Assembly: GCA_951812955.1 (NCBI GenBank)
Contig: OX638340.1
Span: 2,752,001 to 2,816,000, forward strand
DNA: 64,000 nt
Origin: an uncultured Gemmatimonadota bacterium
GTDB taxonomy: Bacteria; JAAXHH01
Direction of reading: 5' to 3'
The notes under the pieces were generated by a model. That model had not been told where the DNA came from. It saw only the letters and a list, made by a program, of their open reading frames with translations, and searched no databases. Each line of letters begins with the position of its first letter. The stretch's first letter is position 1. The translations under genes and the position numbers were made by a program. This document shows positions 1 to 64,000 of the stretch, piece after piece.

Positions 1-172
1 AGCCTGTTGCGGGTCGTACAGGCCGCCGTCCGTCCCGTGTCTCGTCCCGTATTTCAACTTGACAGTACGCCCCGAAGCCGGGATATTTAACGTAGTAAAT
101 GGACAGGCCTTCCGTTTCCCATTCAACCAGGAATGGCTTGTCAACCAACCAAACCGATCCCGCCCTGGTCTT

Positions 173-2686
173 ATGTCCGCCCAGTCTTCGCGACCGCACC
201 GGTGTCGTACCATCCTCGCCGGAATACTCCTGTCCTGCTGCCTGCTGAGTTCCACGGCAGTCACGATGACGTCTGACGCGCAGCCGGAATCCAGGCCTGT
301 CGACACCCTGGATGCACTGCTCGCGGAAGGCATATCCCTCTACGATCAGCAGAAATTCGAGGAAGCGAAAGGGGTCTTCCAGGAAGCGGTGCGCCTGAAG
401 AGCAGGTCAGGGGAAGCCCGCTACTGGCTGGGTGTCGCCCATTATGAACTGGGCGACGACAGGGAAGCGGCGAAACAACTGCGAATCGCCGTTCGGCACG
501 AGCGGAAGAACCCGGATGTGCACTTTGCGCTGGGCCGGACGTATATGCGCATGAAGAACCGCATGGTCGACGCGCGCAAAAGCTTTAAGCAGGCCCTCCG
601 GTACGATCCGGCACACTCTGAGGTGCACTACTTTCTCGGGATCGCGTACCTGACGCAGAGCAAGCGGGATCCCGCGGCTCCGCTTTACGTCCTGCAGGCC
701 CGGAGATCATTCAGCCAGGCGGCTGCGGCGAATCCGCTGCACCCGGACGCCTACTACCGGTTGGGACTGTCCTACGAAAACCCTTCACGGGATTACAAGA
801 AGGCGCTGGCCTTGTTCTACCGGCAGCTCATGGTAAAGCCCGATCACCGGGATGCGCTTTATCACCTGGAGAGATGCAGCTACCTGCTCAAGCAGTATCA
901 GCAAGGCATCGATCTGCTGATGCAGGTGGTCGAAATCCACGGCGGCGACGTGCCGGACTACGTTCACACGTTGATCAACAAACTCAAGGCCACGATGCTG
1001 CAGTCCCAGAACCGGTTTGCCGAAGCGGATCAGGCCTACGAGGAATTCCTGGCGAAGGCAGAGCCGGAGGTACGCGTACACTACATGGACCTGGCCTACG
1101 TGGCGTCGGAGGAGGAATACCGGCAATACCGGGCTTTGGAAACGCAGGAAGACAAAGCGGAATTCAGACGCAGGTTCTGGGCGGCCCGCGATCCGAAGCC
1201 GGCCACCGCCGTGAACGAACGGCTGGTCGAACACTACCGGCGGGTCATGCATGCGCGTGAGCATTTCTCGGCGGGGCAGCAGCCATGGGATCGCCGCGGC
1301 GGAATCTACATTCGTTACGGGGAACCCGACGATCAGCAGCATTTCATCATGCAGACCGGCGAGAATGCCCTGAAGAACTACCAGCCGACCGGAGACGCCC
1401 GTATCGATGCGATCCGGGAGCGCAACTTCATGTGGAGATACCGTCTGAAGGTCGACAACGCCGGTTCGGAGTGGAGTGATCCGGCATTGCGCAGCACCCG
1501 CGATCCCGAAGCGGGAAATTACCTGCCCGAACTGGAGGAACAGCGCGTTTCAAGCTTCAACTACTTTCCGCCCAAGTCCGCGAAAACGCAGGCCCTTGGC
1601 TTCCTTGCCGAAAGCTGGGTATACCTCGAGCACGATCTCGAGTTGTTTTTCGTCGACCAGGTAGGGGTAGGCAAGTATGACTACCCGCTGCAGGTGCACG
1701 AGACGAACATCGCCGAAGCCGTCGTCCAGGACAATTATCACCCCAGGCGCCTCGCGGCCGCACTGATCAAGAAGACGCCGGAATCTTACGCCTTCGACTA
1801 CGGCGGCGTTCCGCTGCGGTTAATGTATGACATCGTGTCCTACAAGGGGAGCGGCGACCTGGCCGAAGTGGAAATCGCCTACATGGTTCCTGCCGAACAA
1901 CTGGAAACGGTGAATGACGGGCGGGGAATGCGCACCTGGTTCGACGGACACGTGGTGTTTCAGGATGACGAGTACAACCGCGTAGCCCAGACCTCCAGGC
2001 GTATCGGACCCATTGATCGGCCGCTTGTATCGGAGTCCGGAAGGGACGCGGGAATCGAACTGCACATGGGCATGATGGAGATGGAAGCGCCGCCCGGCAG
2101 CTACCGCGCCGCCATAGAGGTGCAGGACGAGGCCACCCGGCGTATCGGTATATTCGAACAGGCGTACGCCGTTCCGGAATATGACGGCGAAGCGCTGATG
2201 ATGAGCGATATCAAGCTGGCGGTGTCCATCGCGCCGGTCGACTCGATCCACGGCCCCTTCATACGCAACGGGCTTGAAATCGTACCGAATCCGGCGCGCA
2301 TGTACCAGCGCAGCGATCCCGTTCACTTCTACTACGAGATATACAATCTTACCCAGGCGGAATCCGGGCGAACGGCTTACCGGGTGGAGCTGGAAGTCAA
2401 GAACAAGGACCGGCCGCAGAACGTCTTCTGGCGTTTTCTGAAGGGTATAGACCGGCTGGTGCGGCGTTCGGACAACGAACAGTCCGTGCTCATGGTATTC
2501 GAAAACGAAGGAGACCGTCCGGACGAGTACAGTTACACCTCCATAGATACGGGCGCGACACCCACCGGCGCCTACGAAATGACGGTTCGTGTTCGGGACC
2601 TGCATTCCGGACAAACCGCCACACGGACGAAAGTCTTCGTCGTGACCAATGACCGGGTTTCGAAATCCGAGGCGCGCTCGGAATAA
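173..2686 (+). CDS. Secreted TPR-repeat protein with GWxTD domain (paralog 1)
   Basis: ORF 59..2686 has an internal Met at 173 followed by a hydrophobic signal-like segment (ILAGILLSCCLLSSTAV). TPR-like repeats (ARYWLGVAHYELGD...). GWxTD-like motif WDRRGGIYIRYGEPDD. Conserved C-terminal block shared with the downstream paralog (MSDIKLAVSIAP...FYYEIYNL). Confidence 0.75.
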   Translation: MSAQSSRPHRCRTILAGILLSCCLLSSTAVTMTSDAQPESRPVDTLDALLAEGISLYDQQKFEEAKGVFQEAVRLKSRSGEARYWLGVAHYELGDDREAAKQLRIAVRHERKNPDVHFALGRTYMRMKNRMVDARKSFKQALRYDPAHSEVHYFLGIAYLTQSKRDPAAPLYVLQARRSFSQAAAANPLHPDAYYRLGLSYENPSRDYKKALALFYRQLMVKPDHRDALYHLERCSYLLKQYQQGIDLLMQVVEIHGGDVPDYVHTLINKLKATMLQSQNRFAEADQAYEEFLAKAEPEVRVHYMDLAYVASEEEYRQYRALETQEDKAEFRRRFWAARDPKPATAVNERLVEHYRRVMHAREHFSAGQQPWDRRGGIYIRYGEPDDQQHFIMQTGENALKNYQPTGDARIDAIRERNFMWRYRLKVDNAGSEWSDPALRSTRDPEAGNYLPELEEQRVSSFNYFPPKSAKTQALGFLAESWVYLEHDLELFFVDQVGVGKYDYPLQVHETNIAEAVVQDNYHPRRLAAALIKKTPESYAFDYGGVPLRLMYDIVSYKGSGDLAEVEIAYMVPAEQLETVNDGRGMRTWFDGHVVFQDDEYNRVAQTSRRIGPIDRPLVSESGRDAGIELHMGMMEMEAPPGSYRAAIEVQDEATRRIGIFEQAYAVPEYDGEALMMSDIKLAVSIAPVDSIHGPFIRNGLEIVPNPARMYQRSDPVHFYYEIYNLTQAESGRTAYRVELEVKNKDRPQNVFWRFLKGIDRLVRRSDNEQSVLMVFENEGDRPDEYSYTSIDTGATPTGAYEMTVRVRDLHSGQTATRTKVFVVTNDRVSKSEARSE

Positions 2687-2724
2687 TACTCGTCTTCATC
2701 CGCGCGCTTCAAGGACGGCGCAAC

Positions 2725-5097
2725 ATGTCCAGCTTGAGCATACTACCCCCCCTGCTTGTCCTGCTACTGCACGTAACGTGGTTGCCGCCCGTCGCCGCCC
2801 AGGAAGCGGAATCCCTCCTGGATCGGGCAAGGACACTGTATGGCGAAGGCGAATACCGGCGGGCGGAGTCCACACTGAGAGGCCTGCTCGAACGGCAACC
2901 CGGATCGCCGCAGGCCTTGCTGTGGCTGAGTCGCACGCTCGACCGGCTGGAACGGTATGACGAGGCCGAGCACGCCGTCAAGGAAGCGCTGAGGGCCGAC
3001 AGCGCTTCCCCGGAACCCCTCATACAACTTGCACGGGTCTACATGCTCAAAGACAAGAATAAAGAAGCGCGGAAGGTCCTGGACGAGGCCGAGAAGCTGG
3101 CGCCTGACAACGCGGACGTATTCTACTATCGCGGGCGCACCTATGGAAAGGTCAGGCTCTCGTTTTTCCGGCCCGGGACGGCCGAGCGGGAATCCCGGAT
3201 CCGGGACGCGTCCTTTCGGCGCGCCATCGAGTTGAACCCGATGCATCCCGATGCTTTATTTCAATTGGGATACGACATCGAAGAGAACAGAAACGATCCG
3301 GCAACCGCGATTGACTGGTATTTAAAGCAGGCGTCCGTAAATCCAGGACATGACGAAGCGGTCAAACGCCTGGCCATCTGTGCCATAAAGGCGAAGGACT
3401 ACCTGCAGGGATACCTGCTGCTGCAGCAGGTCGCCACGGCACAGGGTTCGGCCGTCAACCCCCTGATCGAAGGACTTGCGGGACAGCTCGAAGCCTACCA
3501 CTACCATACCCTCGACCAGCACGAACGAGCTTTCGTGGCCATGCGGCGATACGTCGCGGTCCTGTCGGAAGCCTATCCCGAAGAAGCGGCCGAGTTCAAG
3601 GATCTCTCTCTGGTGGCATCCTCGAAGGAAGCCGAAGCCTTTCGCGAAGCGTCGGAACAGGAAAGGACAGCGTTGTGGCGGACTTACTGGGCAGCCCGCG
3701 ATCCTGATCCGACCACGCGCATCAACGAACGGCTGGTGGAACACTACCGGCGGATGATCTATTCCAGGCTGCAGTTTTCAGGGGGCAAGGATCCCTGGGA
3801 CCGCCGAGGCGAGATCTATGTCCGGTTCGGTCATCCGGACGACCGTCAACAGTTCATCCTGAAATCCGGGGAGGACGTGATCCAGGCGATTTTCCCGACG
3901 GGGATCCGGGACGTGGACATGATCCGCGAACTCAGTCGGCAGCGACTCAATATGCAAGTCAGCACCGGGGCTCCGATCCAGGATTTCGGCGAATTCAGCG
4001 CGCGGGCCGGACGCGAGACCAAATCGGTCGCTTTCCCGACGGAAAGCTGGGTTTACGTCCCCTTCGGCCTGGAGATATTCTTCACCGACCAGCGTAATTC
4101 ACAGGTCTTCGACTACCCGCTCCAGGTGATTGACCTGCCTGACCTGGCGGGTAATTTCGGCACGACGGACCGACTGGCGTACAACTTCCTGAATACGCCG
4201 CGAAAACAGGCGGAGGAATTGGTCAGAAAGGTGTCCGAATACCATCGCCACGACTACGGCGGAGATCCACTCAACTTCGTATACTACCTCGCGTCATTCA
4301 AGGGCACCGATGGCGGGGTGGAGGTGGAAGTGGCCTACAGCGTTCCCTCGGTCCAGCTTGGCAACGTAGAAGATGGTCTCGGAGAACGGACCTGGCTGTC
4401 CGGGCGCCTCGCTCTCCAGGACATGGACTTCAACTTCGTTCAGGGGTTGCCTTTCAAGATGGGACCGCTTCGCCGCCCCGTGTCTGAGCAGGAAAATCTG
4501 CAACTCAGTACAGGAGCGTTCCGGTTCAGCGCGCGGCCCGGGGAGTACCGGTCCGCGGTTTCTCTGCGGGATTCGATTTCGCAGAAGTACGGCATCTTCA
4601 CGTCGCCGCTTCAAATTTCGGATTACAGCGCCAATCAGATGCTGCTGAGCGACATAAAGCTCGCCGCATCCATCGTTCCCACAGATGGAACGGGACTGCT
4701 CGTTCGCAACGGCCTTTCCATTACCCCTCACCCGGCACGCATCTATTCCCACGCGACGCCGGTGTACTTCTACTACGAGATCTACAATCTGGAACGGAAT
4801 GCCGACGGCCGGACAAGATTTCGTACGGAGCTGGAGATTGCCGCCAGGGAACCCAGACGGAACCTCGTATTCAGGCTCTTGACCAACCTGGGCCGGCTGG
4901 TCGGCCAGAGTTCCGATGACCAAACGACCTACACGACCTTCGAAGACGAGGGCACGTGGGTAGACGACTTCAAATACACGTCGATCGAAACGGAGGAACT
5001 GGATCCGGGAACCTACACCCTTACGCTGACCGTCACGGATCTCCATACCGGAGAGAAGGACATGAAGATGGTTGAATTCATAGTGGTCCGGGGATGA
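2725..5097 (+). CDS. Secreted TPR-repeat protein with GWxTD domain (paralog 2)
   Basis: Signal peptide MSSLSILPPLLVLLLHVTWLPPVAAQ. TPR repeats. Motif WDRRGEIYVRFGHPDD. C-terminal region colinear with the upstream paralog. Confidence 0.8.
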   Translation: MSSLSILPPLLVLLLHVTWLPPVAAQEAESLLDRARTLYGEGEYRRAESTLRGLLERQPGSPQALLWLSRTLDRLERYDEAEHAVKEALRADSASPEPLIQLARVYMLKDKNKEARKVLDEAEKLAPDNADVFYYRGRTYGKVRLSFFRPGTAERESRIRDASFRRAIELNPMHPDALFQLGYDIEENRNDPATAIDWYLKQASVNPGHDEAVKRLAICAIKAKDYLQGYLLLQQVATAQGSAVNPLIEGLAGQLEAYHYHTLDQHERAFVAMRRYVAVLSEAYPEEAAEFKDLSLVASSKEAEAFREASEQERTALWRTYWAARDPDPTTRINERLVEHYRRMIYSRLQFSGGKDPWDRRGEIYVRFGHPDDRQQFILKSGEDVIQAIFPTGIRDVDMIRELSRQRLNMQVSTGAPIQDFGEFSARAGRETKSVAFPTESWVYVPFGLEIFFTDQRNSQVFDYPLQVIDLPDLAGNFGTTDRLAYNFLNTPRKQAEELVRKVSEYHRHDYGGDPLNFVYYLASFKGTDGGVEVEVAYSVPSVQLGNVEDGLGERTWLSGRLALQDMDFNFVQGLPFKMGPLRRPVSEQENLQLSTGAFRFSARPGEYRSAVSLRDSISQKYGIFTSPLQISDYSANQMLLSDIKLAASIVPTDGTGLLVRNGLSITPHPARIYSHATPVYFYYEIYNLERNADGRTRFRTELEIAAREPRRNLVFRLLTNLGRLVGQSSDDQTTYTTFEDEGTWVDDFKYTSIETEELDPGTYTLTLTVTDLHTGEKDMKMVEFIVVRG

Positions 5098-5211
5098 GGG
5101 GTTCGAGGTGGCCGATCACGTTCGCGGGATCATTACGTTTGGTTTTCTGATGCGCAGGACGGCCGGCAATCAGCCGGTACGCTTGGCTGATGTTACAAGC
5201 GGGTCGCGGCA

Positions 5212-8200
5212 TCAGGCTCGCTTCTGGCGAACTCCAGGTGCGATCAGGCGGTAGAGCGCGGGGGTTACGAACAGGACGAGAACCGTGGATATTGCAAGGC
5301 CGCTGAGGCCGGTGTAGGACAGGCTGGTCCAGAGATCCCGCGTGGAGGGATGTCCGGTGATGAGCAGCGGTGTGAGCCCCACGAGCGTCGTCAGGGACGT
5401 GATCAGGATGGGACGCAGGCGCTGTCCGGCCGCGGTTATGATCGCCTCATCGAGGAGCATGCCGCTTCGCTGAAGGCGGGCCATGCAGTCCACGAGCAGG
5501 ATCGCGTTGTTGACCACGATGCCGATCATGAAGACGGTGCCGAGATAGGCGCCGCGGTCGAAACTCAGATCGAAATACCAGAAAACAAGGAAAATGCCGG
5601 TCAGCCCCATGGGAACCGTCATCAGAACGACCAGGGCTCGACGGAACGATTCGAACAGGGCCGAGGTAATCAGTAAAACAAGCGCGACGGCCAAGCCTAG
5701 GGCGAAGTTCATTTCACCTCGGTCAGCCTGATCGAAATCCGACCAGTTTGGCACGTCGATGCGGTAGCCCGGCGGTAGATCGACCGACGCGAGAAATGAT
5801 CGGCGGTAGCGGTCGGCCAGGCGGATAGTTCCGACGAACTCATAAGATATCCATCGCTCGTACTGTTGCTCGCTGCGCAGAATGTCCGTCGAAACGCGCT
5901 TGAATGCCAGTACGCCGGCGTCCCCGGCGTTAATTCGGCGATCCGCGCCGCCTAGCGGGATGCGTTCGAAGCCGGTGGTTTGCTCCTTGCGGGCGACAAG
6001 CATTCGATAGGGCACGCGACGACCCTCGATCAGGAGTTCGCCGTCCGGCTGGTGTCGGTCGGTGTACGGGAACAACGCCGTGCTCAAGTCGTTCAGTCTC
6101 ATGCCGGCCCGCGCCAAGACCCGTTGCGACGGTTTCAACTGTAGCTCGTAGTATGGACCGCCGCTCCCGAACCCCCCACGGGGCGAATGGGTGATTTCGA
6201 CGTTACGCACGCGGCGGTGTCTGCCCAGTTTCAAGGCGAGGCGCTCGGCGTGATTCCGCAGGTCGTCGAAATTGTACCCCCGAAGCCGGTAGTTGATAGA
6301 AACGGCCCTTTCGCCACCCGTTGAAAACCCCTGGCCGTAACCGTAAACGCCGATATCCAACCCTCCGAACCGGGTGGCCATGTTCTCCATCTCCGCTTCC
6401 ATGGCGTAGGGCAATGGCGACCGGGCGGTCCTGTCGATGAAGAGGGTGTGCACTCTGGCCCGCGTTTCCTGTACCGTTGCGGTCACCTGGACGCCTTTGC
6501 CCCCCACCGCCAGTGCATATCGTTCGAAAGCTACCGCCACCGAATCCACGGTGGCGGTTTCCATCCCCGGGGGGCCATATATGACGACATCGATATAGGT
6601 GTAGGCGCCGCCCCAGGAGAACGACGGTCCTTTCCACACGTCTGTAATGAAGAGATACACGCTGAGACCGAAGCCGGTCACGATAGCGACCGCGATCGGC
6701 CATCGCCACCGGATCATTCGAGCGACGACGCCTTTGTACCACCGGCCGATGCGCGTTGATTTCCGCGATCCGGCCTGCAAAGTGGCACCTCGGTCCAGGA
6801 GGCGCCCGATCACGGGCACCCAGATGCCGGCGACTGCCACGGAAGCCAGGAGCGTCAGTCCGAGACCGAGCGCGAAGGGACCGATGTGTTGCTTCAACTC
6901 GTTTGAGAGATAGATGATGGGGACGAGGGCGACGACGGTCGTCAGCGTCGTCGCTGCGACGGGTATCAACATTTCCGTCGTGCCCTGCACCGTCGCACTG
7001 TCTCGATCCTCGCCTTCCTCGCGTCGACGTCGGATGTTCTCATACACGACCACCGCGTTGTCCACGAGTATACCGAAAGCCAGGGCGAGACCCGATATGG
7101 TCAACAGATCGAGACCCAATCCGAGTGCCTTGAAGCAGATCATCGCGCCAAGCGCGGAGAGGGCAATGGTGGAGAGGAGTATGACAACCGTCCGCAACTG
7201 ACGCAAAAACAGCAGCAGTAACAGGACGATAGCGATCAGGGCGACGGACACGCGCAGGGCGATGTCCCGCAATGCCAGGCGCACGTCGTCGCTGCGGTCG
7301 ACGATCAACGACAGGACGACGCCCGAAGGCAATAGATCGCCCAGGGTCTCCATTTGATTTTTTACGCGGTCGGCCACGTTGAGCATGTTGGTACCGGGTT
7401 GCCTGGCGATCTCTACGGTGATCGCCGGCAGCCCGTTCACCCGGGACACGCCCTGGGGAGTCGAGAGGGTCCACCGCGTCTCGGCTAGATCGCCAAGACG
7501 CAGGACGCGATCGCCGTCCGAGGTAACGGGCAGTCGGGCCAGGTCGTGTATCCCGACCGCCAAGGGCGCCGTCCACAAAGGGACCGACGCGCCACGTCGA
7601 CGGAGGGTGCCGGCGGCGTGGGATTCGACGCCCAGGCGCAGGGCCCTGTGGAAATCCGCAGGAGACAAGCCGGTATTTTCCATGCGGCTCGCGTCGAGCA
7701 GCAAGTGCAGTTCCTCTTCTCTGCCTCCGATGACCTCGACGTCCGAAACGCCATCGACGGCCAGCAGCGCAGGGCGGATATCCTCCAGCGCCAGTCGACG
7801 TAGCGCATGATCGGTCACAGGACCGGACAAACGATAGCTCATGAAACCATCCAGATCTCGGAAAATCTCGGGCGGTGCCTCGGATACGCGCGGCCGAACG
7901 TGGGGTGGCAGGTCTGGACGCAGGACGGCAAGCCGGTCCACGACGAGGGCGCGCGTGACGGCGACAGGAGCAGCCGGGTCGCAGCCCGCCTGAACGCGCG
8001 CGTTTCCTTCCCTGGAAACAGAGCGGACTTCGACGATGCCGGGAACGGAGGCCAACTCCGCTTCAATAGGCGCCGTCACGTGCTTGACGACGGCTTCGGA
8101 AGAAGCGCCGGGCCAGTCCGCCGAGATGACGAGGGTTGGGTAGTCTATGTCGGGCTGCAACGACAGGGGCAGTTGCGCTAAGGAAGCGACGCCCAGCGCC

Positions 8201-8268
8201 AGGACGACGAGGCCCGCCGCGCCGACGGCGATGGGACGATGAATTGCAGAGGAGAGAAATCTATCCAT
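5212..8268 (-). CDS. RND family efflux transporter permease (AcrB/CzcA superfamily), subunit 2
   Basis: 1018 aa. 12-TM RND architecture with large periplasmic loops; typical N-terminus (IHRPIAVGAAGLVVLALGVASLAQLPLSLQPDIDYP) and many RND consensus blocks. Confidence 0.9.
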   Translation of the reverse strand: MDRFLSSAIHRPIAVGAAGLVVLALGVASLAQLPLSLQPDIDYPTLVISADWPGASSEAVVKHVTAPIEAELASVPGIVEVRSVSREGNARVQAGCDPAAPVAVTRALVVDRLAVLRPDLPPHVRPRVSEAPPEIFRDLDGFMSYRLSGPVTDHALRRLALEDIRPALLAVDGVSDVEVIGGREEELHLLLDASRMENTGLSPADFHRALRLGVESHAAGTLRRRGASVPLWTAPLAVGIHDLARLPVTSDGDRVLRLGDLAETRWTLSTPQGVSRVNGLPAITVEIARQPGTNMLNVADRVKNQMETLGDLLPSGVVLSLIVDRSDDVRLALRDIALRVSVALIAIVLLLLLFLRQLRTVVILLSTIALSALGAMICFKALGLGLDLLTISGLALAFGILVDNAVVVYENIRRRREEGEDRDSATVQGTTEMLIPVAATTLTTVVALVPIIYLSNELKQHIGPFALGLGLTLLASVAVAGIWVPVIGRLLDRGATLQAGSRKSTRIGRWYKGVVARMIRWRWPIAVAIVTGFGLSVYLFITDVWKGPSFSWGGAYTYIDVVIYGPPGMETATVDSVAVAFERYALAVGGKGVQVTATVQETRARVHTLFIDRTARSPLPYAMEAEMENMATRFGGLDIGVYGYGQGFSTGGERAVSINYRLRGYNFDDLRNHAERLALKLGRHRRVRNVEITHSPRGGFGSGGPYYELQLKPSQRVLARAGMRLNDLSTALFPYTDRHQPDGELLIEGRRVPYRMLVARKEQTTGFERIPLGGADRRINAGDAGVLAFKRVSTDILRSEQQYERWISYEFVGTIRLADRYRRSFLASVDLPPGYRIDVPNWSDFDQADRGEMNFALGLAVALVLLITSALFESFRRALVVLMTVPMGLTGIFLVFWYFDLSFDRGAYLGTVFMIGIVVNNAILLVDCMARLQRSGMLLDEAIITAAGQRLRPILITSLTTLVGLTPLLITGHPSTRDLWTSLSYTGLSGLAISTVLVLFVTPALYRLIAPGVRQKRA

Positions 8269-8274
8269 GGACGG

Positions 8275-11200
8275 TCAGTTCTCATTGGCGGCGCGGACCG
8301 GTCCGGCCAGCAGTCGGTAAGCGAGGGGTACTACGAACAGGGTCAGCGCGGAACCTATGATCAATCCGCCGATGAGTGTACGCGCCAGTGGCGCGCCCAG
8401 TTCACCGCCCGCGCCGAACCCTGCGGCCAGCGGCGCGACACCGCAGACCGTGGTCACGGTCGTCATTAGAATCGGACGCAATCGGCGCCGGCCTGCCTCG
8501 TGAATGGCCTCCCTGCGGGAAAGTCCTTCTCTTTCGGCACGCACGATGAAATCGACTTTCAGGATCGCATCGTTCACGACGATACCGACAAGGACGATAG
8601 CGCCGATCCAGGTGATGACGTTGACGCTCGCCCCCCACAGGCTAAGGACGACGACAGCGCCCGCCAGCGCCAGGGGAACGACGGCGATGATGATCCACGG
8701 AAGGCGTAGCGATTCGAACTGGGCCGCCAGGATCAGGAGTACGATCAGAATCGAGAACGCCAGCGAGATCAGCATGGACCGATAGGCTGTTCGCAACGTC
8801 GACTGGGCGCCGCCGATATCGACTTCCAGACCGTCCGCCCGGTTGCTCGTCCATCCCGCGTCCGCCAGCAGGCCCCGTATGCGATCGGATACACCGATCA
8901 GGTCGTCACTGTCGATATCCGCGTTTACGATCGCTACGGGCGTCTGGTCGACGCGATACAGTTCGCCTGCGACTTCGACTGGTTCGACCGTTGCCAACGT
9001 GCGTATGGGAACCCGGCCCACGGCCGTATCGATGGGTTCGTCCAGAATGGCCTGCAACCCGGGCTGTTCCTCCTGGCTTCCCCGCACCACGATGGGTATG
9101 CGTTCATCGGTTCGGTTGAACATGGTCGCCGTCCGTCCATCCATGTAGGTACGCAACGCGTCGGCGATCTTCGCGGGCTCCACGCCGAGTTGCGCGGCGC
9201 GGCGTTCATCCACCACGACGCGATAGCCCGGTCGTCCTTCGACCCCCTGAAGGACGACATCAGCCAGCGGCAACCCGGACGCACTCAACAACGACCGCAG
9301 GACTTCCGCAACGTTTCCGGACGTGTTTTGATCGTCGCGTCCGTCGCTTCTGCGCGTGAGCACCTTGATGGATACGTCGGGTTGGTTTCCGATCAGCGCT
9401 GTCGACATGGCGGTGACCGGCGGTTTCATTTCGACCGCGGTTCCCAGGTGAACCGGAATCTGCCTCCTCAAGGTCGCCATGGCCGTTTGGACGTCGGTCG
9501 CGGTTTCATCGAGATAAACCTGTATCTGCGCCTGTTCAAGTCTCATGGCCCCCGGCGCCGACCCCGGCACGAAGGAAGACACGGCTGCGCCCGCCGTGGT
9601 CAGCGTGCCGCGCACCCCCGGGAGGGAGCGAGCGATGTCGGACAGTTCGCGTGCGGATTCCAGGGTGGCTTCCAACGAAGAACCCTGCGACAGCGAAAGT
9701 TCCATCCAGAACGCACCTTCATCGACTTTCGGAAAGAATGCCCGGGGAAGGGACCGACCCAGGTGCGCAGCGGCTGCCAAGAAAACCAGCAACAGGACCG
9801 AAGTCCGTATCGGATGATCGATGATTGCGTCCACGGCGCGGCGATACATATCATGGAACCTGGAGGACCGCGACGATACGCGGGTGGCGTCGCGCCGCGT
9901 CCATCGGGCCACGAGGGTAGGGAGCAGGGTCAGCGCCACGACCCACGCGAGCAGGAGCGTCACGGTGACGGCCAGCGCCTGATCCCGGAATAACTGTCCC
10001 GCGACGCCCGGCGTCAAGGCCATCGGCAGGAATACCGAGACGGTGGTGAGCGTAGATGCGGCCATGGGCAGTGCCACCTCCGTGGCGCCGCGTCCCGCAG
10101 CCGAATTCGCGTCGAGGCCGGTCTCCCGGTGCCGCGCGATGTTCTCGACGGAGATGATGGCGTTGTCCACCAGCATGCCGACGCCGAGTGCCAGGCCACC
10201 AATGGACATGACGTTCAATCCCACGTCTAGCGTGTCGAAAACGAAGAAGGAAGCGATAACGGCCACCGGCATGGCGATTGCTACGGGGATAGCGTAACGG
10301 ACGTTCCGGAACCAGAGAAGCAGGGCTAGGAACGCCAGCACGCCGCCGCCGGCCAGTGCCGTCAGCGCACCCCGGATGGACCGCCGGACGAAGTCGGCCT
10401 GATCGAATGCCGAGGTCAGCGCGATATCCGGATATTCGGCGTAGAATCCCACTATCACCCGATTAACATCGTCGCTGGTCGTCAGCAGATTTGCGTCCGC
10501 GGTCTTCTGGATCAGGACACCGACGGCGGGCATCCCGTCGAACAGTACGGCCCCCAGCCGCTCGCGTTCGCCCATCTCCACCTCCGCCACGTCGCGTAAA
10601 CGTATCGGTGCGGCCCCGGGTTCGCGGATCAGCACGGCTTCGCGCATATCCTCCAGGGACCGGAATGCGCCGTCAATCCTCAGGGCGTAGCGGTAGTTTC
10701 CGCGACGAAGGAGACCGGCGGGCTTGTCCTGATTATATGCCGCCAGCATTGCGTGTACGGCGTCCAGGGTCAGATCGTACGCGGAGAGACGGGTGGGGTC
10801 TATCGTGATCCGTACCTCCGGCCCGGCGCCGCCGATCACCCTGGCGCGGGCGACGCCCGGCGTCTGTTCCAGCCGGGGTCGCAGTATACGCTCTCCCATC
10901 TGTTGCAACGTAGCCAGGGAAGGTCCATCCTCCCCTGATCCGGATCTGAGCGCCAGGCCCATCATGGGCGCGTTGTCGGGATCAGTATCCAGAACCACGG
11001 GACGGTCGCTGTCCTCGGGCAGGTTAAACCGTTGCGCGTCCAGCCTTTCGCGCACGATCTGGACCGTGTTTCGAAGATCGGAGCTCCAGGCCAGTTCGAC
11101 GGTCACGAGGGATTCGCCCTCCCTGGAGATGGACCGCACCCGTTGTGCGCCGGGCAGGTTCCGCAGGGTTGATTCTATGGGTTCGGTGATCTCCCGGACG

Positions 11201-11376
11201 ACCAGACCCGGCGGGGCGTTGGCCCAGGTCGTCCACACGGTGACGGCGGGGATCTCAAGGGGCGGAAGCAGATTGACGGGAAGACGGGTCAGGGCGATGA
11301 GTCCTACGAGTACGGCGGCGCCCATAAGGCAACAAGTGGCGACAGGCCGTTGAACGGCAAGGCGGGAGAGATTCAT
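8275..11376 (-). CDS. RND family efflux transporter permease, subunit 1
   Basis: 1033 aa. N-terminus MNLSRLAVQRPVATCCLMGAAVLVGLIALTRLPVNLLPPLEIP is typical of RND permeases. Lies 7 bp upstream of the second permease. Confidence 0.9.
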   Translation of the reverse strand: MNLSRLAVQRPVATCCLMGAAVLVGLIALTRLPVNLLPPLEIPAVTVWTTWANAPPGLVVREITEPIESTLRNLPGAQRVRSISREGESLVTVELAWSSDLRNTVQIVRERLDAQRFNLPEDSDRPVVLDTDPDNAPMMGLALRSGSGEDGPSLATLQQMGERILRPRLEQTPGVARARVIGGAGPEVRITIDPTRLSAYDLTLDAVHAMLAAYNQDKPAGLLRRGNYRYALRIDGAFRSLEDMREAVLIREPGAAPIRLRDVAEVEMGERERLGAVLFDGMPAVGVLIQKTADANLLTTSDDVNRVIVGFYAEYPDIALTSAFDQADFVRRSIRGALTALAGGGVLAFLALLLWFRNVRYAIPVAIAMPVAVIASFFVFDTLDVGLNVMSIGGLALGVGMLVDNAIISVENIARHRETGLDANSAAGRGATEVALPMAASTLTTVSVFLPMALTPGVAGQLFRDQALAVTVTLLLAWVVALTLLPTLVARWTRRDATRVSSRSSRFHDMYRRAVDAIIDHPIRTSVLLLVFLAAAAHLGRSLPRAFFPKVDEGAFWMELSLSQGSSLEATLESARELSDIARSLPGVRGTLTTAGAAVSSFVPGSAPGAMRLEQAQIQVYLDETATDVQTAMATLRRQIPVHLGTAVEMKPPVTAMSTALIGNQPDVSIKVLTRRSDGRDDQNTSGNVAEVLRSLLSASGLPLADVVLQGVEGRPGYRVVVDERRAAQLGVEPAKIADALRTYMDGRTATMFNRTDERIPIVVRGSQEEQPGLQAILDEPIDTAVGRVPIRTLATVEPVEVAGELYRVDQTPVAIVNADIDSDDLIGVSDRIRGLLADAGWTSNRADGLEVDIGGAQSTLRTAYRSMLISLAFSILIVLLILAAQFESLRLPWIIIAVVPLALAGAVVVLSLWGASVNVITWIGAIVLVGIVVNDAILKVDFIVRAEREGLSRREAIHEAGRRRLRPILMTTVTTVCGVAPLAAGFGAGGELGAPLARTLIGGLIIGSALTLFVVPLAYRLLAGPVRAANEN

Positions 11377-11612
11377 GATCGCTCAGGTATAGTGGCCGTC
11401 CGCGATACGATAGACCGCGATTCGGGGGTTGGGCTCGCCGTCCTCAACGGGCGCCATATCGACCCGTACATTTCGTCGTCGAGATCAGGCGGCGTGTCGC
11501 GTACCCACTCCAGGTTGGAATCCCGCGCGGTGGCGGGGTCGGAAGATACAACCAGAAGGGCGAAGATCATCACGGGGATAACGAGTTTCAACACGTTGTC
11601 TCCTCTCGTCAC
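11373..11612 (-). CDS. Small hypothetical protein (signal/TM-anchored) inside the RND operon
   Basis: 79-aa ORF that overlaps the adaptor stop and the permease start with ATGA overlaps at both ends. GAGGAG sits upstream of an in-frame GTG. Hydrophobic N-terminus LKLVIPVMIFALLVVSS; the rest is low complexity. Unconfirmed. Confidence 0.25.
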   Translation of the reverse strand: MTRGDNVLKLVIPVMIFALLVVSSDPATARDSNLEWVRDTPPDLDDEMYGSIWRPLRTASPTPESRSIVSRTATIPERS

Positions 11613-12820
11613 TCCATCATGCTCACGCTCACCGGGACGTCATGGGCCAGCGTGACGTTTCCGGTAACGGCCACTGTATCGCCTTCGGCGAGTCCGGAGG
11701 TGATTTCTCGCCAGTCGTCTGCCTCCCGGCCCAAGGCGACGTAGGTCCACTGGGCCCGTCCATCCCGTATTCGAAAGACCAGGGGGCGCTCGTCGCGGAC
11801 GACGATGGCGCCGGCGGGCACGGCCAACCGGTTCTCGTAGAGCGTACCCTCGATTCGGATCTCGGCGTACATGCCCGGTTTCAGCCGGCCGTCGGCGTTG
11901 GGCAGGTCGGCCTCAACGTAGCCCGTGCCCCTTTCCTCGTCCACAGCGGGGTAGATACGGGCGATGCGGCCTTCGAAGGATTCTTCCGGCCAGGCGACAA
12001 CCCGAATCCGTATGCCGCGGCCGATGTCGACTGCGCCTAAGTCGCTTTCCAACACGGCGGCCTTGACGCGGATACGGGACACATCCATGATCGTGAGGCA
12101 GGTTTCCCCGGCGGCGACCTGTTGACCTTCTTCGACGAGTCGTTCTGCGATGATGCCGGAATAGGGGGCGTTGATGGCGGTTTGTTCCAGGTCCAACACG
12201 GCGCGAGCATGAGCGATCTCCGCTCCGGTAAGGCCGGTATTCTGCGCGATGAGATCATACCTGTGATCCCCGGAGAGTAACTGCACGGCTTCGTAGTCTC
12301 TGCGGGCGGTCTGAAGCGCCGCCTGATCGATTTCCTCCCGCTCGATGGCAGCTTGCGCCTTGCGCCAGGCGTTTCTCTTGGTGTGTGTCCAGGTCGTATC
12401 GGGCGCCGTGACTTCGGTAGTGTCGGTGATGAATAGCGCGTACCTGTACCGGGCGTCCATGAGCGCCGAACGGGCTTCGTCCACCTGGATGCGGAACCGT
12501 TCTTCTTCCAGTCGTGCCAGGAGTTGGCCCTCATTGACAGTTTCGCCCTCGCGTACCAGGACGCTTTGGATTCTGCCGCCTACCCCCGCGCTCAGATCGG
12601 TCCGTCGTCCGGCCAGGAGACGACCGGAGGCCACGATCGTCCTCGTCAGCGTCCTTTGGGTTGCTACCGCGGCTTCCACGGGGAAGGGCTGCGGCTCGGT
12701 TTCCACCGGGACGGCACCCATAGGCTCGTTCGAAGTACCGGTCGGTTCGGGTCGCAGGAATATGACCGCCGCGACAATGGCGAGGATGACGATAATGAGG
12801 ATGGGAATGATCGTTTTCAT
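11609..12820 (-). CDS. Efflux RND transporter periplasmic adaptor subunit (membrane fusion protein, HlyD family)
   Basis: N-terminal TM anchor (MKTIIPILIIVILAIVAAVIFL); biotinyl-lipoyl-like and beta-barrel regions; C-terminus RIRDGRAQWTYVALG...GDTVAVTGNVTLAH typical of MFPs. Confidence 0.88.
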   Translation of the reverse strand: MKTIIPILIIVILAIVAAVIFLRPEPTGTSNEPMGAVPVETEPQPFPVEAAVATQRTLTRTIVASGRLLAGRRTDLSAGVGGRIQSVLVREGETVNEGQLLARLEEERFRIQVDEARSALMDARYRYALFITDTTEVTAPDTTWTHTKRNAWRKAQAAIEREEIDQAALQTARRDYEAVQLLSGDHRYDLIAQNTGLTGAEIAHARAVLDLEQTAINAPYSGIIAERLVEEGQQVAAGETCLTIMDVSRIRVKAAVLESDLGAVDIGRGIRIRVVAWPEESFEGRIARIYPAVDEERGTGYVEADLPNADGRLKPGMYAEIRIEGTLYENRLAVPAGAIVVRDERPLVFRIRDGRAQWTYVALGREADDWREITSGLAEGDTVAVTGNVTLAHDVPVSVSMME

Positions 12821-12823
12821 GGA

Positions 12824-13273
12824 TTATCCTGAATGATTGGCATTCCCCATGAATATCATACGATGCTCGAGAATCAACTTCCGACGTATGGGTTTGCCGG
12901 GTGAATAGCTCAGATACCCCCCGAAGCCTCTTTCTCTTGCGTACACGTGCGCGACGGGTTGGAATTGTGCTCGATACACACTGTAATAGAACACCATTTG
13001 AATGGGACGGATCAGTCTGACCAACAAACTGGCCTTGATTGTGCGTCGAGGGAAATGTACGTCGCCGTCGTCATTGGTTGTCCTATCCTGGCTGCTATAG
13101 GTTTTTTCAAGGGCGAAGTGCCGCCAATACTGGTGTACGTCAACACCTTTCAGCGGGTAACCGTCCCTGTCGAACACAGTAACGCTCCAGGCAGGTACTA
13201 CGGTGGACTCTACAGGATAGCCTATTACAACTGCTGTGACAAGAATGATCACTGTCACAAAGTATTTGCGCAT
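12824..13273 (-). CDS. Hypothetical secreted protein
   Basis: 149 aa with a signal peptide (MRKYFVTVIILVTAVVIGYP). Sits in a locally AT-richer patch. Its stop lies 4 bp from the adaptor start and it overlaps the MauE gene end. No recognisable family. Confidence 0.4.
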   Translation of the reverse strand: MRKYFVTVIILVTAVVIGYPVESTVVPAWSVTVFDRDGYPLKGVDVHQYWRHFALEKTYSSQDRTTNDDGDVHFPRRTIKASLLVRLIRPIQMVFYYSVYRAQFQPVAHVYARERGFGGYLSYSPGKPIRRKLILEHRMIFMGNANHSG

Positions 13274-13731
13274 TTAAACGCCTCCCTTATTGAAAATGGA
13301 ACGTGACGCGCGTAGACAAGACTTGAAGCGGCCGCCAATATGAACGTATTCCGAACCAGCACTTCGGCAATGGAGACGTTTCTTAAGTCATCGCCTAATC
13401 CGAAACAACCGCACGGCAGGTCTGCCCCGTAATACAGCCCCCAGGCCAGCGCGCCCATAAAGGACAACATCAGCAGCACAACGATCATCGCGCTATATCG
13501 GATCCATACCCCAATCACGAGACATAAACCGGTTGAGATTTCGATCCAGGGCAACGCAAGGGCGAAAGGGACTGCCAGCGGCTCGGGTACAATGTCATAC
13601 GACCGCACGATCTGCGCGAAGAGTTCGAGCTCCGGCATCTTGGCCAACCCTGCCCAGATAAAGATACCCCCTACCACTAAACGCAGCGCCAGGAGACCGA
13701 AGGGAACTATACGATCGTGTCCGCTTGCCAT
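13255..13731 (-). CDS. MauE/DoxX family membrane protein
   Basis: Four predicted TM helices and the CGCFG motif (DLPCGCFGLGDD) characteristic of methylamine-utilisation MauE-like / DoxX proteins. Confidence 0.7.
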   Translation of the reverse strand: MASGHDRIVPFGLLALRLVVGGIFIWAGLAKMPELELFAQIVRSYDIVPEPLAVPFALALPWIEISTGLCLVIGVWIRYSAMIVVLLMLSFMGALAWGLYYGADLPCGCFGLGDDLRNVSIAEVLVRNTFILAAASSLVYARHVPFSIREAFKCANTL

Positions 13732-13755
13732 GATTCATTTACCCCCGATGCATTT

Positions 13756-14844
13756 CTACAATGTGTCGAGAGGTTGCCTGAGCGTGTATGTCACTACGGC
13801 GGGATTGGATGACTCGTCGGCGGGTTCCACCAACATGTACAGACGATCTTCCCGTGTGAAGAGCGCGTCCGGACCTCCCATGAAATCCGGCATCTGGAGA
13901 CTGCTCGCGATCTGGTTCAGATCGGCATCGTACAGATCCATGAAGACGCGGGACCCTTGCGGGTCGGCGAATACTGCGCCCAGCCACCGATCGCCGATTC
14001 TAAGGAGTTGATAGAACTGGCTCCATGAACGCATATACTCCTGCCGTTTCCGCATGTCGTCCAGGACCATCGCGTCGGGCGGGTCCCGCGGAGGCACGTA
14101 GAAGGGCGATCGACCCTGCGCGGTTTTCACGAGTTCGCCATCGGGCGTGTATTTCCTCACGGTATATTCGTACGGGGTCGCGACGTAGAGAAACCGCCCG
14201 ACCGATACAATCCCTCCACCCCGTGAAGCCGCGGCGACATTGTAGTTCTCGGACTGAGGGGCGAATTCATTGAGCGTATCGCCCTGATCGTTCAATTCGT
14301 GCACCACGTGAATTGCGCCGCTGGTATTCACGTATCCGAAAACCCGACCCTCGGCAGTTACGTGTATATCTTCCAATCGCGGCGAAGGCGAGAAGCTGTT
14401 CCTGAAAACATAGTCGTTCCCGTAGATTGAAATGCGTGACAGCGTCATGTCGTAAAGTAAAAAAACTCCATCTCGCGTAGCCGCCAATGCAAGGGGATAG
14501 CGATACTCGCCGGGACCATCGCCCGGAGCGCCGAGGTGTTTTTTGCCTCGTCCCTTCCCATCGAATACGTCGACGCGAGTGGTAACGAAGTCCAGCACGA
14601 TGCAATCACCGTTGGACGCCACGGCGCCGATCTTGGGCAAAGGACCGAGCAGGAACTCATCGCTCGAATCGAGATTGATCCTCGATTCCACCCGGTAGAC
14701 ATCGTCGAATGTCAACGGTCGCTCCTGGCTCGCGCATGCCAACGGTCCGCACAGTCCGCATAGTATGAACAGCGCAATGGCAGAACGCGAAGCGGGACAC
14801 CATCTTGTAACGGGTGTAAAGGAACTGAGGTTTTTCGTGCTCAC
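13756..14844 (-). CDS. 6-bladed beta-propeller lipoprotein, TolB-like/NHL-like (paralog A)
   Basis: Signal peptide plus lipobox-like LAC. Repeated beta-strand blades (GDCIVLDFVTTRVDVFDGKG, LYVATPYEYTVRKYTPDGELV). Clear paralog of 15566..16717. Confidence 0.7.
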   Translation of the reverse strand: MSTKNLSSFTPVTRWCPASRSAIALFILCGLCGPLACASQERPLTFDDVYRVESRINLDSSDEFLLGPLPKIGAVASNGDCIVLDFVTTRVDVFDGKGRGKKHLGAPGDGPGEYRYPLALAATRDGVFLLYDMTLSRISIYGNDYVFRNSFSPSPRLEDIHVTAEGRVFGYVNTSGAIHVVHELNDQGDTLNEFAPQSENYNVAAASRGGGIVSVGRFLYVATPYEYTVRKYTPDGELVKTAQGRSPFYVPPRDPPDAMVLDDMRKRQEYMRSWSQFYQLLRIGDRWLGAVFADPQGSRVFMDLYDADLNQIASSLQMPDFMGGPDALFTREDRLYMLVEPADESSNPAVVTYTLRQPLDTL

Positions 14845-14889
14845 GGTGCGTATCCTTTCTATGTCGCGTTGTGCTTCGCCGTCGTGGAA

Positions 14890-15531
14890 TCAACCTTGTG
14901 CCGCGATGGTATTGATGTAGACGCCAAGCTTCTCATAGAAAGTGACGGTTCCCTGTTCGTCCTGATAATCCGAGTAATTCGCCAGTAGAACTCGATTGTC
15001 ACGTCCCAGAAACACGATCAAGGGGTATCTGTTGTAATCGAACCTCTTTAACAGATGTGATTCGGCGTCCATTACGGCAACGTCTTGAATCCGGTATTGT
15101 TTCAGATGAGAGAGAAAATGGGTCTCTTGAAAATCGGAAAAAACCATAATGGCGTCTATGTTTCTTTCCCTCAAGCGACTACGATACTCGTTGAACAACC
15201 GAAGCTCCATGTCCAGACAGCGGTTGCAGTTCGTTCCCGCAAAATGGTAGATCAGCTTATAACCGCCCGTATCCGAAAACAGGTCTCTGAACCTGGTGTT
15301 GGCGCGCTGCAATCGAGCTAGATCCGGTCCCAGACCAGCGCCTTCAAGCGCATGTTCATGGATGGTCAATTGTTCGCCTATGCTCATGGTCACCTTGTTC
15401 TTCCACGTGCCGTTTTCGGCGGTTAACTCCGATACTCTTTGGAACAGCACGATATTCAATGTGAGCAAGGAAACAATTCCGGCTAAAAGCCATTTTCGAG
15501 GTATGTCGAGACTAACCGCATTCGATGACAT
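14890..15531 (-). CDS. Thioredoxin-fold protein with CxxC motif (TlpA/MauD-like redoxin)
   Basis: N-terminal TM/signal anchor (WLLAGIVSLLTLNIVLF). Redox motif GTNCNRCL (C-x-x-C) in a thioredoxin-like context. Confidence 0.6.
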   Translation of the reverse strand: MSSNAVSLDIPRKWLLAGIVSLLTLNIVLFQRVSELTAENGTWKNKVTMSIGEQLTIHEHALEGAGLGPDLARLQRANTRFRDLFSDTGGYKLIYHFAGTNCNRCLDMELRLFNEYRSRLRERNIDAIMVFSDFQETHFLSHLKQYRIQDVAVMDAESHLLKRFDYNRYPLIVFLGRDNRVLLANYSDYQDEQGTVTFYEKLGVYINTIAAQG

Positions 15532-15565
15532 GCGGACACCTCCTACGGGCTTTACTGTAATACGC

Positions 15566-16717
15566 TTAACCCGATGATTTGAGTTCGTAGACGACTACAG
15601 TTGGATTGGGCAGATTCTTAACGTCCTGCGACAACACGACGGGTGCTTCTGAACGCAGCAGATAGAGTCGGTCACCCCTGGAGACGATCCCCTGCGAACC
15701 ACCGCCAATGTGCTCGGGCAATTGCAGGTCGCCGGTAACGTAATTGAGATCTGTGTCGTAGAGATCCAAAAACACGCGACGCTCATTTGGTTCGGCCAGG
15801 ACCACTCCTATCATCTCGTCTCCTATCTTCAACAGTTGTCTTATGTGGCTCCACGTGGCGTGGTACGCTTGTCGTTTGCGGAGATCGCTCGAAATTTCGT
15901 GCTCATCAAAGTCTGTCGAAGGCGGCACATAGTGCGACGATCTGCCCCGTACCGTTCGAATCAGTTTTCCACCAAGATCGTACTTCCGAAGTTCGTACTC
16001 ATAGGGGGTGATTACATAAAGGTGTGAACCAAGCAGCAAGATACCTCCCCCTCTGGATTCTCCCACGGTACTGAACTCCTCGTATTGATCGGCGAAACTG
16101 TTCTTGATCTCTCCTGACCTAGTGCACTCGTAGACTACCCTATCGGCCCCCTTCCTGCTAGCGACACCACTCGTATAGCAAAAGAAGCGATCGTCGGCTG
16201 TCACGATAATCTGACCCAGGAAAAGAGGAAGATCGACACTGCTGTTGAACGTAAAATCTTCGCTGTACTCCTGGATTCGCAGAAGATCTCCATCGTATAC
16301 GTAGTACCTGTGTGTTTGATCGCTATAGTAAAGGTTATCGGGGTAGAGGTATTGGTCCGCATTCGTCCCAAGACTTCCAATCTTCGCCTTGCTTCCGCCC
16401 TTGGAGTCGAATACAAGTATCTGTCGAACCCCGAAGTTATCCAACACAATGAAATCGCCCTGTTCGTTTATCGCGCTGAACCAGGGCAAAGCGCTCAGCG
16501 TGAAGCCCGAATCATTGGCAAGCGGGATCTGACGTATTTCTGTATACACTTCCAAGAAAGACTGTTTATCTCCATAGGAATCGGCGAGATGAGCAATGGA
16601 TGTATTGCGGGCTTCTTCCATCGAACCATGAGTACTCTGACACGCCATTGCTCCCATGAAAAACACCATTAGCGAAAAGGACAGCAACCGTAGCGTTTCA
16701 TTCGTTCGCTCTGACAT
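15566..16717 (-). CDS. 6-bladed beta-propeller lipoprotein, TolB-like/NHL-like (paralog B)
   Basis: Signal peptide plus AMAC lipobox-like. Blades GDFIVLDNFGVRQILVFDSKG and LYVITPYEYELRKYDLGGKLI are colinear with paralog A. AGGAGG lies 9 nt upstream of the ATG. Confidence 0.7.
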   Translation of the reverse strand: MSERTNETLRLLSFSLMVFFMGAMACQSTHGSMEEARNTSIAHLADSYGDKQSFLEVYTEIRQIPLANDSGFTLSALPWFSAINEQGDFIVLDNFGVRQILVFDSKGGSKAKIGSLGTNADQYLYPDNLYYSDQTHRYYVYDGDLLRIQEYSEDFTFNSSVDLPLFLGQIIVTADDRFFCYTSGVASRKGADRVVYECTRSGEIKNSFADQYEEFSTVGESRGGGILLLGSHLYVITPYEYELRKYDLGGKLIRTVRGRSSHYVPPSTDFDEHEISSDLRKRQAYHATWSHIRQLLKIGDEMIGVVLAEPNERRVFLDLYDTDLNYVTGDLQLPEHIGGGSQGIVSRGDRLYLLRSEAPVVLSQDVKNLPNPTVVVYELKSSG

Positions 16718-16750
16718 GGTTGGATTCCCTCCTCATTAGCTTGCCTTTAA

Positions 16751-17087
16751 CAGTACAACCGGAAAGTGCTCGCTTCTTAAGTTGACGCTTATCGTGAATC
16801 GAACCACCACAATCCTATCGGTCAGGCTTGACTACGCTCAAGGCCAGGTATGAGCGCTAAATGGAGAACAATGATGAGATGTCGAGGGCTGGCAGTGGTA
16901 CACGTTATTTGCTACATGTACCCAATTGTATACTTGATTGGCTCCTGCCGGCTCCGTGGACAACGCCAGCATGCTCATTGCGCCGGCCATCGTCAATGCA
17001 CCGACGAACATTACACGAGTGAAGATGCTTCTGATTGAAGTTTTGATGACCGTGCTCCTTTCATTGTGCCTTTCCGGTTGTACTGTG
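16751..17087. repeat. Perfect 16-bp inverted repeat (cagtacaaccggaaag / ctttccggttgtactg) flanking a 305-bp AT-richer segment
   Basis: Read directly from the sequence. Left arm 16751-16766, right arm 17072-17087. The IR extends to 17 bp with one more matching base. Confidence 0.8.
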
Positions 17088-17170
17088 CAATGAATAAAAT
17101 GACACCTGACCGATAGTCATCAACAGATACATATTGGAAGTGGAAACGGCTGGATATTTAGGGTAAAACC

Positions 17171-17692
17171 CTACACCTCCATAATCTCCACCAGTTCGTC
17201 TTCAGGATACGGGAAATGCCCCTGGGTACCCCGGTTGACCCGGGCCATGCGCTCCCCGAACACCATGTCTTCTCTGATCAATTCCGAAGTCCTGTGAATG
17301 CACTCCAACGTTGGGATTCCTCCTGTCGCGATCGCTGCTTCGGCTTCCTCCAGAAGAGCCGTCATGTCGTAAAACATCTTGATATTCGGCGACAGCATCT
17401 TGCGAGCCTGTTCCGGCAGTGAGGCGCGTAACTCCAGACAGAGATCGAGGGCTTTCAGAAGATGTTCCCTCGCGATTCGAAAGCACTTCCGTGCTTTACT
17501 CAGTGAAGCGCGATACGGCAGGATATTTCCCGCCAGGCAGGCGCCCAGATCTTCTATTTCCTCCAGGGCGCCAAGTCCCATGAAATAGTGGCCCCATCCC
17601 GTAAGTGTGAGCGGATAGATCCGGTGTTCGAAGGCTTCTTTGAGCTCCACATTGTCTGGCATCGGCGGAAGTGGGCAGGTCCAATCAGACAT
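17171..17692 (-). CDS. Hypothetical protein (173 aa)
   Basis: Clean ORF with no family recognised. First gene downstream of the palindromic operator-like site at 17793-17809. Confidence 0.5.
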   Translation of the reverse strand: MSDWTCPLPPMPDNVELKEAFEHRIYPLTLTGWGHYFMGLGALEEIEDLGACLAGNILPYRASLSKARKCFRIAREHLLKALDLCLELRASLPEQARKMLSPNIKMFYDMTALLEEAEAAIATGGIPTLECIHRTSELIREDMVFGERMARVNRGTQGHFPYPEDELVEIMEV

Positions 17693-17792
17693 TGTAGGCC
17701 TCCTTCAGTACATCAATTGGTGAAGAGACTCGCGGAGATGGAACACTGGAACGATCTACCCATTAAAGAAAGGAAAGCCGGACCGGTTATCT

Positions 17793-17809
17793 ATAGGGTG
17801 TATCCCTAT
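17793..17809. promoter_or_regulatory. Palindromic operator-like site ATAGGGTGTATCCCTAT, copy 1
   Basis: Perfect 6-bp arms with a 5-bp spacer. About 100 bp upstream of the start codon of 17171..17692 (minus strand). A near-identical copy lies at 18612-18628. Confidence 0.45.
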
Positions 17810-17890
17810 TTGCTCGTTTTTTTTCACCGGAATCGAAAAAACCTGATTCCGGTCTTGAAGGAGTAGAGCGTCTCCTTTAAACGAACGTGT

Positions 17891-18526
17891 TCATTCTTCC
17901 ATTTTGATCAGACCAAGTTTGATCGCCGCTCGGATCAGATCGGGAAGGCTGTGCGTGTCTAGTTTCGCCATCAGATTTATGCGATGATTCTGCACGGTTT
18001 TTATACTGATTCGCATGGTTTCGGCTATCTGGCGATTGGATCGCCCCGATACGATCAGTCGAAGGATTTCGCGCTCACGGGGAGTAAGCCGGGGCGGTGT
18101 GCCATGGGGGTACTCCTCATACAGGTAATCGGCATGATCCATGGCCCGGGATTGGTACGTAACGCCCCTGCAAACGGTGCGTATCGCTTTGACCAACTCT
18201 TCGCCCGCTGATTTCTTGAGCACGTAGCCCCTGGCGCCGTTGTCCAGCGCTTTCCGGATCAGTGCGGGATCGGAATGCATCGACAGCATGACCACCCGGA
18301 CCTCGGAAAACGACGCGCGAATCCGCCTCGTCGCTTCGATACCGTTGATACCGGGCATCTCGACGTCCATCACTATGACGTCCGTTCGGACTCGATGCAC
18401 GGCATCGATCGCCTCCCGGCCATCCACGGCCTCGGCGACTATTCGAATATCGGACTCTTTTTCGAGCAGGTCCCGCAGCCCCTGCCGAATCAGATGATGA
18501 TCGTCTGCAATCACTACGCGTATCAT
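17891..18526 (-). CDS. LuxR/NarL-family response regulator (REC + HTH)
   Basis: MIRVVIADDHHLIRQGLRDLL...DVIVMDVEMPGINGIEA... C-terminal LuxR HTH (LTPREREILRLIVSGRSNRQIAETMRISIKTVQNHR). Confidence 0.9.
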   Translation of the reverse strand: MIRVVIADDHHLIRQGLRDLLEKESDIRIVAEAVDGREAIDAVHRVRTDVIVMDVEMPGINGIEATRRIRASFSEVRVVMLSMHSDPALIRKALDNGARGYVLKKSAGEELVKAIRTVCRGVTYQSRAMDHADYLYEEYPHGTPPRLTPREREILRLIVSGRSNRQIAETMRISIKTVQNHRINLMAKLDTHSLPDLIRAAIKLGLIKMEE

Positions 18527-18611
18527 ATGATGTTCGCGATCTCCTCTTCTGGTCGTTACATGACGAAATCCGTCGTTTGCTCAATACTAACAACAAAAAG
18601 GGGGACTATCC

Positions 18612-18628
18612 ATAGGGTGTTTCCCTAT
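18612..18628. promoter_or_regulatory. Palindromic operator-like site ATAGGGTGTTTCCCTAT, copy 2
   Basis: Located in the 196-bp gap between the two response-regulator genes, about 85-100 bp upstream of the 17891..18526 start codon. Confidence 0.45.
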
Positions 18629-18722
18629 GTTCCGCTTTTTCTTACGGTATTGGGGGGCTGAAGTGGCGAGAGAGATAGACTGCGGCCAACCGGATTGCTA
18701 CCAAGCGGGGAAAGACGACGGT

Positions 18723-19376
18723 TCATTCATCCAGGAAAGCGAGACGGTGCTTGAGGGCCAGGAGTATGAGATCCGGCAGATTGTGGACTTTCAACTTCTT
18801 CATCAGGATCGCGCGGTGTTTTTCCACGGTCTTGTCGCTGATGTTCAGGACCTCCGCCGCGGCCTGATTGGTATGTCCCTCGACGATGAGCTGAAGTATC
18901 TCCCGTTCGCGGGATGAAAGCTGCTCCAGAACGGCCTTTGACTCATTCGCCGATTCCGTCTGCAGGAATCCCGATAGCACGGTTTGAGCAATCGAAGGTG
19001 AAAGATAGATTTCGCCCTTGTTGGCGGACCGGATGGCGATCAGGAGTTCCTCCACGACGGATCTCTTGAGGAGATACCCGCTGGCCCCGCATCTGAGCGC
19101 CTGGCGCACCACGTCCTCATCCGAATGCATGGATAGTATGACGACGCGGGTATCGACGGACAGCGTCTGAATCCGCCGCGTGGTCTCGATACCGTTCAGC
19201 AAAGGCATGGCGATATCCAACATGGCGACGTCCGGTCTCTTCCGTTGTACCAGGTTCAGGGTCTCGTGACCATCGGCCGCTTCGCCGACAACTTCCATAT
19301 CCTCGGCCTTTTCGATTAGAGACACGATGCTTTGACGGACCAGTTGGTGATCGTCGGCAATAACGATCCTGATCAT
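18723..19376 (-). CDS. LuxR/NarL-family response regulator (REC + HTH), paralog
   Basis: MIRIVIADDHQLVRQSIVSLIE... LSSREREILQLIVEGHTNQAAAEVLNISDKTVEKHR. Its start overlaps the kinase stop (ATGA). Confidence 0.9.
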   Translation of the reverse strand: MIRIVIADDHQLVRQSIVSLIEKAEDMEVVGEAADGHETLNLVQRKRPDVAMLDIAMPLLNGIETTRRIQTLSVDTRVVILSMHSDEDVVRQALRCGASGYLLKRSVVEELLIAIRSANKGEIYLSPSIAQTVLSGFLQTESANESKAVLEQLSSREREILQLIVEGHTNQAAAEVLNISDKTVEKHRAILMKKLKVHNLPDLILLALKHRLAFLDE

Positions 19377-22159
19377 TTCTCCTCCAAAGGAATTGTAGCG
19401 ACCAGACGGGCTCCCGCGCCTGGTTTCGAGTAAACATTCATGCGGCCATTCAGCGATTCAAGGCGTTCCTGCATATCTATCAAACCGATTCCTGTTTCAT
19501 TCTGATCCGAAAGTGTATCTGCAAGATCAAAACCCTGGCCGTTATCCTGTATCGATAGTTGTACGACTTCGCCATTGCGTTTCAAGCTAACTTCCACATG
19601 AGAGGCTTGTCCGTGTTTGACGCAGTTCGTCAGCCCTTCCTGCAGTATACGATACAGGCAGATATCGATTGGATTGGAGATTTCCGTAGTATCCATGCCA
19701 ACGTATGAGACCGGCATTTGAGTTCGTTGTGTTAAACTCTTGCATAGTCCTTCCAATGCTGTATTCAGCCCGACTGTATCCAGTGTCGGGGGACGGAGAT
19801 TATGGGAGATCGCACGTAGTTTCTCCAGCGTCTCGTCGGTTAGCGCCACGGCGTCGCTCAGCCGTTCTGCCGTATGATCGGAGACCCCGGACAACTCGTT
19901 CCGGGTTATTTCAAGGCTCATCTTCAGCGCCGTGAGCGCTTGTCCCGTATCGTCATGGAGATCCCGCGCCAGCCGGCTTCTTTCCGATTCCTGAATGTCG
20001 ATGAGTCGTCTGGAGAGTCTCTTCAATCCCAGGGCCTGATGCCGTAGCGATGTTGCCATATCGAGGTTCTTCAACGCCAATTCCAATTCGGCCGACAGGA
20101 CCAGCAACTGTTCTTTTTCATCGCTGTTGAACGGTTCTTCGCTGAGTTTTGCACCCAGTGCAATACATCCTTGACGGTCAGATCCTTGTCCGAGTACGAC
20201 CATGAGTTCGCACCCGGTGTCTCTCATACTTTCATTTGCGTACAGTTCGCGATACTCGACCAACGATTGCTCGGGGGGTATCGATCGCAGAAGGCCTTCG
20301 ACCTTGCCGGCTGCTTCAGTGAAGAACGTTTCATTTCTCTTGAGATCCTGCTCCGGCTTCTCACGCACTGCGTACCATCGGACCGAAAGCGATTCCTGAG
20401 GACTTTCTGCAAGGTATATCGCCAGATAGCAAACGTCCAATCCCTCCAGCAACTCTTGCCCGGTGGCGCTCAAAAGCGCATTACGATCCTGGTATTGCGT
20501 TAAGGATTGCTCGAGTCTGAAAAGGCGTTGTCGGTTTTCATATTCATCACGCAAAAGATATTGATTCAGTAAGCGGATGACGGGCGTCTTCACCCAGGTC
20601 CACCCTCCGACGAGTATCAAGGTGAATCCAGCGGCAGCGCTGGCGATCAGAAGATCGGAGGTTTCCATACCGGTCGGCCACACGGATATCAGTTCAAATA
20701 GTGCGATTAACGTCCAGAAGCTGAATATGAGATATATGCTCTTGGCATTGGCCAGGTAACGCAGACCACTTCCGAAGACGAACTTCAGGCCGAACACTCG
20801 GTGTGCCAGAATGGTATAGACAAAGGCGAGCGGCAGTCCACACTGCAGTACTACGTGGATGATCCGATCGAAGAGCCAGACTAATACCGGCAGGGCGGCC
20901 CCCCTTATTGGAATCAGGTCCCAACTGGCCAGAAGTGTACCAGGTTGCGTAATAGTCCACACGGGAGCCAAAATGAGGGCCGAGATGAATCCTGCCTTGA
21001 TGATATGCAGTCGCGTGCGTTGCTGATGCCGCGCGACGGAACGTTGGGCTATCATAAGACATCCCGCGGCGATGACAACGAGGGTGGGCAGCGCGGGAAC
21101 GGGCACTGGTTCAACGATTTCCGTGATGATACCAACTCCTGCGTGGTCCCACCCATAGGTCAGACTCAGCAAATAGATCAGACGGCACGATAGCCAGACA
21201 ATCAGGGGCGTCAGGATGAACCACCGGTTTTTGAGCAGCCATGATCCGAAAGCCGTCGCACTGGGGAAGACGGCAAGAATCCGAAACATGAGAACGATTT
21301 CCAGTAAGGATGCCGCGACGATGGCGAATATGCTGAGGAACAGTACCCAGTCCGGCCATCCGGCTATCATGGGATGGAAAGCGGGCGAGGAGGAAAGCGC
21401 CATAGCGAGGAAGAGCAACGCGCATCGAAAGGCAAGGGGACTGTGCGGACTCCTGAACCCCATCCAGGTTCCGAAGACCAGCAGGACCATCGGTAAAATC
21501 AGATACGGCCCCCGTTGGAACCACGTCATCGCGCCTACGCCCAGTACGAGTTCCTCCTGATTGACCTCGACTGCGTATCGTACCTGTTCCGTGGCCTCAA
21601 GCGTGAGTATACCAGCGTGCATGCTGCCGTCGCGAAGCCAGGCAAGATTGAAACGTTCACCGGGCTTGCTCCGCAAACGCGCCTGGAAATAGGCTTCGGG
21701 ACGTGTCCCGAGATCCGTGCCATCAATAGAGATCACCAGGTCACCCGGTCGCAATCCGGCTTTGTCCGCAGGGCTGTCCGCGTCTACTTGCGTGACGGTA
21801 ATACCGCCGTCCTCGCGTATGCGAACGAGGTGGAACCACGTGCCCTCCTGCAGATTGCTCACCGCACTTTTCGTGAGTCCCTTCGTCTGTATCATTTCAT
21901 TTCCGAAGAACTGGATACCCGGTGACCAGTGCTCGATTTGCGTGAACCGTACCAGCGTCCACGTGACCAGTCCTAAATGCATACACGTGAACATGACCAG
22001 TGCGCTGAGTGCGACGTATCGGCGGATGAGTGTCTTCAACCGAGAGCTACTCAATTGCGAGGGAATTGTATTTGAAGAGTCATTCATGTCAACATACAGA
22101 TTGCTTTTCGAGAAGCATCCTGAAGCAATTTCGGAAAACAGGTGGACTTGACTCAACAA
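19373..22159 (-). CDS. Membrane sensor histidine kinase with N-terminal PDZ domain, multi-TM region, GAF-like and HisKA_3/HATPase_c domains
   Basis: PDZ-like segment VTQVDADSPADKAGLRPGDLVISIDGTDL after TM1. About 8-10 hydrophobic helices. H-box ERSRLARDLHDDTGQALTAL (NarL-type HisKA_3). Then N/G boxes (DNGQGFD, GIGLIDMQERL). Confidence 0.85.
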   Translation of the reverse strand: MLSQVHLFSEIASGCFSKSNLYVDMNDSSNTIPSQLSSSRLKTLIRRYVALSALVMFTCMHLGLVTWTLVRFTQIEHWSPGIQFFGNEMIQTKGLTKSAVSNLQEGTWFHLVRIREDGGITVTQVDADSPADKAGLRPGDLVISIDGTDLGTRPEAYFQARLRSKPGERFNLAWLRDGSMHAGILTLEATEQVRYAVEVNQEELVLGVGAMTWFQRGPYLILPMVLLVFGTWMGFRSPHSPLAFRCALLFLAMALSSSPAFHPMIAGWPDWVLFLSIFAIVAASLLEIVLMFRILAVFPSATAFGSWLLKNRWFILTPLIVWLSCRLIYLLSLTYGWDHAGVGIITEIVEPVPVPALPTLVVIAAGCLMIAQRSVARHQQRTRLHIIKAGFISALILAPVWTITQPGTLLASWDLIPIRGAALPVLVWLFDRIIHVVLQCGLPLAFVYTILAHRVFGLKFVFGSGLRYLANAKSIYLIFSFWTLIALFELISVWPTGMETSDLLIASAAAGFTLILVGGWTWVKTPVIRLLNQYLLRDEYENRQRLFRLEQSLTQYQDRNALLSATGQELLEGLDVCYLAIYLAESPQESLSVRWYAVREKPEQDLKRNETFFTEAAGKVEGLLRSIPPEQSLVEYRELYANESMRDTGCELMVVLGQGSDRQGCIALGAKLSEEPFNSDEKEQLLVLSAELELALKNLDMATSLRHQALGLKRLSRRLIDIQESERSRLARDLHDDTGQALTALKMSLEITRNELSGVSDHTAERLSDAVALTDETLEKLRAISHNLRPPTLDTVGLNTALEGLCKSLTQRTQMPVSYVGMDTTEISNPIDICLYRILQEGLTNCVKHGQASHVEVSLKRNGEVVQLSIQDNGQGFDLADTLSDQNETGIGLIDMQERLESLNGRMNVYSKPGAGARLVATIPLEEK

Positions 22160-22307
22160 GCAAGTTTACTCGATCCAGGCCCGATACACCACCGGCGGTT
22201 TTCCCCGATCTCTGTACGACGACATGACCGCTTACATACAGCGGCCGGAACAGTGGCGTCACGTTCATGGGGTCGGTACGAGGTCGGGGCATGTCAGGGA
22301 AGGGATA

Positions 22308-22703
22308 TTAGCCGTCCGGTTCGGCGACATAGGTGTAGAGGATCGTTCCATCCCGGTCAAGCTGGAAGACCTCGTACCGCTTGGAGGGCGAGTATAGAAT
22401 ACGGCCATCAGGTGTTTGCGACAGATGGTTAAAGTTGGTTCGCACAGGTATGGTTGGTTTGCCGCCTATCACGAACTTACCGATTCCGTAACGAAGATTA
22501 CCGCCCATTTCGTAAACGGCGAAAATCGGTTCGTCCCATACGGAATTCACGGCGATCTCTCCGTCGTTCCCGGCCAGGATTCCGCTGGGAGGCAACAGAT
22601 TCTCGATGCGAAAATCCGAGAGGTGCGCGCCGTTCATCGTAAAGACCGTAATACGATTGTTTCCCGAGTCAAGAACAATGACTTTCTCATTGGATATGGC
22701 CAC
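22308..22703 (-). pseudogene. Fragment of a 6-bladed beta-propeller protein (same family as 13756..14844)
   Basis: VIVLDSGNNRITVFTMNGAHL...YEVFQLDRDG aligns to internal blades of the intact paralogs. It lacks the N-terminal signal and the C-terminal third, and flanking frames are broken. Confidence 0.55.
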
Positions 22704-23032
22704 ACCTAGAGGTCGATTCAGCTCTCCGGGACCAGACCTCCCATACTATTCCGATGAGAAACCGCCCCTGATGATTCGACCACCCAGATCGTGTGATGCC
22801 GGTCGTCAGCCAGAAAGAAACGGCCATCCGCGTCCATGTTTTCATGATGTCTGTGACCGATAGTATCTGGGCATTGGGCGGATAGTTAAGCTTGCCGTAA
22901 CCTGGGGCAATCGGCCTCGTAAGTCGCGATGACGGTACCGTCCCACTTCATTCTGAATACGGGGTATTCCTTGACCGCAGAATATAGAATATGACCCTCA
23001 GGCGTCTGGTTGAAATGCTGATCGCCCTGGTC

Positions 23033-23566
23033 CTATCCAACAGTCTGGTCTGGCACTCTTTCACCTCGGCTTCCTACAACGCTACCACACAAATCGTAGA
23101 CCGTAAAAAGTGTTTGCCCCCAGAGAGAATTGACCGCGATCTGGCCGTTCTTGCTCGCCAGTATTCCGGATGTCATTTGAAATTCCAACCGGAAGTCGTC
23201 TAAATACATACCATCCATCTTGAATATCATTACCCGGCTATTGCCGGAATCGTTCACGATGACTTTGTTTTCAAATACAGCTGCTCCTCCTGGACGCAGC
23301 AGTTCACCGGGGCCGGCCCCGTCCCGGCCAATGCGGCTGATCAGTTTGCCCTCTGAGTCACAAATCCAGACTGTATTCTGCTGCCCGTCCGTCAGGTAAA
23401 ACCGGCCGTCGTTGTCCCGTATCAGGTCTCCGATTTTTCCAGCAATCTCATCTTCAAGATCCAGCGGAATTGCACTGACTTTCTCGACTGCGAATGGCTG
23501 GGCATTTGCGGAACCCAAAAGTAACCACCATGATACAGGTTGATACAACCATGATAAGAACGGCAA
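23033..23566 (-). pseudogene. N-terminal fragment of a 6-bladed beta-propeller protein (signal peptide retained)
   Basis: Signal peptide, then VIVNDSGNSRVMIFKMDGMYLDDFRLEF...QIAVNSLWGQTLFTVYDL, highly similar to fragment 22308..22703 and to the intact paralogs. Truncated after about 177 aa. Confidence 0.55.
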
Positions 23567-23619
23567 AGTCGTTTACGCCTTTCTTCAAGAATTCACGTGT
23601 AAGGCGCCTCATTCCCACA

Positions 23620-23796
23620 ACCGTACCCGGACCGGCACGTGTGGGCCAGTGTAGTGTTGCCGGTGTCGGCCACCGTGTCGCCCTCGCTGATCCCTGAGGT
23701 CACTTCCCGCCAATTGTCGCCTTCCTTACCCAGGTTGACGTACGTCCACTGGGCCCTTCCACTACGAATTGAAGTAAGAATACCCGGGAATCCCAC
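23620..23796 (-). pseudogene. C-terminal fragment of an RND adaptor (MFP) gene
   Basis: IRSGRAQWTYVNLGKEGDNWREVTSGISEGDTVADTGNTTLAH versus the intact adaptor C-terminus IRDGRAQWTYVALGREADDWREITSGLAEGDTVAVTGNVTLAH. Nothing upstream of it is adaptor-like. Confidence 0.6.
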
Positions 23797-25289
23797 TACA
23801 ACCCCGGCCGCTCCACGTCCTCAGCCGCCGGTCCCTGCAGGTTGACGTTGTCCGTGGTGGGCCAGCGCACGGTATACTGTGCGGAGCGGTCCCGCTTGTA
23901 TCCGGCGTGCCAGTAGTTGCTGGCGGCCAGCCACTCCAGCAGGTCTTCCTTCATCTTCGTCTTGATCCCCGCATACGCATCGTCGTCCCACCGGTTCCAC
24001 AGCTCCCCGGGATCGCCTTCCAGGTCGTATAGCTCGCCCTCCTCCTGGCCGATGTAGTAGACCATCTTGTGGGTCGGGCCGCGCATCATGATCTGGTAGT
24101 TGTCCTCGCAGAAGACATAATCCCGCGGAACGACCGCTCCATCCGGGTCGGCGTAGGGCATGAGGGAACGCCCTTCCAGGTAAGTGGGGACCGGAACGCC
24201 CGCCGCTTCGAGGATGGTGGGGCCCAGATCCATGAGGGAAACCAGGTCGCTTACGTGGTCGCCCCGGCGCCGGCGGTCCGGGTAGCGGATGATGAGCGGA
24301 ATGTGGGTGATGGTGTCGTACATGAGCCACTTGTAGGCCATGGCGTGGTCGCCTAGATTCTCGCCGTGGTCCGAACAAAAGACGACCAGCGTGTTGTCCA
24401 GGTAGCCTCTTGCCTCCAGGGCGTCCATGATTTCGCCCATCTTCTCGTCCACCGTGGTGACTTTCGCGTAATAGTGGCGGCGCATGCTATCGATGCGGTC
24501 GTCGTTCGCCAGGTACATGTTGATGCCGGATTCGTGGCCGGCCGTGGAGAACATCTTCTTCAGCGCTTCATGCTGTCGCGGTTTCTCCGCCAGTTCGTTC
24601 TCCCGGGTTACCGGCCGGGGTATCTCCACTCCGTCGTACTGGCTCAGATGGCGGGGCAGCGGGTCCCAGGGTTCGTGGGGACCCGTAAAGCCGATTTCGA
24701 GGAAGAAGGGTTTGTCGCCGCGGTGGTTGCGGATCCAGTTGAGCGCCGAATTGCCGATGAAGACGTCGCTGTGGAACCGCTCTTCCTCGTGCCACGGCAC
24801 GCCCTGCAGTTTCGTCCACCAGTCCGGGTCGGTCTTGTGCCGGTCGTTGGGCCGTTCCACCCCGTGGAAGGTCATGTACCGGCCCCAGTCGTCGTCCGCG
24901 CCGCCGCCGGCCAGGTTCATGTTGGTCGGATTCTCGACGACGACCCGTTCGTGGAACCCGCCGGGCATGTCCCGAGGCATGAAATGCATCTTGCCGATGC
25001 TGGCGCACCAGTAGCCGTTATCCGCGAGGTCCTGCACCCAGTTGCGGTGGAGTCCCCAGGGCTGGAAACTGTAGACGCCCGTGTTATGGGGGTACATGCC
25101 GGTGAAGATGGCGGCCCGCGAGGCAACGCAGGTGGCGCCAGGACAGTAGGCCTGCCGGAAGGAAACCCCTTCCCGGACGAGCCTGTCGTGGGCCGGGGTG
25201 GTCATGTGGGGATTGTCCCAGCCGCGGATCGTATCGACGCGCTGCTGGTCGGTCATGATGAGGATGATATTCGGGCGATCCGAGGGCAT
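23796..25289 (-). CDS. Sulfatase family protein (arylsulfatase-like)
   Basis: PNIILIMTDQQRVD N-terminus, metal-binding Asp cluster, and the formylglycine motif region AYCPGATCVASRAAIFTG (C-V-A-S-R). Length 497 aa. Confidence 0.85.
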   Translation of the reverse strand: MPSDRPNIILIMTDQQRVDTIRGWDNPHMTTPAHDRLVREGVSFRQAYCPGATCVASRAAIFTGMYPHNTGVYSFQPWGLHRNWVQDLADNGYWCASIGKMHFMPRDMPGGFHERVVVENPTNMNLAGGGADDDWGRYMTFHGVERPNDRHKTDPDWWTKLQGVPWHEEERFHSDVFIGNSALNWIRNHRGDKPFFLEIGFTGPHEPWDPLPRHLSQYDGVEIPRPVTRENELAEKPRQHEALKKMFSTAGHESGINMYLANDDRIDSMRRHYYAKVTTVDEKMGEIMDALEARGYLDNTLVVFCSDHGENLGDHAMAYKWLMYDTITHIPLIIRYPDRRRRGDHVSDLVSLMDLGPTILEAAGVPVPTYLEGRSLMPYADPDGAVVPRDYVFCEDNYQIMMRGPTHKMVYYIGQEEGELYDLEGDPGELWNRWDDDAYAGIKTKMKEDLLEWLAASNYWHAGYKRDRSAQYTVRWPTTDNVNLQGPAAEDVERPGL

Positions 25290-25386
25290 CCGCGGGCTCC
25301 ATGGTGAAAATGATCAGGGAAGAAGCGCGATTTACGAAGGACGGGCCCCGGTGTGGTCGGCCCGACCCGAACGTCGACAGACCGGG

Positions 25387-26757
25387 CTATGCCACTCGGT
25401 CCTCCATCGCGCCGTTTTCGCCCGCTTCTGACCGGGGATGCAGCCTGTTCACCTCGGCCTTGATGATACGTTGCCCTTCGACTTCGCGTACCACGATTCT
25501 GGCATTTCTGAATGGCACTTCCTCACCGGATTCGGGCACCCGGCCGAGTTCATTGAAAATCAGGCCGCCTACGGTTTCGAACCCGTCCGGCGTGATATCG
25601 AGATCCAGGATGTCGTTCAGCGTATCGATATTGAGCCGGGCATGCACGATGTACGAGCCGTCGGGCATCGCCTCATACATGGGGTCCTCGTCGTCGTATT
25701 CGTCCTGTATCTCGCCGACGATCTCCTCGAGCAGGTCCTCCAGGGTCACCAGCCCCGCGGTGGTCCCGTGTTCGTCGACGACGATGGCCAGATGGATCTT
25801 GTCCTGCTGGAACTCCTTCAACAACTCGGCGGCTTTCTTGGTCTCCGGCACGACATAGGGCGGACGGAGCAACGCATCCAGATCCTTCTCTCCTTCCGGA
25901 TCTTCGCTGAGTTGAAGCAGATCCTTGGCGTAGACGACCCCCACTATATCATCGACGGAATCGCCGTAGATTGGAATCCGCGAGTGTCCCATCTCACGGA
26001 TGAGTTCCAGCAGTTCCGGTACGGGCCTGGACCTTTCGGCGCATACCATATCCACTCTCGGGACCATCACCTCGCGCACGCTGGTGTCGTGCAATTCGAT
26101 GATGCTGCTGATCATCTCCTTGTCGTCGGGTTTCAGCTCGCGGGTTTCTTCCAGCTCGAGTACCCGGTGCAGTTCGTCGTCTAACCAGTAAGGATTGCGT
26201 CCGCTGCTGAAAAGCCCCGCGCGTGCCATGCGCCGGTTGAGTAACAGCAGCGGCGTAATCAGTGGCCAGAACAGCCAGTAGCTGATGAGTACGAGTACGG
26301 CCGAGACGCGAACGGTCGGCTCGGAGTAGCGCGACACGATCAATCTCGGCAGCCATTCGATGAGCACCAGCAGCAGCCCGATGGCGAACAGTCCCGAGAA
26401 GGTCAATGTGAGTGCCGATCCGATTGATTCGGTGAGCGGCGGGGTCAGGAAAAGGGCTACCACGGAGATCACGACACCGGCCGTGGTAATGATTTTCCCG
26501 ATCAGCAAGGTAGTGAAAAGGCGTTCCTGATTGTCCAGCCACCGGGTAACGCGGTTGGACTGTCCACCCTCGTGGGCGGCCTTAAGTTCCTGGAGCGTAT
26601 TTTTGGGCAGGCTGGAAAACGCGGATTCCGCTCCGGTCAGGAGCATGGCGTAGATGGTGCACCCTGTGAGGACAAGCCATTCGACCAATAGGGGAATGTC
26701 GTCATCCACAACATTTTTCTCCCATGTGACCTTCCGGAATCCCGCTGGCGGCCGCAT
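25387..26757 (-). CDS. HlyC/CorC family transporter (DUF21-CBS-CorC_HlyC)
   Basis: N-terminal DUF21 4-TM domain, a tandem CBS pair, and a C-terminal CorC_HlyC transporter-associated domain (TLEDLLEEIVGEIQDEYD). Confidence 0.85.
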   Translation of the reverse strand: MRPPAGFRKVTWEKNVVDDDIPLLVEWLVLTGCTIYAMLLTGAESAFSSLPKNTLQELKAAHEGGQSNRVTRWLDNQERLFTTLLIGKIITTAGVVISVVALFLTPPLTESIGSALTLTFSGLFAIGLLLVLIEWLPRLIVSRYSEPTVRVSAVLVLISYWLFWPLITPLLLLNRRMARAGLFSSGRNPYWLDDELHRVLELEETRELKPDDKEMISSIIELHDTSVREVMVPRVDMVCAERSRPVPELLELIREMGHSRIPIYGDSVDDIVGVVYAKDLLQLSEDPEGEKDLDALLRPPYVVPETKKAAELLKEFQQDKIHLAIVVDEHGTTAGLVTLEDLLEEIVGEIQDEYDDEDPMYEAMPDGSYIVHARLNIDTLNDILDLDITPDGFETVGGLIFNELGRVPESGEEVPFRNARIVVREVEGQRIIKAEVNRLHPRSEAGENGAMEDRVA

Positions 26758-27172
26758 CCGCCGAATAGACCCGTTCCTTCTCCCGCATCACTTTGCGCTG
26801 TGACGCGTTGTGGTGGTCATATCCGAGCAGATGCAGGCACCCATGGACCACGAGCCGATGCAACTCGTCGTCCAGGGACACATGATAACGGTCGGCCTGG
26901 TCCCGGGCCCGGTCGACGGAGATGTACACGTCGCCCAGGGTTTCCTCTTCCGACCCGGGTTCGTCGTCCATTTTGAACGACAGCACGTCCGTTGCGCGAT
27001 CCAGATGGCGGTACCTGTGATTCAACTGCCGGATATAAGGGTCATCGACCAGTACAACGGTCACGGCCGCATGGTCTCGGCCCTCGCCCCGAAGTACCCG
27101 GCAAGCTGCACTCCAAAGCGCCTCGCGCCGAACGTCCGGCGCGGGCAGCACGGTCTCGATATCGATATTCAA
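26702..27172 (-). CDS. ybeY: rRNA maturation RNase YbeY
   Basis: Signature HGCLHLLGYDH zinc-binding motif; 156 aa. Confidence 0.9.
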   Translation of the reverse strand: MNIDIETVLPAPDVRREALWSAACRVLRGEGRDHAAVTVVLVDDPYIRQLNHRYRHLDRATDVLSFKMDDEPGSEEETLGDVYISVDRARDQADRYHVSLDDELHRLVVHGCLHLLGYDHHNASQRKVMREKERVYSADAAASGIPEGHMGEKCCG

Positions 27173-27190
27173 GCGTCGTCGCGGGTGGAA

Positions 27191-28153
27191 TTACAGATTT
27201 TCACAGCGTTCGTAGGCCTTGATGATGTCCTGCACGAGCCGATGCCTGACCACGTCCGTTTCCGTCAGATAGACGAAGGAGATACCCCGTATGTCCGCGA
27301 GCACATCCTGCACGTGTACCAGTCCGGAAACTTTGTCCTTGGGCAAATCGATCTGGGTTATATCGCCCGTGATGATCGCCTTTGAGTTCGCTCCCAGACG
27401 GGTCAGGAACATTTTCATCTGCGCCGTCGTCGTGTTCTGGGCTTCGTCGAGTATGACGAAGGCGCTGTTCAGCGTACGGCCGCGCATATACGCCATGGCG
27501 ATGATTTCAATGGTCCCGTCTTCGATGAGGCGCCCGGCCTTGTGGTTCGGGATCATGTCGTGCAGCGCGTCATAGAGCGGCTTCAGGTACGGGTCCACTT
27601 TTTCCCGTGGATCGCCGGGAAGAAACCCGAGACTCTCTCCCGCTTCCACGGCCGGCCGCGCCAGCACGATCCGGTCGACTTCTCCCCTGCGGAGGGCCGA
27701 GATGGCCATCGCGACGGCCAGGTAGGTCTTCCCCGTGCCCGCGGGTCCTATGGAGAATACGATATCACATTTCCGAACCTGGTCCACGTACTGCTGCTGA
27801 TTGGGACTCCGCGCGTGGATCCGTTCCTTCCGGGAAAGCACTTCGATGCCATCTCCGGCAGGCGGACCCTGATCTCCTCCGTTTTTCTTTCCCAATCGCG
27901 TTGCCCGGATAATGTCGTCCACTTCCTGTGTCCTGCCCTGCTGGACGGACTTGATCATTTCGCGCAGCACGCTGGTGATCTGCCTTACCTCTTCCGCTCT
28001 GCCCGTGATCACGACTTCTTCGCCCCGGGCCGTGATTTTCGCGTCGAATTCGCTTTCGATGGCACGCAGCCTGGAATCGTACTGGCCGTAGAGCGCGAGG
28101 GGATCGATACCCTTGGCCGATAATCGATGCGTAACCGTGTTTTTCAATGATGG
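27191..28153 (-). CDS. phoH: PhoH family protein (PhoH/YbeZ ATPase)
   Basis: Walker A GPAGTGKTYLAVAMA and conserved RPAVEAGESLGFLPGD. ORF 27191..28342 has an unlikely N-terminal extension; the probable start is Met at 28153 (MPSLKNTV...). Confidence 0.85.
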   Translation of the reverse strand, partial: PSLKNTVTHRLSAKGIDPLALYGQYDSRLRAIESEFDAKITARGEEVVITGRAEEVRQITSVLREMIKSVQQGRTQEVDDIIRATRLGKKNGGDQGPPAGDGIEVLSRKERIHARSPNQQQYVDQVRKCDIVFSIGPAGTGKTYLAVAMAISALRRGEVDRIVLARPAVEAGESLGFLPGDPREKVDPYLKPLYDALHDMIPNHKAGRLIEDGTIEIIAMAYMRGRTLNSAFVILDEAQNTTTAQMKMFLTRLGANSKAIITGDITQIDLPKDKVSGLVHVQDVLADIRGISFVYLTETDVVRHRLVQDIIKAYERCENL

Positions 28154-28347
28154 CATAGATTGGCAGGTCAATACATGTACGGTGCGACTCGCCTGCCTGT
28201 TCCCATTAGCCCTGAACAGGCAACGCCTTTCGCCTCGTTTCTGTAACTGAAATCTACGGGAAAAGCCGGCCGGTGTCAAGCGGATTCCGCCTGCCTTGCC
28301 GGCGATGGACCACCACCTGTCGGCGGGACCGGCGTGATGCACCGGGG

Positions 28348-28854
28348 TCAGCCGGAATGCGTCCCGATCCCAAGGCTGGCGAGCAACCCGTCGAAATTCG
28401 TCACGATCCCGTGTATTTCGCCCATGACCTCCGCGGCGGATGTCCGTACGCGATCCGCCGTCCGCCGGTCGATCAGTCCCTTGTCGCAGGCCTGGCGCAG
28501 TTCATCTTCGTCCAGTATCCGGCTGTCGCCGTCCGGGAAGAACCACAGGTCCAGCAACTGGTCGTCGTATTCCACGCGGTCAGGTCCGATTCTGACCCGG
28601 TCGCAGAGGTGGACGTAGTGCCCCGCGAGGTTCCCGTCCGGCCCGATCATCTTCCAGAGTACGTAGGGAAGCCCTTCCTCGTAGTAGGCCAGGGTCAGCG
28701 TGCCGGAAGGTATCCGGATGTCCCTGTGGCGGTACGCCCGGTCGGAACGGTAGGAAATGACCATGCGGTTGCCGCCGTGGTGGAGCAGGTCGCACGGGAA
28801 GGACTGGTCGGGCTTGCCGAGGTTGTGCTTGATCTCCGTAACGGTGGCGGTCAT
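28348..28854 (-). CDS. DUF402 (FomD/YgaC-like) domain protein
   Basis: About 170 aa. Acidic cluster DLWFFPDGDSRILDEDEL resembles DUF402 nucleotide-phosphatase-like proteins. Assignment is tentative. Confidence 0.45.
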   Translation of the reverse strand: MTATVTEIKHNLGKPDQSFPCDLLHHGGNRMVISYRSDRAYRHRDIRIPSGTLTLAYYEEGLPYVLWKMIGPDGNLAGHYVHLCDRVRIGPDRVEYDDQLLDLWFFPDGDSRILDEDELRQACDKGLIDRRTADRVRTSAAEVMGEIHGIVTNFDGLLASLGIGTHSG

Positions 28855-28861
28855 GGAGGGA

Positions 28862-29389
28862 TTACGCGATCCGTTCAAGGACTTCCCGCATTTCCTTCAC
28901 GAGGGGGCCGTTTCCGTTCTGCCTGTACCAGGTGCGGATGCGGGGGTAGATTTCTTCCATGGGGATCTTGCCCTTGTTGTCCCGCATGATCGCCTGGCAC
29001 TCCTCCGGCCGCGGTCCCCAGCGGGCCAGTTCGTTCAGGCCGTCGTCCATGAAGATGAGATAGGGAATGGCCCGCGAACCGTCGGTGAGGTACCTGTCCA
29101 TGATATCGAGGTTCTCGTCCCTGCGGAAGATCCTGTACGCGATGGAGGGACTGCGCTCCAGCAAGCGGATGATGGGCGGGAGGCTCTGTACCACGTCGCC
29201 GCACCAGTCCTCCCCGAGGATGAGCACCTTCAGGGGCGTGGCAAAGCCGGCAAAGAAACCCGCATCCTCCGGATCCAGCGACATCTCCCGGTAATTCTCG
29301 TTGAATCTCTCGAGATTCTTCTCGCTGTTCCGCATGTAGTCTTCCCAGCTGAATCCCGCGGCGAATCGATCGTCGGAAACTACGGACAT
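28862..29389 (-). CDS. Thioredoxin-like fold protein (single-Cys WCGDV motif)
   Basis: LILGEDWCGDVVQSLP in a thioredoxin-like context; 175 aa. Confidence 0.5.
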   Translation of the reverse strand: MSVVSDDRFAAGFSWEDYMRNSEKNLERFNENYREMSLDPEDAGFFAGFATPLKVLILGEDWCGDVVQSLPPIIRLLERSPSIAYRIFRRDENLDIMDRYLTDGSRAIPYLIFMDDGLNELARWGPRPEECQAIMRDNKGKIPMEEIYPRIRTWYRQNGNGPLVKEMREVLERIA

Positions 29390-29438
29390 GGCAACTCCAG
29401 GCTGTTTACAGGTTGAAATGAAGCGGGGTGCATATACA

Positions 29439-30005
29439 TCAAATGAACCACTCGGTGCGTTCCGAGGCGGGTACTCTTTTCTGCGCGGGGACCTGCGAAG
29501 GATAGCCGGTGTAGAGGAAACCGATGATTTCTTCCACCTGGGGATCGATATTCAGTAGCCTCAGTGTATCGGGATCCCGTATCAGCCCTCCCGTGCTCCA
29601 CTGCATGCCGATGCCTTCCTCCCAGGCGGCCAGCGAGATGTTATGGATCGCGCAGCAGGTGGCGGCGTAATCCTCCCGCGCCCGGAAGTCGTCCTCGTCC
29701 TTCTTGCAGACCACGCCGATGACGACAGGCTTGGACATGATCTTGGCATACCCCTTCTCGGTGGCCTTACGCAGTATGCCGGTATCGTCCGACTTGGTTT
29801 TCTTCCGCTGGATCTTGCAGTAAATTTCTGCCAGGTACTCCTTGGTTTTCCCCGTGACGACCAGGAAGCGCCAGGGTTCCGTCAACTTGTGGTTCGGCGC
29901 CCACACGGCCGTTTCAAGTACCCGGGCGATCGCCTCGCGGGGGACCGGTTCGGACTTGAACTCGTATATAGACCTTCTGTTGCGGATTGTGTCGAATACG
30001 GTCAT
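29439..30005 (-). CDS. Nitroreductase family protein
   Basis: RRSIYEFKSEPVPREAIARVLETAVWAPNHKLTEPWRF is a classic nitroreductase N-terminus; 188 aa. Confidence 0.85.
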   Translation of the reverse strand: MTVFDTIRNRRSIYEFKSEPVPREAIARVLETAVWAPNHKLTEPWRFLVVTGKTKEYLAEIYCKIQRKKTKSDDTGILRKATEKGYAKIMSKPVVIGVVCKKDEDDFRAREDYAATCCAIHNISLAAWEEGIGMQWSTGGLIRDPDTLRLLNIDPQVEEIIGFLYTGYPSQVPAQKRVPASERTEWFI

Positions 30006-30026
30006 TTGGTTCCCGGTCCATTGAAG

Positions 30027-30224
30027 CTACTTCGGGACCGAATCCTCCACCTGGATCGACTCCACCTGGATCAGATCGCCTTCTTGCTGCGCGCCGGAGC
30101 CGCCGTGGGCGCAACTCGAGCATCCTTTCCTGCCCCGGGACGTGAACTGCCGCGTGAAGGTGCGGACGACAAAGGCAGCCGCGAGTCCAACGGTTATGGC
30201 GACGATCAGGGTTTGAAGATCCAT
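30027..30224 (-). CDS. FeoB-associated Cys-rich membrane protein
   Basis: 65 aa: one TM helix (LIVAITVGLAAAFVV) followed by GCSSCAHGG. Lies immediately downstream of feoB. Confidence 0.7.
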   Translation of the reverse strand: MDLQTLIVAITVGLAAAFVVRTFTRQFTSRGRKGCSSCAHGGSGAQQEGDLIQVESIQVEDSVPK

Positions 30225-30303
30225 GATTATAAGATAACGGGGAAATGGTTATATGCCAAATGGTCCAGGGGCGGGTTACCCGTGCCCAATGGTCCAAGGT
30301 GGG

Positions 30304-32592
30304 TTACCCGTACCCCAGGAGACGTCCCCCCTGGTAGACAATAAAGGACCCCACATAGGCCAGGGCCGTCATGTACAGGACCATGACGATGGGCCATTTC
30401 CAGCCTTTGGTCTCTCGCTTCACGATGGCGACCGTGGCCATGCACTGGCAGGCCAGGGCGAAGAAGACCATGAGGGCGACCGCGACCAGCGGCGTGTAAA
30501 CCCGTTCGCCCGTTTCCGGGTCCACCTCGTTCTGCAGGGCCGACCTGAGATCGACCGAAGTCTCGTCGGCCTCCTCCACGTTGTAGATCGTGGCCATGGT
30601 GCTGACCAGCACTTCCCGGGCCACGAAGGAAGTGATCAGCCCGATGCCCACCTTCCAGTCGAACCCCAGGGGTTCGATGGCCGGTTCGATGAGTTGACCG
30701 AGCTGGCCGGCGTAACTCTGTTGTATGCGCGACCTGGACGACATGGAGTCGAAGTCGTCGGGTTGTGGGTAGGAGGCGAGGAACCAGAGGACGACCGATA
30801 TGGCGAGTATGATCTGGCCTGCTTCCGTCACGAAGACCTTCGCCCGTTCGAACATCTGCAGCAGAACCCACTTGAGAGAGGGACGCCGGTAGGGCGGCAG
30901 TTCCATGACGAAACTGGTGGAAACGGCATCCTTCATAAAAAACCGCTTGAACACCAGCGCGGCGCCGATGGCGACGACGATCCCGAATATATACATGGCG
31001 AACAGCATGAGCCCCTGGAGCGTAAACACGCCTAAGATCGTCATGGATGGGAAGAACGCGCCGATCAGCAGGATATACACGGGCAGGCGGGCGCTGCAGC
31101 TCATCAGCGGCGCGATCATGATCGTGATGAGGCGGTCCTTCCAGTTCGAGATCGTCCGGGTCGCCATGATGCCCGGTATCGCGCAGGCGAAGGACGAAAG
31201 CAGCGGCATGACCGAATGGCCGGACAGTCCCATGCTCTTCATGAAACGGTCCATGAGAAATGCGACACGGGCCATGTAGCCCGTGTCTTCGAGCAGGGCC
31301 AGGAAGAAGAATAGAAAGAGAATCTGGGGAAGAAAGACCAGCACGGCGCCGACACCCGCTATGACGCCGTCCACGAGCAGGTTACGCAGCAGGCCTTCAG
31401 GCAGGAATTGGTAGACAAAGGCGCCCAGGGCGCCGATCCCGTCCTCGATCAACGCCATGGGCGCTTCGGCCCAGGAAAAAACAGACTGGAAGACCAGCGC
31501 GAACACCATCAGCACGATGGCGGGGCCGGCGGCACGGTGGGTGAACACCCGGTCCAGCCGGACGCTCAGGCTGGCCTGGGCGTTTCGTTCTTCCCGAACG
31601 ACCTTCGAATACAGTTCGTCGATCTGGTCATACCGGAGTATGGTCTCCAGCATCCGCCAGGGCACCTGCATCTCGTCCAGCCTGCCCCGCGTCTGCTCCA
31701 CGATGCGTTTCAGGTCTTCCTTGCAGGAGGGATCCTGGCGGCCTTCCATCCACGTCTGAAGCGCCTGGTCGCTTGAAGTCACGCGCAGCGCTTCCGAAGT
31801 CTGCGCCACTTCGTTCAGGTTCGTATGTTCTGCAAACCAGGCCGCCGCCGGGGAGAGCGCTTCGTCGAGCAGGCCGCCCAGCAGGCGCCGCCTCGGAAAC
31901 CGTTCGGCGAAGGAGACGTTGGCCCTGCCTGATTCCGAACCGGTTGGCGCCGGTCCGGCATCCATCGGTGATCCGGGCGTGGTTTCTTCCGGCGATCCGG
32001 ATAAACCGGGCGTGGCTTCTACCGGCGATCCGGATGATCGCGTATTCGACCCCACCTGGTCGAACATCATCTGGCGCAGTTCGTCGATTCCCTGCTGCCG
32101 GGAGGCGATTACGGGGACGATCGGGACCTTAAGTTGATCGGAGAGCGCGTCCAGGTCGATGTGGACGCCGCTGCTGACGGCGTTGTCCATCATGTTCATG
32201 GCCACGGCGACGGGGATTCCGAGGTCGATGAGCTGAGTGACCAGGTAGAGGTTACGGTTGAGATTCGAGGCGTCCGCCACGACCACGATGAGCCGGACGT
32301 CCAGGTCCTCGTCCGCTTCTCCGATCAGCACCTCCCGGGCGATGGAATCGTCGAGGGACTTCGGGGTAAGGCTGTACATTCCCGGCATGTCGTGCAGACG
32401 TAGCGAGCCGCCGTCAGGACCCGTTACGATGCCCGTCTTCTTTTCCACGGTCACGCCGGGATAGTTGCCGGTTTTCTGGCGGAGTCCGGTCAGTGAATTG
32501 AACACGGACGTCTTGCCGGTATTCGGATTACCGACAAGGAGCACGTCGATGACGGATTCACGGGCTGCGAATGTATCGGTTGTTTCGGCCAT
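30304..32592 (-). CDS. feoB: Ferrous iron transporter FeoB
   Basis: G-domain VLLVGNPNTGKTSVFNSLTG and a large polytopic membrane domain. ORF extends to 32787, but the conserved start is MAETTD at 32592. Contains a low-complexity insert (SSGSPVEATPGLSGSPEETTPGSP). Confidence 0.9.
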   Translation of the reverse strand: MAETTDTFAARESVIDVLLVGNPNTGKTSVFNSLTGLRQKTGNYPGVTVEKKTGIVTGPDGGSLRLHDMPGMYSLTPKSLDDSIAREVLIGEADEDLDVRLIVVVADASNLNRNLYLVTQLIDLGIPVAVAMNMMDNAVSSGVHIDLDALSDQLKVPIVPVIASRQQGIDELRQMMFDQVGSNTRSSGSPVEATPGLSGSPEETTPGSPMDAGPAPTGSESGRANVSFAERFPRRRLLGGLLDEALSPAAAWFAEHTNLNEVAQTSEALRVTSSDQALQTWMEGRQDPSCKEDLKRIVEQTRGRLDEMQVPWRMLETILRYDQIDELYSKVVREERNAQASLSVRLDRVFTHRAAGPAIVLMVFALVFQSVFSWAEAPMALIEDGIGALGAFVYQFLPEGLLRNLLVDGVIAGVGAVLVFLPQILFLFFFLALLEDTGYMARVAFLMDRFMKSMGLSGHSVMPLLSSFACAIPGIMATRTISNWKDRLITIMIAPLMSCSARLPVYILLIGAFFPSMTILGVFTLQGLMLFAMYIFGIVVAIGAALVFKRFFMKDAVSTSFVMELPPYRRPSLKWVLLQMFERAKVFVTEAGQIILAISVVLWFLASYPQPDDFDSMSSRSRIQQSYAGQLGQLIEPAIEPLGFDWKVGIGLITSFVAREVLVSTMATIYNVEEADETSVDLRSALQNEVDPETGERVYTPLVAVALMVFFALACQCMATVAIVKRETKGWKWPIVMVLYMTALAYVGSFIVYQGGRLLGYG
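31964..32050. repeat. Short imperfect tandem repeat (about 33-36 bp x about 2.5) inside feoB
   Basis: Repeated cggcgatccgg...ccgggcgtgg(t/c)ttct(t/a)c units, read from the sequence. Encodes a Ser/Gly/Pro/Thr/Glu-rich insert. Confidence 0.5.
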
Positions 32593-32807
32593 GGCCAGGG
32601 TTTGGATCAGAATGGAACGGTGTCGCGATCGGATGTGGAAACCCGATGCGTCCGGATCGGACCAATATAACGCGGTACAATCAAAAAGGGAACAAAAAGC
32701 AGTCCAGGAGCTCGCGAAACTCACCCGTCGATAAGGCGATATTGGTACGCCGGTAAATAACATGGACGTGGCCGGACTGGCAGGCAAATACCCGTGTCTG
32801 ATTGTCT

Positions 32808-34067
32808 TTATCCTGGGCGAGCAAGGTGTGGCTCTTCATCGAATGCTCCCGTTGTATCGAATTCCTCCGTCGAATCAAATTCTTCTGTCGTATCGAATAC
32901 CCTCGTTGGATACCGGGTTTCCTGCTCCTCCTGGCGTCGAGAGGCTTTGAATCTCCGAAATCGTCTCCATGCCAGGGAAAGACCGGTCCATACCAGGACC
33001 ACGGCGCCGGCTGACGCCACGCCCGCGATGAGCTGACCGAACCATCCGGCCGCTTCGCCCGTGTGTATCCAGCGCAGCCAGGTGCGGATCTGCCGTCCCA
33101 TGTTCAAGCTGGTGAAGGGTATCCATTCGACCACCCCTGCATCGCTCGTGGATACGGTGAGCGTCGATCGAGTCAGCGGAATGCGGTTGTCCATTTCAGA
33201 AACGGTCAGCGTGGTGGTTTCCGCGCCTTCTTTCGGCAGGTTCAGCGTGATGTACGCCCATTCCGGTACCTGCCTGCGCGCCGCGTCCAGAAAAGATTCG
33301 GAGGGAGCGACCGGCAACGGCGTGGTTTCATCCCCGGGCGTTGCCGGTTCAGACGCGGTTTGCGCTGCCCGTTGGGGCGGTTCCGTACCCGTAAGCGTGT
33401 AGACCAGGTCGCCCGCCCAACGATAGGAAATGACGACCCCGCTCAGCGAGATCAGGAAGAGGGCGGGAAGACACCAGAATCCGAAGGAATTGTGCCAGTT
33501 GAAATCCCGGTTTTTCCCCTTGATTTTGAAGTTCGGTACGAAGACTGCCTTGAACGCCGCCCATGTCCACCGGCGGGGCCACCAGATGTACAGACCCGTG
33601 ATGGTCAACAGGCAGAACGCCAGGTTGCAGGCACCCGTAACCGCGCGGGCGACCGCCCGGTTTTCGCCTTCCGCGCCGAACCAGCGGTGCCAGTACATGA
33701 TCTCCCGGAGGAAATCGCGGACGGCAATGTTTCCTTCGCCCCGAACATCCCCGGTATAGGGATCGACGAAGACGGTTTTCGCGCGGCCGTACCGCACGAC
33801 GTACGCCTCGGCCGGATCCGGACGTATGGTAACGGAGGCTGGCTCCGCTTCGGGATCGGCGTTCCGGACCGACGTGAGCACTGCGTCCATATCCATCCGC
33901 GCGGCGCCGGGATGGGGAGGATGGACCGTGGCGTAATTCCGGTTGGCGTAATCGACGATCTGACTCTGGAATGTGAGCAGCACGCCGGTTACCGACATGA
34001 ACAGGATGACGACGCCGGTGACGACGCCCGACGAGAGGTGGATCCAGAAGATGGTTTTTCGAATCAT
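32808..34067 (-). CDS. PepSY-associated TM helix domain protein (PiuB-like)
   Basis: MIRKTIFWIHLSSGVVTGVVILFMSVTGVLLTF typical N-terminus; 4 TM helices with periplasmic loops; 419 aa. Confidence 0.75.
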   Translation of the reverse strand: MIRKTIFWIHLSSGVVTGVVILFMSVTGVLLTFQSQIVDYANRNYATVHPPHPGAARMDMDAVLTSVRNADPEAEPASVTIRPDPAEAYVVRYGRAKTVFVDPYTGDVRGEGNIAVRDFLREIMYWHRWFGAEGENRAVARAVTGACNLAFCLLTITGLYIWWPRRWTWAAFKAVFVPNFKIKGKNRDFNWHNSFGFWCLPALFLISLSGVVISYRWAGDLVYTLTGTEPPQRAAQTASEPATPGDETTPLPVAPSESFLDAARRQVPEWAYITLNLPKEGAETTTLTVSEMDNRIPLTRSTLTVSTSDAGVVEWIPFTSLNMGRQIRTWLRWIHTGEAAGWFGQLIAGVASAGAVVLVWTGLSLAWRRFRRFKASRRQEEQETRYPTRVFDTTEEFDSTEEFDTTGAFDEEPHLARPG

Positions 34068-34237
34068 AATGCCCCGCGGTTATTCGATGGAATTGACACC
34101 GAGAACCAGGGGGCTTATATTCAAATACAGGCCGGGACCGGATTGTACTCGCCAAACGTACGTATCCCCCTGGTCCAGGGACTATCGGGGAGAGCCGGCC
34201 AGCCGAACCGATAGTCCTTTTTTTATTACCCTTCAGT

Positions 34238-34501
34238 TCAGATTCTTTCCACCAAAACCGAACGAGCCTCCGCGCATCGAATAGACAGGTGATAGTTCCG
34301 TACGCGTATCTCGATAGGGTCACCCATCGGTGCACGCTTGATCAATTCTACGGTCGTGCCCGGAAGCAGCCCCAGTTCCATCAGGTGCACTTCTTCCCCC
34401 GCCGTGCCCTTGATCTGCCTGATCGTTCCTTTTTCGCCAGGCTTCAGTTCATCCAGGCGAATCGTCTGCGCCGTTGTACTGGTAAAGAGTTCGGAGTGCA
34501 T
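34238..34501 (-). CDS. feoA: FeoA family protein
   Basis: 87 aa; SH3-like FeoA motif (LDELKPGEKGTIRQIKG...LGLLPGTTVELI). Confidence 0.8.
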   Translation of the reverse strand: MHSELFTSTTAQTIRLDELKPGEKGTIRQIKGTAGEEVHLMELGLLPGTTVELIKRAPMGDPIEIRVRNYHLSIRCAEARSVLVERI

Positions 34502-34671
34502 GGGTTATCTCGTGTCAGAGGGTCCTATGCCGGTACTAGCTACGGAACTGAAAGGTGTTATCCGAATAGGCAGGATCTCCTGTCGGTGGAATCGATCCGT
34601 TATAGTATGAATTTGACCTGACACGACGGTCTCCTTAAAACCCGCCGCCGGTCTACCGAATACCTCGTTCC

Positions 34672-35202
34672 TCACGCAGACTCCGATCGGATTACCAGGC
34701 ATTCACCCACTTCCTCGCATACCGCGCAGGAATCGAAATCGCAGATTGACAGCACGTTGGCGTCCCAGTAGGACTTGAGGAACGCCTTGCCGTGGGGGTC
34801 GTCCGAAAGGAGGAACTGCAGGAAGAGCAGTAACCGTTCCCCCGTCTTCGTACTGATCAGGTGCTCGATCTTGCACGCGTCGATTTCCGCCTGATCCGCG
34901 TCGATATGCAGGACGCCCTTGAGAAAGGCGATGAGGATCTGCCGGTGCGACCAGACCGACTGCGCCAGCCGGTTTCCCTCTTCCGACAGCAGGAGAAACC
35001 GGTTCCGGTCTTCCTCGAGATATCCCTTCTCCCGGAGCGACTTGATCATGATCGACGCGCTGCCGGGCGTGATGTGCATTTCCCGGGCGACATCCGACAC
35101 GCGGGCGTATCCCTGGTCCTCGATCAACTGCTGGACCGTCATCAGGTAGTGCGCGCCGCTGTGCGTGATCTCGTTGTGCTCGAATTCTCTCCAGACATCC
35201 AT
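34672..35202 (-). CDS. DtxR/MntR family metal-dependent transcriptional regulator with Cys-rich C-terminal tail
   Basis: HTH SGAHYLMTVQQLIEDQGYARVSDVAREMHITPGSASIMIKSL and dimerisation/metal-site region (HRQILIAFL...DACKIEH). C-terminal tail ICDFDSCAVCEEVGEC. ORF runs to 35247; start chosen at the internal Met. Confidence 0.75.
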   Translation of the reverse strand: MDVWREFEHNEITHSGAHYLMTVQQLIEDQGYARVSDVAREMHITPGSASIMIKSLREKGYLEEDRNRFLLLSEEGNRLAQSVWSHRQILIAFLKGVLHIDADQAEIDACKIEHLISTKTGERLLLFLQFLLSDDPHGKAFLKSYWDANVLSICDFDSCAVCEEVGECLVIRSESA

Positions 35203-35355
35203 AATCCTGTTCGATTCGTTATGGCAACCATCGTGTTGCCGTCGCATAGAAATGTTTGGCTACTCAAATATGACTTTGCATTATATAACCTTCCGTTGGG
35301 GTGTCAAGAAAAAAGAAGGCGAGCAGTGTTTTTTTCGCAATGACAAGTTTTGTAC

Positions 35356-35384
35356 TTGACGGGCGGACCGGGCCATGGTATATT
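35356..35384 (+). promoter_or_regulatory. Sigma70-like promoter candidate (TTGACG-N17-TATATT)
   Basis: Near-consensus -35/-10 hexamers with 17-nt spacing, 47 bp upstream of the transposase ATG, in an AT-richer patch. Confidence 0.35.
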
Positions 35385-35431
35385 GAGGGTAGATAAGGAC
35401 AACAAACCATTTACCCTGTTGGAGTTATACC

Positions 35432-36307
35432 ATGAACTTGCACGAAGTGTTTACCCGATTCCCCGATCAGAAAGCCTGTATCGACCACCTGGAAGCGATC
35501 CGTTTTGCAAACGGCGCATATTGCCCGTTGTGCGGGAGCATGGAGAACGTCCGCCGGTCCAACCTGAAAAGCCGTGTCGGACGCTGGAACTGCCATGACT
35601 GCAAATCCTCGTTTAACGTCCTATCCGGTACGCCGTTATCCGGTACGCATATCCCGTTGCCCCGATGGTTCGCGGTCATGGCCCTGATGGTCAATGCCAA
35701 GAAGTCGCTGTCGAGCCACCAGTTGGCGCGGGATCTCGGATTGACCCAGCCTACGGCCCTGTACATGCAGGAACGCCTACGGGCGGTTATGGCATCCGAT
35801 CAAGCCGGTATGCTGGCCGGCATCATCGAAGCGGACGAAACCTACGTGGGCGGACGCCCGCGCAAGCAGAACAAGCGCGACGATTCCCCGACCGGCGGAC
35901 AGGGTAAATCGGACAAGACCCCGGTAATCGGCGCAGTCGAACGAGATGGCAAGGTCGTGGCGAAGATCGCCGATGACATGACCGGCAAGGGCGTGCTGAA
36001 CTTCATCCAGACCGCCGTAAGTCCGGCGGCTCAGATACTGGTTACCGATGAGAACAAGGCATATCGGGCGGTACGCGGCATGATGGCGCACAGCGTGATC
36101 AATCACCGTTACGAGTACGTCAACGGGCCGGTACACACGAACACGATTGAAGGGTTTTGGAGCCTGTTAAAACGGGCGTGGTACGGCAGTCATCACAAGT
36201 ACACGGTCGGACGTATGCCGTTGTTTATCGCGGAAGCGGCTTGGAAGTACAACCACCGGAAAGACGGATGCGCGTGGGACAGTTTCACGCGTGCATTGTT
36301 CGCGTAG
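35432..36307 (+). mobile_element. IS1595-family transposase gene (IS ends not defined)
   Basis: 291 aa. N-terminal zinc-finger (CPLCGS...CHDCKS) and DDE region (ADETYVGG...DENKAY...NTIEGFWSLLKR) typical of the IS1595/ISXO2-like family. Local GC drop. Confidence 0.8.
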
Positions 36308-36325
36308 ACAGGAACTCGTTTTCGC

Positions 36326-37576
36326 TTAGACGGGCGATAAGATACTCCATAGGCCGGTCGCCCTTGATCTTGTTGCAATGACCACATAGCAGTTGCAGGT
36401 TGCCGATATGACCCCCCCCCCCTTCGACTGTGGCACGACATGATCGACCTCGAAATGCCGGTAATCGAACGAGTATTTACACCCGTTGCATTGCCCCTCT
36501 TGCTCTCCGAACAGGATATGCTTCGTCTCCCTGTTCTTGTACATCACGTCCAGCACGCCCTCTTGCTTCGGTATATCCTTCCGGTGGATGATATCCCCGA
36601 ACAGCCCGTGATGATCCCGTAGACGATGCTCCACGAGTTCCACGGCCTTCTCCGACAGGTCGATCCCCGCCCATTGCCTCAAGTGCGTTTCAGCCGAAAC
36701 ACACGCGGTAGCGCATCCACAGAACGGATCCAAGACCACGTCGCCCTCGTTGCTGGATGCAAGGATGATGCGTTCCAACAACGCAAGGGGCTTCTGGGTT
36801 TTGAACCCCGTATATTCCTTACCTCTGAGGAAGGGTATATGCGTAATCCAATCTTCAGGAAACTTGCCATTTGGGTTTAGTTCGCAAATCCCTGAAGATG
36901 GTCTCCCAGAACCCAAAGACGATTTAGCGTAGCCCGACCGATTTCGGGATGATTCAGCGTATGGAAGACGTATCGGATCGACGTTGAACGTCCACTGGTC
37001 GGTCTTAGCGTAGAAAAGTATAGTATCGTGCGCCCTCGACAATTGCCGTTGCCTGTTACCGGCCATTCGAGAATAACACCATACAATCTCGTTTCGGAAG
37101 CCAGACCGCCCGAAAACTACATCCATGAGCGTTTTAAGGTAGTGGCTGGCCGTCGGGTCGCAATGCAGATATATCGACCCCGTAGACTTCAATACGCGGC
37201 GCATCTCGATCAAACGCACGGCCATCATGCACAGATACGATTGTGTGTGTTTCCCATGCGCCAAGCCCGCCGTTTCCACTACTCGATACAATGCCGGTTC
37301 CGTGTCTGCGATCAGTCCCATCCAGGCCACATCCAGGTCGGAGAGGGTCCATGTATCCTTGAACGCGGCCCCGGCCGCCTTGCTGCCGATGGGCGCCGCA
37401 TAGTTCCGGTTCGAGTTGAACGGCGGATCAAGGTATATCAGGTCCACGGATTCGGAGTTCATGCCGCGTAGAATGTGCAGGTTGTCGCCCGTCCATATGG
37501 TACGGTTGACCCAGTTAGGAGCAGCCATAGACGCCCTTTCGACAACGGCCCCGAAGTTCCCCCCGGAGCCGTTCAC
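36326..37576 (-). CDS. Beta-class DNA amino-methyltransferase (N6A or N4C) fused to a C-terminal HNH nuclease domain; HNH frame disrupted at a G11 homopolymer
   Basis: Motif IV DPPF (DLIYLDPPFNSNRNY) precedes motif I (VVLDPFCGCATACV). C-terminal CNGCKYSF...VDHVVPQSKGG starts an HNH motif. The as-read frame then gives VISATCNCYVV. A +1/-2 shift at the homopolymer restores GNLQLLCGHCNKIKG. Confidence 0.75.
   Translation of the reverse strand: MNGSGGNFGAVVERASMAAPNWVNRTIWTGDNLHILRGMNSESVDLIYLDPPFNSNRNYAAPIGSKAAGAAFKDTWTLSDLDVAWMGLIADTEPALYRVVETAGLAHGKHTQSYLCMMAVRLIEMRRVLKSTGSIYLHCDPTASHYLKTLMDVVFGRSGFRNEIVWCYSRMAGNRQRQLSRAHDTILFYAKTDQWTFNVDPIRLPYAESSRNRSGYAKSSLGSGRPSSGICELNPNGKFPEDWITHIPFLRGKEYTGFKTQKPLALLERIILASSNEGDVVLDPFCGCATACVSAETHLRQWAGIDLSEKAVELVEHRLRDHHGLFGDIIHRKDIPKQEGVLDVMYKNRETKHILFGEQEGQCNGCKYSFDYRHFEVDHVVPQSKGGGVISATCNCYVVIATRSRATGLWSILSPV
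36412..36422. repeat. C11 (G11 on coding strand) homopolymer tract inside the HNH-coding region
   Basis: Eleven consecutive C residues counted from the sequence. Confidence 0.9.
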
Positions 37577-37966
37577 CGCGTGATTGTGGATTGTTTGTGA
37601 ATAAATCGGGGTTGCGCTGCCCTGTCAAGCGTAACGTACACGGTAGTCGGGTTCGTGCCTAATCTCATACATAGTTAAAGGACCGGAGATCATGCACGAT
37701 CCCCGGTCCTTTAACTATAGTCCTCTGCGATCTAACCGTCAATCGGCTCTATCAGTCCGGACGGCGATACTTTCCTGCATCAACCACGGCCCATACCATG
37801 ACTACGAGCGGAACGGCGTACCGTCAACATTACGGGCGGAGGGTTGCGCGGTAAGTACAAAACTTGTCATTGCGGTTTTTTTTCGCGGGGCGGGTGCGAG
37901 GTGGGTACGTACGCGCACAAGCGTGCGCGCGTTCCGTAGTTGTGCTAAAAAGGAGTTGAATGTATT

Positions 37967-40321
37967 TTGTATCATAGGAGTTCTATGCCCCGTAAACTAC
38001 ACCGGGACCTCGGCATGACGAATACGATACCTTTTGCGGAACTTTCGGACCGGCTCAAGGACGACGATTTGCCGGAGATCCTGGTTCGGGATCATCTCGA
38101 CAGGATGGAGCCGGCCTATTTCGAGCGTTACGAGCCCGGGGTGATCCGTAGCCACATCGCGATGATCAGCCGGCTGGGACCTGAGAACGCCGCGGAGATC
38201 GAGGTAGAACCCCTGGGCGATTCGACGTGGCGGCTAACCGTCGTCGCTTTCGACAACCTGTCGGTGATGTCCATCCTGTCGGGACTCCTGGCGACCAGCG
38301 GATTGAGCATTCGCCGCGGGGACGTATTCACCTACGTGGACGCGGAACCGGCAAGCGATGCTCGCAAGCGGTCCCGTCGCCCTCAACGGCGGCGGCGCGT
38401 CGGTTCGGGCGCTCCGGCCGCTCCGCAGGGCATCACCTCGTCGTCGTTGCGTTCCCAGCGAAAGATCGTAGACGTATTCCGCGTGCACGCGCCATCGGAG
38501 TCGCCGTCGGACTGGCCCGCCGTTACGCGGGAAATCAAGGACGCCATGGGCAACCTGCGGTCGAACAGCGCCGGGGCGTTGCAGAGAAGGCTCAACGAGC
38601 GCGTCGTGGATTACCTCCGTCACGAGCGGGACGCGGAGCACTCCTCCATGTTCCCGGTGCATGTGGGGATCGACAATGATACCGTGTCCGGGGCGACCCG
38701 GCTCGACATCACGGGGCAGGACACGCCGGCGTTTCTGTACGCCCTTTCTACCGCCCTGGCCCTGCGCAATATTAACATTCGACGAATCGATATCGCGGCC
38801 GCCGGGATACAAGTGCAGGATACGCTCGAGGTGACCGACCGGCGGGGATCGAAAATCACCGATCCGCGGAAACTTCAGGAACTGCGATTCGTTATCACGC
38901 TCATCAAGCAGTTCACCCACCTGCTGACCCGGGCGCCGAATCCCGCCCAGGCCCTGGAACACTTCAATCAATTGATCGACCAGGTCCTGGCCAACGTACA
39001 GTCCGGCCGGGCGATGGAGGAGATGTTCGACCAGTTGGAGAAGCAGGAAGTAATCAGCGCGATGGCAAAGATTTTCGGCACGAGCGATTTCCTGTGGAAG
39101 GACTTCCTCAGGATGCAATACAAGAACCTGTTCCCCGTGCTGCAGGACATCAGGGTGGTGGGTATCGTAAGGTCGAGGGAGCAGATGGAAAGCGAACTGG
39201 CCGCGCGGTTGTCCAGGGTCGGAAGTTACGCCCGCCGCAAGGAACTGTTGAACCGGTACAAGGATAAGGAGATGCTGCGGATCAGCATGCGCCAGATCCT
39301 GGAGAATAACGAGGACATCCAGGCCTTTTCCCATGAACTCACCACGCTGGCCGAGGTGGTCCTGGAATCGGCCTTCGAGATCTGCGACCGGGAGCAGCGC
39401 CTTCAGTACGGTGGCCCGCTTTTGCCGTCCGGCGAGCCCTGCGTCTTCAGTATCTGCGCGCTGGGAAAATGCGGCGGCCGGGAACTGGGCTGGGCTTCAG
39501 ATATAGAACTGATGTTCGTTTACGCGGGACAGGGCACTACGCAAGGCCCCCAGGCCGTGTTGAATTCGGAGTATTACGAGCGTCTCGCGCGCATGATCTG
39601 CGGCACGATCGAATCACGGCGAGAGGGCCTGTTCGAGATCGACCTCAGGTTGCGGCCCTATGGCGACAAGGGTGCGCTGGCGTCGTCCCTGGAGAAGTTC
39701 AACGCGTATTTCAACGAAAAGGGAGGCGCTTTGCCCTACGAGCGCCACGCCCTGATCAAGCTGCGCGCCATCGGAGGCGATCCGGTCCTGGGCGCCGCCG
39801 TGGAAACAGCCCGCGATACATTCGTGTACAACGACGCCCCGGTCGACGGCAGGTCGTGGACCCACCTTCGCGAGCGTCAGAACGACGAACTGGTCGAAAC
39901 CGGCGCCATCAACGTCAAATACAGTTACGGTGGATTGATCGACATCGAGTATTACGTACAGGATCTGCAGATCCTCTACGGTGCTACGAACCCCTCTGTG
40001 CGCGGTCCGACGACCCTGGAGGCCATGGACGCCCTCAGCCGGGCCGGATACCTTGCAGACGAAGCGCGCAGCATGCTGGAACGGGCGTACGGGTTCCTTG
40101 TCAGGCTGATCAACGCCCTACGCATGGTACGCGGAAACGCAAAAGACCTGGTCCTTCCGGAAAAGTCGTCCCAGGAATTCCTGTTTCTCGCCCGTCGCCT
40201 CGGATACGAGGAGGGGAGCGGACCGGGACCGGACGAACAACTGCGGCAGGACATTGAACGGAACATGGAATGGGCGGCCATGGCGATGAGAACACGGTTC
40301 GTCCATAAGCTGTTCGACTGA
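37967..40321 (+). CDS. GlnE/GlnD-family nucleotidyltransferase with two N-terminal ACT-like domains
   Basis: NTase motif GKCGGRELGWASDIELMFVY and GlnE-domain signature FEIDLRLRPYGDKGALAS in the C-terminal half. Two ACT-like segments in the N-terminal half (LTVVAFDNLSVMSILSGLLATSGLSI; TPAFLYALSTALALRNINIRRIDI). Confidence 0.65.
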   Translation: MYHRSSMPRKLHRDLGMTNTIPFAELSDRLKDDDLPEILVRDHLDRMEPAYFERYEPGVIRSHIAMISRLGPENAAEIEVEPLGDSTWRLTVVAFDNLSVMSILSGLLATSGLSIRRGDVFTYVDAEPASDARKRSRRPQRRRRVGSGAPAAPQGITSSSLRSQRKIVDVFRVHAPSESPSDWPAVTREIKDAMGNLRSNSAGALQRRLNERVVDYLRHERDAEHSSMFPVHVGIDNDTVSGATRLDITGQDTPAFLYALSTALALRNINIRRIDIAAAGIQVQDTLEVTDRRGSKITDPRKLQELRFVITLIKQFTHLLTRAPNPAQALEHFNQLIDQVLANVQSGRAMEEMFDQLEKQEVISAMAKIFGTSDFLWKDFLRMQYKNLFPVLQDIRVVGIVRSREQMESELAARLSRVGSYARRKELLNRYKDKEMLRISMRQILENNEDIQAFSHELTTLAEVVLESAFEICDREQRLQYGGPLLPSGEPCVFSICALGKCGGRELGWASDIELMFVYAGQGTTQGPQAVLNSEYYERLARMICGTIESRREGLFEIDLRLRPYGDKGALASSLEKFNAYFNEKGGALPYERHALIKLRAIGGDPVLGAAVETARDTFVYNDAPVDGRSWTHLRERQNDELVETGAINVKYSYGGLIDIEYYVQDLQILYGATNPSVRGPTTLEAMDALSRAGYLADEARSMLERAYGFLVRLINALRMVRGNAKDLVLPEKSSQEFLFLARRLGYEEGSGPGPDEQLRQDIERNMEWAAMAMRTRFVHKLFD

Positions 40322-40406
40322 TATGCTCGACGGACGACTTTCAACAGACGCTTACGACTGAGGCTTTCGACGGACGGCTCTGATTTTCACTACCTGGAAT
40401 GGCACA

Positions 40407-43400
40407 ATGAATCTGCGGCAAAACAAAATGAAGGTGGCATTGGTCCTGTCGGCCTCGTTGATCATGGCCGCGAGTCTTGCCGTCCTCATCCTGCTGAGTA
40501 CCGGCTGGGGCATGAACCTGGTCCGCCAGGCCGTGTTGCGGAATGTCCAGGAACGGCTCAACGGGCAGATTACGATCGAACGGATCGAGCTTGGTTTGAA
40601 GACGCACCTGGCGGTGCGGGGCGTATCTCTAGCCCTGGCGGAAAACCAGGGCGGCACGGAAGTCATGGGAGCGGATGAAATCCGGATTGGCTTCAACGCC
40701 TGGGACGCCCTGGTCGATGATGCGCCTCTCTACAGCGTCGATATCGACGGATTCCGCATGGCCTACTTCGAAGATGCCGCGGGGAGCGGGAAGAATACTC
40801 TGGACCTGCTGCTGGAGAGTCCGGCGCGCGGCGCGGAAGCGGCCGGGTCGTCTGAGGGAGAACAGTCCGGCCTGCCGATCGATCTGCGCGACCTGCGGAT
40901 CCGGAACGGACAGTTCCGCTATTTCGACCCCGCGGATTCCACGGCGGTGAGCGCCGGGGAAGTCGGTTTCCGCGGTGCCCTGCTCCAGCCGTTCAAGGTG
41001 GATGGCGAAATAGCCGCGGGGCATGTGGCTTTCAATATAGGAGGCTATGAAGACGCCGTCACGAATATGGAAGCGGCCGTTTACTTCGAAGAGGATGCCC
41101 TGACCATTCACGATCTGACGATGGAATTCGCCTATGGCCCCCCGATAGCGTTCCACGCGACCGGCGAGATCTCGACAGCGCGCGGGAATCCCGCCACACT
41201 GGATTTCGCCGCGAACGGACAGGTAGGCGCCATTCTGCGCGTCATAGGTTTTGAGAACGACATGCCCGGGATTTTCAGCATGACCGGGTCGCTGCGAAAC
41301 AGCCTTTCCGACCCCGACGTGAAGACCAGATTCATCTCGCCGGTGGTGCGAACGGAGTACGGCCCGTTCAATCTGGCCGCGGTGGACATGGCATATGGGC
41401 AGCATGTACTCACGGTAAGCCGGTTCCGGGGTAAGCATGAGGCCGGATGGATATCGGGAAGGGGCCTGCTCGATTTTAGCGGGGAATCAACCGGATACCG
41501 CCTGCAGTTGGAGTCTCCCGGAATCGCACTCCACGCATTGCCGCCGGTCCTCGCCGACAGCGGGAGCGAATTGGAGGGAGACGTGGGTCTGGCCTTCGAA
41601 ATGGAAGGAAGAGGGTTCGACGGCCCGCCTCGCCGGGCGGATCTGAACGCTTCTTCCTCCCTGGTGAGCATAAACGGCCTGCCGTTGCGGGAAGTCACGG
41701 CAATGGCCGAGTACCGCCGCGGACTGCTCTGGGCCGACCTTAGGGAAGCGTCTTTCCGGGCCGACGCCGAAGGCCGGCTCGGTACGGATGGAGAACTCCA
41801 GCTGACCGGTTCGGTCGACGTGAATGACATTGGAAACCTGCCCCCTCCGCTGGACATCGCCGGGCTTCGAGGTACGGCCAGACTGGATACCTACCTGCTG
41901 GGCACGCTGCGGCGGCCGACCGTCCGACTGGCCGGTTGGGTCAGCGAAATGGCCTATGGCGATGTCCCGTTCGGTGAGACGAAGATCGAGGGATTCCTCG
42001 ACGAAGTACGCAACCTGACGATCAATGCCGTGCTGGACAGGCTGGAGATCTATGCCAGGACGAGCCTGGCCGGGGACCCGGCCGTCACCGGTTATTTCAA
42101 CCTGCATGATCTCAGACTCGGCGATTACCTCTGGGACGATCCCGGCTGGGGGCTGGATGCCATCCTTCGCATGCAGGGCGATATTTCCGGTACCGTTCAG
42201 CAGCCTGTCGTTACCGGAAAGGGTACTGTACGGAGCCTGGTGATCCGAAACGAAGACCTGGGCGGCACCGATCTGGACATGACGATTACCAGGGACCGCC
42301 TGGAATTCTCCATGACGCGAAACCCAGGACCTACTGTTTCGGCGGAAGGGTCCATCGAGCTGACCGGGCAATACCCCTACGATTTGCGGCTCGAACTTCT
42401 TCAGACTTCGCTGTCTCCGCTCCTCTCCATACTCTCCAAAAAACCGATTGAGGGCGGCACCGGCACGTTCAGCGGGAACATACATGCCGTGGGACTGGCC
42501 GGATATCCGGACCGGTCCACCGTAACGGTCTCCCTCGATTCGCTGGGTATCCTGATGGACGGCCGCGAACTGCATTTCGCCGCTCCCTCCACCGTGAAAC
42601 TCGAGAACCAGGTCGTTACCGTGGACGAATTCAGACTGACGGGTGATTTCGGCGAGGTAACGGTCAACGGTACGGCGAGTCTGGCCGCCGAAGGCCGGGT
42701 CGACCTCGAAACCGTTCTGGAGGGCGTACGGCTGGAGTTTTTCTCGCCTTTCCTTGTGTCCGACGGTACGTTCAGCGGCTCCACGGATGGGGTGATCTCC
42801 CTGAGTGGGACCCCGGCCGTCCCCAGGATCAACGGCCTGTTTACTATTTCGGACGTGAGTTACACATTGAACGAAAAAACGAACCTCCTGGGTACGGTGA
42901 CCGGATCGGTGCTCTACTCAGACCGGTCGATCAAGGTCCCCGTCCTGTCCCTGCATACCCTGCTGGGATTGTCGGAGATCAATCTGACCTATCCCATCGA
43001 TCTCGGGTGGGCGCCGGGCGGTCAGCCGGAATCACCTCCGCCCGGTGACAGATACGCGGCCGCCCTGGTCATGGATAACCTGGCCGTAGCGCCCCTGAGG
43101 GAGTTCTTCGAGGTGGTGCCGGCCGATCTGGACGGATACATCAAGGGCAGGATCGACATGAACGGCTCGGTCCGGGACCGGAGCGATCTGGCGGGGAACG
43201 TGGCACTGGATTCACTGAAGCTGTTCGGCCTGCAAAACGAGTTCGTCAATACCCATCCGGTCAGTCTGCAATTCGACGGGACCCATATCCATATGGATTC
43301 GCTGTCCGCCGTGATACGCAATAAAAACCAGCCCGATGACGAGCGGGGCCGCCTTACGTTGAACGGCCGCCTGGCGTACGGCATCGGCGGGACCGAAACG

Positions 43401-45119
43401 GGTGAGTCCGATTTCACCATCCGGGGCGAGGCCTTCCGTATGGACGCCGTCATGGCGCTTACGAATCTCGACCTGCCTCTGGGGGGTAACGTGAATACCC
43501 GGATCGAAGTCACCGGACCGGCATCCGCCCAGGTCATTGACGCCCGCGTTTCCGTGGATCAACTGAGATACAACGAGGCCGTCCTGGACAGCGTAGCCGC
43601 CCATATGGTGCATAGCGGTGGGGAAATCGACATCCGGGATCTGCGAATCCGCAAGGGGGACGATACCATCACCGCCCACGGCATCATACCCTTGGACACC
43701 GGCCGCGACGAACGGACAGGTAATGCGGCCGGATCGGGGGATATCGCCCTGACCGTGGAAGGAGAGGACGTCGACCTGTCGTTCCTGAGTGGTATTGTCT
43801 ACGATCTCGAACGCATCGAGGGTAAGGCCGACATCCGCCTGTCCATCGGTGGAACGCCATCTGCTCCACGGTCGGTTGGCCGGATTTCCGTGCGAAACGC
43901 GGCGCTGCGGTTCCGTGAGATCGAGCCGATGTTCCGGGCCGGCGAACTCGAGATTGAAGTCGACGGAAGTGCTTTCAAGTTAAATCCGGTTGCGATCCGC
44001 GCGGGTGACGGCACGGTCCGTTTGTCCGGCGACATCATGACGGATAATCTGTCCTTTGCCGAAATCAAAGCATATGCCGATTTCAGTCAGGCTGAAGTGG
44101 AGCGCCTCGGTTCGGCATTGCTCGTAATCGACGGATCGCTGGCCTGGACCGGAACCCGGGATCGTTCACGGGTTTACAACGTGGCCGACCCGCTCGTCAT
44201 AAGCGGAGTGGTCATGCATCCGCTTAATCTGGGTGAATTACTGCTCGACAACGCGATCATACGTCCGCAGGACGCGCCCGACCCATTCCTGGAAAGCATC
44301 GCGTTGGACATCGCCGTGGACGTGACCAATCTGGATGTCGAGAACAACGTCGCCCAATTGACCGTCGAAGGGGGCGTGGCCTTCGGCAATACGGCGCAGA
44401 ATCCCCTGGTGACCGGAAATGCCATCGCCAGGGAAGACGGACTGATCAAGTACCTCGGTACCACCTTCGAACTGGATGCCGGCCGGATCGACCTGACCAG
44501 GCGTGTGCCGCTGGAGAGCTTCACCGCGTTGATCGAGTACCCTGTGGCACAGCTCGACCCGGTGCTCACCATACAAGCCCGAGCCCCCCGCGTGCGGGAC
44601 ATATATGGGACCGATTACGAAGTGGAACTGCTCGCGTCAGGACCGGTATCGACGGTAACGCCTCAGTTACGGGCGGTGCCGTTCGACGAATCCAGTCCGA
44701 CCTACTGGGCTTCCGGGCCGCTGGCCGGTCCCGAGGTCATATCCCTGTTGACTTTCGGCATGGCCGGACTCACCTCCCTGGGCACGCCGGATGCGATGGC
44801 CGGTATGGGAAGCAGGGCTATTTTGATGGCCACCGGGGCATCGGCGGAGCGGTTTTTGAAAATCGACCAGGTCCAGATCGAGGGTGATCTTTTCTCGGGA
44901 GGCGGCGACGAAACCGGATCGCCCGCGCAGATTACACTAAGCAAGCGGATCAACCGGCGCGCCCGGGTCAGCTACACCCGTCTGTTCGAATCTTCGGAAT
45001 ACACGTTGCGGGTAGGATACCAGTTGACGGATTTCGTGTTCATCGAGACCTTTTCCGAACAACTGGGCGAACATCCTCAGAATGGGATAGACCTCCGAGT
45101 TAAATTCCGATTTCGCTAA
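40407..45119 (+). CDS. tamB: Translocation and assembly module protein TamB (DUF490/AsmA-like)
   Basis: 1570 aa. N-terminal TM anchor, long beta-rich periplasmic region, and a C-terminal DUF490-like block (RINRRARVSYTRLFESSEYTLRVGYQLTDFVFIETFSEQ...LRVKFRFR). Confidence 0.8.
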   Translation: MNLRQNKMKVALVLSASLIMAASLAVLILLSTGWGMNLVRQAVLRNVQERLNGQITIERIELGLKTHLAVRGVSLALAENQGGTEVMGADEIRIGFNAWDALVDDAPLYSVDIDGFRMAYFEDAAGSGKNTLDLLLESPARGAEAAGSSEGEQSGLPIDLRDLRIRNGQFRYFDPADSTAVSAGEVGFRGALLQPFKVDGEIAAGHVAFNIGGYEDAVTNMEAAVYFEEDALTIHDLTMEFAYGPPIAFHATGEISTARGNPATLDFAANGQVGAILRVIGFENDMPGIFSMTGSLRNSLSDPDVKTRFISPVVRTEYGPFNLAAVDMAYGQHVLTVSRFRGKHEAGWISGRGLLDFSGESTGYRLQLESPGIALHALPPVLADSGSELEGDVGLAFEMEGRGFDGPPRRADLNASSSLVSINGLPLREVTAMAEYRRGLLWADLREASFRADAEGRLGTDGELQLTGSVDVNDIGNLPPPLDIAGLRGTARLDTYLLGTLRRPTVRLAGWVSEMAYGDVPFGETKIEGFLDEVRNLTINAVLDRLEIYARTSLAGDPAVTGYFNLHDLRLGDYLWDDPGWGLDAILRMQGDISGTVQQPVVTGKGTVRSLVIRNEDLGGTDLDMTITRDRLEFSMTRNPGPTVSAEGSIELTGQYPYDLRLELLQTSLSPLLSILSKKPIEGGTGTFSGNIHAVGLAGYPDRSTVTVSLDSLGILMDGRELHFAAPSTVKLENQVVTVDEFRLTGDFGEVTVNGTASLAAEGRVDLETVLEGVRLEFFSPFLVSDGTFSGSTDGVISLSGTPAVPRINGLFTISDVSYTLNEKTNLLGTVTGSVLYSDRSIKVPVLSLHTLLGLSEINLTYPIDLGWAPGGQPESPPPGDRYAAALVMDNLAVAPLREFFEVVPADLDGYIKGRIDMNGSVRDRSDLAGNVALDSLKLFGLQNEFVNTHPVSLQFDGTHIHMDSLSAVIRNKNQPDDERGRLTLNGRLAYGIGGTETGESDFTIRGEAFRMDAVMALTNLDLPLGGNVNTRIEVTGPASAQVIDARVSVDQLRYNEAVLDSVAAHMVHSGGEIDIRDLRIRKGDDTITAHGIIPLDTGRDERTGNAAGSGDIALTVEGEDVDLSFLSGIVYDLERIEGKADIRLSIGGTPSAPRSVGRISVRNAALRFREIEPMFRAGELEIEVDGSAFKLNPVAIRAGDGTVRLSGDIMTDNLSFAEIKAYADFSQAEVERLGSALLVIDGSLAWTGTRDRSRVYNVADPLVISGVVMHPLNLGELLLDNAIIRPQDAPDPFLESIALDIAVDVTNLDVENNVAQLTVEGGVAFGNTAQNPLVTGNAIAREDGLIKYLGTTFELDAGRIDLTRRVPLESFTALIEYPVAQLDPVLTIQARAPRVRDIYGTDYEVELLASGPVSTVTPQLRAVPFDESSPTYWASGPLAGPEVISLLTFGMAGLTSLGTPDAMAGMGSRAILMATGASAERFLKIDQVQIEGDLFSGGGDETGSPAQITLSKRINRRARVSYTRLFESSEYTLRVGYQLTDFVFIETFSEQLGEHPQNGIDLRVKFRFR

Positions 45120-45242
45120 ACCTCTATCTTTGCTTGAAGAAACGACAGGGCACCAGACGGTCAGGCGATTCACATGGTAGAAGGTATGCGTCTTTCCTCG
45201 AAGTCATCCGGTTCCACACGGTGCGGGCCCAATCCATACTGG

Positions 45243-47048
45243 ATGAGGTACCTGGTTGCGGCCTGTCCGCTCCTGGTCCTGTCGATCCTGGTCGCCGCTC
45301 CGGCGCATCCCCAACAGTCCCTCATCGTCGACCGCATCCTGATCGAAGGCAATGCGGCCATCCCGGAAGACCGGATTCTCGATCTGATCGAGACCAGAAC
45401 GGACGGGATACTGCGCAGCGGAAGGATGAACAACGCCGTATGGCGGACCGACCTGGACGCGATCGGGAGTTTCTACATGAACAGCGGATTTCTGGAAGCC
45501 CGGATCCGGTACATTCGCGAGCGTATTGAAGCGGATCGGATCGAGTTGAGGATCGTTATCGACGAGGGCCCCAGATACACCGTGCGCGCGGTCAATCTGC
45601 ATGGCTTCGGATTCCTTGCCGAGGATGAGATCAGGCAAAGCCTTCTGACGAGGGAAGGCCAGGTATTCTACCGGCTGTTCACCGCGACGGACAAGCGCTA
45701 TATCCAGCGTCTCGGCGACCGCAGGGCATTGCTCGACATGACGGTTGACTATCAAGTCGTGCAGCATCCGGAAGATCATACGGTGACGGTCAATTTCCTG
45801 GTCGTCGAAGGCCATCCGATCCGTGTGGGCGACATAAGGGTCGGGGGTCTGAGGAAGACGCAGCGAAACGTGGTGATCCGTGAATTGGAGATCGAATCGG
45901 GAGAGCTGTACGATAACGGGAAAATATCTTTGAGCCAGACCCGGCTCTTCCAGACGGGATTGTTCCGAAGCGTGCGCCTGTCACCCGTGGAAAGCGACAC
46001 CGCCGCCAACGTGCGGGACCTGGTGGTGGAGGTTACCGAACTGCCCGGGGGGGAGGTGAGCTTCGGCGCCGGGTTCGCCTCGGCCGAACACTTCAGGGGC
46101 AGCTTCAGCGTCGCCTACCGGAACTGGCTGGGGCAGGGGATCACCATCGGCTCCAACGGTCAGATCAGCTCGCTATTGCAGCAAGTGGACACCGGAATCA
46201 CGCAGCCGTGGTTGTTCAGGACCCGGACGACGGGCATACTGCGGGCGTTTTACCGTCGTGAGGACCGGACCAGCCACTCCGAGCGCGAAGTAGGAATGTC
46301 CGTAGCGGTCAACCGCGAACTCTCCCGCACGTACCAGAGTCAACTGATCTATACCCTGAAAAACATCGAAGTTTCATCGCTCAGCGAGGAATTGACCGAA
46401 CTGCTTCGAAGCGGTTCGGAACCGGACAGCCTCCGGACCAGGCGCGAGGGCAGTCTGACCGGGGTCGTTACCTACGACACCCGGGACGATATCCTGAACC
46501 CGACGAGGGGATTCTACGGACAATTCCAAAGCAGCCTGGCCAGTCCGCTGCTCGGCAGTTCCACCCAGAATCGCAACTCGGTACTGACGATTATTGCCGT
46601 AGCCCGCAAATACCTGTCCGTTCCCAACGCCCCGGATTTCTCCACTTCCCTGACGTTCAGCTACGTGAAGGCGCTGGACGATAACCGGGTGCCCCTCGAT
46701 CGGAAACTCTTTATCGGCGGCGACCGGTCGGTGCGGGGTTTCAGGATCAACCAGATCGGCCAGCCCGATGGCGGACTGATCGCCATCAGCGCACAGAATG
46801 AAGTCCGTATTCCATTTCCCCTGTTTAGCCTGGCCGTGTTCGCGGACTGGGGCGGAGTTGGAAAGACAGTGGACACTTTCAGCTTCGACGATCTCCTCCT
46901 GGGCTACGGCGGCGGAATAAGGGTAAATTCGCCGATCGGGCTGATTCGAGGCGACGTGGGATTTCACAATCAAAGCAAGATCGACGTGCCAAATTCGAGA
47001 AAGTACGACCGGACCTTCTTCTACTTCGGCCTCGGCCAGGCGTTTTGA
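45243..47048 (+). CDS. tamA: Omp85-family outer membrane protein assembly factor (TamA/BamA-like; POTRA + beta-barrel)
   Basis: Signal peptide MRYLVAACPLLVLSILVAAPAHP. POTRA-like repeats. C-terminal beta-barrel ending ...DRTFFYFGLGQAF (aromatic terminus). Adjacent to tamB. ORF begins at 45174; an internal Met was chosen. Confidence 0.75.
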   Translation: MRYLVAACPLLVLSILVAAPAHPQQSLIVDRILIEGNAAIPEDRILDLIETRTDGILRSGRMNNAVWRTDLDAIGSFYMNSGFLEARIRYIRERIEADRIELRIVIDEGPRYTVRAVNLHGFGFLAEDEIRQSLLTREGQVFYRLFTATDKRYIQRLGDRRALLDMTVDYQVVQHPEDHTVTVNFLVVEGHPIRVGDIRVGGLRKTQRNVVIRELEIESGELYDNGKISLSQTRLFQTGLFRSVRLSPVESDTAANVRDLVVEVTELPGGEVSFGAGFASAEHFRGSFSVAYRNWLGQGITIGSNGQISSLLQQVDTGITQPWLFRTRTTGILRAFYRREDRTSHSEREVGMSVAVNRELSRTYQSQLIYTLKNIEVSSLSEELTELLRSGSEPDSLRTRREGSLTGVVTYDTRDDILNPTRGFYGQFQSSLASPLLGSSTQNRNSVLTIIAVARKYLSVPNAPDFSTSLTFSYVKALDDNRVPLDRKLFIGGDRSVRGFRINQIGQPDGGLIAISAQNEVRIPFPLFSLAVFADWGGVGKTVDTFSFDDLLLGYGGGIRVNSPIGLIRGDVGFHNQSKIDVPNSRKYDRTFFYFGLGQAF

Positions 47049-47108
47049 ACGGCGTAACCGGTCAAGTTTCCAAAATCGAGATGCCGCGAAGTCGCTGGGA
47101 GATGGGGC

Positions 47109-47699
47109 TTATTCGAGATTGGCATGGCGATCGAACATGTCGCCTTCGGTTTCATCGAGCCGCGCCATGATCAGCAGGACGCCGGCATCGAGAACCACAC
47201 CGAGGCTCTGTTCGAACAGCGTGCCCATCGGCTGGCGGGACTGGAGTTCCCGGTCGCCCGACACTTTCGTAGATTTCGGCGTAGGCGCTGGTATGACGAC
47301 GACGATGTCCGCCATCCGGGCGACGGGAGACGCGGAATCCGCGGTCGCTAACGCAACGCGCGCGCCGGCCTCGGCGGCTTTACCGGCATAGTGGACCAGC
47401 CGTTCCGTCACGCCCGATCCCGATCCGATCAGCAGCAAATCTCCCGATCCGATCGCCGGCGTGGTTGTTTCGCCCACCACGTGGACGGGCAGACCGAGTT
47501 GAGCAAGCCGCATGGCGAAGCTCCTCATGACCAGCCCGGAACGTCCCGCTCCTGCGACAAAGACCCGCCGGGCCTCGGTGACTTCCCGTGCCAGCGCTTC
47601 GACCTCTTCGCAGGAGACCTGGTTCAGAGTCCGCCGTATCTCGTCGAGAACTGTCCGCCGGATGTCGTCAAATGGGGAAGGGGATTTCTGGTTATTCAT
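47109..47699 (-). CDS. hxlB: 6-phospho-3-hexuloisomerase (SIS domain)
   Basis: SIS motifs VFVAGAGRSGLVMRSFAMRL and LLLIGSGSGVT; 196 aa. Overlaps the HPS gene. Confidence 0.75.
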   Translation of the reverse strand: MNNQKSPSPFDDIRRTVLDEIRRTLNQVSCEEVEALAREVTEARRVFVAGAGRSGLVMRSFAMRLAQLGLPVHVVGETTTPAIGSGDLLLIGSGSGVTERLVHYAGKAAEAGARVALATADSASPVARMADIVVVIPAPTPKSTKVSGDRELQSRQPMGTLFEQSLGVVLDAGVLLIMARLDETEGDMFDRHANLE

Positions 47700-48345
47700 C
47701 GATTCGATCCATGACCTCCCTGATCCGTCGGATAGCTTGGCCGGGATCGGCGTTTCCGGTAACGTAACCTCCTACGATCACGATATCCGGTTCATGGGGA
47801 ACCAGGCGCTCGATCATCCTGGGATTCAGTCCACCCGCGACGGCCCGCCCCGCCCGTTCAACAACCGCGTTGACCCGGTCGAAACCTTCCAGGGTCCGCT
47901 CGGGATCGCTCTGCCCCTGGTTGTCAAAAGCCGTGTGCACACAGATGTAGTCCAGCCCGGACAGATCCAATTCGCGGGCCAGGAAGACGGCCTCGTCCAC
48001 TTCGCGTGCGGCGATCAGGTCGGCCATGATCTGGCCGCCGGACCGCTTCGCCCGTTCACAGGATTCTCGAAGCGTAGCCTGGTGGGCCGTCCCAAGCACG
48101 GTAACGATATCCGCTCCCGCATCGAATGCGAGGCCCGCTTCCATAGCGCCGGCATCCACGATCTTGAGATCCGCCAGCAACTTCCTGTCGGGATATTCCC
48201 GCTTGATCTCGGAGATGATGTCGATCCCGTAACGGATCAGCAGGGGGGTTCCGAGCTCGATGATGTCCACGTGGACGGCGGTCTGCTCCAACAGGCGGCG
48301 AACCGCCCCCGCTTGAGGCTTGTCCAGGGCGAGTTGGAGCAACAT
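47692..48345 (-). CDS. hxlA: 3-hexulose-6-phosphate synthase (OMP-decarboxylase fold)
   Basis: MLLQLALDKP...VDIIELGTPLLIRYG...KLLADLKIVDAG is characteristic of HPS/KGPDC family members; 217 aa. Confidence 0.75.
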   Translation of the reverse strand: MLLQLALDKPQAGAVRRLLEQTAVHVDIIELGTPLLIRYGIDIISEIKREYPDRKLLADLKIVDAGAMEAGLAFDAGADIVTVLGTAHQATLRESCERAKRSGGQIMADLIAAREVDEAVFLARELDLSGLDYICVHTAFDNQGQSDPERTLEGFDRVNAVVERAGRAVAGGLNPRMIERLVPHEPDIVIVGGYVTGNADPGQAIRRIREVMDRIDE

Positions 48346-48401
48346 GATGGCCGGGCTCGCTTGGAGGAGGCGGACTTCGCATCCTGTCCGCCTGACCTGA
48401 T

Positions 48402-49178
48402 TTATTCCGGGTGGTCGCCGATACAGACCCGGAGCAGGTTAGGGTGTCCCGGTATATCCTTCGTACCGGCGCCGTAACCGATTTTTCTCAACACCATCTT
48501 TGGCGGAACACCGTGCCCGTCGGCCGTGGCTTTAAGAAACGCGGCGCCGGTCGGAGTGACCAACTCACCCTCGATACCGGTGTGGTAAACTGGCATGTCC
48601 CGCATCAGTTCCAGCGCGCCCGGGGCGGGTACCGGCATAAGACCGTGTGCACAATGGATAAAGCCCCTTCCCATCGGCAGCGCCGAGGCGTACACCATTT
48701 CTATGTCAAGCAGGGCCAGGCCTATGCATGCGCCCACGATGTCGACGATGGCATCGACCCCGCTGACTTCGTGCAGGTGGACCTCCCGTTTCGAAATGCC
48801 GTGTACCTTGCTTTCCGCCGTCGCCAGATGATCGAATACCTGGATCGCCCGCCGCCTGACAGCTCCGTCAATCGTGCTGCCTTCGATTATGGAAGTCAGA
48901 TCTTCGAGGTGCCTTGCTTCTCCGTGGTCGTGGTAAGGCCCGTCCTCGCCGGGTCCCTCGATGATTTCACGACCCTCCGCGGTCTGGACGATGACGTCGA
49001 CCTTGGTCCCGGCGATGTATTGCCGGGTCACTGTTTTCCGGGTGAGCCGATAACCGTCGAGAGGAAGTTTTTGCAGTTCGCCGCTCAGCGCGTCGAAATC
49101 CAGGCCGGCGTCCACCAGTGCGCCGAGGATCATATCGCCGCTGATTCCGGAGAAACAGTCGAAGTACGCTATGGCCAT
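48402..49178 (-). CDS. larC: LarC-like (DUF111) nickel-insertion protein, N-terminal domain only
   Basis: MAIAYFDCFSGISGDMILGALVDAGLDFDAL is the hallmark DUF111 N-terminus. 258 aa, so only the LarC1-like part. No LarC2 is evident nearby. Confidence 0.6.
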   Translation of the reverse strand: MAIAYFDCFSGISGDMILGALVDAGLDFDALSGELQKLPLDGYRLTRKTVTRQYIAGTKVDVIVQTAEGREIIEGPGEDGPYHDHGEARHLEDLTSIIEGSTIDGAVRRRAIQVFDHLATAESKVHGISKREVHLHEVSGVDAIVDIVGACIGLALLDIEMVYASALPMGRGFIHCAHGLMPVPAPGALELMRDMPVYHTGIEGELVTPTGAAFLKATADGHGVPPKMVLRKIGYGAGTKDIPGHPNLLRVCIGDHPE

Positions 49179-49258
49179 GCATCCGCCCCATACATAAATG
49201 ACCGGACGATCTGAGTAAATCGTCCGGCCATGAGAAACTACAGAATAGGCTGGTCCGG

Positions 49259-49996
49259 CTACCTGCGGGAGTCGCCGTCGGCATTCGTTTCACCGCCCGT
49301 TTCCCCGGCGTCGCCCGCGTCACCCGCGTCCGCACCGCCGTCGGCATTCGCTTCACCGCCAGCGTTCCCGGTGTCGCCCATGCCACCCGTGTCCGCGCCG
49401 CCGTCGGCATTCGCTTCACCGCCAGCGTTCCCGGCGTCGCCCATGCCACCCGTGTCCGCGCCGCCGTCGGCGTTCGCTTCACCGTCAGCGTTCCCGGCGT
49501 CACCATCATCGCCAACCCCTTCGGTCATTTCCTCTTCGGTCATTTCGGCTTCTTTCAATTCCAGGGCGACGAGCAGTTCATCCACGTCTTCGGGCCAGGC
49601 TTCGTTCATTTCCAGCGCGATCGTCAGTTGATCGGCAACGAGTTCCATGGCCTCTTCCGCGATGCCCATTTCTCCCAGGCTTTCCTTAAAACTCTTCCCG
49701 TCGTACTCGATCTCACCCCCGGCGACCAATGTGAATTGGGCCAGCAGGTCCGCTTTCCACGCATCCTGGTCGACCCCTTCGAGTTGGCCCTTCAACTGCT
49801 CTTCTTCCACGGCCGCGTCGACGAAATCATCGATCACGCCCATAATCATTTCTTCACCGCCCAGGCGGTCATAGAGGGGACCGTCCATCACCCATTCCAT
49901 GTTCGGGTCGTCATGCTGGGCATGCAGGGGTGCGGCGGTACCGATCAGCAGGAATAGCGCGGGAAGCGCCACGGAAGTCAAAGCCATGCGAATCAT
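49259..49996 (-). CDS. Secreted truncated-hemoglobin (group I trHb) homolog lacking the proximal His, with acidic Gly/Asp/Asn tandem-repeat tail
   Basis: Signal peptide MIRMALTSVALPALFLLIGTAAPLHAQ. LYDRLGGEEMIMGVIDDF...FTLVAGGE colinear with HbN-type trHbs, but Leu replaces the expected F8 His and FV replaces the B10 FY. C-terminal about 21-aa repeats GGMGDAGNAGGEANADGGADT. Confidence 0.55.
   Translation of the reverse strand: MIRMALTSVALPALFLLIGTAAPLHAQHDDPNMEWVMDGPLYDRLGGEEMIMGVIDDFVDAAVEEEQLKGQLEGVDQDAWKADLLAQFTLVAGGEIEYDGKSFKESLGEMGIAEEAMELVADQLTIALEMNEAWPEDVDELLVALELKEAEMTEEEMTEGVGDDGDAGNADGEANADGGADTGGMGDAGNAGGEANADGGADTGGMGDTGNAGGEANADGGADAGDAGDAGETGGETNADGDSRR
49270..49505. repeat. 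About 63-bp tandem repeat x about 3.5 (coding the acidic tail of the trHb-like protein)
   Basis: Repeated unit ccgccgtcggcattcgcttcaccgccagcgttcccgg(t/c)gtcgcccatgccacccgtgtccgcg, read from the sequence. Confidence 0.8.
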
Positions 49997-50159
49997 TTGG
50001 TATTCTCCTTGTTCCCCGGTCGGGGCGCGTTGTTTCAATCCAGACCCAGTTACTCGCCGTATTTCGTCGTACACGTCAACGGGGTTTTACCGGAAGATAG
50101 TGGTAAACCTTTAAAAAATCAACGAATTCTCCCCTGGGCCGACTGGATCGGGTACGCGT

Positions 50160-50990
50160 TTACAGGAGACAGGTGTCGATTACATGAGCGACACCGTCCG
50201 CGTCGTTGGTCGGCGCGACCAGGTCCGCCGCGCGCCGAACCGTGTCCGGCGCGTTCCCCATGGCGACGCCGAGTCCGGCGTATTCGATCATGTCCAGGTC
50301 ATTGAAGTTGTCGCCGATGCTGATCATTCGCTCGGATCCGATACCGTAGCGTTCGCCGAGGAATGCGAGGGACTTCGCCTTGGACACGCCGGCAGGTACG
50401 ATTTCCATGCACCAGTAGTCGCCCACCAGGGTGCTTCGCGACAGGATAATGCCGATCCGGTCGCCGAATTCAGCCAGTTCCGCCTTCAGCTCATGCATGG
50501 ACGATCCCCTTCCGGCCACGGCGATCTGCGCAGGGTCCCGGCTGAGCACCTGTTCCAGGCCGTCCACCTGAAAGACCTTGTCTGCGTTGGCCTCCAGGTA
50601 GCGTTCCCGCCAGCCGTTCGCCGAGCGGGGCAGTTCAACCCAGATGTACCGGCTTTCCGGTACCGGTTCGTAAACGAGGGGATCGTGTCCGCGCCGTTTG
50701 CAGAAATCAACCAGGTCGACTGCCAGTGCCCGCGGCATGTTTACCGCCCTGAGCAAAGGACCGTCGAGGGATTCGAGTATGAGCGCGCCGCTGTGGAAGA
50801 TCAGCGTCGTGGAAGGCGGTACCTTTTCCGCCGCGGCCCGGCCGGAGTTGAGGCTTCTCCCGGTGCAGAGCGCCACGCGCTTTCCCGCCGAGACGGCTCT
50901 TCGAAGGGCCTGGAGCGTTCCGGCGGAGATCTCGCGCCGGGACGTCAGCAGCGTGCCGTCGATGTCGATGGCGATCAGGTCGTAGGACAT
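50160..50990 (-). CDS. Cof-type HAD-IIB family hydrolase (sugar-phosphatase-like)
   Basis: MSYDLIAIDIDGTLL motif I, CTGR motif II region, and GDNFNDLDM motif IV; 276 aa. Confidence 0.8.
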   Translation of the reverse strand: MSYDLIAIDIDGTLLTSRREISAGTLQALRRAVSAGKRVALCTGRSLNSGRAAAEKVPPSTTLIFHSGALILESLDGPLLRAVNMPRALAVDLVDFCKRRGHDPLVYEPVPESRYIWVELPRSANGWRERYLEANADKVFQVDGLEQVLSRDPAQIAVAGRGSSMHELKAELAEFGDRIGIILSRSTLVGDYWCMEIVPAGVSKAKSLAFLGERYGIGSERMISIGDNFNDLDMIEYAGLGVAMGNAPDTVRRAADLVAPTNDADGVAHVIDTCLL

Positions 50991-51008
50991 TTCCGAGGTT
51001 CTTTCGGG

Positions 51009-51838
51009 TCAGGGTATGAAGCGCTCGATAGCCCGGGCGACGCCGTCGTCGTCCACGGAAGCCGTGACATGGTCCGCAAGGGCGCGGACTTCGGGTGGTC
51101 CGTTTCCCATGGCCACGCCCAGGCCCGCCACGTCGAGCATTTCCAGGTCGTTCAGGTTGTCTCCCACCGCCATGACCTCGGTGAGATCGATCCCGAGTAG
51201 CTGGGCCAGTCTGCGCAGTCCGTCGCCCTTGGACACGCCAAAAGGCATGACCGTGATGACACTGTAGCAACGATCCCATGGACTGATTTCGAAGACCACG
51301 CTCGTGTTCGGAAGATGTGCCCTGATGTGTGATTCCCGGCATCTGACCCGTTCGTTGCGCTCGGCGACCGTTATGCAGGTGACGTCCTGCCCGAGATAGT
51401 CGCACAGGTCGTCCACCCGGTGAACGCGGTCGGCGTTCTGCGCGGCGTAGTCGATAAACGCGTGGTTGTCCGGATCTAAGGAATCATAGTAGAAGTATCG
51501 CACTTCAGGTAGCGGGCCGTACACGATGGGATGAAACCCGATGCTGCGAAACACGCGCACGGAATCCATCGCGAGATGATTCGAAAGGTGTCGCAAATAC
51601 CTGGCGCGACGATTGGGGGCGTCGTAAATCATGGCGCCGTTGTTCAGCACGTACGGTACGTTCAACGGTAGATGCCGCACGGCCTCTTCAGCGGATGGCA
51701 GGCTACGCCCCGTGCATACCGTGACGAAGACGCCGCGGCCGACCGCGTGCCGCACCGCGTCCGCCGTGGCGACGGTCATGACCTTTCTTCCGTCGATCAG
51801 CGTGCCGTCGATGTCCAGGGCGAGGAGACGATACATGA
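51009..51838 (-). CDS. Cof-type HAD-IIB family hydrolase (paralog)
   Basis: MYRLLALDIDGTLI...VCTGRSL...GDNLNDLEM. ORF extends upstream through the tRNA genes; start set at the conserved Met (276 aa, same length as its neighbour). Confidence 0.8.
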
Positions 51839-51906
51839 TATAACGGATTAAAAAAAACGGAGACTTATGGAAAGCCTCCGCCTTTCGTTTCAGACCTTGT
51901 ACCCGA

Positions 51907-51980
51907 TGGGCGCTAGTGGACTCGAACCACTGACCTCCACGATGTGAGCGTGGCACTCTAACCGGCTGAGCTAAGCGCCC
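51907..51980 (-). tRNA. tRNA-Val (anticodon CAC)
   Basis: Manual fold of the reverse complement: acceptor GGGCGCT/AGCGCCC; D-arm GCTC...GAGT; anticodon stem CCACG/CGTGG with loop CTCACAT; T-arm AGTGG TTCGAGT CCACT; discriminator A. Confidence 0.7.
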
Positions 51981-51986
51981 GGCAAA

Positions 51987-52060
51987 TGGGCCCGCCAGGA
52001 CTCGAACCTGGGACCGTCCGATTATGAGTCGGATGCTCTAACCAACTGAGCTACAGGCCC
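51987..52060 (-). tRNA. tRNA-Met (anticodon CAT; elongator type, tRNA-Ile2/lysidine not excluded)
   Basis: Reverse complement GGGCCTGTAGCTCAGTTGGTTAGAGCATCCGACTCATAATCGGACGGTCCCAGGTTCGAGTCCTGGCGGGCCCA. G1:C72 is paired, so not an initiator. Loop CTCATAA. Confidence 0.7.
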
Positions 52061-52148
52061 ATGTTTGCGACCCAGTCAGCCTACCCGACAGATTGGATCA
52101 ATATAGGCGAACGGGGGGGCATCGTCAAGCAAAAGATGGGGGTGAAGC

Positions 52149-53915
52149 TCAATCTCCCCGGGCCGATTGCAGCAGGACTTTTTCCTGTTGCTTGAGCTCC
52201 ATGTAAGTGGCCATGGCGTCGTTCAATTCGTCGCTTCGCCCACCCTTTTCCATCTGCTTTATCTGTTCCATGAGTCGGGCCATGCTTTCCTTGAGCCGTT
52301 TCTGTTTTATCCGGATGATATGGTCCCGGGCTCTTTGTTCAAGGTTTACGCCGGAGTCCGATGCATTGATCAGTTCCGTCATCATCCGTGCGGCCTCGTC
52401 ATCGCCGATGGTATCGATCAGGCCGGAAAGGTCGTACGTTCCCTCGCCGCCCAGTCTCGCGAAACACAGCTCGACGATCCGGCGGTACAGGGGGTGCTTG
52501 AAATCCCGAGGTTCCAGTTGGTTTTCGACGAGTTCGGCTATGGCCCGGCCGTCGAGCATGAGTTGCACCAGGTCCCGTTCCACCATCGCGTCGCCGTCCG
52601 GCGCCCCCTCGGCTCGAGGCGCTCGGCGATCGCGTTGCACGGCGCCCGGGCTGCGCAGTTCGGAGGCCAGCAATCCCTGCAGTGCCGGAAACCGGCGTTC
52701 GGCTTCTTCCCGGTACGTTTCCCGGTGGACCAGGTTCGTTGTTTTTCGGATGAGTTCGGTCAGCGTACGAAACACTTCCTCCCGGTCGCCCGAACCCTGG
52801 AGGTTGGCGTGGTGTCCCATGAAATCGGCGATGGAATCGGCGCTGTCGACGAGTTTCATGAACCCGTCCGGCCCGTGTTCTCTCACGTAGGAATCGGGAT
52901 CGTAGTCTTCCGGCAGGCGTACGATCCGGGTCCACAGCCCCGATTCCACGAGGGGTTCGATCGCGCGCCAGGTCGCCCTCACCCCGGCCTGGTCGGAGTC
53001 GTAGACCAGAAACGCCTGCTGTCCGTACCGCGCCAGGAGCCGGGCCTGTTCCCGCGTCAACGCCGTTCCGCAAAGGGCGACCGCCCCGTGGATGCCCTGC
53101 TCGTACAGGCCGAGCAGGTCCATGTATCCCTCCACGACGAGTACCCGTCCCCGTTGCCGCAGCGCATCCCGGGCCTGGTACAGTCCGTAAAGCACCTGGC
53201 TCTTGCGGTAGATGGGGGATTCCGACGAATTCAGATACTTGGGCTGGTCCTCGTCGGAAAGCGCTCTCCCGCCGAATCCGACCACGCGGCCACTGGGCGC
53301 CTGAATGGGAAAGATGAGCCGTTTCCTGAAGGCATCGTAGGTACGCTGCTCGCCGGTCTTGGCCAGTCCGGCCTTAACGAGCAAGGCCGCGTCGATGCCC
53401 TGATTCCGGGCCGCGTTCAGAAGGTCGTTCCATGAATCGGGCGCGTAACCGAGCCCAAAGGACTTGACCGTCTCTTCGGATAGCCCGCGTCGTTCGGTGT
53501 AACGCCGGACGATCGAATCGCGGCCGGCGTTGAGCAGGCGTTCGTGGAAGAACCGGGCGGCGAACCGGGTTACCTGCGCGAGGCTTTCCGCCTCGCTTCC
53601 GGCCTCGCGCTGCCGGTACGTATCGGGTATGGTGATATTGAGGCGGCGGGCGATGTGGCGGACCGCTTCCACGAACGTGACGTTTTCGTGCTCCATGAGG
53701 AAGGAGAATACGTTGCCGCCCTTGCCGCATCCGAAACAGTGGTAAATCTGCCGTTCCGGGTTGACGCTGAAGGAAGGGGTCTTCTCGTCGTGAAACGGAC
53801 AGAGTCCCTTGTAGTTTTTACCCGCTTTTCGCAGCGTGACGTAGTCGGAGACGACGTCCACGATGTCCGCTTGCGACCGGATCGAATCGATGAGCTCTTC
53901 CGGTATCCGCGCCAA
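52149..53915 (-). CDS. dnaG: DNA primase DnaG
   Basis: Zinc-binding CPFHDEKTPSFSV...YHCFGCGKGGNVFSFLME, TOPRIM region (VLVVEGYMDLL), and a C-terminal helicase-interaction domain; 588 aa. Confidence 0.92.
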   Translation of the reverse strand: MARIPEELIDSIRSQADIVDVVSDYVTLRKAGKNYKGLCPFHDEKTPSFSVNPERQIYHCFGCGKGGNVFSFLMEHENVTFVEAVRHIARRLNITIPDTYRQREAGSEAESLAQVTRFAARFFHERLLNAGRDSIVRRYTERRGLSEETVKSFGLGYAPDSWNDLLNAARNQGIDAALLVKAGLAKTGEQRTYDAFRKRLIFPIQAPSGRVVGFGGRALSDEDQPKYLNSSESPIYRKSQVLYGLYQARDALRQRGRVLVVEGYMDLLGLYEQGIHGAVALCGTALTREQARLLARYGQQAFLVYDSDQAGVRATWRAIEPLVESGLWTRIVRLPEDYDPDSYVREHGPDGFMKLVDSADSIADFMGHHANLQGSGDREEVFRTLTELIRKTTNLVHRETYREEAERRFPALQGLLASELRSPGAVQRDRRAPRAEGAPDGDAMVERDLVQLMLDGRAIAELVENQLEPRDFKHPLYRRIVELCFARLGGEGTYDLSGLIDTIGDDEAARMMTELINASDSGVNLEQRARDHIIRIKQKRLKESMARLMEQIKQMEKGGRSDELNDAMATYMELKQQEKVLLQSARGD

Positions 53916-53966
53916 GGCGCTCCCCCGCGTTCCCCCGCCGGTTCCGGGCGGGACTGTTCAAGGTCC

Positions 53967-54548
53967 TCACACCAGGTCGCACGCCTCGGGCGGCATCCAG
54001 TGCGCGTCCCGGTTCTCCCATTTGACGTTGCACCCGATGGGATTGGTGAGCGGCGTCCTGACCGGACGCCCCGCCGTCACGTCGTCAAGGGCTGCTTCCA
54101 GGTCGTTCGCCGTTATGCCGTCCGCGTCTCTGGGACTGTCGACGCCGCGGCCGGTATAGACCAGGCTGCGGTCCGGGTCGAATACATAGAAGTGGGGTGT
54201 TCTGAGGGCGCCATACGCCCGCGCGACATCCTGGGACGCGTCGCGCACGTAGACCCAGGGGAAGCGATGGACATTCATCCGGGAGACCATATGATCGAAA
54301 TCGTCGTCGGGATGCGTGACCTCGCTGTTGGAATTGATCCCGACGAACCGGACTCCGCGGGAGGCATACCTTTCCGCGGAAACGCGGGTGACCTCGTCGG
54401 AACCGGTTACGAAGGGACAGTGGTTGCAGGTGAAAAACACCACCAGCGTCTCCGCGGCGGAGAAATCGTCCAGGCTGTAGGTCCTGCCGTCCGTCGCCGG
54501 AAGCGAGAACCCCGGCGCGGTTTCACCCAATTGCAGCGTAAAGGCCAT
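53967..54548 (-). CDS. Thioredoxin-family protein (AhpC/TSA-like, CNHC motif)
   Basis: [13 protein letters not shown] redox motif. Start set at [14 protein letters not shown] (ORF runs to 54596). Confidence 0.7.
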
Positions 54549-54649
54549 GATCACCCTCCTGTCGAAACGATGTAACGCAATAACGAAGACGCACACCCCG
54601 GCTTGCGCGGTTCGAACCGGTTCGCCGCGGCGTCATCCCGCGAAAGCGC

Positions 54650-57130
54650 TTAATCTCTCATCTCCACGATGGTTACCCCGGTCCCCCCATCGCGCTCTTC
54701 GGCGAAATGGGACGATTTGACCAGGGGATGGTGTTGCAGAAACTCCCGGATCGCGCTGCTCAGGGCCCCGGTACCCTTTCCGTGCAGGATTCGGATTTCG
54801 TTGAGGTCATCGAGGGCGGTCCGGTCGATGCAGCGGTCCACGGCGTCGATGGCCTCCCTGGCGCGATAACCCCTCACGTCCAGTTCCGACAGGGGATCGC
54901 GGGGACGGTCCACCTGTACTTTGACGCGATTCGCGGTAGTCCCGGTTGAGGCCGCCGGATCGGGTTTGTGGAGACTGACTTCGGACCTCCGCGCCGTGAT
55001 CTCCATCCTGCCGGTCTGGATGCGCAGGCGGTCTCCCTGGTCCTGGAGTACCCTGCCCGCCTGCCGCAATGACTCCAGCCATACCTCGTCGCCCGCCGAG
55101 ATCACCTCCCCACCTGTGCGTTCGGGAACGGTATCCCTGGAATCCCCTCCGGCGCGTTTTGGAACCCGGTCCCCGGTATCCGCGTCCGCCGCGGCCGTAT
55201 CGGTATCAATGGCATCGAGCATGCTCTGAAGCAGAACGCGCTGGTCCCTGACCGCCTTGTGTGATTCCTCGACAGCCCCGGACGCGGCCTGTTCCCTGCG
55301 GACCTCGGCCACTGCCCGGTCGATGGCGGCCTGGGCGTCTTTCAGCATCCGGTCCATCTTCTCGCGGCTGGAATCGATCACGTCGCGTTCTTTCTGCTTG
55401 TATGAAGCGATCCGGTCTTCGTAGGACCGTTTCAAGGCATCGAGTTCAACGCGAAGCCGGTCCGCCTGCTCCTGCGCGGCGACGAGCTGTTCGTGCTTCC
55501 GGTCCACGTCCGTGATCAATTCGTCCAGCCGCCGTTCGGGGGTCCCCATGTACCGGGCGGACCGCACGAGGACTTCTTCGGGCATGCCGAGCCGGCGTCC
55601 GATCTCGATGGCGTAGCTGGCCCCCGGGATGCCCTGCCGGAACTGGTAGGTCGGCGCGAGGGTTTCGACGTGGAAGACCATCGATCCGTTTTCCACCCGA
55701 CCGGTCCGGTTGGCGAAGGCCTTGAGCGCGTCAAGGTGGGTCGTCGCCGCCGTGACGGTCCCCCGCAGGGTAAGCGATTCCAGGATGGACATGCCCATGG
55801 CCGCCCCCGCTGAAGGGTCCGTGCCGGCCCCCAGCTCATCGAGGAGCACCAGGGTGTGTTCGTCGGCGTCTTCCAGGATGGTGCGTATATGCCCCATGTG
55901 GGCCGAAAAGGTACTCAGATTCGCCTCGATCGACTGCTCATCCCCGATGTCCGCGAAGATGGAATCGAACACGGCGATATCCGTGTCGTCGTCAGCGGGT
56001 ATGTGCAAACCGGCCTGCGCCATCATGGTCAGGATTCCGATGGACTTCAGGGCGACCGTCTTGCCGCCCATGTTGGGACCGGTAATCACGAGCGTTCGCA
56101 TGGCTTCGCCGATTTCCAGGTTCAGCGGAACGACCGCCTCGCACTGGTCCGCCTGTTGAAGGATGGGATGCCGTGCGTTGCGCAGGATAACGCGGCCGTC
56201 GGAATTCAGCCTCGGCGGTGCTGCCCGCAGGTCAATCGAAAGCACGGCGGCCGCGTGATAGAAGTCGAGCTGGCCCAGGAGGCCGTAGGAAACGGCTATG
56301 GAATCCGCCTGACGGTGTATCTGGTCGGTCAGGGTTAACAGAACGCGTTCGATTTCGCGGCCTTCCTCCACGATCAGTTCGCGCAGCCGGTTGTTGAATT
56401 CGACGACACCCATGGGTTCGATGAATACCGTGGCGCCGCTCGCGGACTGGTCATGGACCACGCCCTGGACCTGGCCGCGGTGATCCATGCGTACCGGGAC
56501 CACGTACCGCCCGTCCCGCATGGTGATGACCGGGTCCTGCAGCGCCCGGGCTCCTGTTTCGGACTGAACGAACCGCTGAAGCCAGTTTCGCGCGCGTTCC
56601 CGCATGGTCTGTTGATCCGCGCGGATCCGGCGCAGCGCGGGACTGGCGTGATCGCGTACGTTGCCGTCGGCGTCGATCGCTTGCCCGATCGACGTTTCGA
56701 TCTCCTGGAAATCTCCCAGCCCGGATGTGAGGGACCGGACATGGGGCTCGGTGGAACGACTCCTCAACCGCAGGCCGAATGCCCGCATGAGGCGGCTTAC
56801 ACGGAGGGTGTCCGCCACGTCCAGCAGGACCTTCGGATCCAACATGGCACCGGCCGCGCCGGCCTGTTCCAGGGCCTGGCCAATGTCTTTGATGCCTCGC
56901 AGGGGAACGGTTTCCCGCTTGTCGAGGAATCCCCGCATCTCGGTGACGGTCTGGAGGTTCTTCCGGATTACGCCGATCTCGTTTGCCGGATCCAGGGACA
57001 TCGCCCGGCGATGACCCTGAACGGAGACCGTCCTTTCCGATACCATCGTCCTGACGGCGTCGAATTCCAGGACCTGCAGCGTGTGGGGAGGTATTCCGGG
57101 TTTCATGTTCGGTCGTTGGTGATTCGCCAC
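54650..57130 (-). CDS. mutS2: Endonuclease MutS2 (MutS domain III/V + Smr)
   Basis: Walker A ITGPNMGGKTVALKSIGIL; DELGAGTDP; C-terminal Smr (RILHGKGTGALSSAIREFL); 826 aa. Confidence 0.9.
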   Translation of the reverse strand: MANHQRPNMKPGIPPHTLQVLEFDAVRTMVSERTVSVQGHRRAMSLDPANEIGVIRKNLQTVTEMRGFLDKRETVPLRGIKDIGQALEQAGAAGAMLDPKVLLDVADTLRVSRLMRAFGLRLRSRSTEPHVRSLTSGLGDFQEIETSIGQAIDADGNVRDHASPALRRIRADQQTMRERARNWLQRFVQSETGARALQDPVITMRDGRYVVPVRMDHRGQVQGVVHDQSASGATVFIEPMGVVEFNNRLRELIVEEGREIERVLLTLTDQIHRQADSIAVSYGLLGQLDFYHAAAVLSIDLRAAPPRLNSDGRVILRNARHPILQQADQCEAVVPLNLEIGEAMRTLVITGPNMGGKTVALKSIGILTMMAQAGLHIPADDDTDIAVFDSIFADIGDEQSIEANLSTFSAHMGHIRTILEDADEHTLVLLDELGAGTDPSAGAAMGMSILESLTLRGTVTAATTHLDALKAFANRTGRVENGSMVFHVETLAPTYQFRQGIPGASYAIEIGRRLGMPEEVLVRSARYMGTPERRLDELITDVDRKHEQLVAAQEQADRLRVELDALKRSYEDRIASYKQKERDVIDSSREKMDRMLKDAQAAIDRAVAEVRREQAASGAVEESHKAVRDQRVLLQSMLDAIDTDTAAADADTGDRVPKRAGGDSRDTVPERTGGEVISAGDEVWLESLRQAGRVLQDQGDRLRIQTGRMEITARRSEVSLHKPDPAASTGTTANRVKVQVDRPRDPLSELDVRGYRAREAIDAVDRCIDRTALDDLNEIRILHGKGTGALSSAIREFLQHHPLVKSSHFAEERDGGTGVTIVEMRD

Positions 57131-57139
57131 CGGCCAAAG

Positions 57140-57754
57140 TTAACCGCTTCGGACCGGTAGCGCGGGACGTTCGTCCGACAATGCGCGCGGTTGACCGGGG
57201 TCGGCCGGCGCGGGGGGTGCCTGGGTGGAACGCAGATATCGCTCCAGTTCCTCCATGAAAGGCGGGGAACCGGGTTCCAGTCGGTCCATTACGGAATCGA
57301 TGATGGTCGGGATGATGGTCATGGCCTCCGGGGCAAGGGACGATCGGTCAATCTCCGCCCTGGCCGTACCGGTGAACGGCATGAATGCATAGAGGATCAA
57401 CAAAAGGCTCGAGATGACATATCCCCGCGCACCCCCGATCAACATGCCGGCCAGGCGGCTGAGCAGGGACCTGGAACCGGCCCGGAAAGACCGGCCGGCC
57501 GCGCCGGTTACAGCGTTGGCCAGCGCGAGCGACAGTATCAGGCAGGCGAACAGGCTGAACCAGTGCAGCCAGCCGGGGGGTAAGCCCGTCAGGCGGCCGA
57601 GGAGACCGGACACGAGACCGAACTGGGTCAGGGCGATGACCAGGGCCGAGACGATCCCCGCCAGGTCCAGCAGGCTCCTGGCAGGACCCTTGCGGAAGCC
57701 GGTAGCCGCCTGGTAAAGGACGAGGATCACGATGGCGATATCGATCCAGTTCAT
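57140..57754 (-). CDS. cvpA: CvpA family membrane protein
   Basis: MNWIDIAIVILVLYQAATGFRKG N-terminus; 4 TM helices; 204 aa. Confidence 0.75.
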   Translation of the reverse strand: MNWIDIAIVILVLYQAATGFRKGPARSLLDLAGIVSALVIALTQFGLVSGLLGRLTGLPPGWLHWFSLFACLILSLALANAVTGAAGRSFRAGSRSLLSRLAGMLIGGARGYVISSLLLILYAFMPFTGTARAEIDRSSLAPEAMTIIPTIIDSVMDRLEPGSPPFMEELERYLRSTQAPPAPADPGQPRALSDERPALPVRSG

Positions 57755-57835
57755 GGCATCAAAACACGGAAAGCCTCTCCGGGGTTTCGGAGAGGCTTCG
57801 CAAGAGGACCGGCGCTGACCGCAATCAGAAAGGGA

Positions 57836-58318
57836 CTATACCGTCCGCTCGGTCTGCCCGGTCTGCGTGGTTCCCATGGTCAGGCATTCCCGCACGATGT
57901 GGTTGACGAGCCTGCCGTCCGCCCGGCCCTTGACTCGAGGCATGACCGCCCCCATGATCCTGCCCAGGTCTCCCGGCCCCGCGGGGCCGGCCCGGTCGAT
58001 GACATCCCTTACCACGGATCTGATCTCTTCTTCGGACAACTGATCCGGCAGGTAGGACGCGAGGATCTCGAGTTCTTCATCGGCCTGTGCGATCAGGTCC
58101 TTACGATCGCCCTTGACGGCGAACTCCCGCGCTTCTCTCCGAGACTTGATCAGGGAGGAGATCACTTCGACCGTTTCCTCGTCCGGCAAATCTTTGCCCT
58201 TTGCGATCTCCCGGTTCTTGATCTGAGCGCGTATCATGCGGATCAGACCGAGACGTACGGTCTCCCGGTTCCTGAGCGCGGATTTCATATCTTCCGCCAA
58301 ACGCTCTGTTAGCGCCAT
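57836..58318 (-). CDS. GatB/YqeY domain protein
   Basis: MALTERLAEDMKSALRNRETVRLGLIRMIRAQIKNREI is the canonical YqeY N-terminus; 160 aa. Confidence 0.85.
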   Translation of the reverse strand: MALTERLAEDMKSALRNRETVRLGLIRMIRAQIKNREIAKGKDLPDEETVEVISSLIKSRREAREFAVKGDRKDLIAQADEELEILASYLPDQLSEEEIRSVVRDVIDRAGPAGPGDLGRIMGAVMPRVKGRADGRLVNHIVRECLTMGTTQTGQTERTV

Positions 58319-58335
58319 GACCCGCTCCGGTTTGA

Positions 58336-58533
58336 TCAGTATCTTTCCTGCTGGAGCCGCTTCTGATTCTTCCGCTTCGCCGCGTTCAGCTTGCGCTTGC
58401 GTTTCGCGCTCGGTTTCTCAAAATGCTGATGCTTGCGTATTTCAGACATGATGCCGACTTTCTCGCAAGTCTTGGTAAAACGACGCAGGGCCTTTTCGAA
58501 CGGTTCTCCTTCCCTGACACGAATACCTGGCAT
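58336..58533 (-). CDS. rpsU: 30S ribosomal protein S21
   Basis: [42 protein letters not shown]... is near-consensus S21. Confidence 0.92.
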
Positions 58534-58688
58534 CCTCACACCCCCTCTCTCGCCACTCGAATCGGGTGAACCAAGTCTTACTCTCCGTCTCTATTCCAAC
58601 CTTTCCAATATGCCATGGGCCGGTTGAAATAGCAAGGAGTTTAATTCGTTCGATCCCGGTACCCACCCTTCGTCCGGCCCATCGCCGT

Positions 58689-59048
58689 TCAAGCGGCCAG
58701 TTCGGGCATTTGGCGTCCCCCGAGCAGATGCATATGGAGATGAAATACGGTCTGTCCCCCGTCCCGGCCGCAATTGACGATCAGCCGGTACCCGCCGTTG
58801 TGAATTCCGGCGTCCCGGGCGATCCGGTTCGCCGCCGCGGTGAGCCGGCTCATGATCCCGGCCGTATCGCCGCCCAGGTCGGCGACCGTTTCGATATGCG
58901 CTCGCGGTACGACAAGCACGTGCACCGGCGCCGCGGGATTTATGTCCCGAAAGGCCACGACGTGTTCGTCCTCGTAGACGAATTCGGTCGGGAGCGTTCC
59001 GGCAATTATGCGGCAGAACAGACACTCGGACATGGTATCGTCCTCCAA
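58689..59048 (-). CDS. HIT family protein (histidine triad nucleotide-binding)
   Basis: CLFCRIIAG...VHVLVVPRAHI...HLHMHLLGG histidine triad. Confidence 0.88.
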   Translation of the reverse strand: MEDDTMSECLFCRIIAGTLPTEFVYEDEHVVAFRDINPAAPVHVLVVPRAHIETVADLGGDTAGIMSRLTAAANRIARDAGIHNGGYRLIVNCGRDGGQTVFHLHMHLLGGRQMPELAA

Positions 59049-59091
59049 TGCTTGGCGCGCGACGCGGTACGGTGACGCCCACCGGCCGTTT

Positions 59092-59838
59092 TCACGCGGA
59101 ATCGAGGGCCGCCATAAGCAGAGCCAACCCCGCGATGGAGGCCGTATCGGCCCGTAGGCGCGAGCGTCCCAGCGAAACCGATTGCATGCCGGCTTCCCGG
59201 GCCATATCGAGCTCCTCCCGGGCGAAACCCCCTTCGGGACCGATCATCAACAGGATGCGCCTTGCTTCCACGACCAGGCACGATGTGAGCGCCGGCCCCG
59301 TTCCCCTTTCTTCTTCCGAGGCGATCAGGGCCAGGTCGTAGGATGACGCGGTGCCCACGACTTCCTGCAGGCTCATGACCGGGACAATCAGCGGCAGCCG
59401 GGCGCGCAGCGACTGTTTCATTGCGCTCAGGGCGATACGCCGCCAGCGTTCCAGCCGTTGTCCGCCCGGTTCGCCTCCGCCCGCCACCGTGCGGGAACTG
59501 CGCATGGGTATGATGCCGGCAACGCCCAGTTCCGTCGCTTTCTCGACGACCGTGTCCAACCGCGGCCCCTTGAGCAGCGACGGGACGAGCGTCACTTCGG
59601 CCGATCCCCCCTCGCCGTCTCTCCGGCGGTCGAGAATCTCGATTTCCACCTCGGGTTTCATGCGGACGAGCACGCCTTCGTAGATCCAGCCTTCGCCGTC
59701 CACGAAATGCACGGAGTCCCCTGGTTTCTTGCGCAGTGCGCGCGCCAGGTGATTCCGTTCGTCCCCGTCCGGAACGAAAGCCGAGTTCCCCACGATCTGG
59801 TCCGGAGGTACATAACTGAATTCCATCATATCCGCCAT
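59092..59838 (-). CDS. rsmE: 16S rRNA (uracil1498-N3)-methyltransferase RsmE
   Basis: N-terminal PUA-like region (MEFSYVPPDQIVG...HLARALRKKPGDSVHFVDGEGWIYEGVLV) and a C-terminal SPOUT region (LMIGPEGGFAREEL). Start set at the internal Met. Confidence 0.8.
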   Translation of the reverse strand: MADMMEFSYVPPDQIVGNSAFVPDGDERNHLARALRKKPGDSVHFVDGEGWIYEGVLVRMKPEVEIEILDRRRDGEGGSAEVTLVPSLLKGPRLDTVVEKATELGVAGIIPMRSSRTVAGGGEPGGQRLERWRRIALSAMKQSLRARLPLIVPVMSLQEVVGTASSYDLALIASEEERGTGPALTSCLVVEARRILLMIGPEGGFAREELDMAREAGMQSVSLGRSRLRADTASIAGLALLMAALDSA

Positions 59839-59855
59839 TCGCCCGGGCCGCCGGG

Positions 59856-60743
59856 TTAACCGGGCGGCCTGCCGGCCGCGCCGGCCCACCAGACTCCCAG
59901 GGTCTCCCGCTCCAGCAACGCGAAACCATGGTCTTCCAGCGCCGTTTCAAATGCCCTGGCTTCCTCGATGAGCAAACCGGAGAGGATCAACTCGCCGTCG
60001 GGGTGAAGAAGGGCTTTGAAGCCGGGAAGCATGGCGGTCAGACTGGATGCGCCGATGTTGGAGACGATGATCCGGTATTGTCCGCCGACCGAGGGATGGT
60101 CCAAGCGGCCGGCATAGGTATCGACCCGGCCGGCCATCCCGTTCAGCCCGGCGTTTTCCAGCGCGTTTCCGATGGTCTCGGGATCGATGTCGATGCCCGT
60201 TGCCCTGGAGGCGCCCAGGAGCGCCGCGGTGATGGAAAGTACGCCGGATCCCGATCCCACGTCGAGCACCCGGTCGCCCGGCCGTATCCGTTTTTCCAGT
60301 TGCCGAAGGCAAAGCTGCGTGGTTTCGTGCCCGCCCGTACCGAATCCGGCGCCCGGGTTGATCCGGACTACGAGAAGGCCATCGGAACGGGTCACCTCGG
60401 ACCAGGGCGGAGCGACCAGGAGCCGTTCCGATACCCGCACGGGCCCCAGCTGTGTTTTCCATTGCCCGGCCCAGTCGGCTTCGGACACCCTGCGCGTGGC
60501 GATCCGGCATTCTCCGTCCACCATGCCCAGTTCGCGAAGCGCATCCCAGAGGCGGGAGATCCGGTCGATCTTTTCGTTCACGCCGGGCCGGTCGGGCCAG
60601 AACCCGGTAAGGCATTCCGATCCGGTGGCGGGCGGACCCGCGGACTGAACGACCCCGGTGGCGCCCAGTTCCCAGAACGCGTTGGCGATCGCCTCTTCGG
60701 ATTCGGGCGTGGTGGCTATGGTTATTTCGACCCAGTGACGCAT
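59856..60743 (-). CDS. prmA: Ribosomal protein L11 methyltransferase PrmA
   Basis: MRHWVEITIATTPESEEAIANAFWELGATGV... and SAM-binding VLDVGSGSGVLSI. Confidence 0.85.
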   Translation of the reverse strand: MRHWVEITIATTPESEEAIANAFWELGATGVVQSAGPPATGSECLTGFWPDRPGVNEKIDRISRLWDALRELGMVDGECRIATRRVSEADWAGQWKTQLGPVRVSERLLVAPPWSEVTRSDGLLVVRINPGAGFGTGGHETTQLCLRQLEKRIRPGDRVLDVGSGSGVLSITAALLGASRATGIDIDPETIGNALENAGLNGMAGRVDTYAGRLDHPSVGGQYRIIVSNIGASSLTAMLPGFKALLHPDGELILSGLLIEEARAFETALEDHGFALLERETLGVWWAGAAGRPPG

Positions 60744-60792
60744 AGGCGAGGGATGGGCGGCATTCGAACCGGGTCCGCGTTCCCGCAGCGGT

Positions 60793-61944
60793 TCAGTCGC
60801 CGAACAACTCTTCCCTGATCCGGTTGAAGAATCCCCGGTCGTTCTCCGGCGTCTTAGTCCTCCCGCTGTCCAACCCGGACAACTCCCGGTACAGTTCCTT
60901 TTCCCTGCCGGACAGTTCGGTGGGCGTCCAGACGATGACTTTCACGAGCTGGTCGCCCTGGCCGTACCCGTTCAGGTGGGGCATGCCCTTGGCGCGCAAC
61001 CGGAAGACCTTGCCGAACTGGGTGCCGGGAGGAATGGTAAGGCGTACCTTGCCCGTAAGGGTCGGGACCTCCGCCTGGTCGCCCAGGGCCGCCTGGCTGA
61101 AACTGAGGGGCAACACGTAAACGATGTCGTCGTCCTGGCGTTCGAAGAACTCGTGGGGTTCCTGTTCGATGACGACGAGCACGTCTCCGGCCGCTCCGCC
61201 GCGGACACCGGCGTGGCCCTGTCCCTGGAGGCGCATGTAGTTCCCGTCGCCGGCGCCGACCGGGATATCCACCTTGACCGTGACCGTCTTCATCTGCCGC
61301 CCCTGTCCCTCGCACGTGCCGCAGGGCCGGTCGATCGTCTTTCCCTGGCCCTGGCAGTTCGGACAGGTCGTGACGTTCATCACGACACCGAAGAGGGAGG
61401 ACGCGCGTTGCTGGACCTGTCCCTGCCCGTGGCAGGTCGGACAGATTCGCACGCTGTTAGGTTCGGCGGCGCCGCTGCCGTCGCACGGCTCGCAGGGCAT
61501 ATACCGCTTGATGCGGATCGTCTTGCTGACGCCCCGGGCCAATTCCTCCAGGGTCAGCTTCAGGTTTACCCGGAGATCCGTGCCCCGGTTGCTTGCCCTT
61601 CCACGGGTCCGACCGCCGAAGAAGTCACCGAAAATACCGCCCAGGTTTCCCAGAATGTCTTCGAAATCCCCCGCGTGGGAGAAATCCGTCCACTGGAAAC
61701 CGCCCGATCCGAAGTCGCCCGCCACGCCCTGGTGGCCGAACTGGTCGTATCGCGTGCGCTTTTCCGGATCGCTGAGTACCTCGTAGGCTTCGGCGGCCGT
61801 CCTGAATTTCTCTTCGGCCGCCTCGTCGCCCGGGTTCCGGTCCGGATGAAACTGCATGGCCAGCTTCCGGTACGCCTTCTTGATCTCGTCCTCGGATGCC
61901 GAGCGCGCAACGCCCAGGGTATCGTAGTAGTCCCGTTTATTCAT
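60793..61944 (-). CDS. dnaJ: Molecular chaperone DnaJ
   Basis: J-domain with HPD ([10 protein letters not shown]...AMQFHPDRN); G/F region; four CxxCxGxG zinc-finger repeats; 383 aa. Confidence 0.93.
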
Positions 61945-62749
61945 CTTCAGCGGAATCCCGTATCCGACCGTTGTCCCGGTCCGGCGTTTTCGCCGGCGTG
62001 CGCGTCACGATGACCTTGGCCGCGCGAAGGACCTTTTCGTTGAGTGTGTAGCCCTTTTCGACCACGTTGATTACCGTGTCGGCCGGATGTTCTTCGTTAT
62101 CGACGGCCATGACGGCTTCGTGCAGCGTGGGATCGAAGGGCGCGCCTTCAGCGGTGATCTCCTTCATGCCCGCCTTCACCAGTTTTTCCAGGAACTGCTG
62201 GCGGATCATCTCGAAACCCTGGGCGAAGGACCGGGTTTCATCGGATGTCTGCGGCGCCTGGAGGGCCCGTTCTATGTTGTCCAGTATGGGCAGCAACTCG
62301 GTGATCAGCGATTCCCCGGCGTTTTTAACCAGCGCGGTGAATTCGCGCCCGGTGCGCTTCTTGTAGTTGTCGAACTCGGCGGCCAGGCGCACCAGACGAT
62401 CCTTGTAGCGCAGGGCCTCCTCGGCCAGTCTGGCCTGTTCATCCCCGGGCGCGTCCTCGGAGGCGCCGACAGGCTTCTCCCCGGGGGCGGCTGCTCCTTC
62501 AGGCGCGTCCTCGGAGGCGCCGACAGGCTTCTCTCCGGGGGCCGCTTCTCCTACTGGTGCGTCCTCGGCGGTCCGCCTTGCCCGGTCCTCCGCCGCGGTC
62601 GCCGGTCCATTTCCCGGTCCGGCGCGACGGTCCGTCCCCGGTCCGGAATCCGACCCGGCTCCGGATTCGCTCTCGTGCGCGGTAGTCTCCGTCGCTTCGA
62701 CTGCTTCTTCCTGTGTACCTGCGACTTCGACTTCTTGCTCCTTGCTCAT
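61937..62749 (-). CDS. grpE: Nucleotide exchange factor GrpE (with N-terminal low-complexity repeat)
   Basis: Conserved C-terminal block [11 protein letters not shown]...[16 protein letters not shown]-terminal 18-aa tandem repeats [18 protein letters not shown]. Confidence 0.9.
62450..62575. repeat. 54-bp tandem repeat x about 2.3 inside the grpE 5' region
   Basis: gcgcgtcctcggaggcgccgacaggcttctc(c/t)ccgggggc... repeated, read from the sequence. Confidence 0.8.
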
Positions 62750-62879
62750 GACTCGAATTTCCCCTTACAGGATGAAAGGCCCGTTCCTTTGCCGGCGTGT
62801 CCCGTCCGGTACCAAAAGGAAGCGGGCGTGATCACTCACGTCCGCTGGAATACCGATCCGGGGCGAAAACAGACCTGTT

Positions 62880-63911
62880 TCACGCGAACTTCATATTCAG
62901 ATACCGCGCCGTATACCCGACGACGGACATCAGGCGCGCATAGGGCATGCGGGTCGGTCCGATGACCCCGATAATGCCAGCCATGTCGCCAATTCGATAG
63001 GTCGAAGTCACCACGCTGCAGGACTTTACTTCGTTCTGTCCGTTCTCCCGTCCGATGGTGACGGCGATCCGGTTTTCGTGATGGCGCTCGCTCAGCCAGT
63101 GGGCCACCGTACGCTTGTGCTCGAGGAACTGAAGCAGCGACGAGAGCTTCGTGTAATCCGTCACGAACTCCGGCTGAGAAACGATATAGGTCGTACCCCC
63201 GATATGGGTTTTCTCGTTCTCCTCGAAATCGAAGAGGTAATCGCTGTACTGGATGAACAGCTGGACGATCTTCCGCTTGGACTGCGGCGCGTCCTCCAGG
63301 CGTTCATCGAGCTGCCCCTTGATCTCCCTGAGGGAGCAGCCGTTCAATCGCTCGTTCAGGAACCAGGTGGCATCGGCGAGCCGGTCCGCGGGAATTTCCG
63401 CGTCGAGTTCGGCGACGATGCTCCTGACCAGTCCGGAAGTGAGGGTCAGCACCAGCAGCACCTTCCGGTGGGCCACCGGTATGAATTCCACGCGTTCGAG
63501 TCTGCCGTCATACAACTTCGGCGCCAGCGCCACACCGACTTCCCTGCATACCAGTCCGAGTATGTGCGCGGTATGGCTCAGAAGCTCCTGGACGCTCAAC
63601 CAGTCGTTTTCAAGCTCGAGATGGATCCGTTCCCTATCCCGCTTGGCGATGGGGCGCACGCGGAGGAGGGTGTCCACGTAATACCTGTAGCCCTTGTCCG
63701 TCGGAACACCGCCGGACGAGGGATGAGGGCGGGCGATGTACCCGGCGTCTTCGAGGTTCACCATGGCATTGCGCACCGTCGCCGGACTGACGGCGTGGGG
63801 CGACTGGCTGGCTATCGACTTGGAACCAACGGGCTGGCCCGTGGAAACATGGTGTTCAACCAGGCTTCGGAGAATATCCTTGTCCCGGTCGGTCTGAAGT
63901 GTATACGCCAT
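62880..63911 (-). CDS. hrcA: Heat-inducible transcriptional repressor HrcA
   Basis: MAYTLQTDRDKDILRSLVEHHVSTGQPVGSKSIA winged-helix N-terminus. hrcA-grpE-dnaJ gene order. Start set at the internal Met (ORF runs to 63992). Confidence 0.88.
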   Translation of the reverse strand: MAYTLQTDRDKDILRSLVEHHVSTGQPVGSKSIASQSPHAVSPATVRNAMVNLEDAGYIARPHPSSGGVPTDKGYRYYVDTLLRVRPIAKRDRERIHLELENDWLSVQELLSHTAHILGLVCREVGVALAPKLYDGRLERVEFIPVAHRKVLLVLTLTSGLVRSIVAELDAEIPADRLADATWFLNERLNGCSLREIKGQLDERLEDAPQSKRKIVQLFIQYSDYLFDFEENEKTHIGGTTYIVSQPEFVTDYTKLSSLLQFLEHKRTVAHWLSERHHENRIAVTIGRENGQNEVKSCSVVTSTYRIGDMAGIIGVIGPTRMPYARLMSVVGYTARYLNMKFA

Positions 63912-64000
63912 GACGATCCTGAAACCTGTATTGGGAAGTGCCATGCACGGCGAAGGTTCGGCAGTGGGATGAACCTCGTCCGGACCACGCAACGCAAATC

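Follow-up and report, generated by a model that had tools for sequence, protein, structure and literature searches.

A Sec-exported truncated haemoglobin homologue with Leu in place of the proximal His and a probable non-haem role

The gene described here lies on the minus strand of the 64,000-nucleotide stretch of DNA that was analysed (the window; Table 1). Judged by homology, its product is exported by the Sec route and derives from periplasmic truncated haemoglobins of group I (trHbN); it has kept the 2/2 fold and lost the proximal His at F8. Fold, homology and export, taken jointly, are assigned with high confidence. The haemoglobin fold has probably been reused for a non-haem job. We favour, tentatively and with doubt slightly outweighing confidence, a non-haem periplasmic protein whose N-terminus and Met- and acid-rich tail would bind metal cations, a proposal that draws on motif chemistry and gene neighbourhood.

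Table 1. Window coordinates of the globin gene, its protein segments and its flanking elements
Feature	Position	Strand	Basis or remark
Whole coding sequence	49259..49996	(-)	245 aa + stop codon; read from ORF
Sec-type signal peptide, residues 1-26	49919..49996	(-)	hydropathy, -3/-1 rule; cleavage predicted between LHA and Q
Invariant mature N-terminal motif QHDDPNMEWVMDG, residues 27-39	49880..49918	(-)	family alignment
2/2 (group I truncated haemoglobin) fold, residues 40-148	49553..49879	(-)	sequence, profile, AF2, Foldseek, dN/dS
Met/Glu-rich linker EAEMTEEEMTEGVGD	49508..49552	(-)	TRF and relatives
Acidic low-complexity tail, residues 164-245	49262..49507	(-)	~21-aa units xGDAGNAGGEANADGGADTGG, ends DSRR
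Shine-Dalgarno AAGGAG	50005..50010	(-)	8 nt ahead of ATG; read directly; kept in all aligned loci
-35-like hexamer TTGATT, part of a promoter-like element ahead of the globin gene	50117..50122	(-)	upstream alignment
-10-like hexamer TATCTT	50094..50099	(-)	upstream alignment
Terminator-like hairpin, 15 pairs	49198..49231	(-)	28 nt past the globin stop codon, ahead of the LarC-N gene

An exported 2/2 globin with an altered haem pocket

The minus-strand open reading frame starts with an ATG at 49996, preceded by AAGGAG. In its predicted signal, MIRMALTSVALPALFLLIGTAAPLHA followed by Q, a basic n-region leads into a hydrophobic core and positions -3 to -1 are LHA; by sequence rules there is no twin arginine. 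The junction between the Ala and the following QHDDP is invariant in all family members. A Sec signal peptide had been proposed in the sequence-only reading of this DNA, and it is borne out by hydropathy, the sequence rule and the conserved junction, with the cleavage site itself a prediction.

The same reading had aligned the core with HbN-type proteins, and both database and structural comparisons upheld this. A single-sequence phmmer search recovered group I trHb chains in the PDB (E=4e-8), and the family profile gave E=5e-16 against the PDB, with 24/24 matches to group I trHbs. With the single sequence, Pfam Bac_globin (PF01152) stayed under threshold (19.4 bits, gathering cut-off 21), and an NCBIfam search with the globin protein gave no hit. 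The AF2 model, with pLDDT 92-96 over the globin core, was superposed by Foldseek on M. tuberculosis HbN (1idr) with TM 0.77 and an rmsd of 2.0 Å over 106 residues; 2gkn likewise gave TM 0.77. Fold and sequence homology are thus held in common with trHbN (M. tuberculosis HbN, 1idr; Shewanella benthica trHbN, 7tt9 and 8uzu). Both Gly-Gly motifs are kept, as invariant hinges G46-G47 and G93-G94, together with Phe B9 and the GKxxxE..xxMGI frame of the F helix. Sec export, the additional invariant N-terminal motif and a 95-aa acidic tail set the window protein apart from trHbN.

The haem pocket differs as well. The F helices align without gaps (trHb, GKSMPEAHRSMNI; window protein, GKSFKESLGEMGI), which places Leu107 (codon CTG, 49676-49678, minus strand) at F8 in place of His and agrees with the earlier assignment of Leu to this position. 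Positions B9-B10 are Phe58-Val59, with Val where trHbN has Tyr at B10; Leu72 is found at CD1, Trp80 at E7, Leu84 rather than Gln at E11, Gln87 at E14 and Phe103 at F4. With Val B10, Trp E7 and Leu E11 the distal pocket is wholly apolar, and the polar network (Tyr B10, Gln E7/E11) is absent. The mature protein contains 11 Met, no Cys and a single His. A search for an alternative, correctly placed His returned only this residue, H28, which sits in the N-terminal segment ahead of helix A and outside the F helix. From the sequence, canonical haem ligation is predicted, with good confidence, to be absent.

The sequence-only reading had also counted FV in place of FY at B9-B10 against haem binding, and that argument did not survive comparison with relatives. 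Exported trHbN proteins that keep the F8 His also have Val or Leu at B10 (8/8 representatives), and Val, Ile or Leu is common at this position across 397 domains. On these alignments a missing B10 Tyr is not diagnostic for haem loss. Since the polar distal network is missing from the exported F8-His relatives too, its absence alone does not decide haem binding.

Relatives, selection and the fate of the proximal His

Orthologues were recovered from 26 genome loci and 24 metagenome loci. In neighbour-joining trees the whole family was monophyletic (bootstrap 100/100) and branches L1 and L2 grouped together (94/100); the window protein's family was nested in a clade of exported trHbN proteins. 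F8 was Leu in every L1 and L2 member examined, and F4 was Phe in the L2 members. A protein with Ser at F8 grouped with the His-bearing branch (89/100). By sequence comparison, the F8 His appears to have disappeared on two occasions, leaving Leu in one case and Ser in the other, with the N-terminal motif unchanged. Some further non-His F8 positions, in eukaryote-like tandem arrays (AHRRLV...), were set aside as alignment shifts and not true losses.

Two sets of relatives keep the F8 His. The sister branch consists of trHbN proteins with the QHDDP motif (P0225-P0232 and P0237, annotated 'group 1 truncated hemoglobin', Ca. Latescibacteria). Like the window protein, these have a signal peptide, the invariant N-terminus, Trp E7, Leu E11 and Gln E14; unlike it, they have the F8 His, a very short tail and a cytochrome/GMC gene context. 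The second set comprises exported, probably periplasmic trHbN proteins, both single- and multi-domain (among them P0078, P0114, P0177, P0200 and P0244). They share with the window protein a signal or lipoprotein signal, Val or Leu at B10, Leu E11 and Gln E14, whereas they retain the F8 His, mostly carry two conserved Cys (QIC...GGPC) and are without the QHDDPxMxW N-terminus and the acidic tail. This second set also takes in the trHb domains that cable bacteria carry fused to pentahaem cytochromes (PMC11976967).

The His-less core is under strong purifying selection. Over 122-124 codons, in comparisons with loci whose dS reached about 1, its dN/dS was 0.02-0.15, at or below the values for the neighbouring enzymes (HAD, 0.08-0.17; LarC-N, 0.11-0.22; HPS, 0.29-0.40). 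A decaying or non-functional globin relic, with the repeats as slippage debris, would fit the loss of the defining haem ligand and the hypervariable tail, but it is almost certainly wrong. The core dN/dS refutes a pseudogene, about 100 clusters and 50 loci preserve an uninterrupted reading frame, and the promoter-like element, Shine-Dalgarno sequence and terminator-like hairpin are conserved.

The protein could alternatively still bind haem, with haem b in the apolar pocket and His28, Met33 or Met37 of the tethered N-terminal segment as ligand. The sister branch would then be hexacoordinate, through the F8 His and an N-terminal ligand, and the window branch would have kept the N-terminal ligand only. 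This would account for the invariance of the motif that holds the sole His and for its occurrence in the F8-His branch beside cytochromes. It is also consistent with the conservation of apolar pocket residues (Phe B9, Leu E11, Phe/Ile E15, Val G8) and with the known periplasmic trHb domains of cable bacteria (PMC11976967). We nevertheless consider it quite improbable. The F8 His is replaced in all L1 and L2 members and was lost a second time to Ser, F4 Met has given way to the bulkier Phe in the window protein's branch, and E10 is acidic or neutral. The linker between the N-terminal motif and helix A varies by ~20 residues between branches, a poor fit for a fixed axial ligand, and AF2 confidence over the motif is low (mean pLDDT 49-57). 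No natural globin is known to us to retain its haem once F8 is lost. Globin families lacking F8 are classed as non-haem (PMC8717448).

The conserved pocket could also be read as that of a periplasmic carrier or sensor, in which the former haem pocket or tunnel would accommodate a small apolar ligand (lipid, quinone, linear tetrapyrrole or gas), in parallel with the fatty-acid-binding RsbR globin and the bilin-binding phycobiliproteins. The very high confidence of the predicted fold (pLDDT 92-96), the conserved apolar character of the pocket-lining positions under strong purifying selection, and the precedent of non-haem globins with other ligands (PMC8717448) all speak for such a role. However, folding requirements alone could account for the conservation of the core, no Cys is available for covalent bilin attachment and the neighbourhood includes no genes related to lipids or pigments. 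Such a function would also leave the invariant polar motif at the N-terminus and the acidic tail unexplained, and we regard an apolar-ligand function as unlikely.

Three non-haem globin families are recognised, RsbR, the phycobiliproteins and photoglobin, all of them 3-on-3 (PMC8717448). Compared by features, the RsbR N-domain, phycobiliproteins and photoglobin (PMC8717448) resemble the window protein in having a globin fold without the proximal His and presumably without haem. They are 3-on-3 proteins, cytoplasmic or phycobilisomal, for which ligands (fatty acid, bilin) are known or proposed, whereas the window protein is an exported 2-on-2 trHbN derivative. A conserved exported truncated haemoglobin without the proximal His would extend the non-haem globins to the 2-on-2 family. 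The lineage also offers an evolutionary series, from exported haem-type relatives, through a His-keeping motif branch located by cytochromes, to two His-less derivatives. The question of what a globin fold does without haem becomes testable in this series with few recombinant proteins.

The N-terminal motif, the acidic tail and candidate metal binding

The family's mature N-terminus is QHDDP(N/D)MxW, in which Q1, H2, D3, D4, P5, M7 and W9 are invariant in 45 sequences that diverge to as little as 32% identity. The motif also occurs in the F8-His sister branch. The only His of the mature protein, H28 (codon 49913-49915, minus strand), falls within this motif. In metagenomes, 24/24 matches to the DNA pattern of the motif encoded this globin family, and its use as a portable sorting tag on other proteins was rejected on that account. 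QHDDPxMxW is the most conserved feature of the family; neither it nor the His-bearing sister branch had figured in the sequence-only reading.

The predicted mature N-terminus, Gln-His, would have the NH2-Xxx-His arrangement if cleavage falls where predicted and Gln1 stays free rather than becoming pyroglutamate. High-affinity Cu(II) binding by the NH2-Xxx-His motif is well established (PMC11591581, citing Gonzalez et al. 2018). His-Met clusters in the extracellular N-terminus of hCtr1 bind Cu (PMC8867124, PMC9117721). The predicted N-terminus of the window protein would offer ligands of the kind used by NH2-Xxx-His peptides and hCtr1, namely a free amine, a His as second residue, Asp, two Met and a Trp over 11 residues, and Met- or His-rich acidic disordered repeats are a further likeness between its family and Cu-binding elements; the likeness is one of motif chemistry, with no sequence homology. 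CusF has a His/Met/Met/Trp site and PcoE/SilE are Met/His-rich disordered proteins, a ligand repertoire that resembles that of the window protein. An N-terminal Gln may cyclise to pyroglutamate, which would block the amine that an NH2-X-His site requires.

Behind the globin domain, TRF detected a 15-bp period in the linker (2.3 copies, 49519-49552), and the copy number of its EMTEx unit varies from 2 to about 7 in relatives (e.g. P0029, P0049 and L064). In the tail, TRF found a 63-bp period (3.6 copies, 91% matches, 49273-49501), corresponding to three 21-aa units and a partial fourth, just as the sequence-only reading had described the acidic tandem repeats. Its description of the tail as rich in G, D and N held for those three residues, though they are not the only ones: the tail is rich in G, A, D, E and N. 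The mature protein contains 60 Asp+Glu against 8 Lys+Arg, a net charge of about -52 over 219 residues, and AF2 predicted no secondary structure in the tail (pLDDT around 50). Family members have tails of between 18 and 109 aa. Even near-identical strains (cores at least 97% identical) differ in repeat number, with tails of 77-105 aa; the sequence-only reading had named such variation as a check. The tail of a pelagic/deep-sea sub-branch consists of (AEGEHEE)n His/Glu repeats, and with these in view cation binding by the tail is plausible. Searches of the window protein with Pfam and NCBIfam found no EF-hand or other calcium motif.

These properties would also suit a non-specific periplasmic polyanion, whose tail would buffer Ca2+/Mg2+ or, as a 'bristle', promote solubility or hinder aggregation, without specificity for transition metals; the calcium binding suggested in the sequence-only reading belongs here. 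The high negative charge and disorder of the tail, its freely varying length and sequence, and hosts and habitats that are marine by their record titles favour this. Yet the L1 and F8-His branches have almost no tail with motif and fold unchanged, which excludes the tail as the core function. The spacing of Met in the linker and the His/Glu repeats of the deep-sea relatives suggest softer metals, and the lack of any EF-hand or other calcium motif in those searches leaves Ca2+ in particular unsupported. We rate the polyanion as a poor prospect.

In the metal-binding proposal that we prefer, the protein would have two working parts. The first would be the invariant, flexible NH2-Gln-His-Asp-Asp-Pro-x-Met-x-Trp segment, acting as a Cu(II) site of the NH2-Xxx-His type followed by Met and Trp. 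The second would be the Met/Glu linker with the hypervariable, disordered polyanionic tail, which takes the form of His/Glu repeats in the deep-sea relatives. Together, N-terminus and linker/tail would bind or buffer periplasmic metal cations, with copper as the best candidate. The globin domain would provide a stable scaffold, perhaps with an apolar cavity, and haem would most likely not be held in the globin manner. Our confidence in metal-cation binding of any kind falls just short of the halfway mark, and copper specifically, suggested by the motif chemistry, is somewhat unlikely. If the N-terminal motif does bind copper, the periplasmic metal-handling proteins would gain a new member from uncultured marine symbionts that are abundant. 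In the fullest version, these proteins would be the first non-haem lineage of the 2-on-2 family, derived from a periplasmic haem globin that once partnered cytochromes and turned haem-free twice independently. Their function would now lie in the invariant N-terminal Cu(II)/Cu(I) site and a tunable disordered tail rich in Met, His and acidic residues, giving a new periplasmic Cu-binding or Cu-buffering class in uncultured marine bacteria, often sponge- and coral-associated; we consider this version improbable.

Control elements and genomic neighbourhood

The TTGATT-17 nt-TATCTT arrangement is kept in the intergenic region between the HAD and globin genes, even where the globin core is only 45-57% identical, and in an alignment of 18 upstream regions the -10 block was near-invariant (TATCTT, TATATT or TATTAT). 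With 8/12 consensus matches the element fell under the threshold of the consensus scan and was not listed by it. At locus L058 the interval from globin gene to copC contains a related hairpin of 19 pairs with a T-run behind it. Because terminator-like hairpins follow the globin gene both there, ahead of copC, and in the window, ahead of LarC-N, the gene looks monocistronic, with its own conserved promoter-like element and terminator-like hairpin. An Rfam search of the whole window at gathering thresholds and of the 5' region at permissive E-values gave two tRNAs, one chance-level hit and no riboswitch. A structured regulatory leader was rejected, the 5'UTR consensus fold having essentially no energy or covariation.

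Synteny of the entire HAD-HAD-globin-(copCD)-LarC-HPS-PHI block extends throughout the lineage. In four sub-lineages, whose globin cores are 42-57% identical to that of the window, copC, or copC with a split copD, lies directly downstream; in the window protein's own clade neither gene adjoins the globin gene, and the window contains neither. Several of the adjacent CopC proteins are without the canonical His1 and/or DGH Cu(II) ligands. The window protein has no homology to CopC or CopD and no obligatory operon partnership with them, the genes being adjacent in some sub-lineages only, and the proximity of globin gene and copC may reflect inherited gene order and not a functional link. Given the globin gene's own promoter-like element, the terminator-like hairpin and the lineage-wide synteny, an operon logic with LarC-N, HPS, PHI or copCD was down-weighted. 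The genes of the F8-His branch adjoin not the HAD-LarC locus but a monohaem cytochrome c, a NapC/NirT-type cytochrome and a Gluconate_2-dh3 plus GMC oxidoreductase pair.

Architecture and fold of the window protein

The sequence-only reading placed an exported truncated-haemoglobin homologue at 49259-49996, and the coordinates proved correct: the minus strand carries a 245-codon ORF with AAGGAG ahead of its ATG. A longer GTG-initiated ORF from 50074 was rejected as a mechanical artefact; orthologues begin at the Met encoded by this ATG, with the same SD. Long open frames in other phases of the repeat array (49230-49631, plus strand; 48967-49515, minus strand), Pro/Ala/Ser-rich and Arg/Thr-rich, were set aside as repeat artefacts and not genes. 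The proposed Sec signal peptide was confirmed from sequence as an export signal, with cleavage predicted after Ala26. TRF likewise recovered the roughly 63-bp tail repeats (63-bp period, 3.6 copies, 91% matches), and the translation shows the expected acidic units of 21 aa.

Segments of the window protein and features of the loci (window positions unless residues or a locus are given)
Feature	Position	Strand	Remark
Signal peptide	residues 1-26	minus	MIRMALTSVALPALFLLIGTAAPLHA|Q
Short polar segment	residues 27-39		QHDDPNMEWVMDG
Globin-like domain	residues 40-148
Met/Glu-rich linker	residues 149-163		EAEMTEEEMTEGVGD; 15-bp DNA period beneath (TRF)
Acidic tail	residues 164-245		three 21-aa units and a partial fourth, C-terminal DSRR
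Tail DNA repeat (TRF)	49273-49501
Two adjacent tRNA genes (Rfam)	51907-52060	minus	overlap 5' end of 315-aa HAD ORF
Cof-type HAD	51009-51956	minus	first in block order
Cof-type HAD	50160-50990	minus	between first HAD and globin gene
Promoter-like element, -35	50117-50122	minus	globin gene's own; TTGATT-17-TATCTT
Promoter-like element, -10	50094-50099	minus	same element
Terminator-like hairpin	49198-49231	minus	3' of globin gene
LarC-N (Ni_insertion)	48402-49178	minus	after globin gene
HPS	47692-48345	minus	after LarC-N
PHI	47109-47699	minus	after HPS
TamB-like (1570 aa) and Omp85/POTRA (624 aa) genes	40407-47048	plus	convergent to globin block
DnaG, peroxiredoxin, MutS2	52149-57130		other side of globin block
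Sister genes with F8 His	L031:1926-2435, L032:6926-7450, L037:164-682		same signal peptide, QHDDPDMEW N-terminus

The proposed homology to HbN-type group I truncated haemoglobins (trHbN) was upheld. The single sequence matched group I chains in the PDB (Shewanella benthica trHbN, E=4e-8; M. tuberculosis HbN, 1e-6), and a 10-sequence family profile reached E=5e-16, all 24 of its significant PDB matches being group I trHbs. The core of the AF2 model had a pLDDT of 84 with a 17-sequence input and 92-96 with 45 sequences, and its top Foldseek match was M. tuberculosis HbN (TM 0.77, rmsd 2.0 Å, 106 residues). Pfam Bac_globin scored 19.4 bits for the single sequence, slightly below the gathering cut-off of 21, and an NCBIfam search with the window protein gave no match. 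By fold and descent the window protein is a trHbN.

Haem-ligand positions and branches of the family

The EF-F region aligns without gaps between trHb (GKSMPEAHRSMNI) and the window protein (GKSFKESLGEMGI), so the proximal haem-ligating position, F8, is Leu107, as had been read from the sequence. Our own alignment to M. tuberculosis HbN, whose sequence and numbering we presume here, has a constant offset of +26 and would pair Tyr33 (B10) with Val59, Phe46 (CD1) with Leu72, Leu54 (E7) with Trp80, Gln58 (E11) with Leu84 and Phe62 (E15) with Phe88; these residues were additionally tabulated on the multiple alignment. An apolar small-molecule pocket in place of a haem site is an unlikely alternative. 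The mature chain lacks Cys altogether and has just one His, H28, its second residue; the condition that the sequence-only reading had named as refuting, another properly positioned His, does not rescue canonical ligation.

The earlier argument for haem loss had invoked both the missing F8 His and the missing B10 Tyr, and only its first half stands. Among 397 domains of 148 representatives, B10 is Tyr in only 120 and Val, Ile or Leu in 213, and in 8 exported single-domain representatives Leu E11 and Gln E14 co-occur with a normal F8 His. Absence of the B10 Tyr thus characterises the exported clade as a whole; judged by these alignments it is no evidence for haem loss, whereas absence of the F8 His is. 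Canonical haem ligation has very probably been lost in the window protein, which lacks the defining functional feature of haemoglobins, the F8 His, and in that respect is not one of them. Haem might instead be retained through H28 or a Met, both of which the mature chain offers; we consider this quite improbable.

A word-indexed search returned 76 clusters, mostly 72-100% identical, those with a name being 'hypothetical protein' entries from MAGs labelled Gemmatimonadota or Gemmatimonadetes. An exhaustive profile search gave 1972 proteins at E<1e-3, many with a signal peptide or lipoprotein signal and many being tandem arrays of 2-12 trHbN domains. Source annotations of family members read 'hypothetical protein', 'hemoglobin' or nothing. 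The family sharing the QHDDP motif falls into four branches, given here with the F8 residue: QH_H (P0225-P0230, P0232, P0237) keeps the His, one member being named 'group 1 truncated hemoglobin' by NCBI (Ca. Latescibacteria); QH_S (P0238) has Ser; QH_L1 (P0098, P0143, P0233-P0236, P0240, P0241) has Leu and a short tail; and QH_L2, which includes the window protein, has Leu, Phe at F4, a G-H segment NEAWPEDV and a long acidic tail. In an NJ distance tree of these short sequences (108 globin-core columns, N-terminal motif excluded), the motif family formed a single clade (100/100) lying within the exported trHbNs. Since L1 and L2 cluster together (94/100) while P0238 joins the His-bearing branch (89/100), the F8 His appears, from the sequences, to have been lost twice.

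The exported trHbN clade is large, with signal peptides or lipoprotein signals (P0078, P0081, P0084, P0114, P0177, P0200, P0244), and mostly two conserved Cys (QIC...GGPC) that possibly pair in a disulfide; B10 is Val/Leu and E14 is Gln. In many members 2-5 globin domains stand in tandem, and in some of these arrays F8 of individual domains is Trp, Phe or Leu (P0129, P0153, P0154, P0190). Four very long proteins (P0077, 1882 aa; P0080, P0082, P0083) carry 5-12 tandem trHbN domains with B10 Tyr, Gln at E7 and E11, and a eukaryotic-looking sequence style.

Cable bacteria are already known to possess periplasmic trHb domains (PMC11976967). The known globins without haem, RsbR, phycobiliproteins and photoglobin, are all 3-on-3 (PMC8717448), whereas the window protein is a His-less, exported 2-on-2 trHbN derivative. 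In the literature searched we found neither an account of such a lineage nor one of the QHDDPxMxW motif. The anatomy of the protein and the evolutionary series stand firm and are unusual; what the protein does we infer.

The N-terminal motif, selection and the tail

Straight after the signal peptide, every relative, near or far, carries the junction A|QHDDP(N/D)M(E/M)W. In 45 sequences, down to 32% identity, motif columns Q1, H2, D3, D4, P5, M7 and W9 are invariant, as are the hinge glycines G20, G21 and G67 and the helix-H Leu L119. The motif is modelled as coil (AF2, mean pLDDT 49-57), and its linker to helix A differs by ~20 residues among branches. JGI metagenome contigs scanned for the DNA pattern of QHDDP[ND]MEW yielded 24 loci; as 24/24 encode this globin family, the motif is family-specific and no general tag. 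Being the sole never-varying element, present with or without the F8 His, it is where the conserved function would reside.

Cleavage by signal peptidase after Ala26 would give an NH2-Gln-His start, an instance of the NH2-Xxx-His Cu(II) motif (PMC11591581). Asp-Asp, Pro, two Met and Trp would follow, a chemistry that would fit a metal site. CusF has a His/Met/Met/Trp site, which this ligand set may resemble. The ligand set may likewise be compared to the His-Met clusters that bind Cu in hCtr1 (PMC8867124, PMC9117721). Two further elements would suit soft or borderline metals, the (EEMTEG)n linker and, in deep-sea relatives, the (AEGEHEE)n tail, and the recurrent copC/copD neighbourhood weakly supports a metal reading. 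That the window protein binds metal cations of any kind is a serious but tentative possibility; copper as the bound metal is a more doubtful one.

For the window compared with ten orthologous loci whose dS was unsaturated, Nei-Gojobori dN/dS was 0.02-0.15 for the globin core, against 0.08-0.17 for HAD, 0.11-0.22 for LarC-N, 0.29-0.40 for HPS and 0.15-0.34 for PHI. The His-less core is therefore under strong constraint, which refutes the reading of the gene as a decayed relic and leaves it a negligible prospect.

The polyanionic tail is hypervariable, as the suggested comparison between strains brought out. Where cores are at least 97% identical to that of the window, full tails span 77-105 aa with many substitutions between them, and P0002 has only 26 aa beyond helix H; over the branch the range is 18 to 109 aa. 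In the AF2 model the tail is disordered, at a pLDDT of about 50 and lacking secondary structure. A non-specific Ca/Mg polyanion, to which the acidic units would lend themselves, is distinctly unlikely as the role of the protein. A pelagic/deep-sea sub-branch (L041, L050, L051, L052, L058, L062) has, in place of the G/A/D/N-rich tail, repeats of His and Glu that read (AEGEHEE)n or (EGAEEGHE)n, with ~1 to ~9 copies depending on the contig.

Genomic neighbourhood

The block HAD-HAD-globin-LarC-N-HPS-PHI recurs in each His-less member whose flanking DNA reaches far enough. In pelagic/deep-sea L2 loci and in part of L1, copC, or copC and a split copD, lies between the globin gene and LarC-N. A conserved promoter-like element and a terminator-like hairpin of its own limit operon-based inference for the globin gene, which is apparently an independent transcription unit; in L058 a related terminator of 19 pairs stands between this gene and copC. 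The adjoining CopC has the canonical N-terminal His and DGH in L003 and L028, Gln in place of His1 in L001 (1535-1909), and neither N-terminal His nor DGH in L030 (~7486-7833) and L034 (963-1337).

The His-bearing branch occupies another location, adjoined by genes for a monohaem cytochrome c, a NapC/NirT-type cytochrome, a Gluconate_2-dh3 subunit and a GMC oxidoreductase. The sister genes of L031, L032 and L037 always lie upstream of these four, and the locus looks like a periplasmic electron-transfer module that includes a truncated haemoglobin.

The stand-alone LarC-N protein (258 aa), encoded next to the globin gene in all His-less loci, corresponds to no more than the N-terminal two thirds of LarC, a nickel-insertion family (profile positions 1-234 of 375); no C-terminal LarC part lies adjacent to it. 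The HPS-like (OMPdecase/HUMPS) and PHI-like (SIS) genes (47109-48345, minus strand), a ribulose-monophosphate pathway pair, overlap by 8 bp; in the window's branch the pair keeps its place downstream of LarC-N. Because the tRNA genes overlap the mechanically called 5' end of the first HAD ORF, its real start lies further downstream, probably at the Met of MYRLLALDIDG. The HAD-globin intergenic region of L012 (~6621-6760) holds several tandem ~27-30-bp copies (...CGCGCCGGCGAGCGGGTCTCCTG...) absent from other loci. The TamB-like and Omp85/POTRA genes form a TAM-type outer-membrane assembly pair, and the flanking order, with this pair on one side and DnaG, peroxiredoxin and MutS2 on the other, is the same in relatives.
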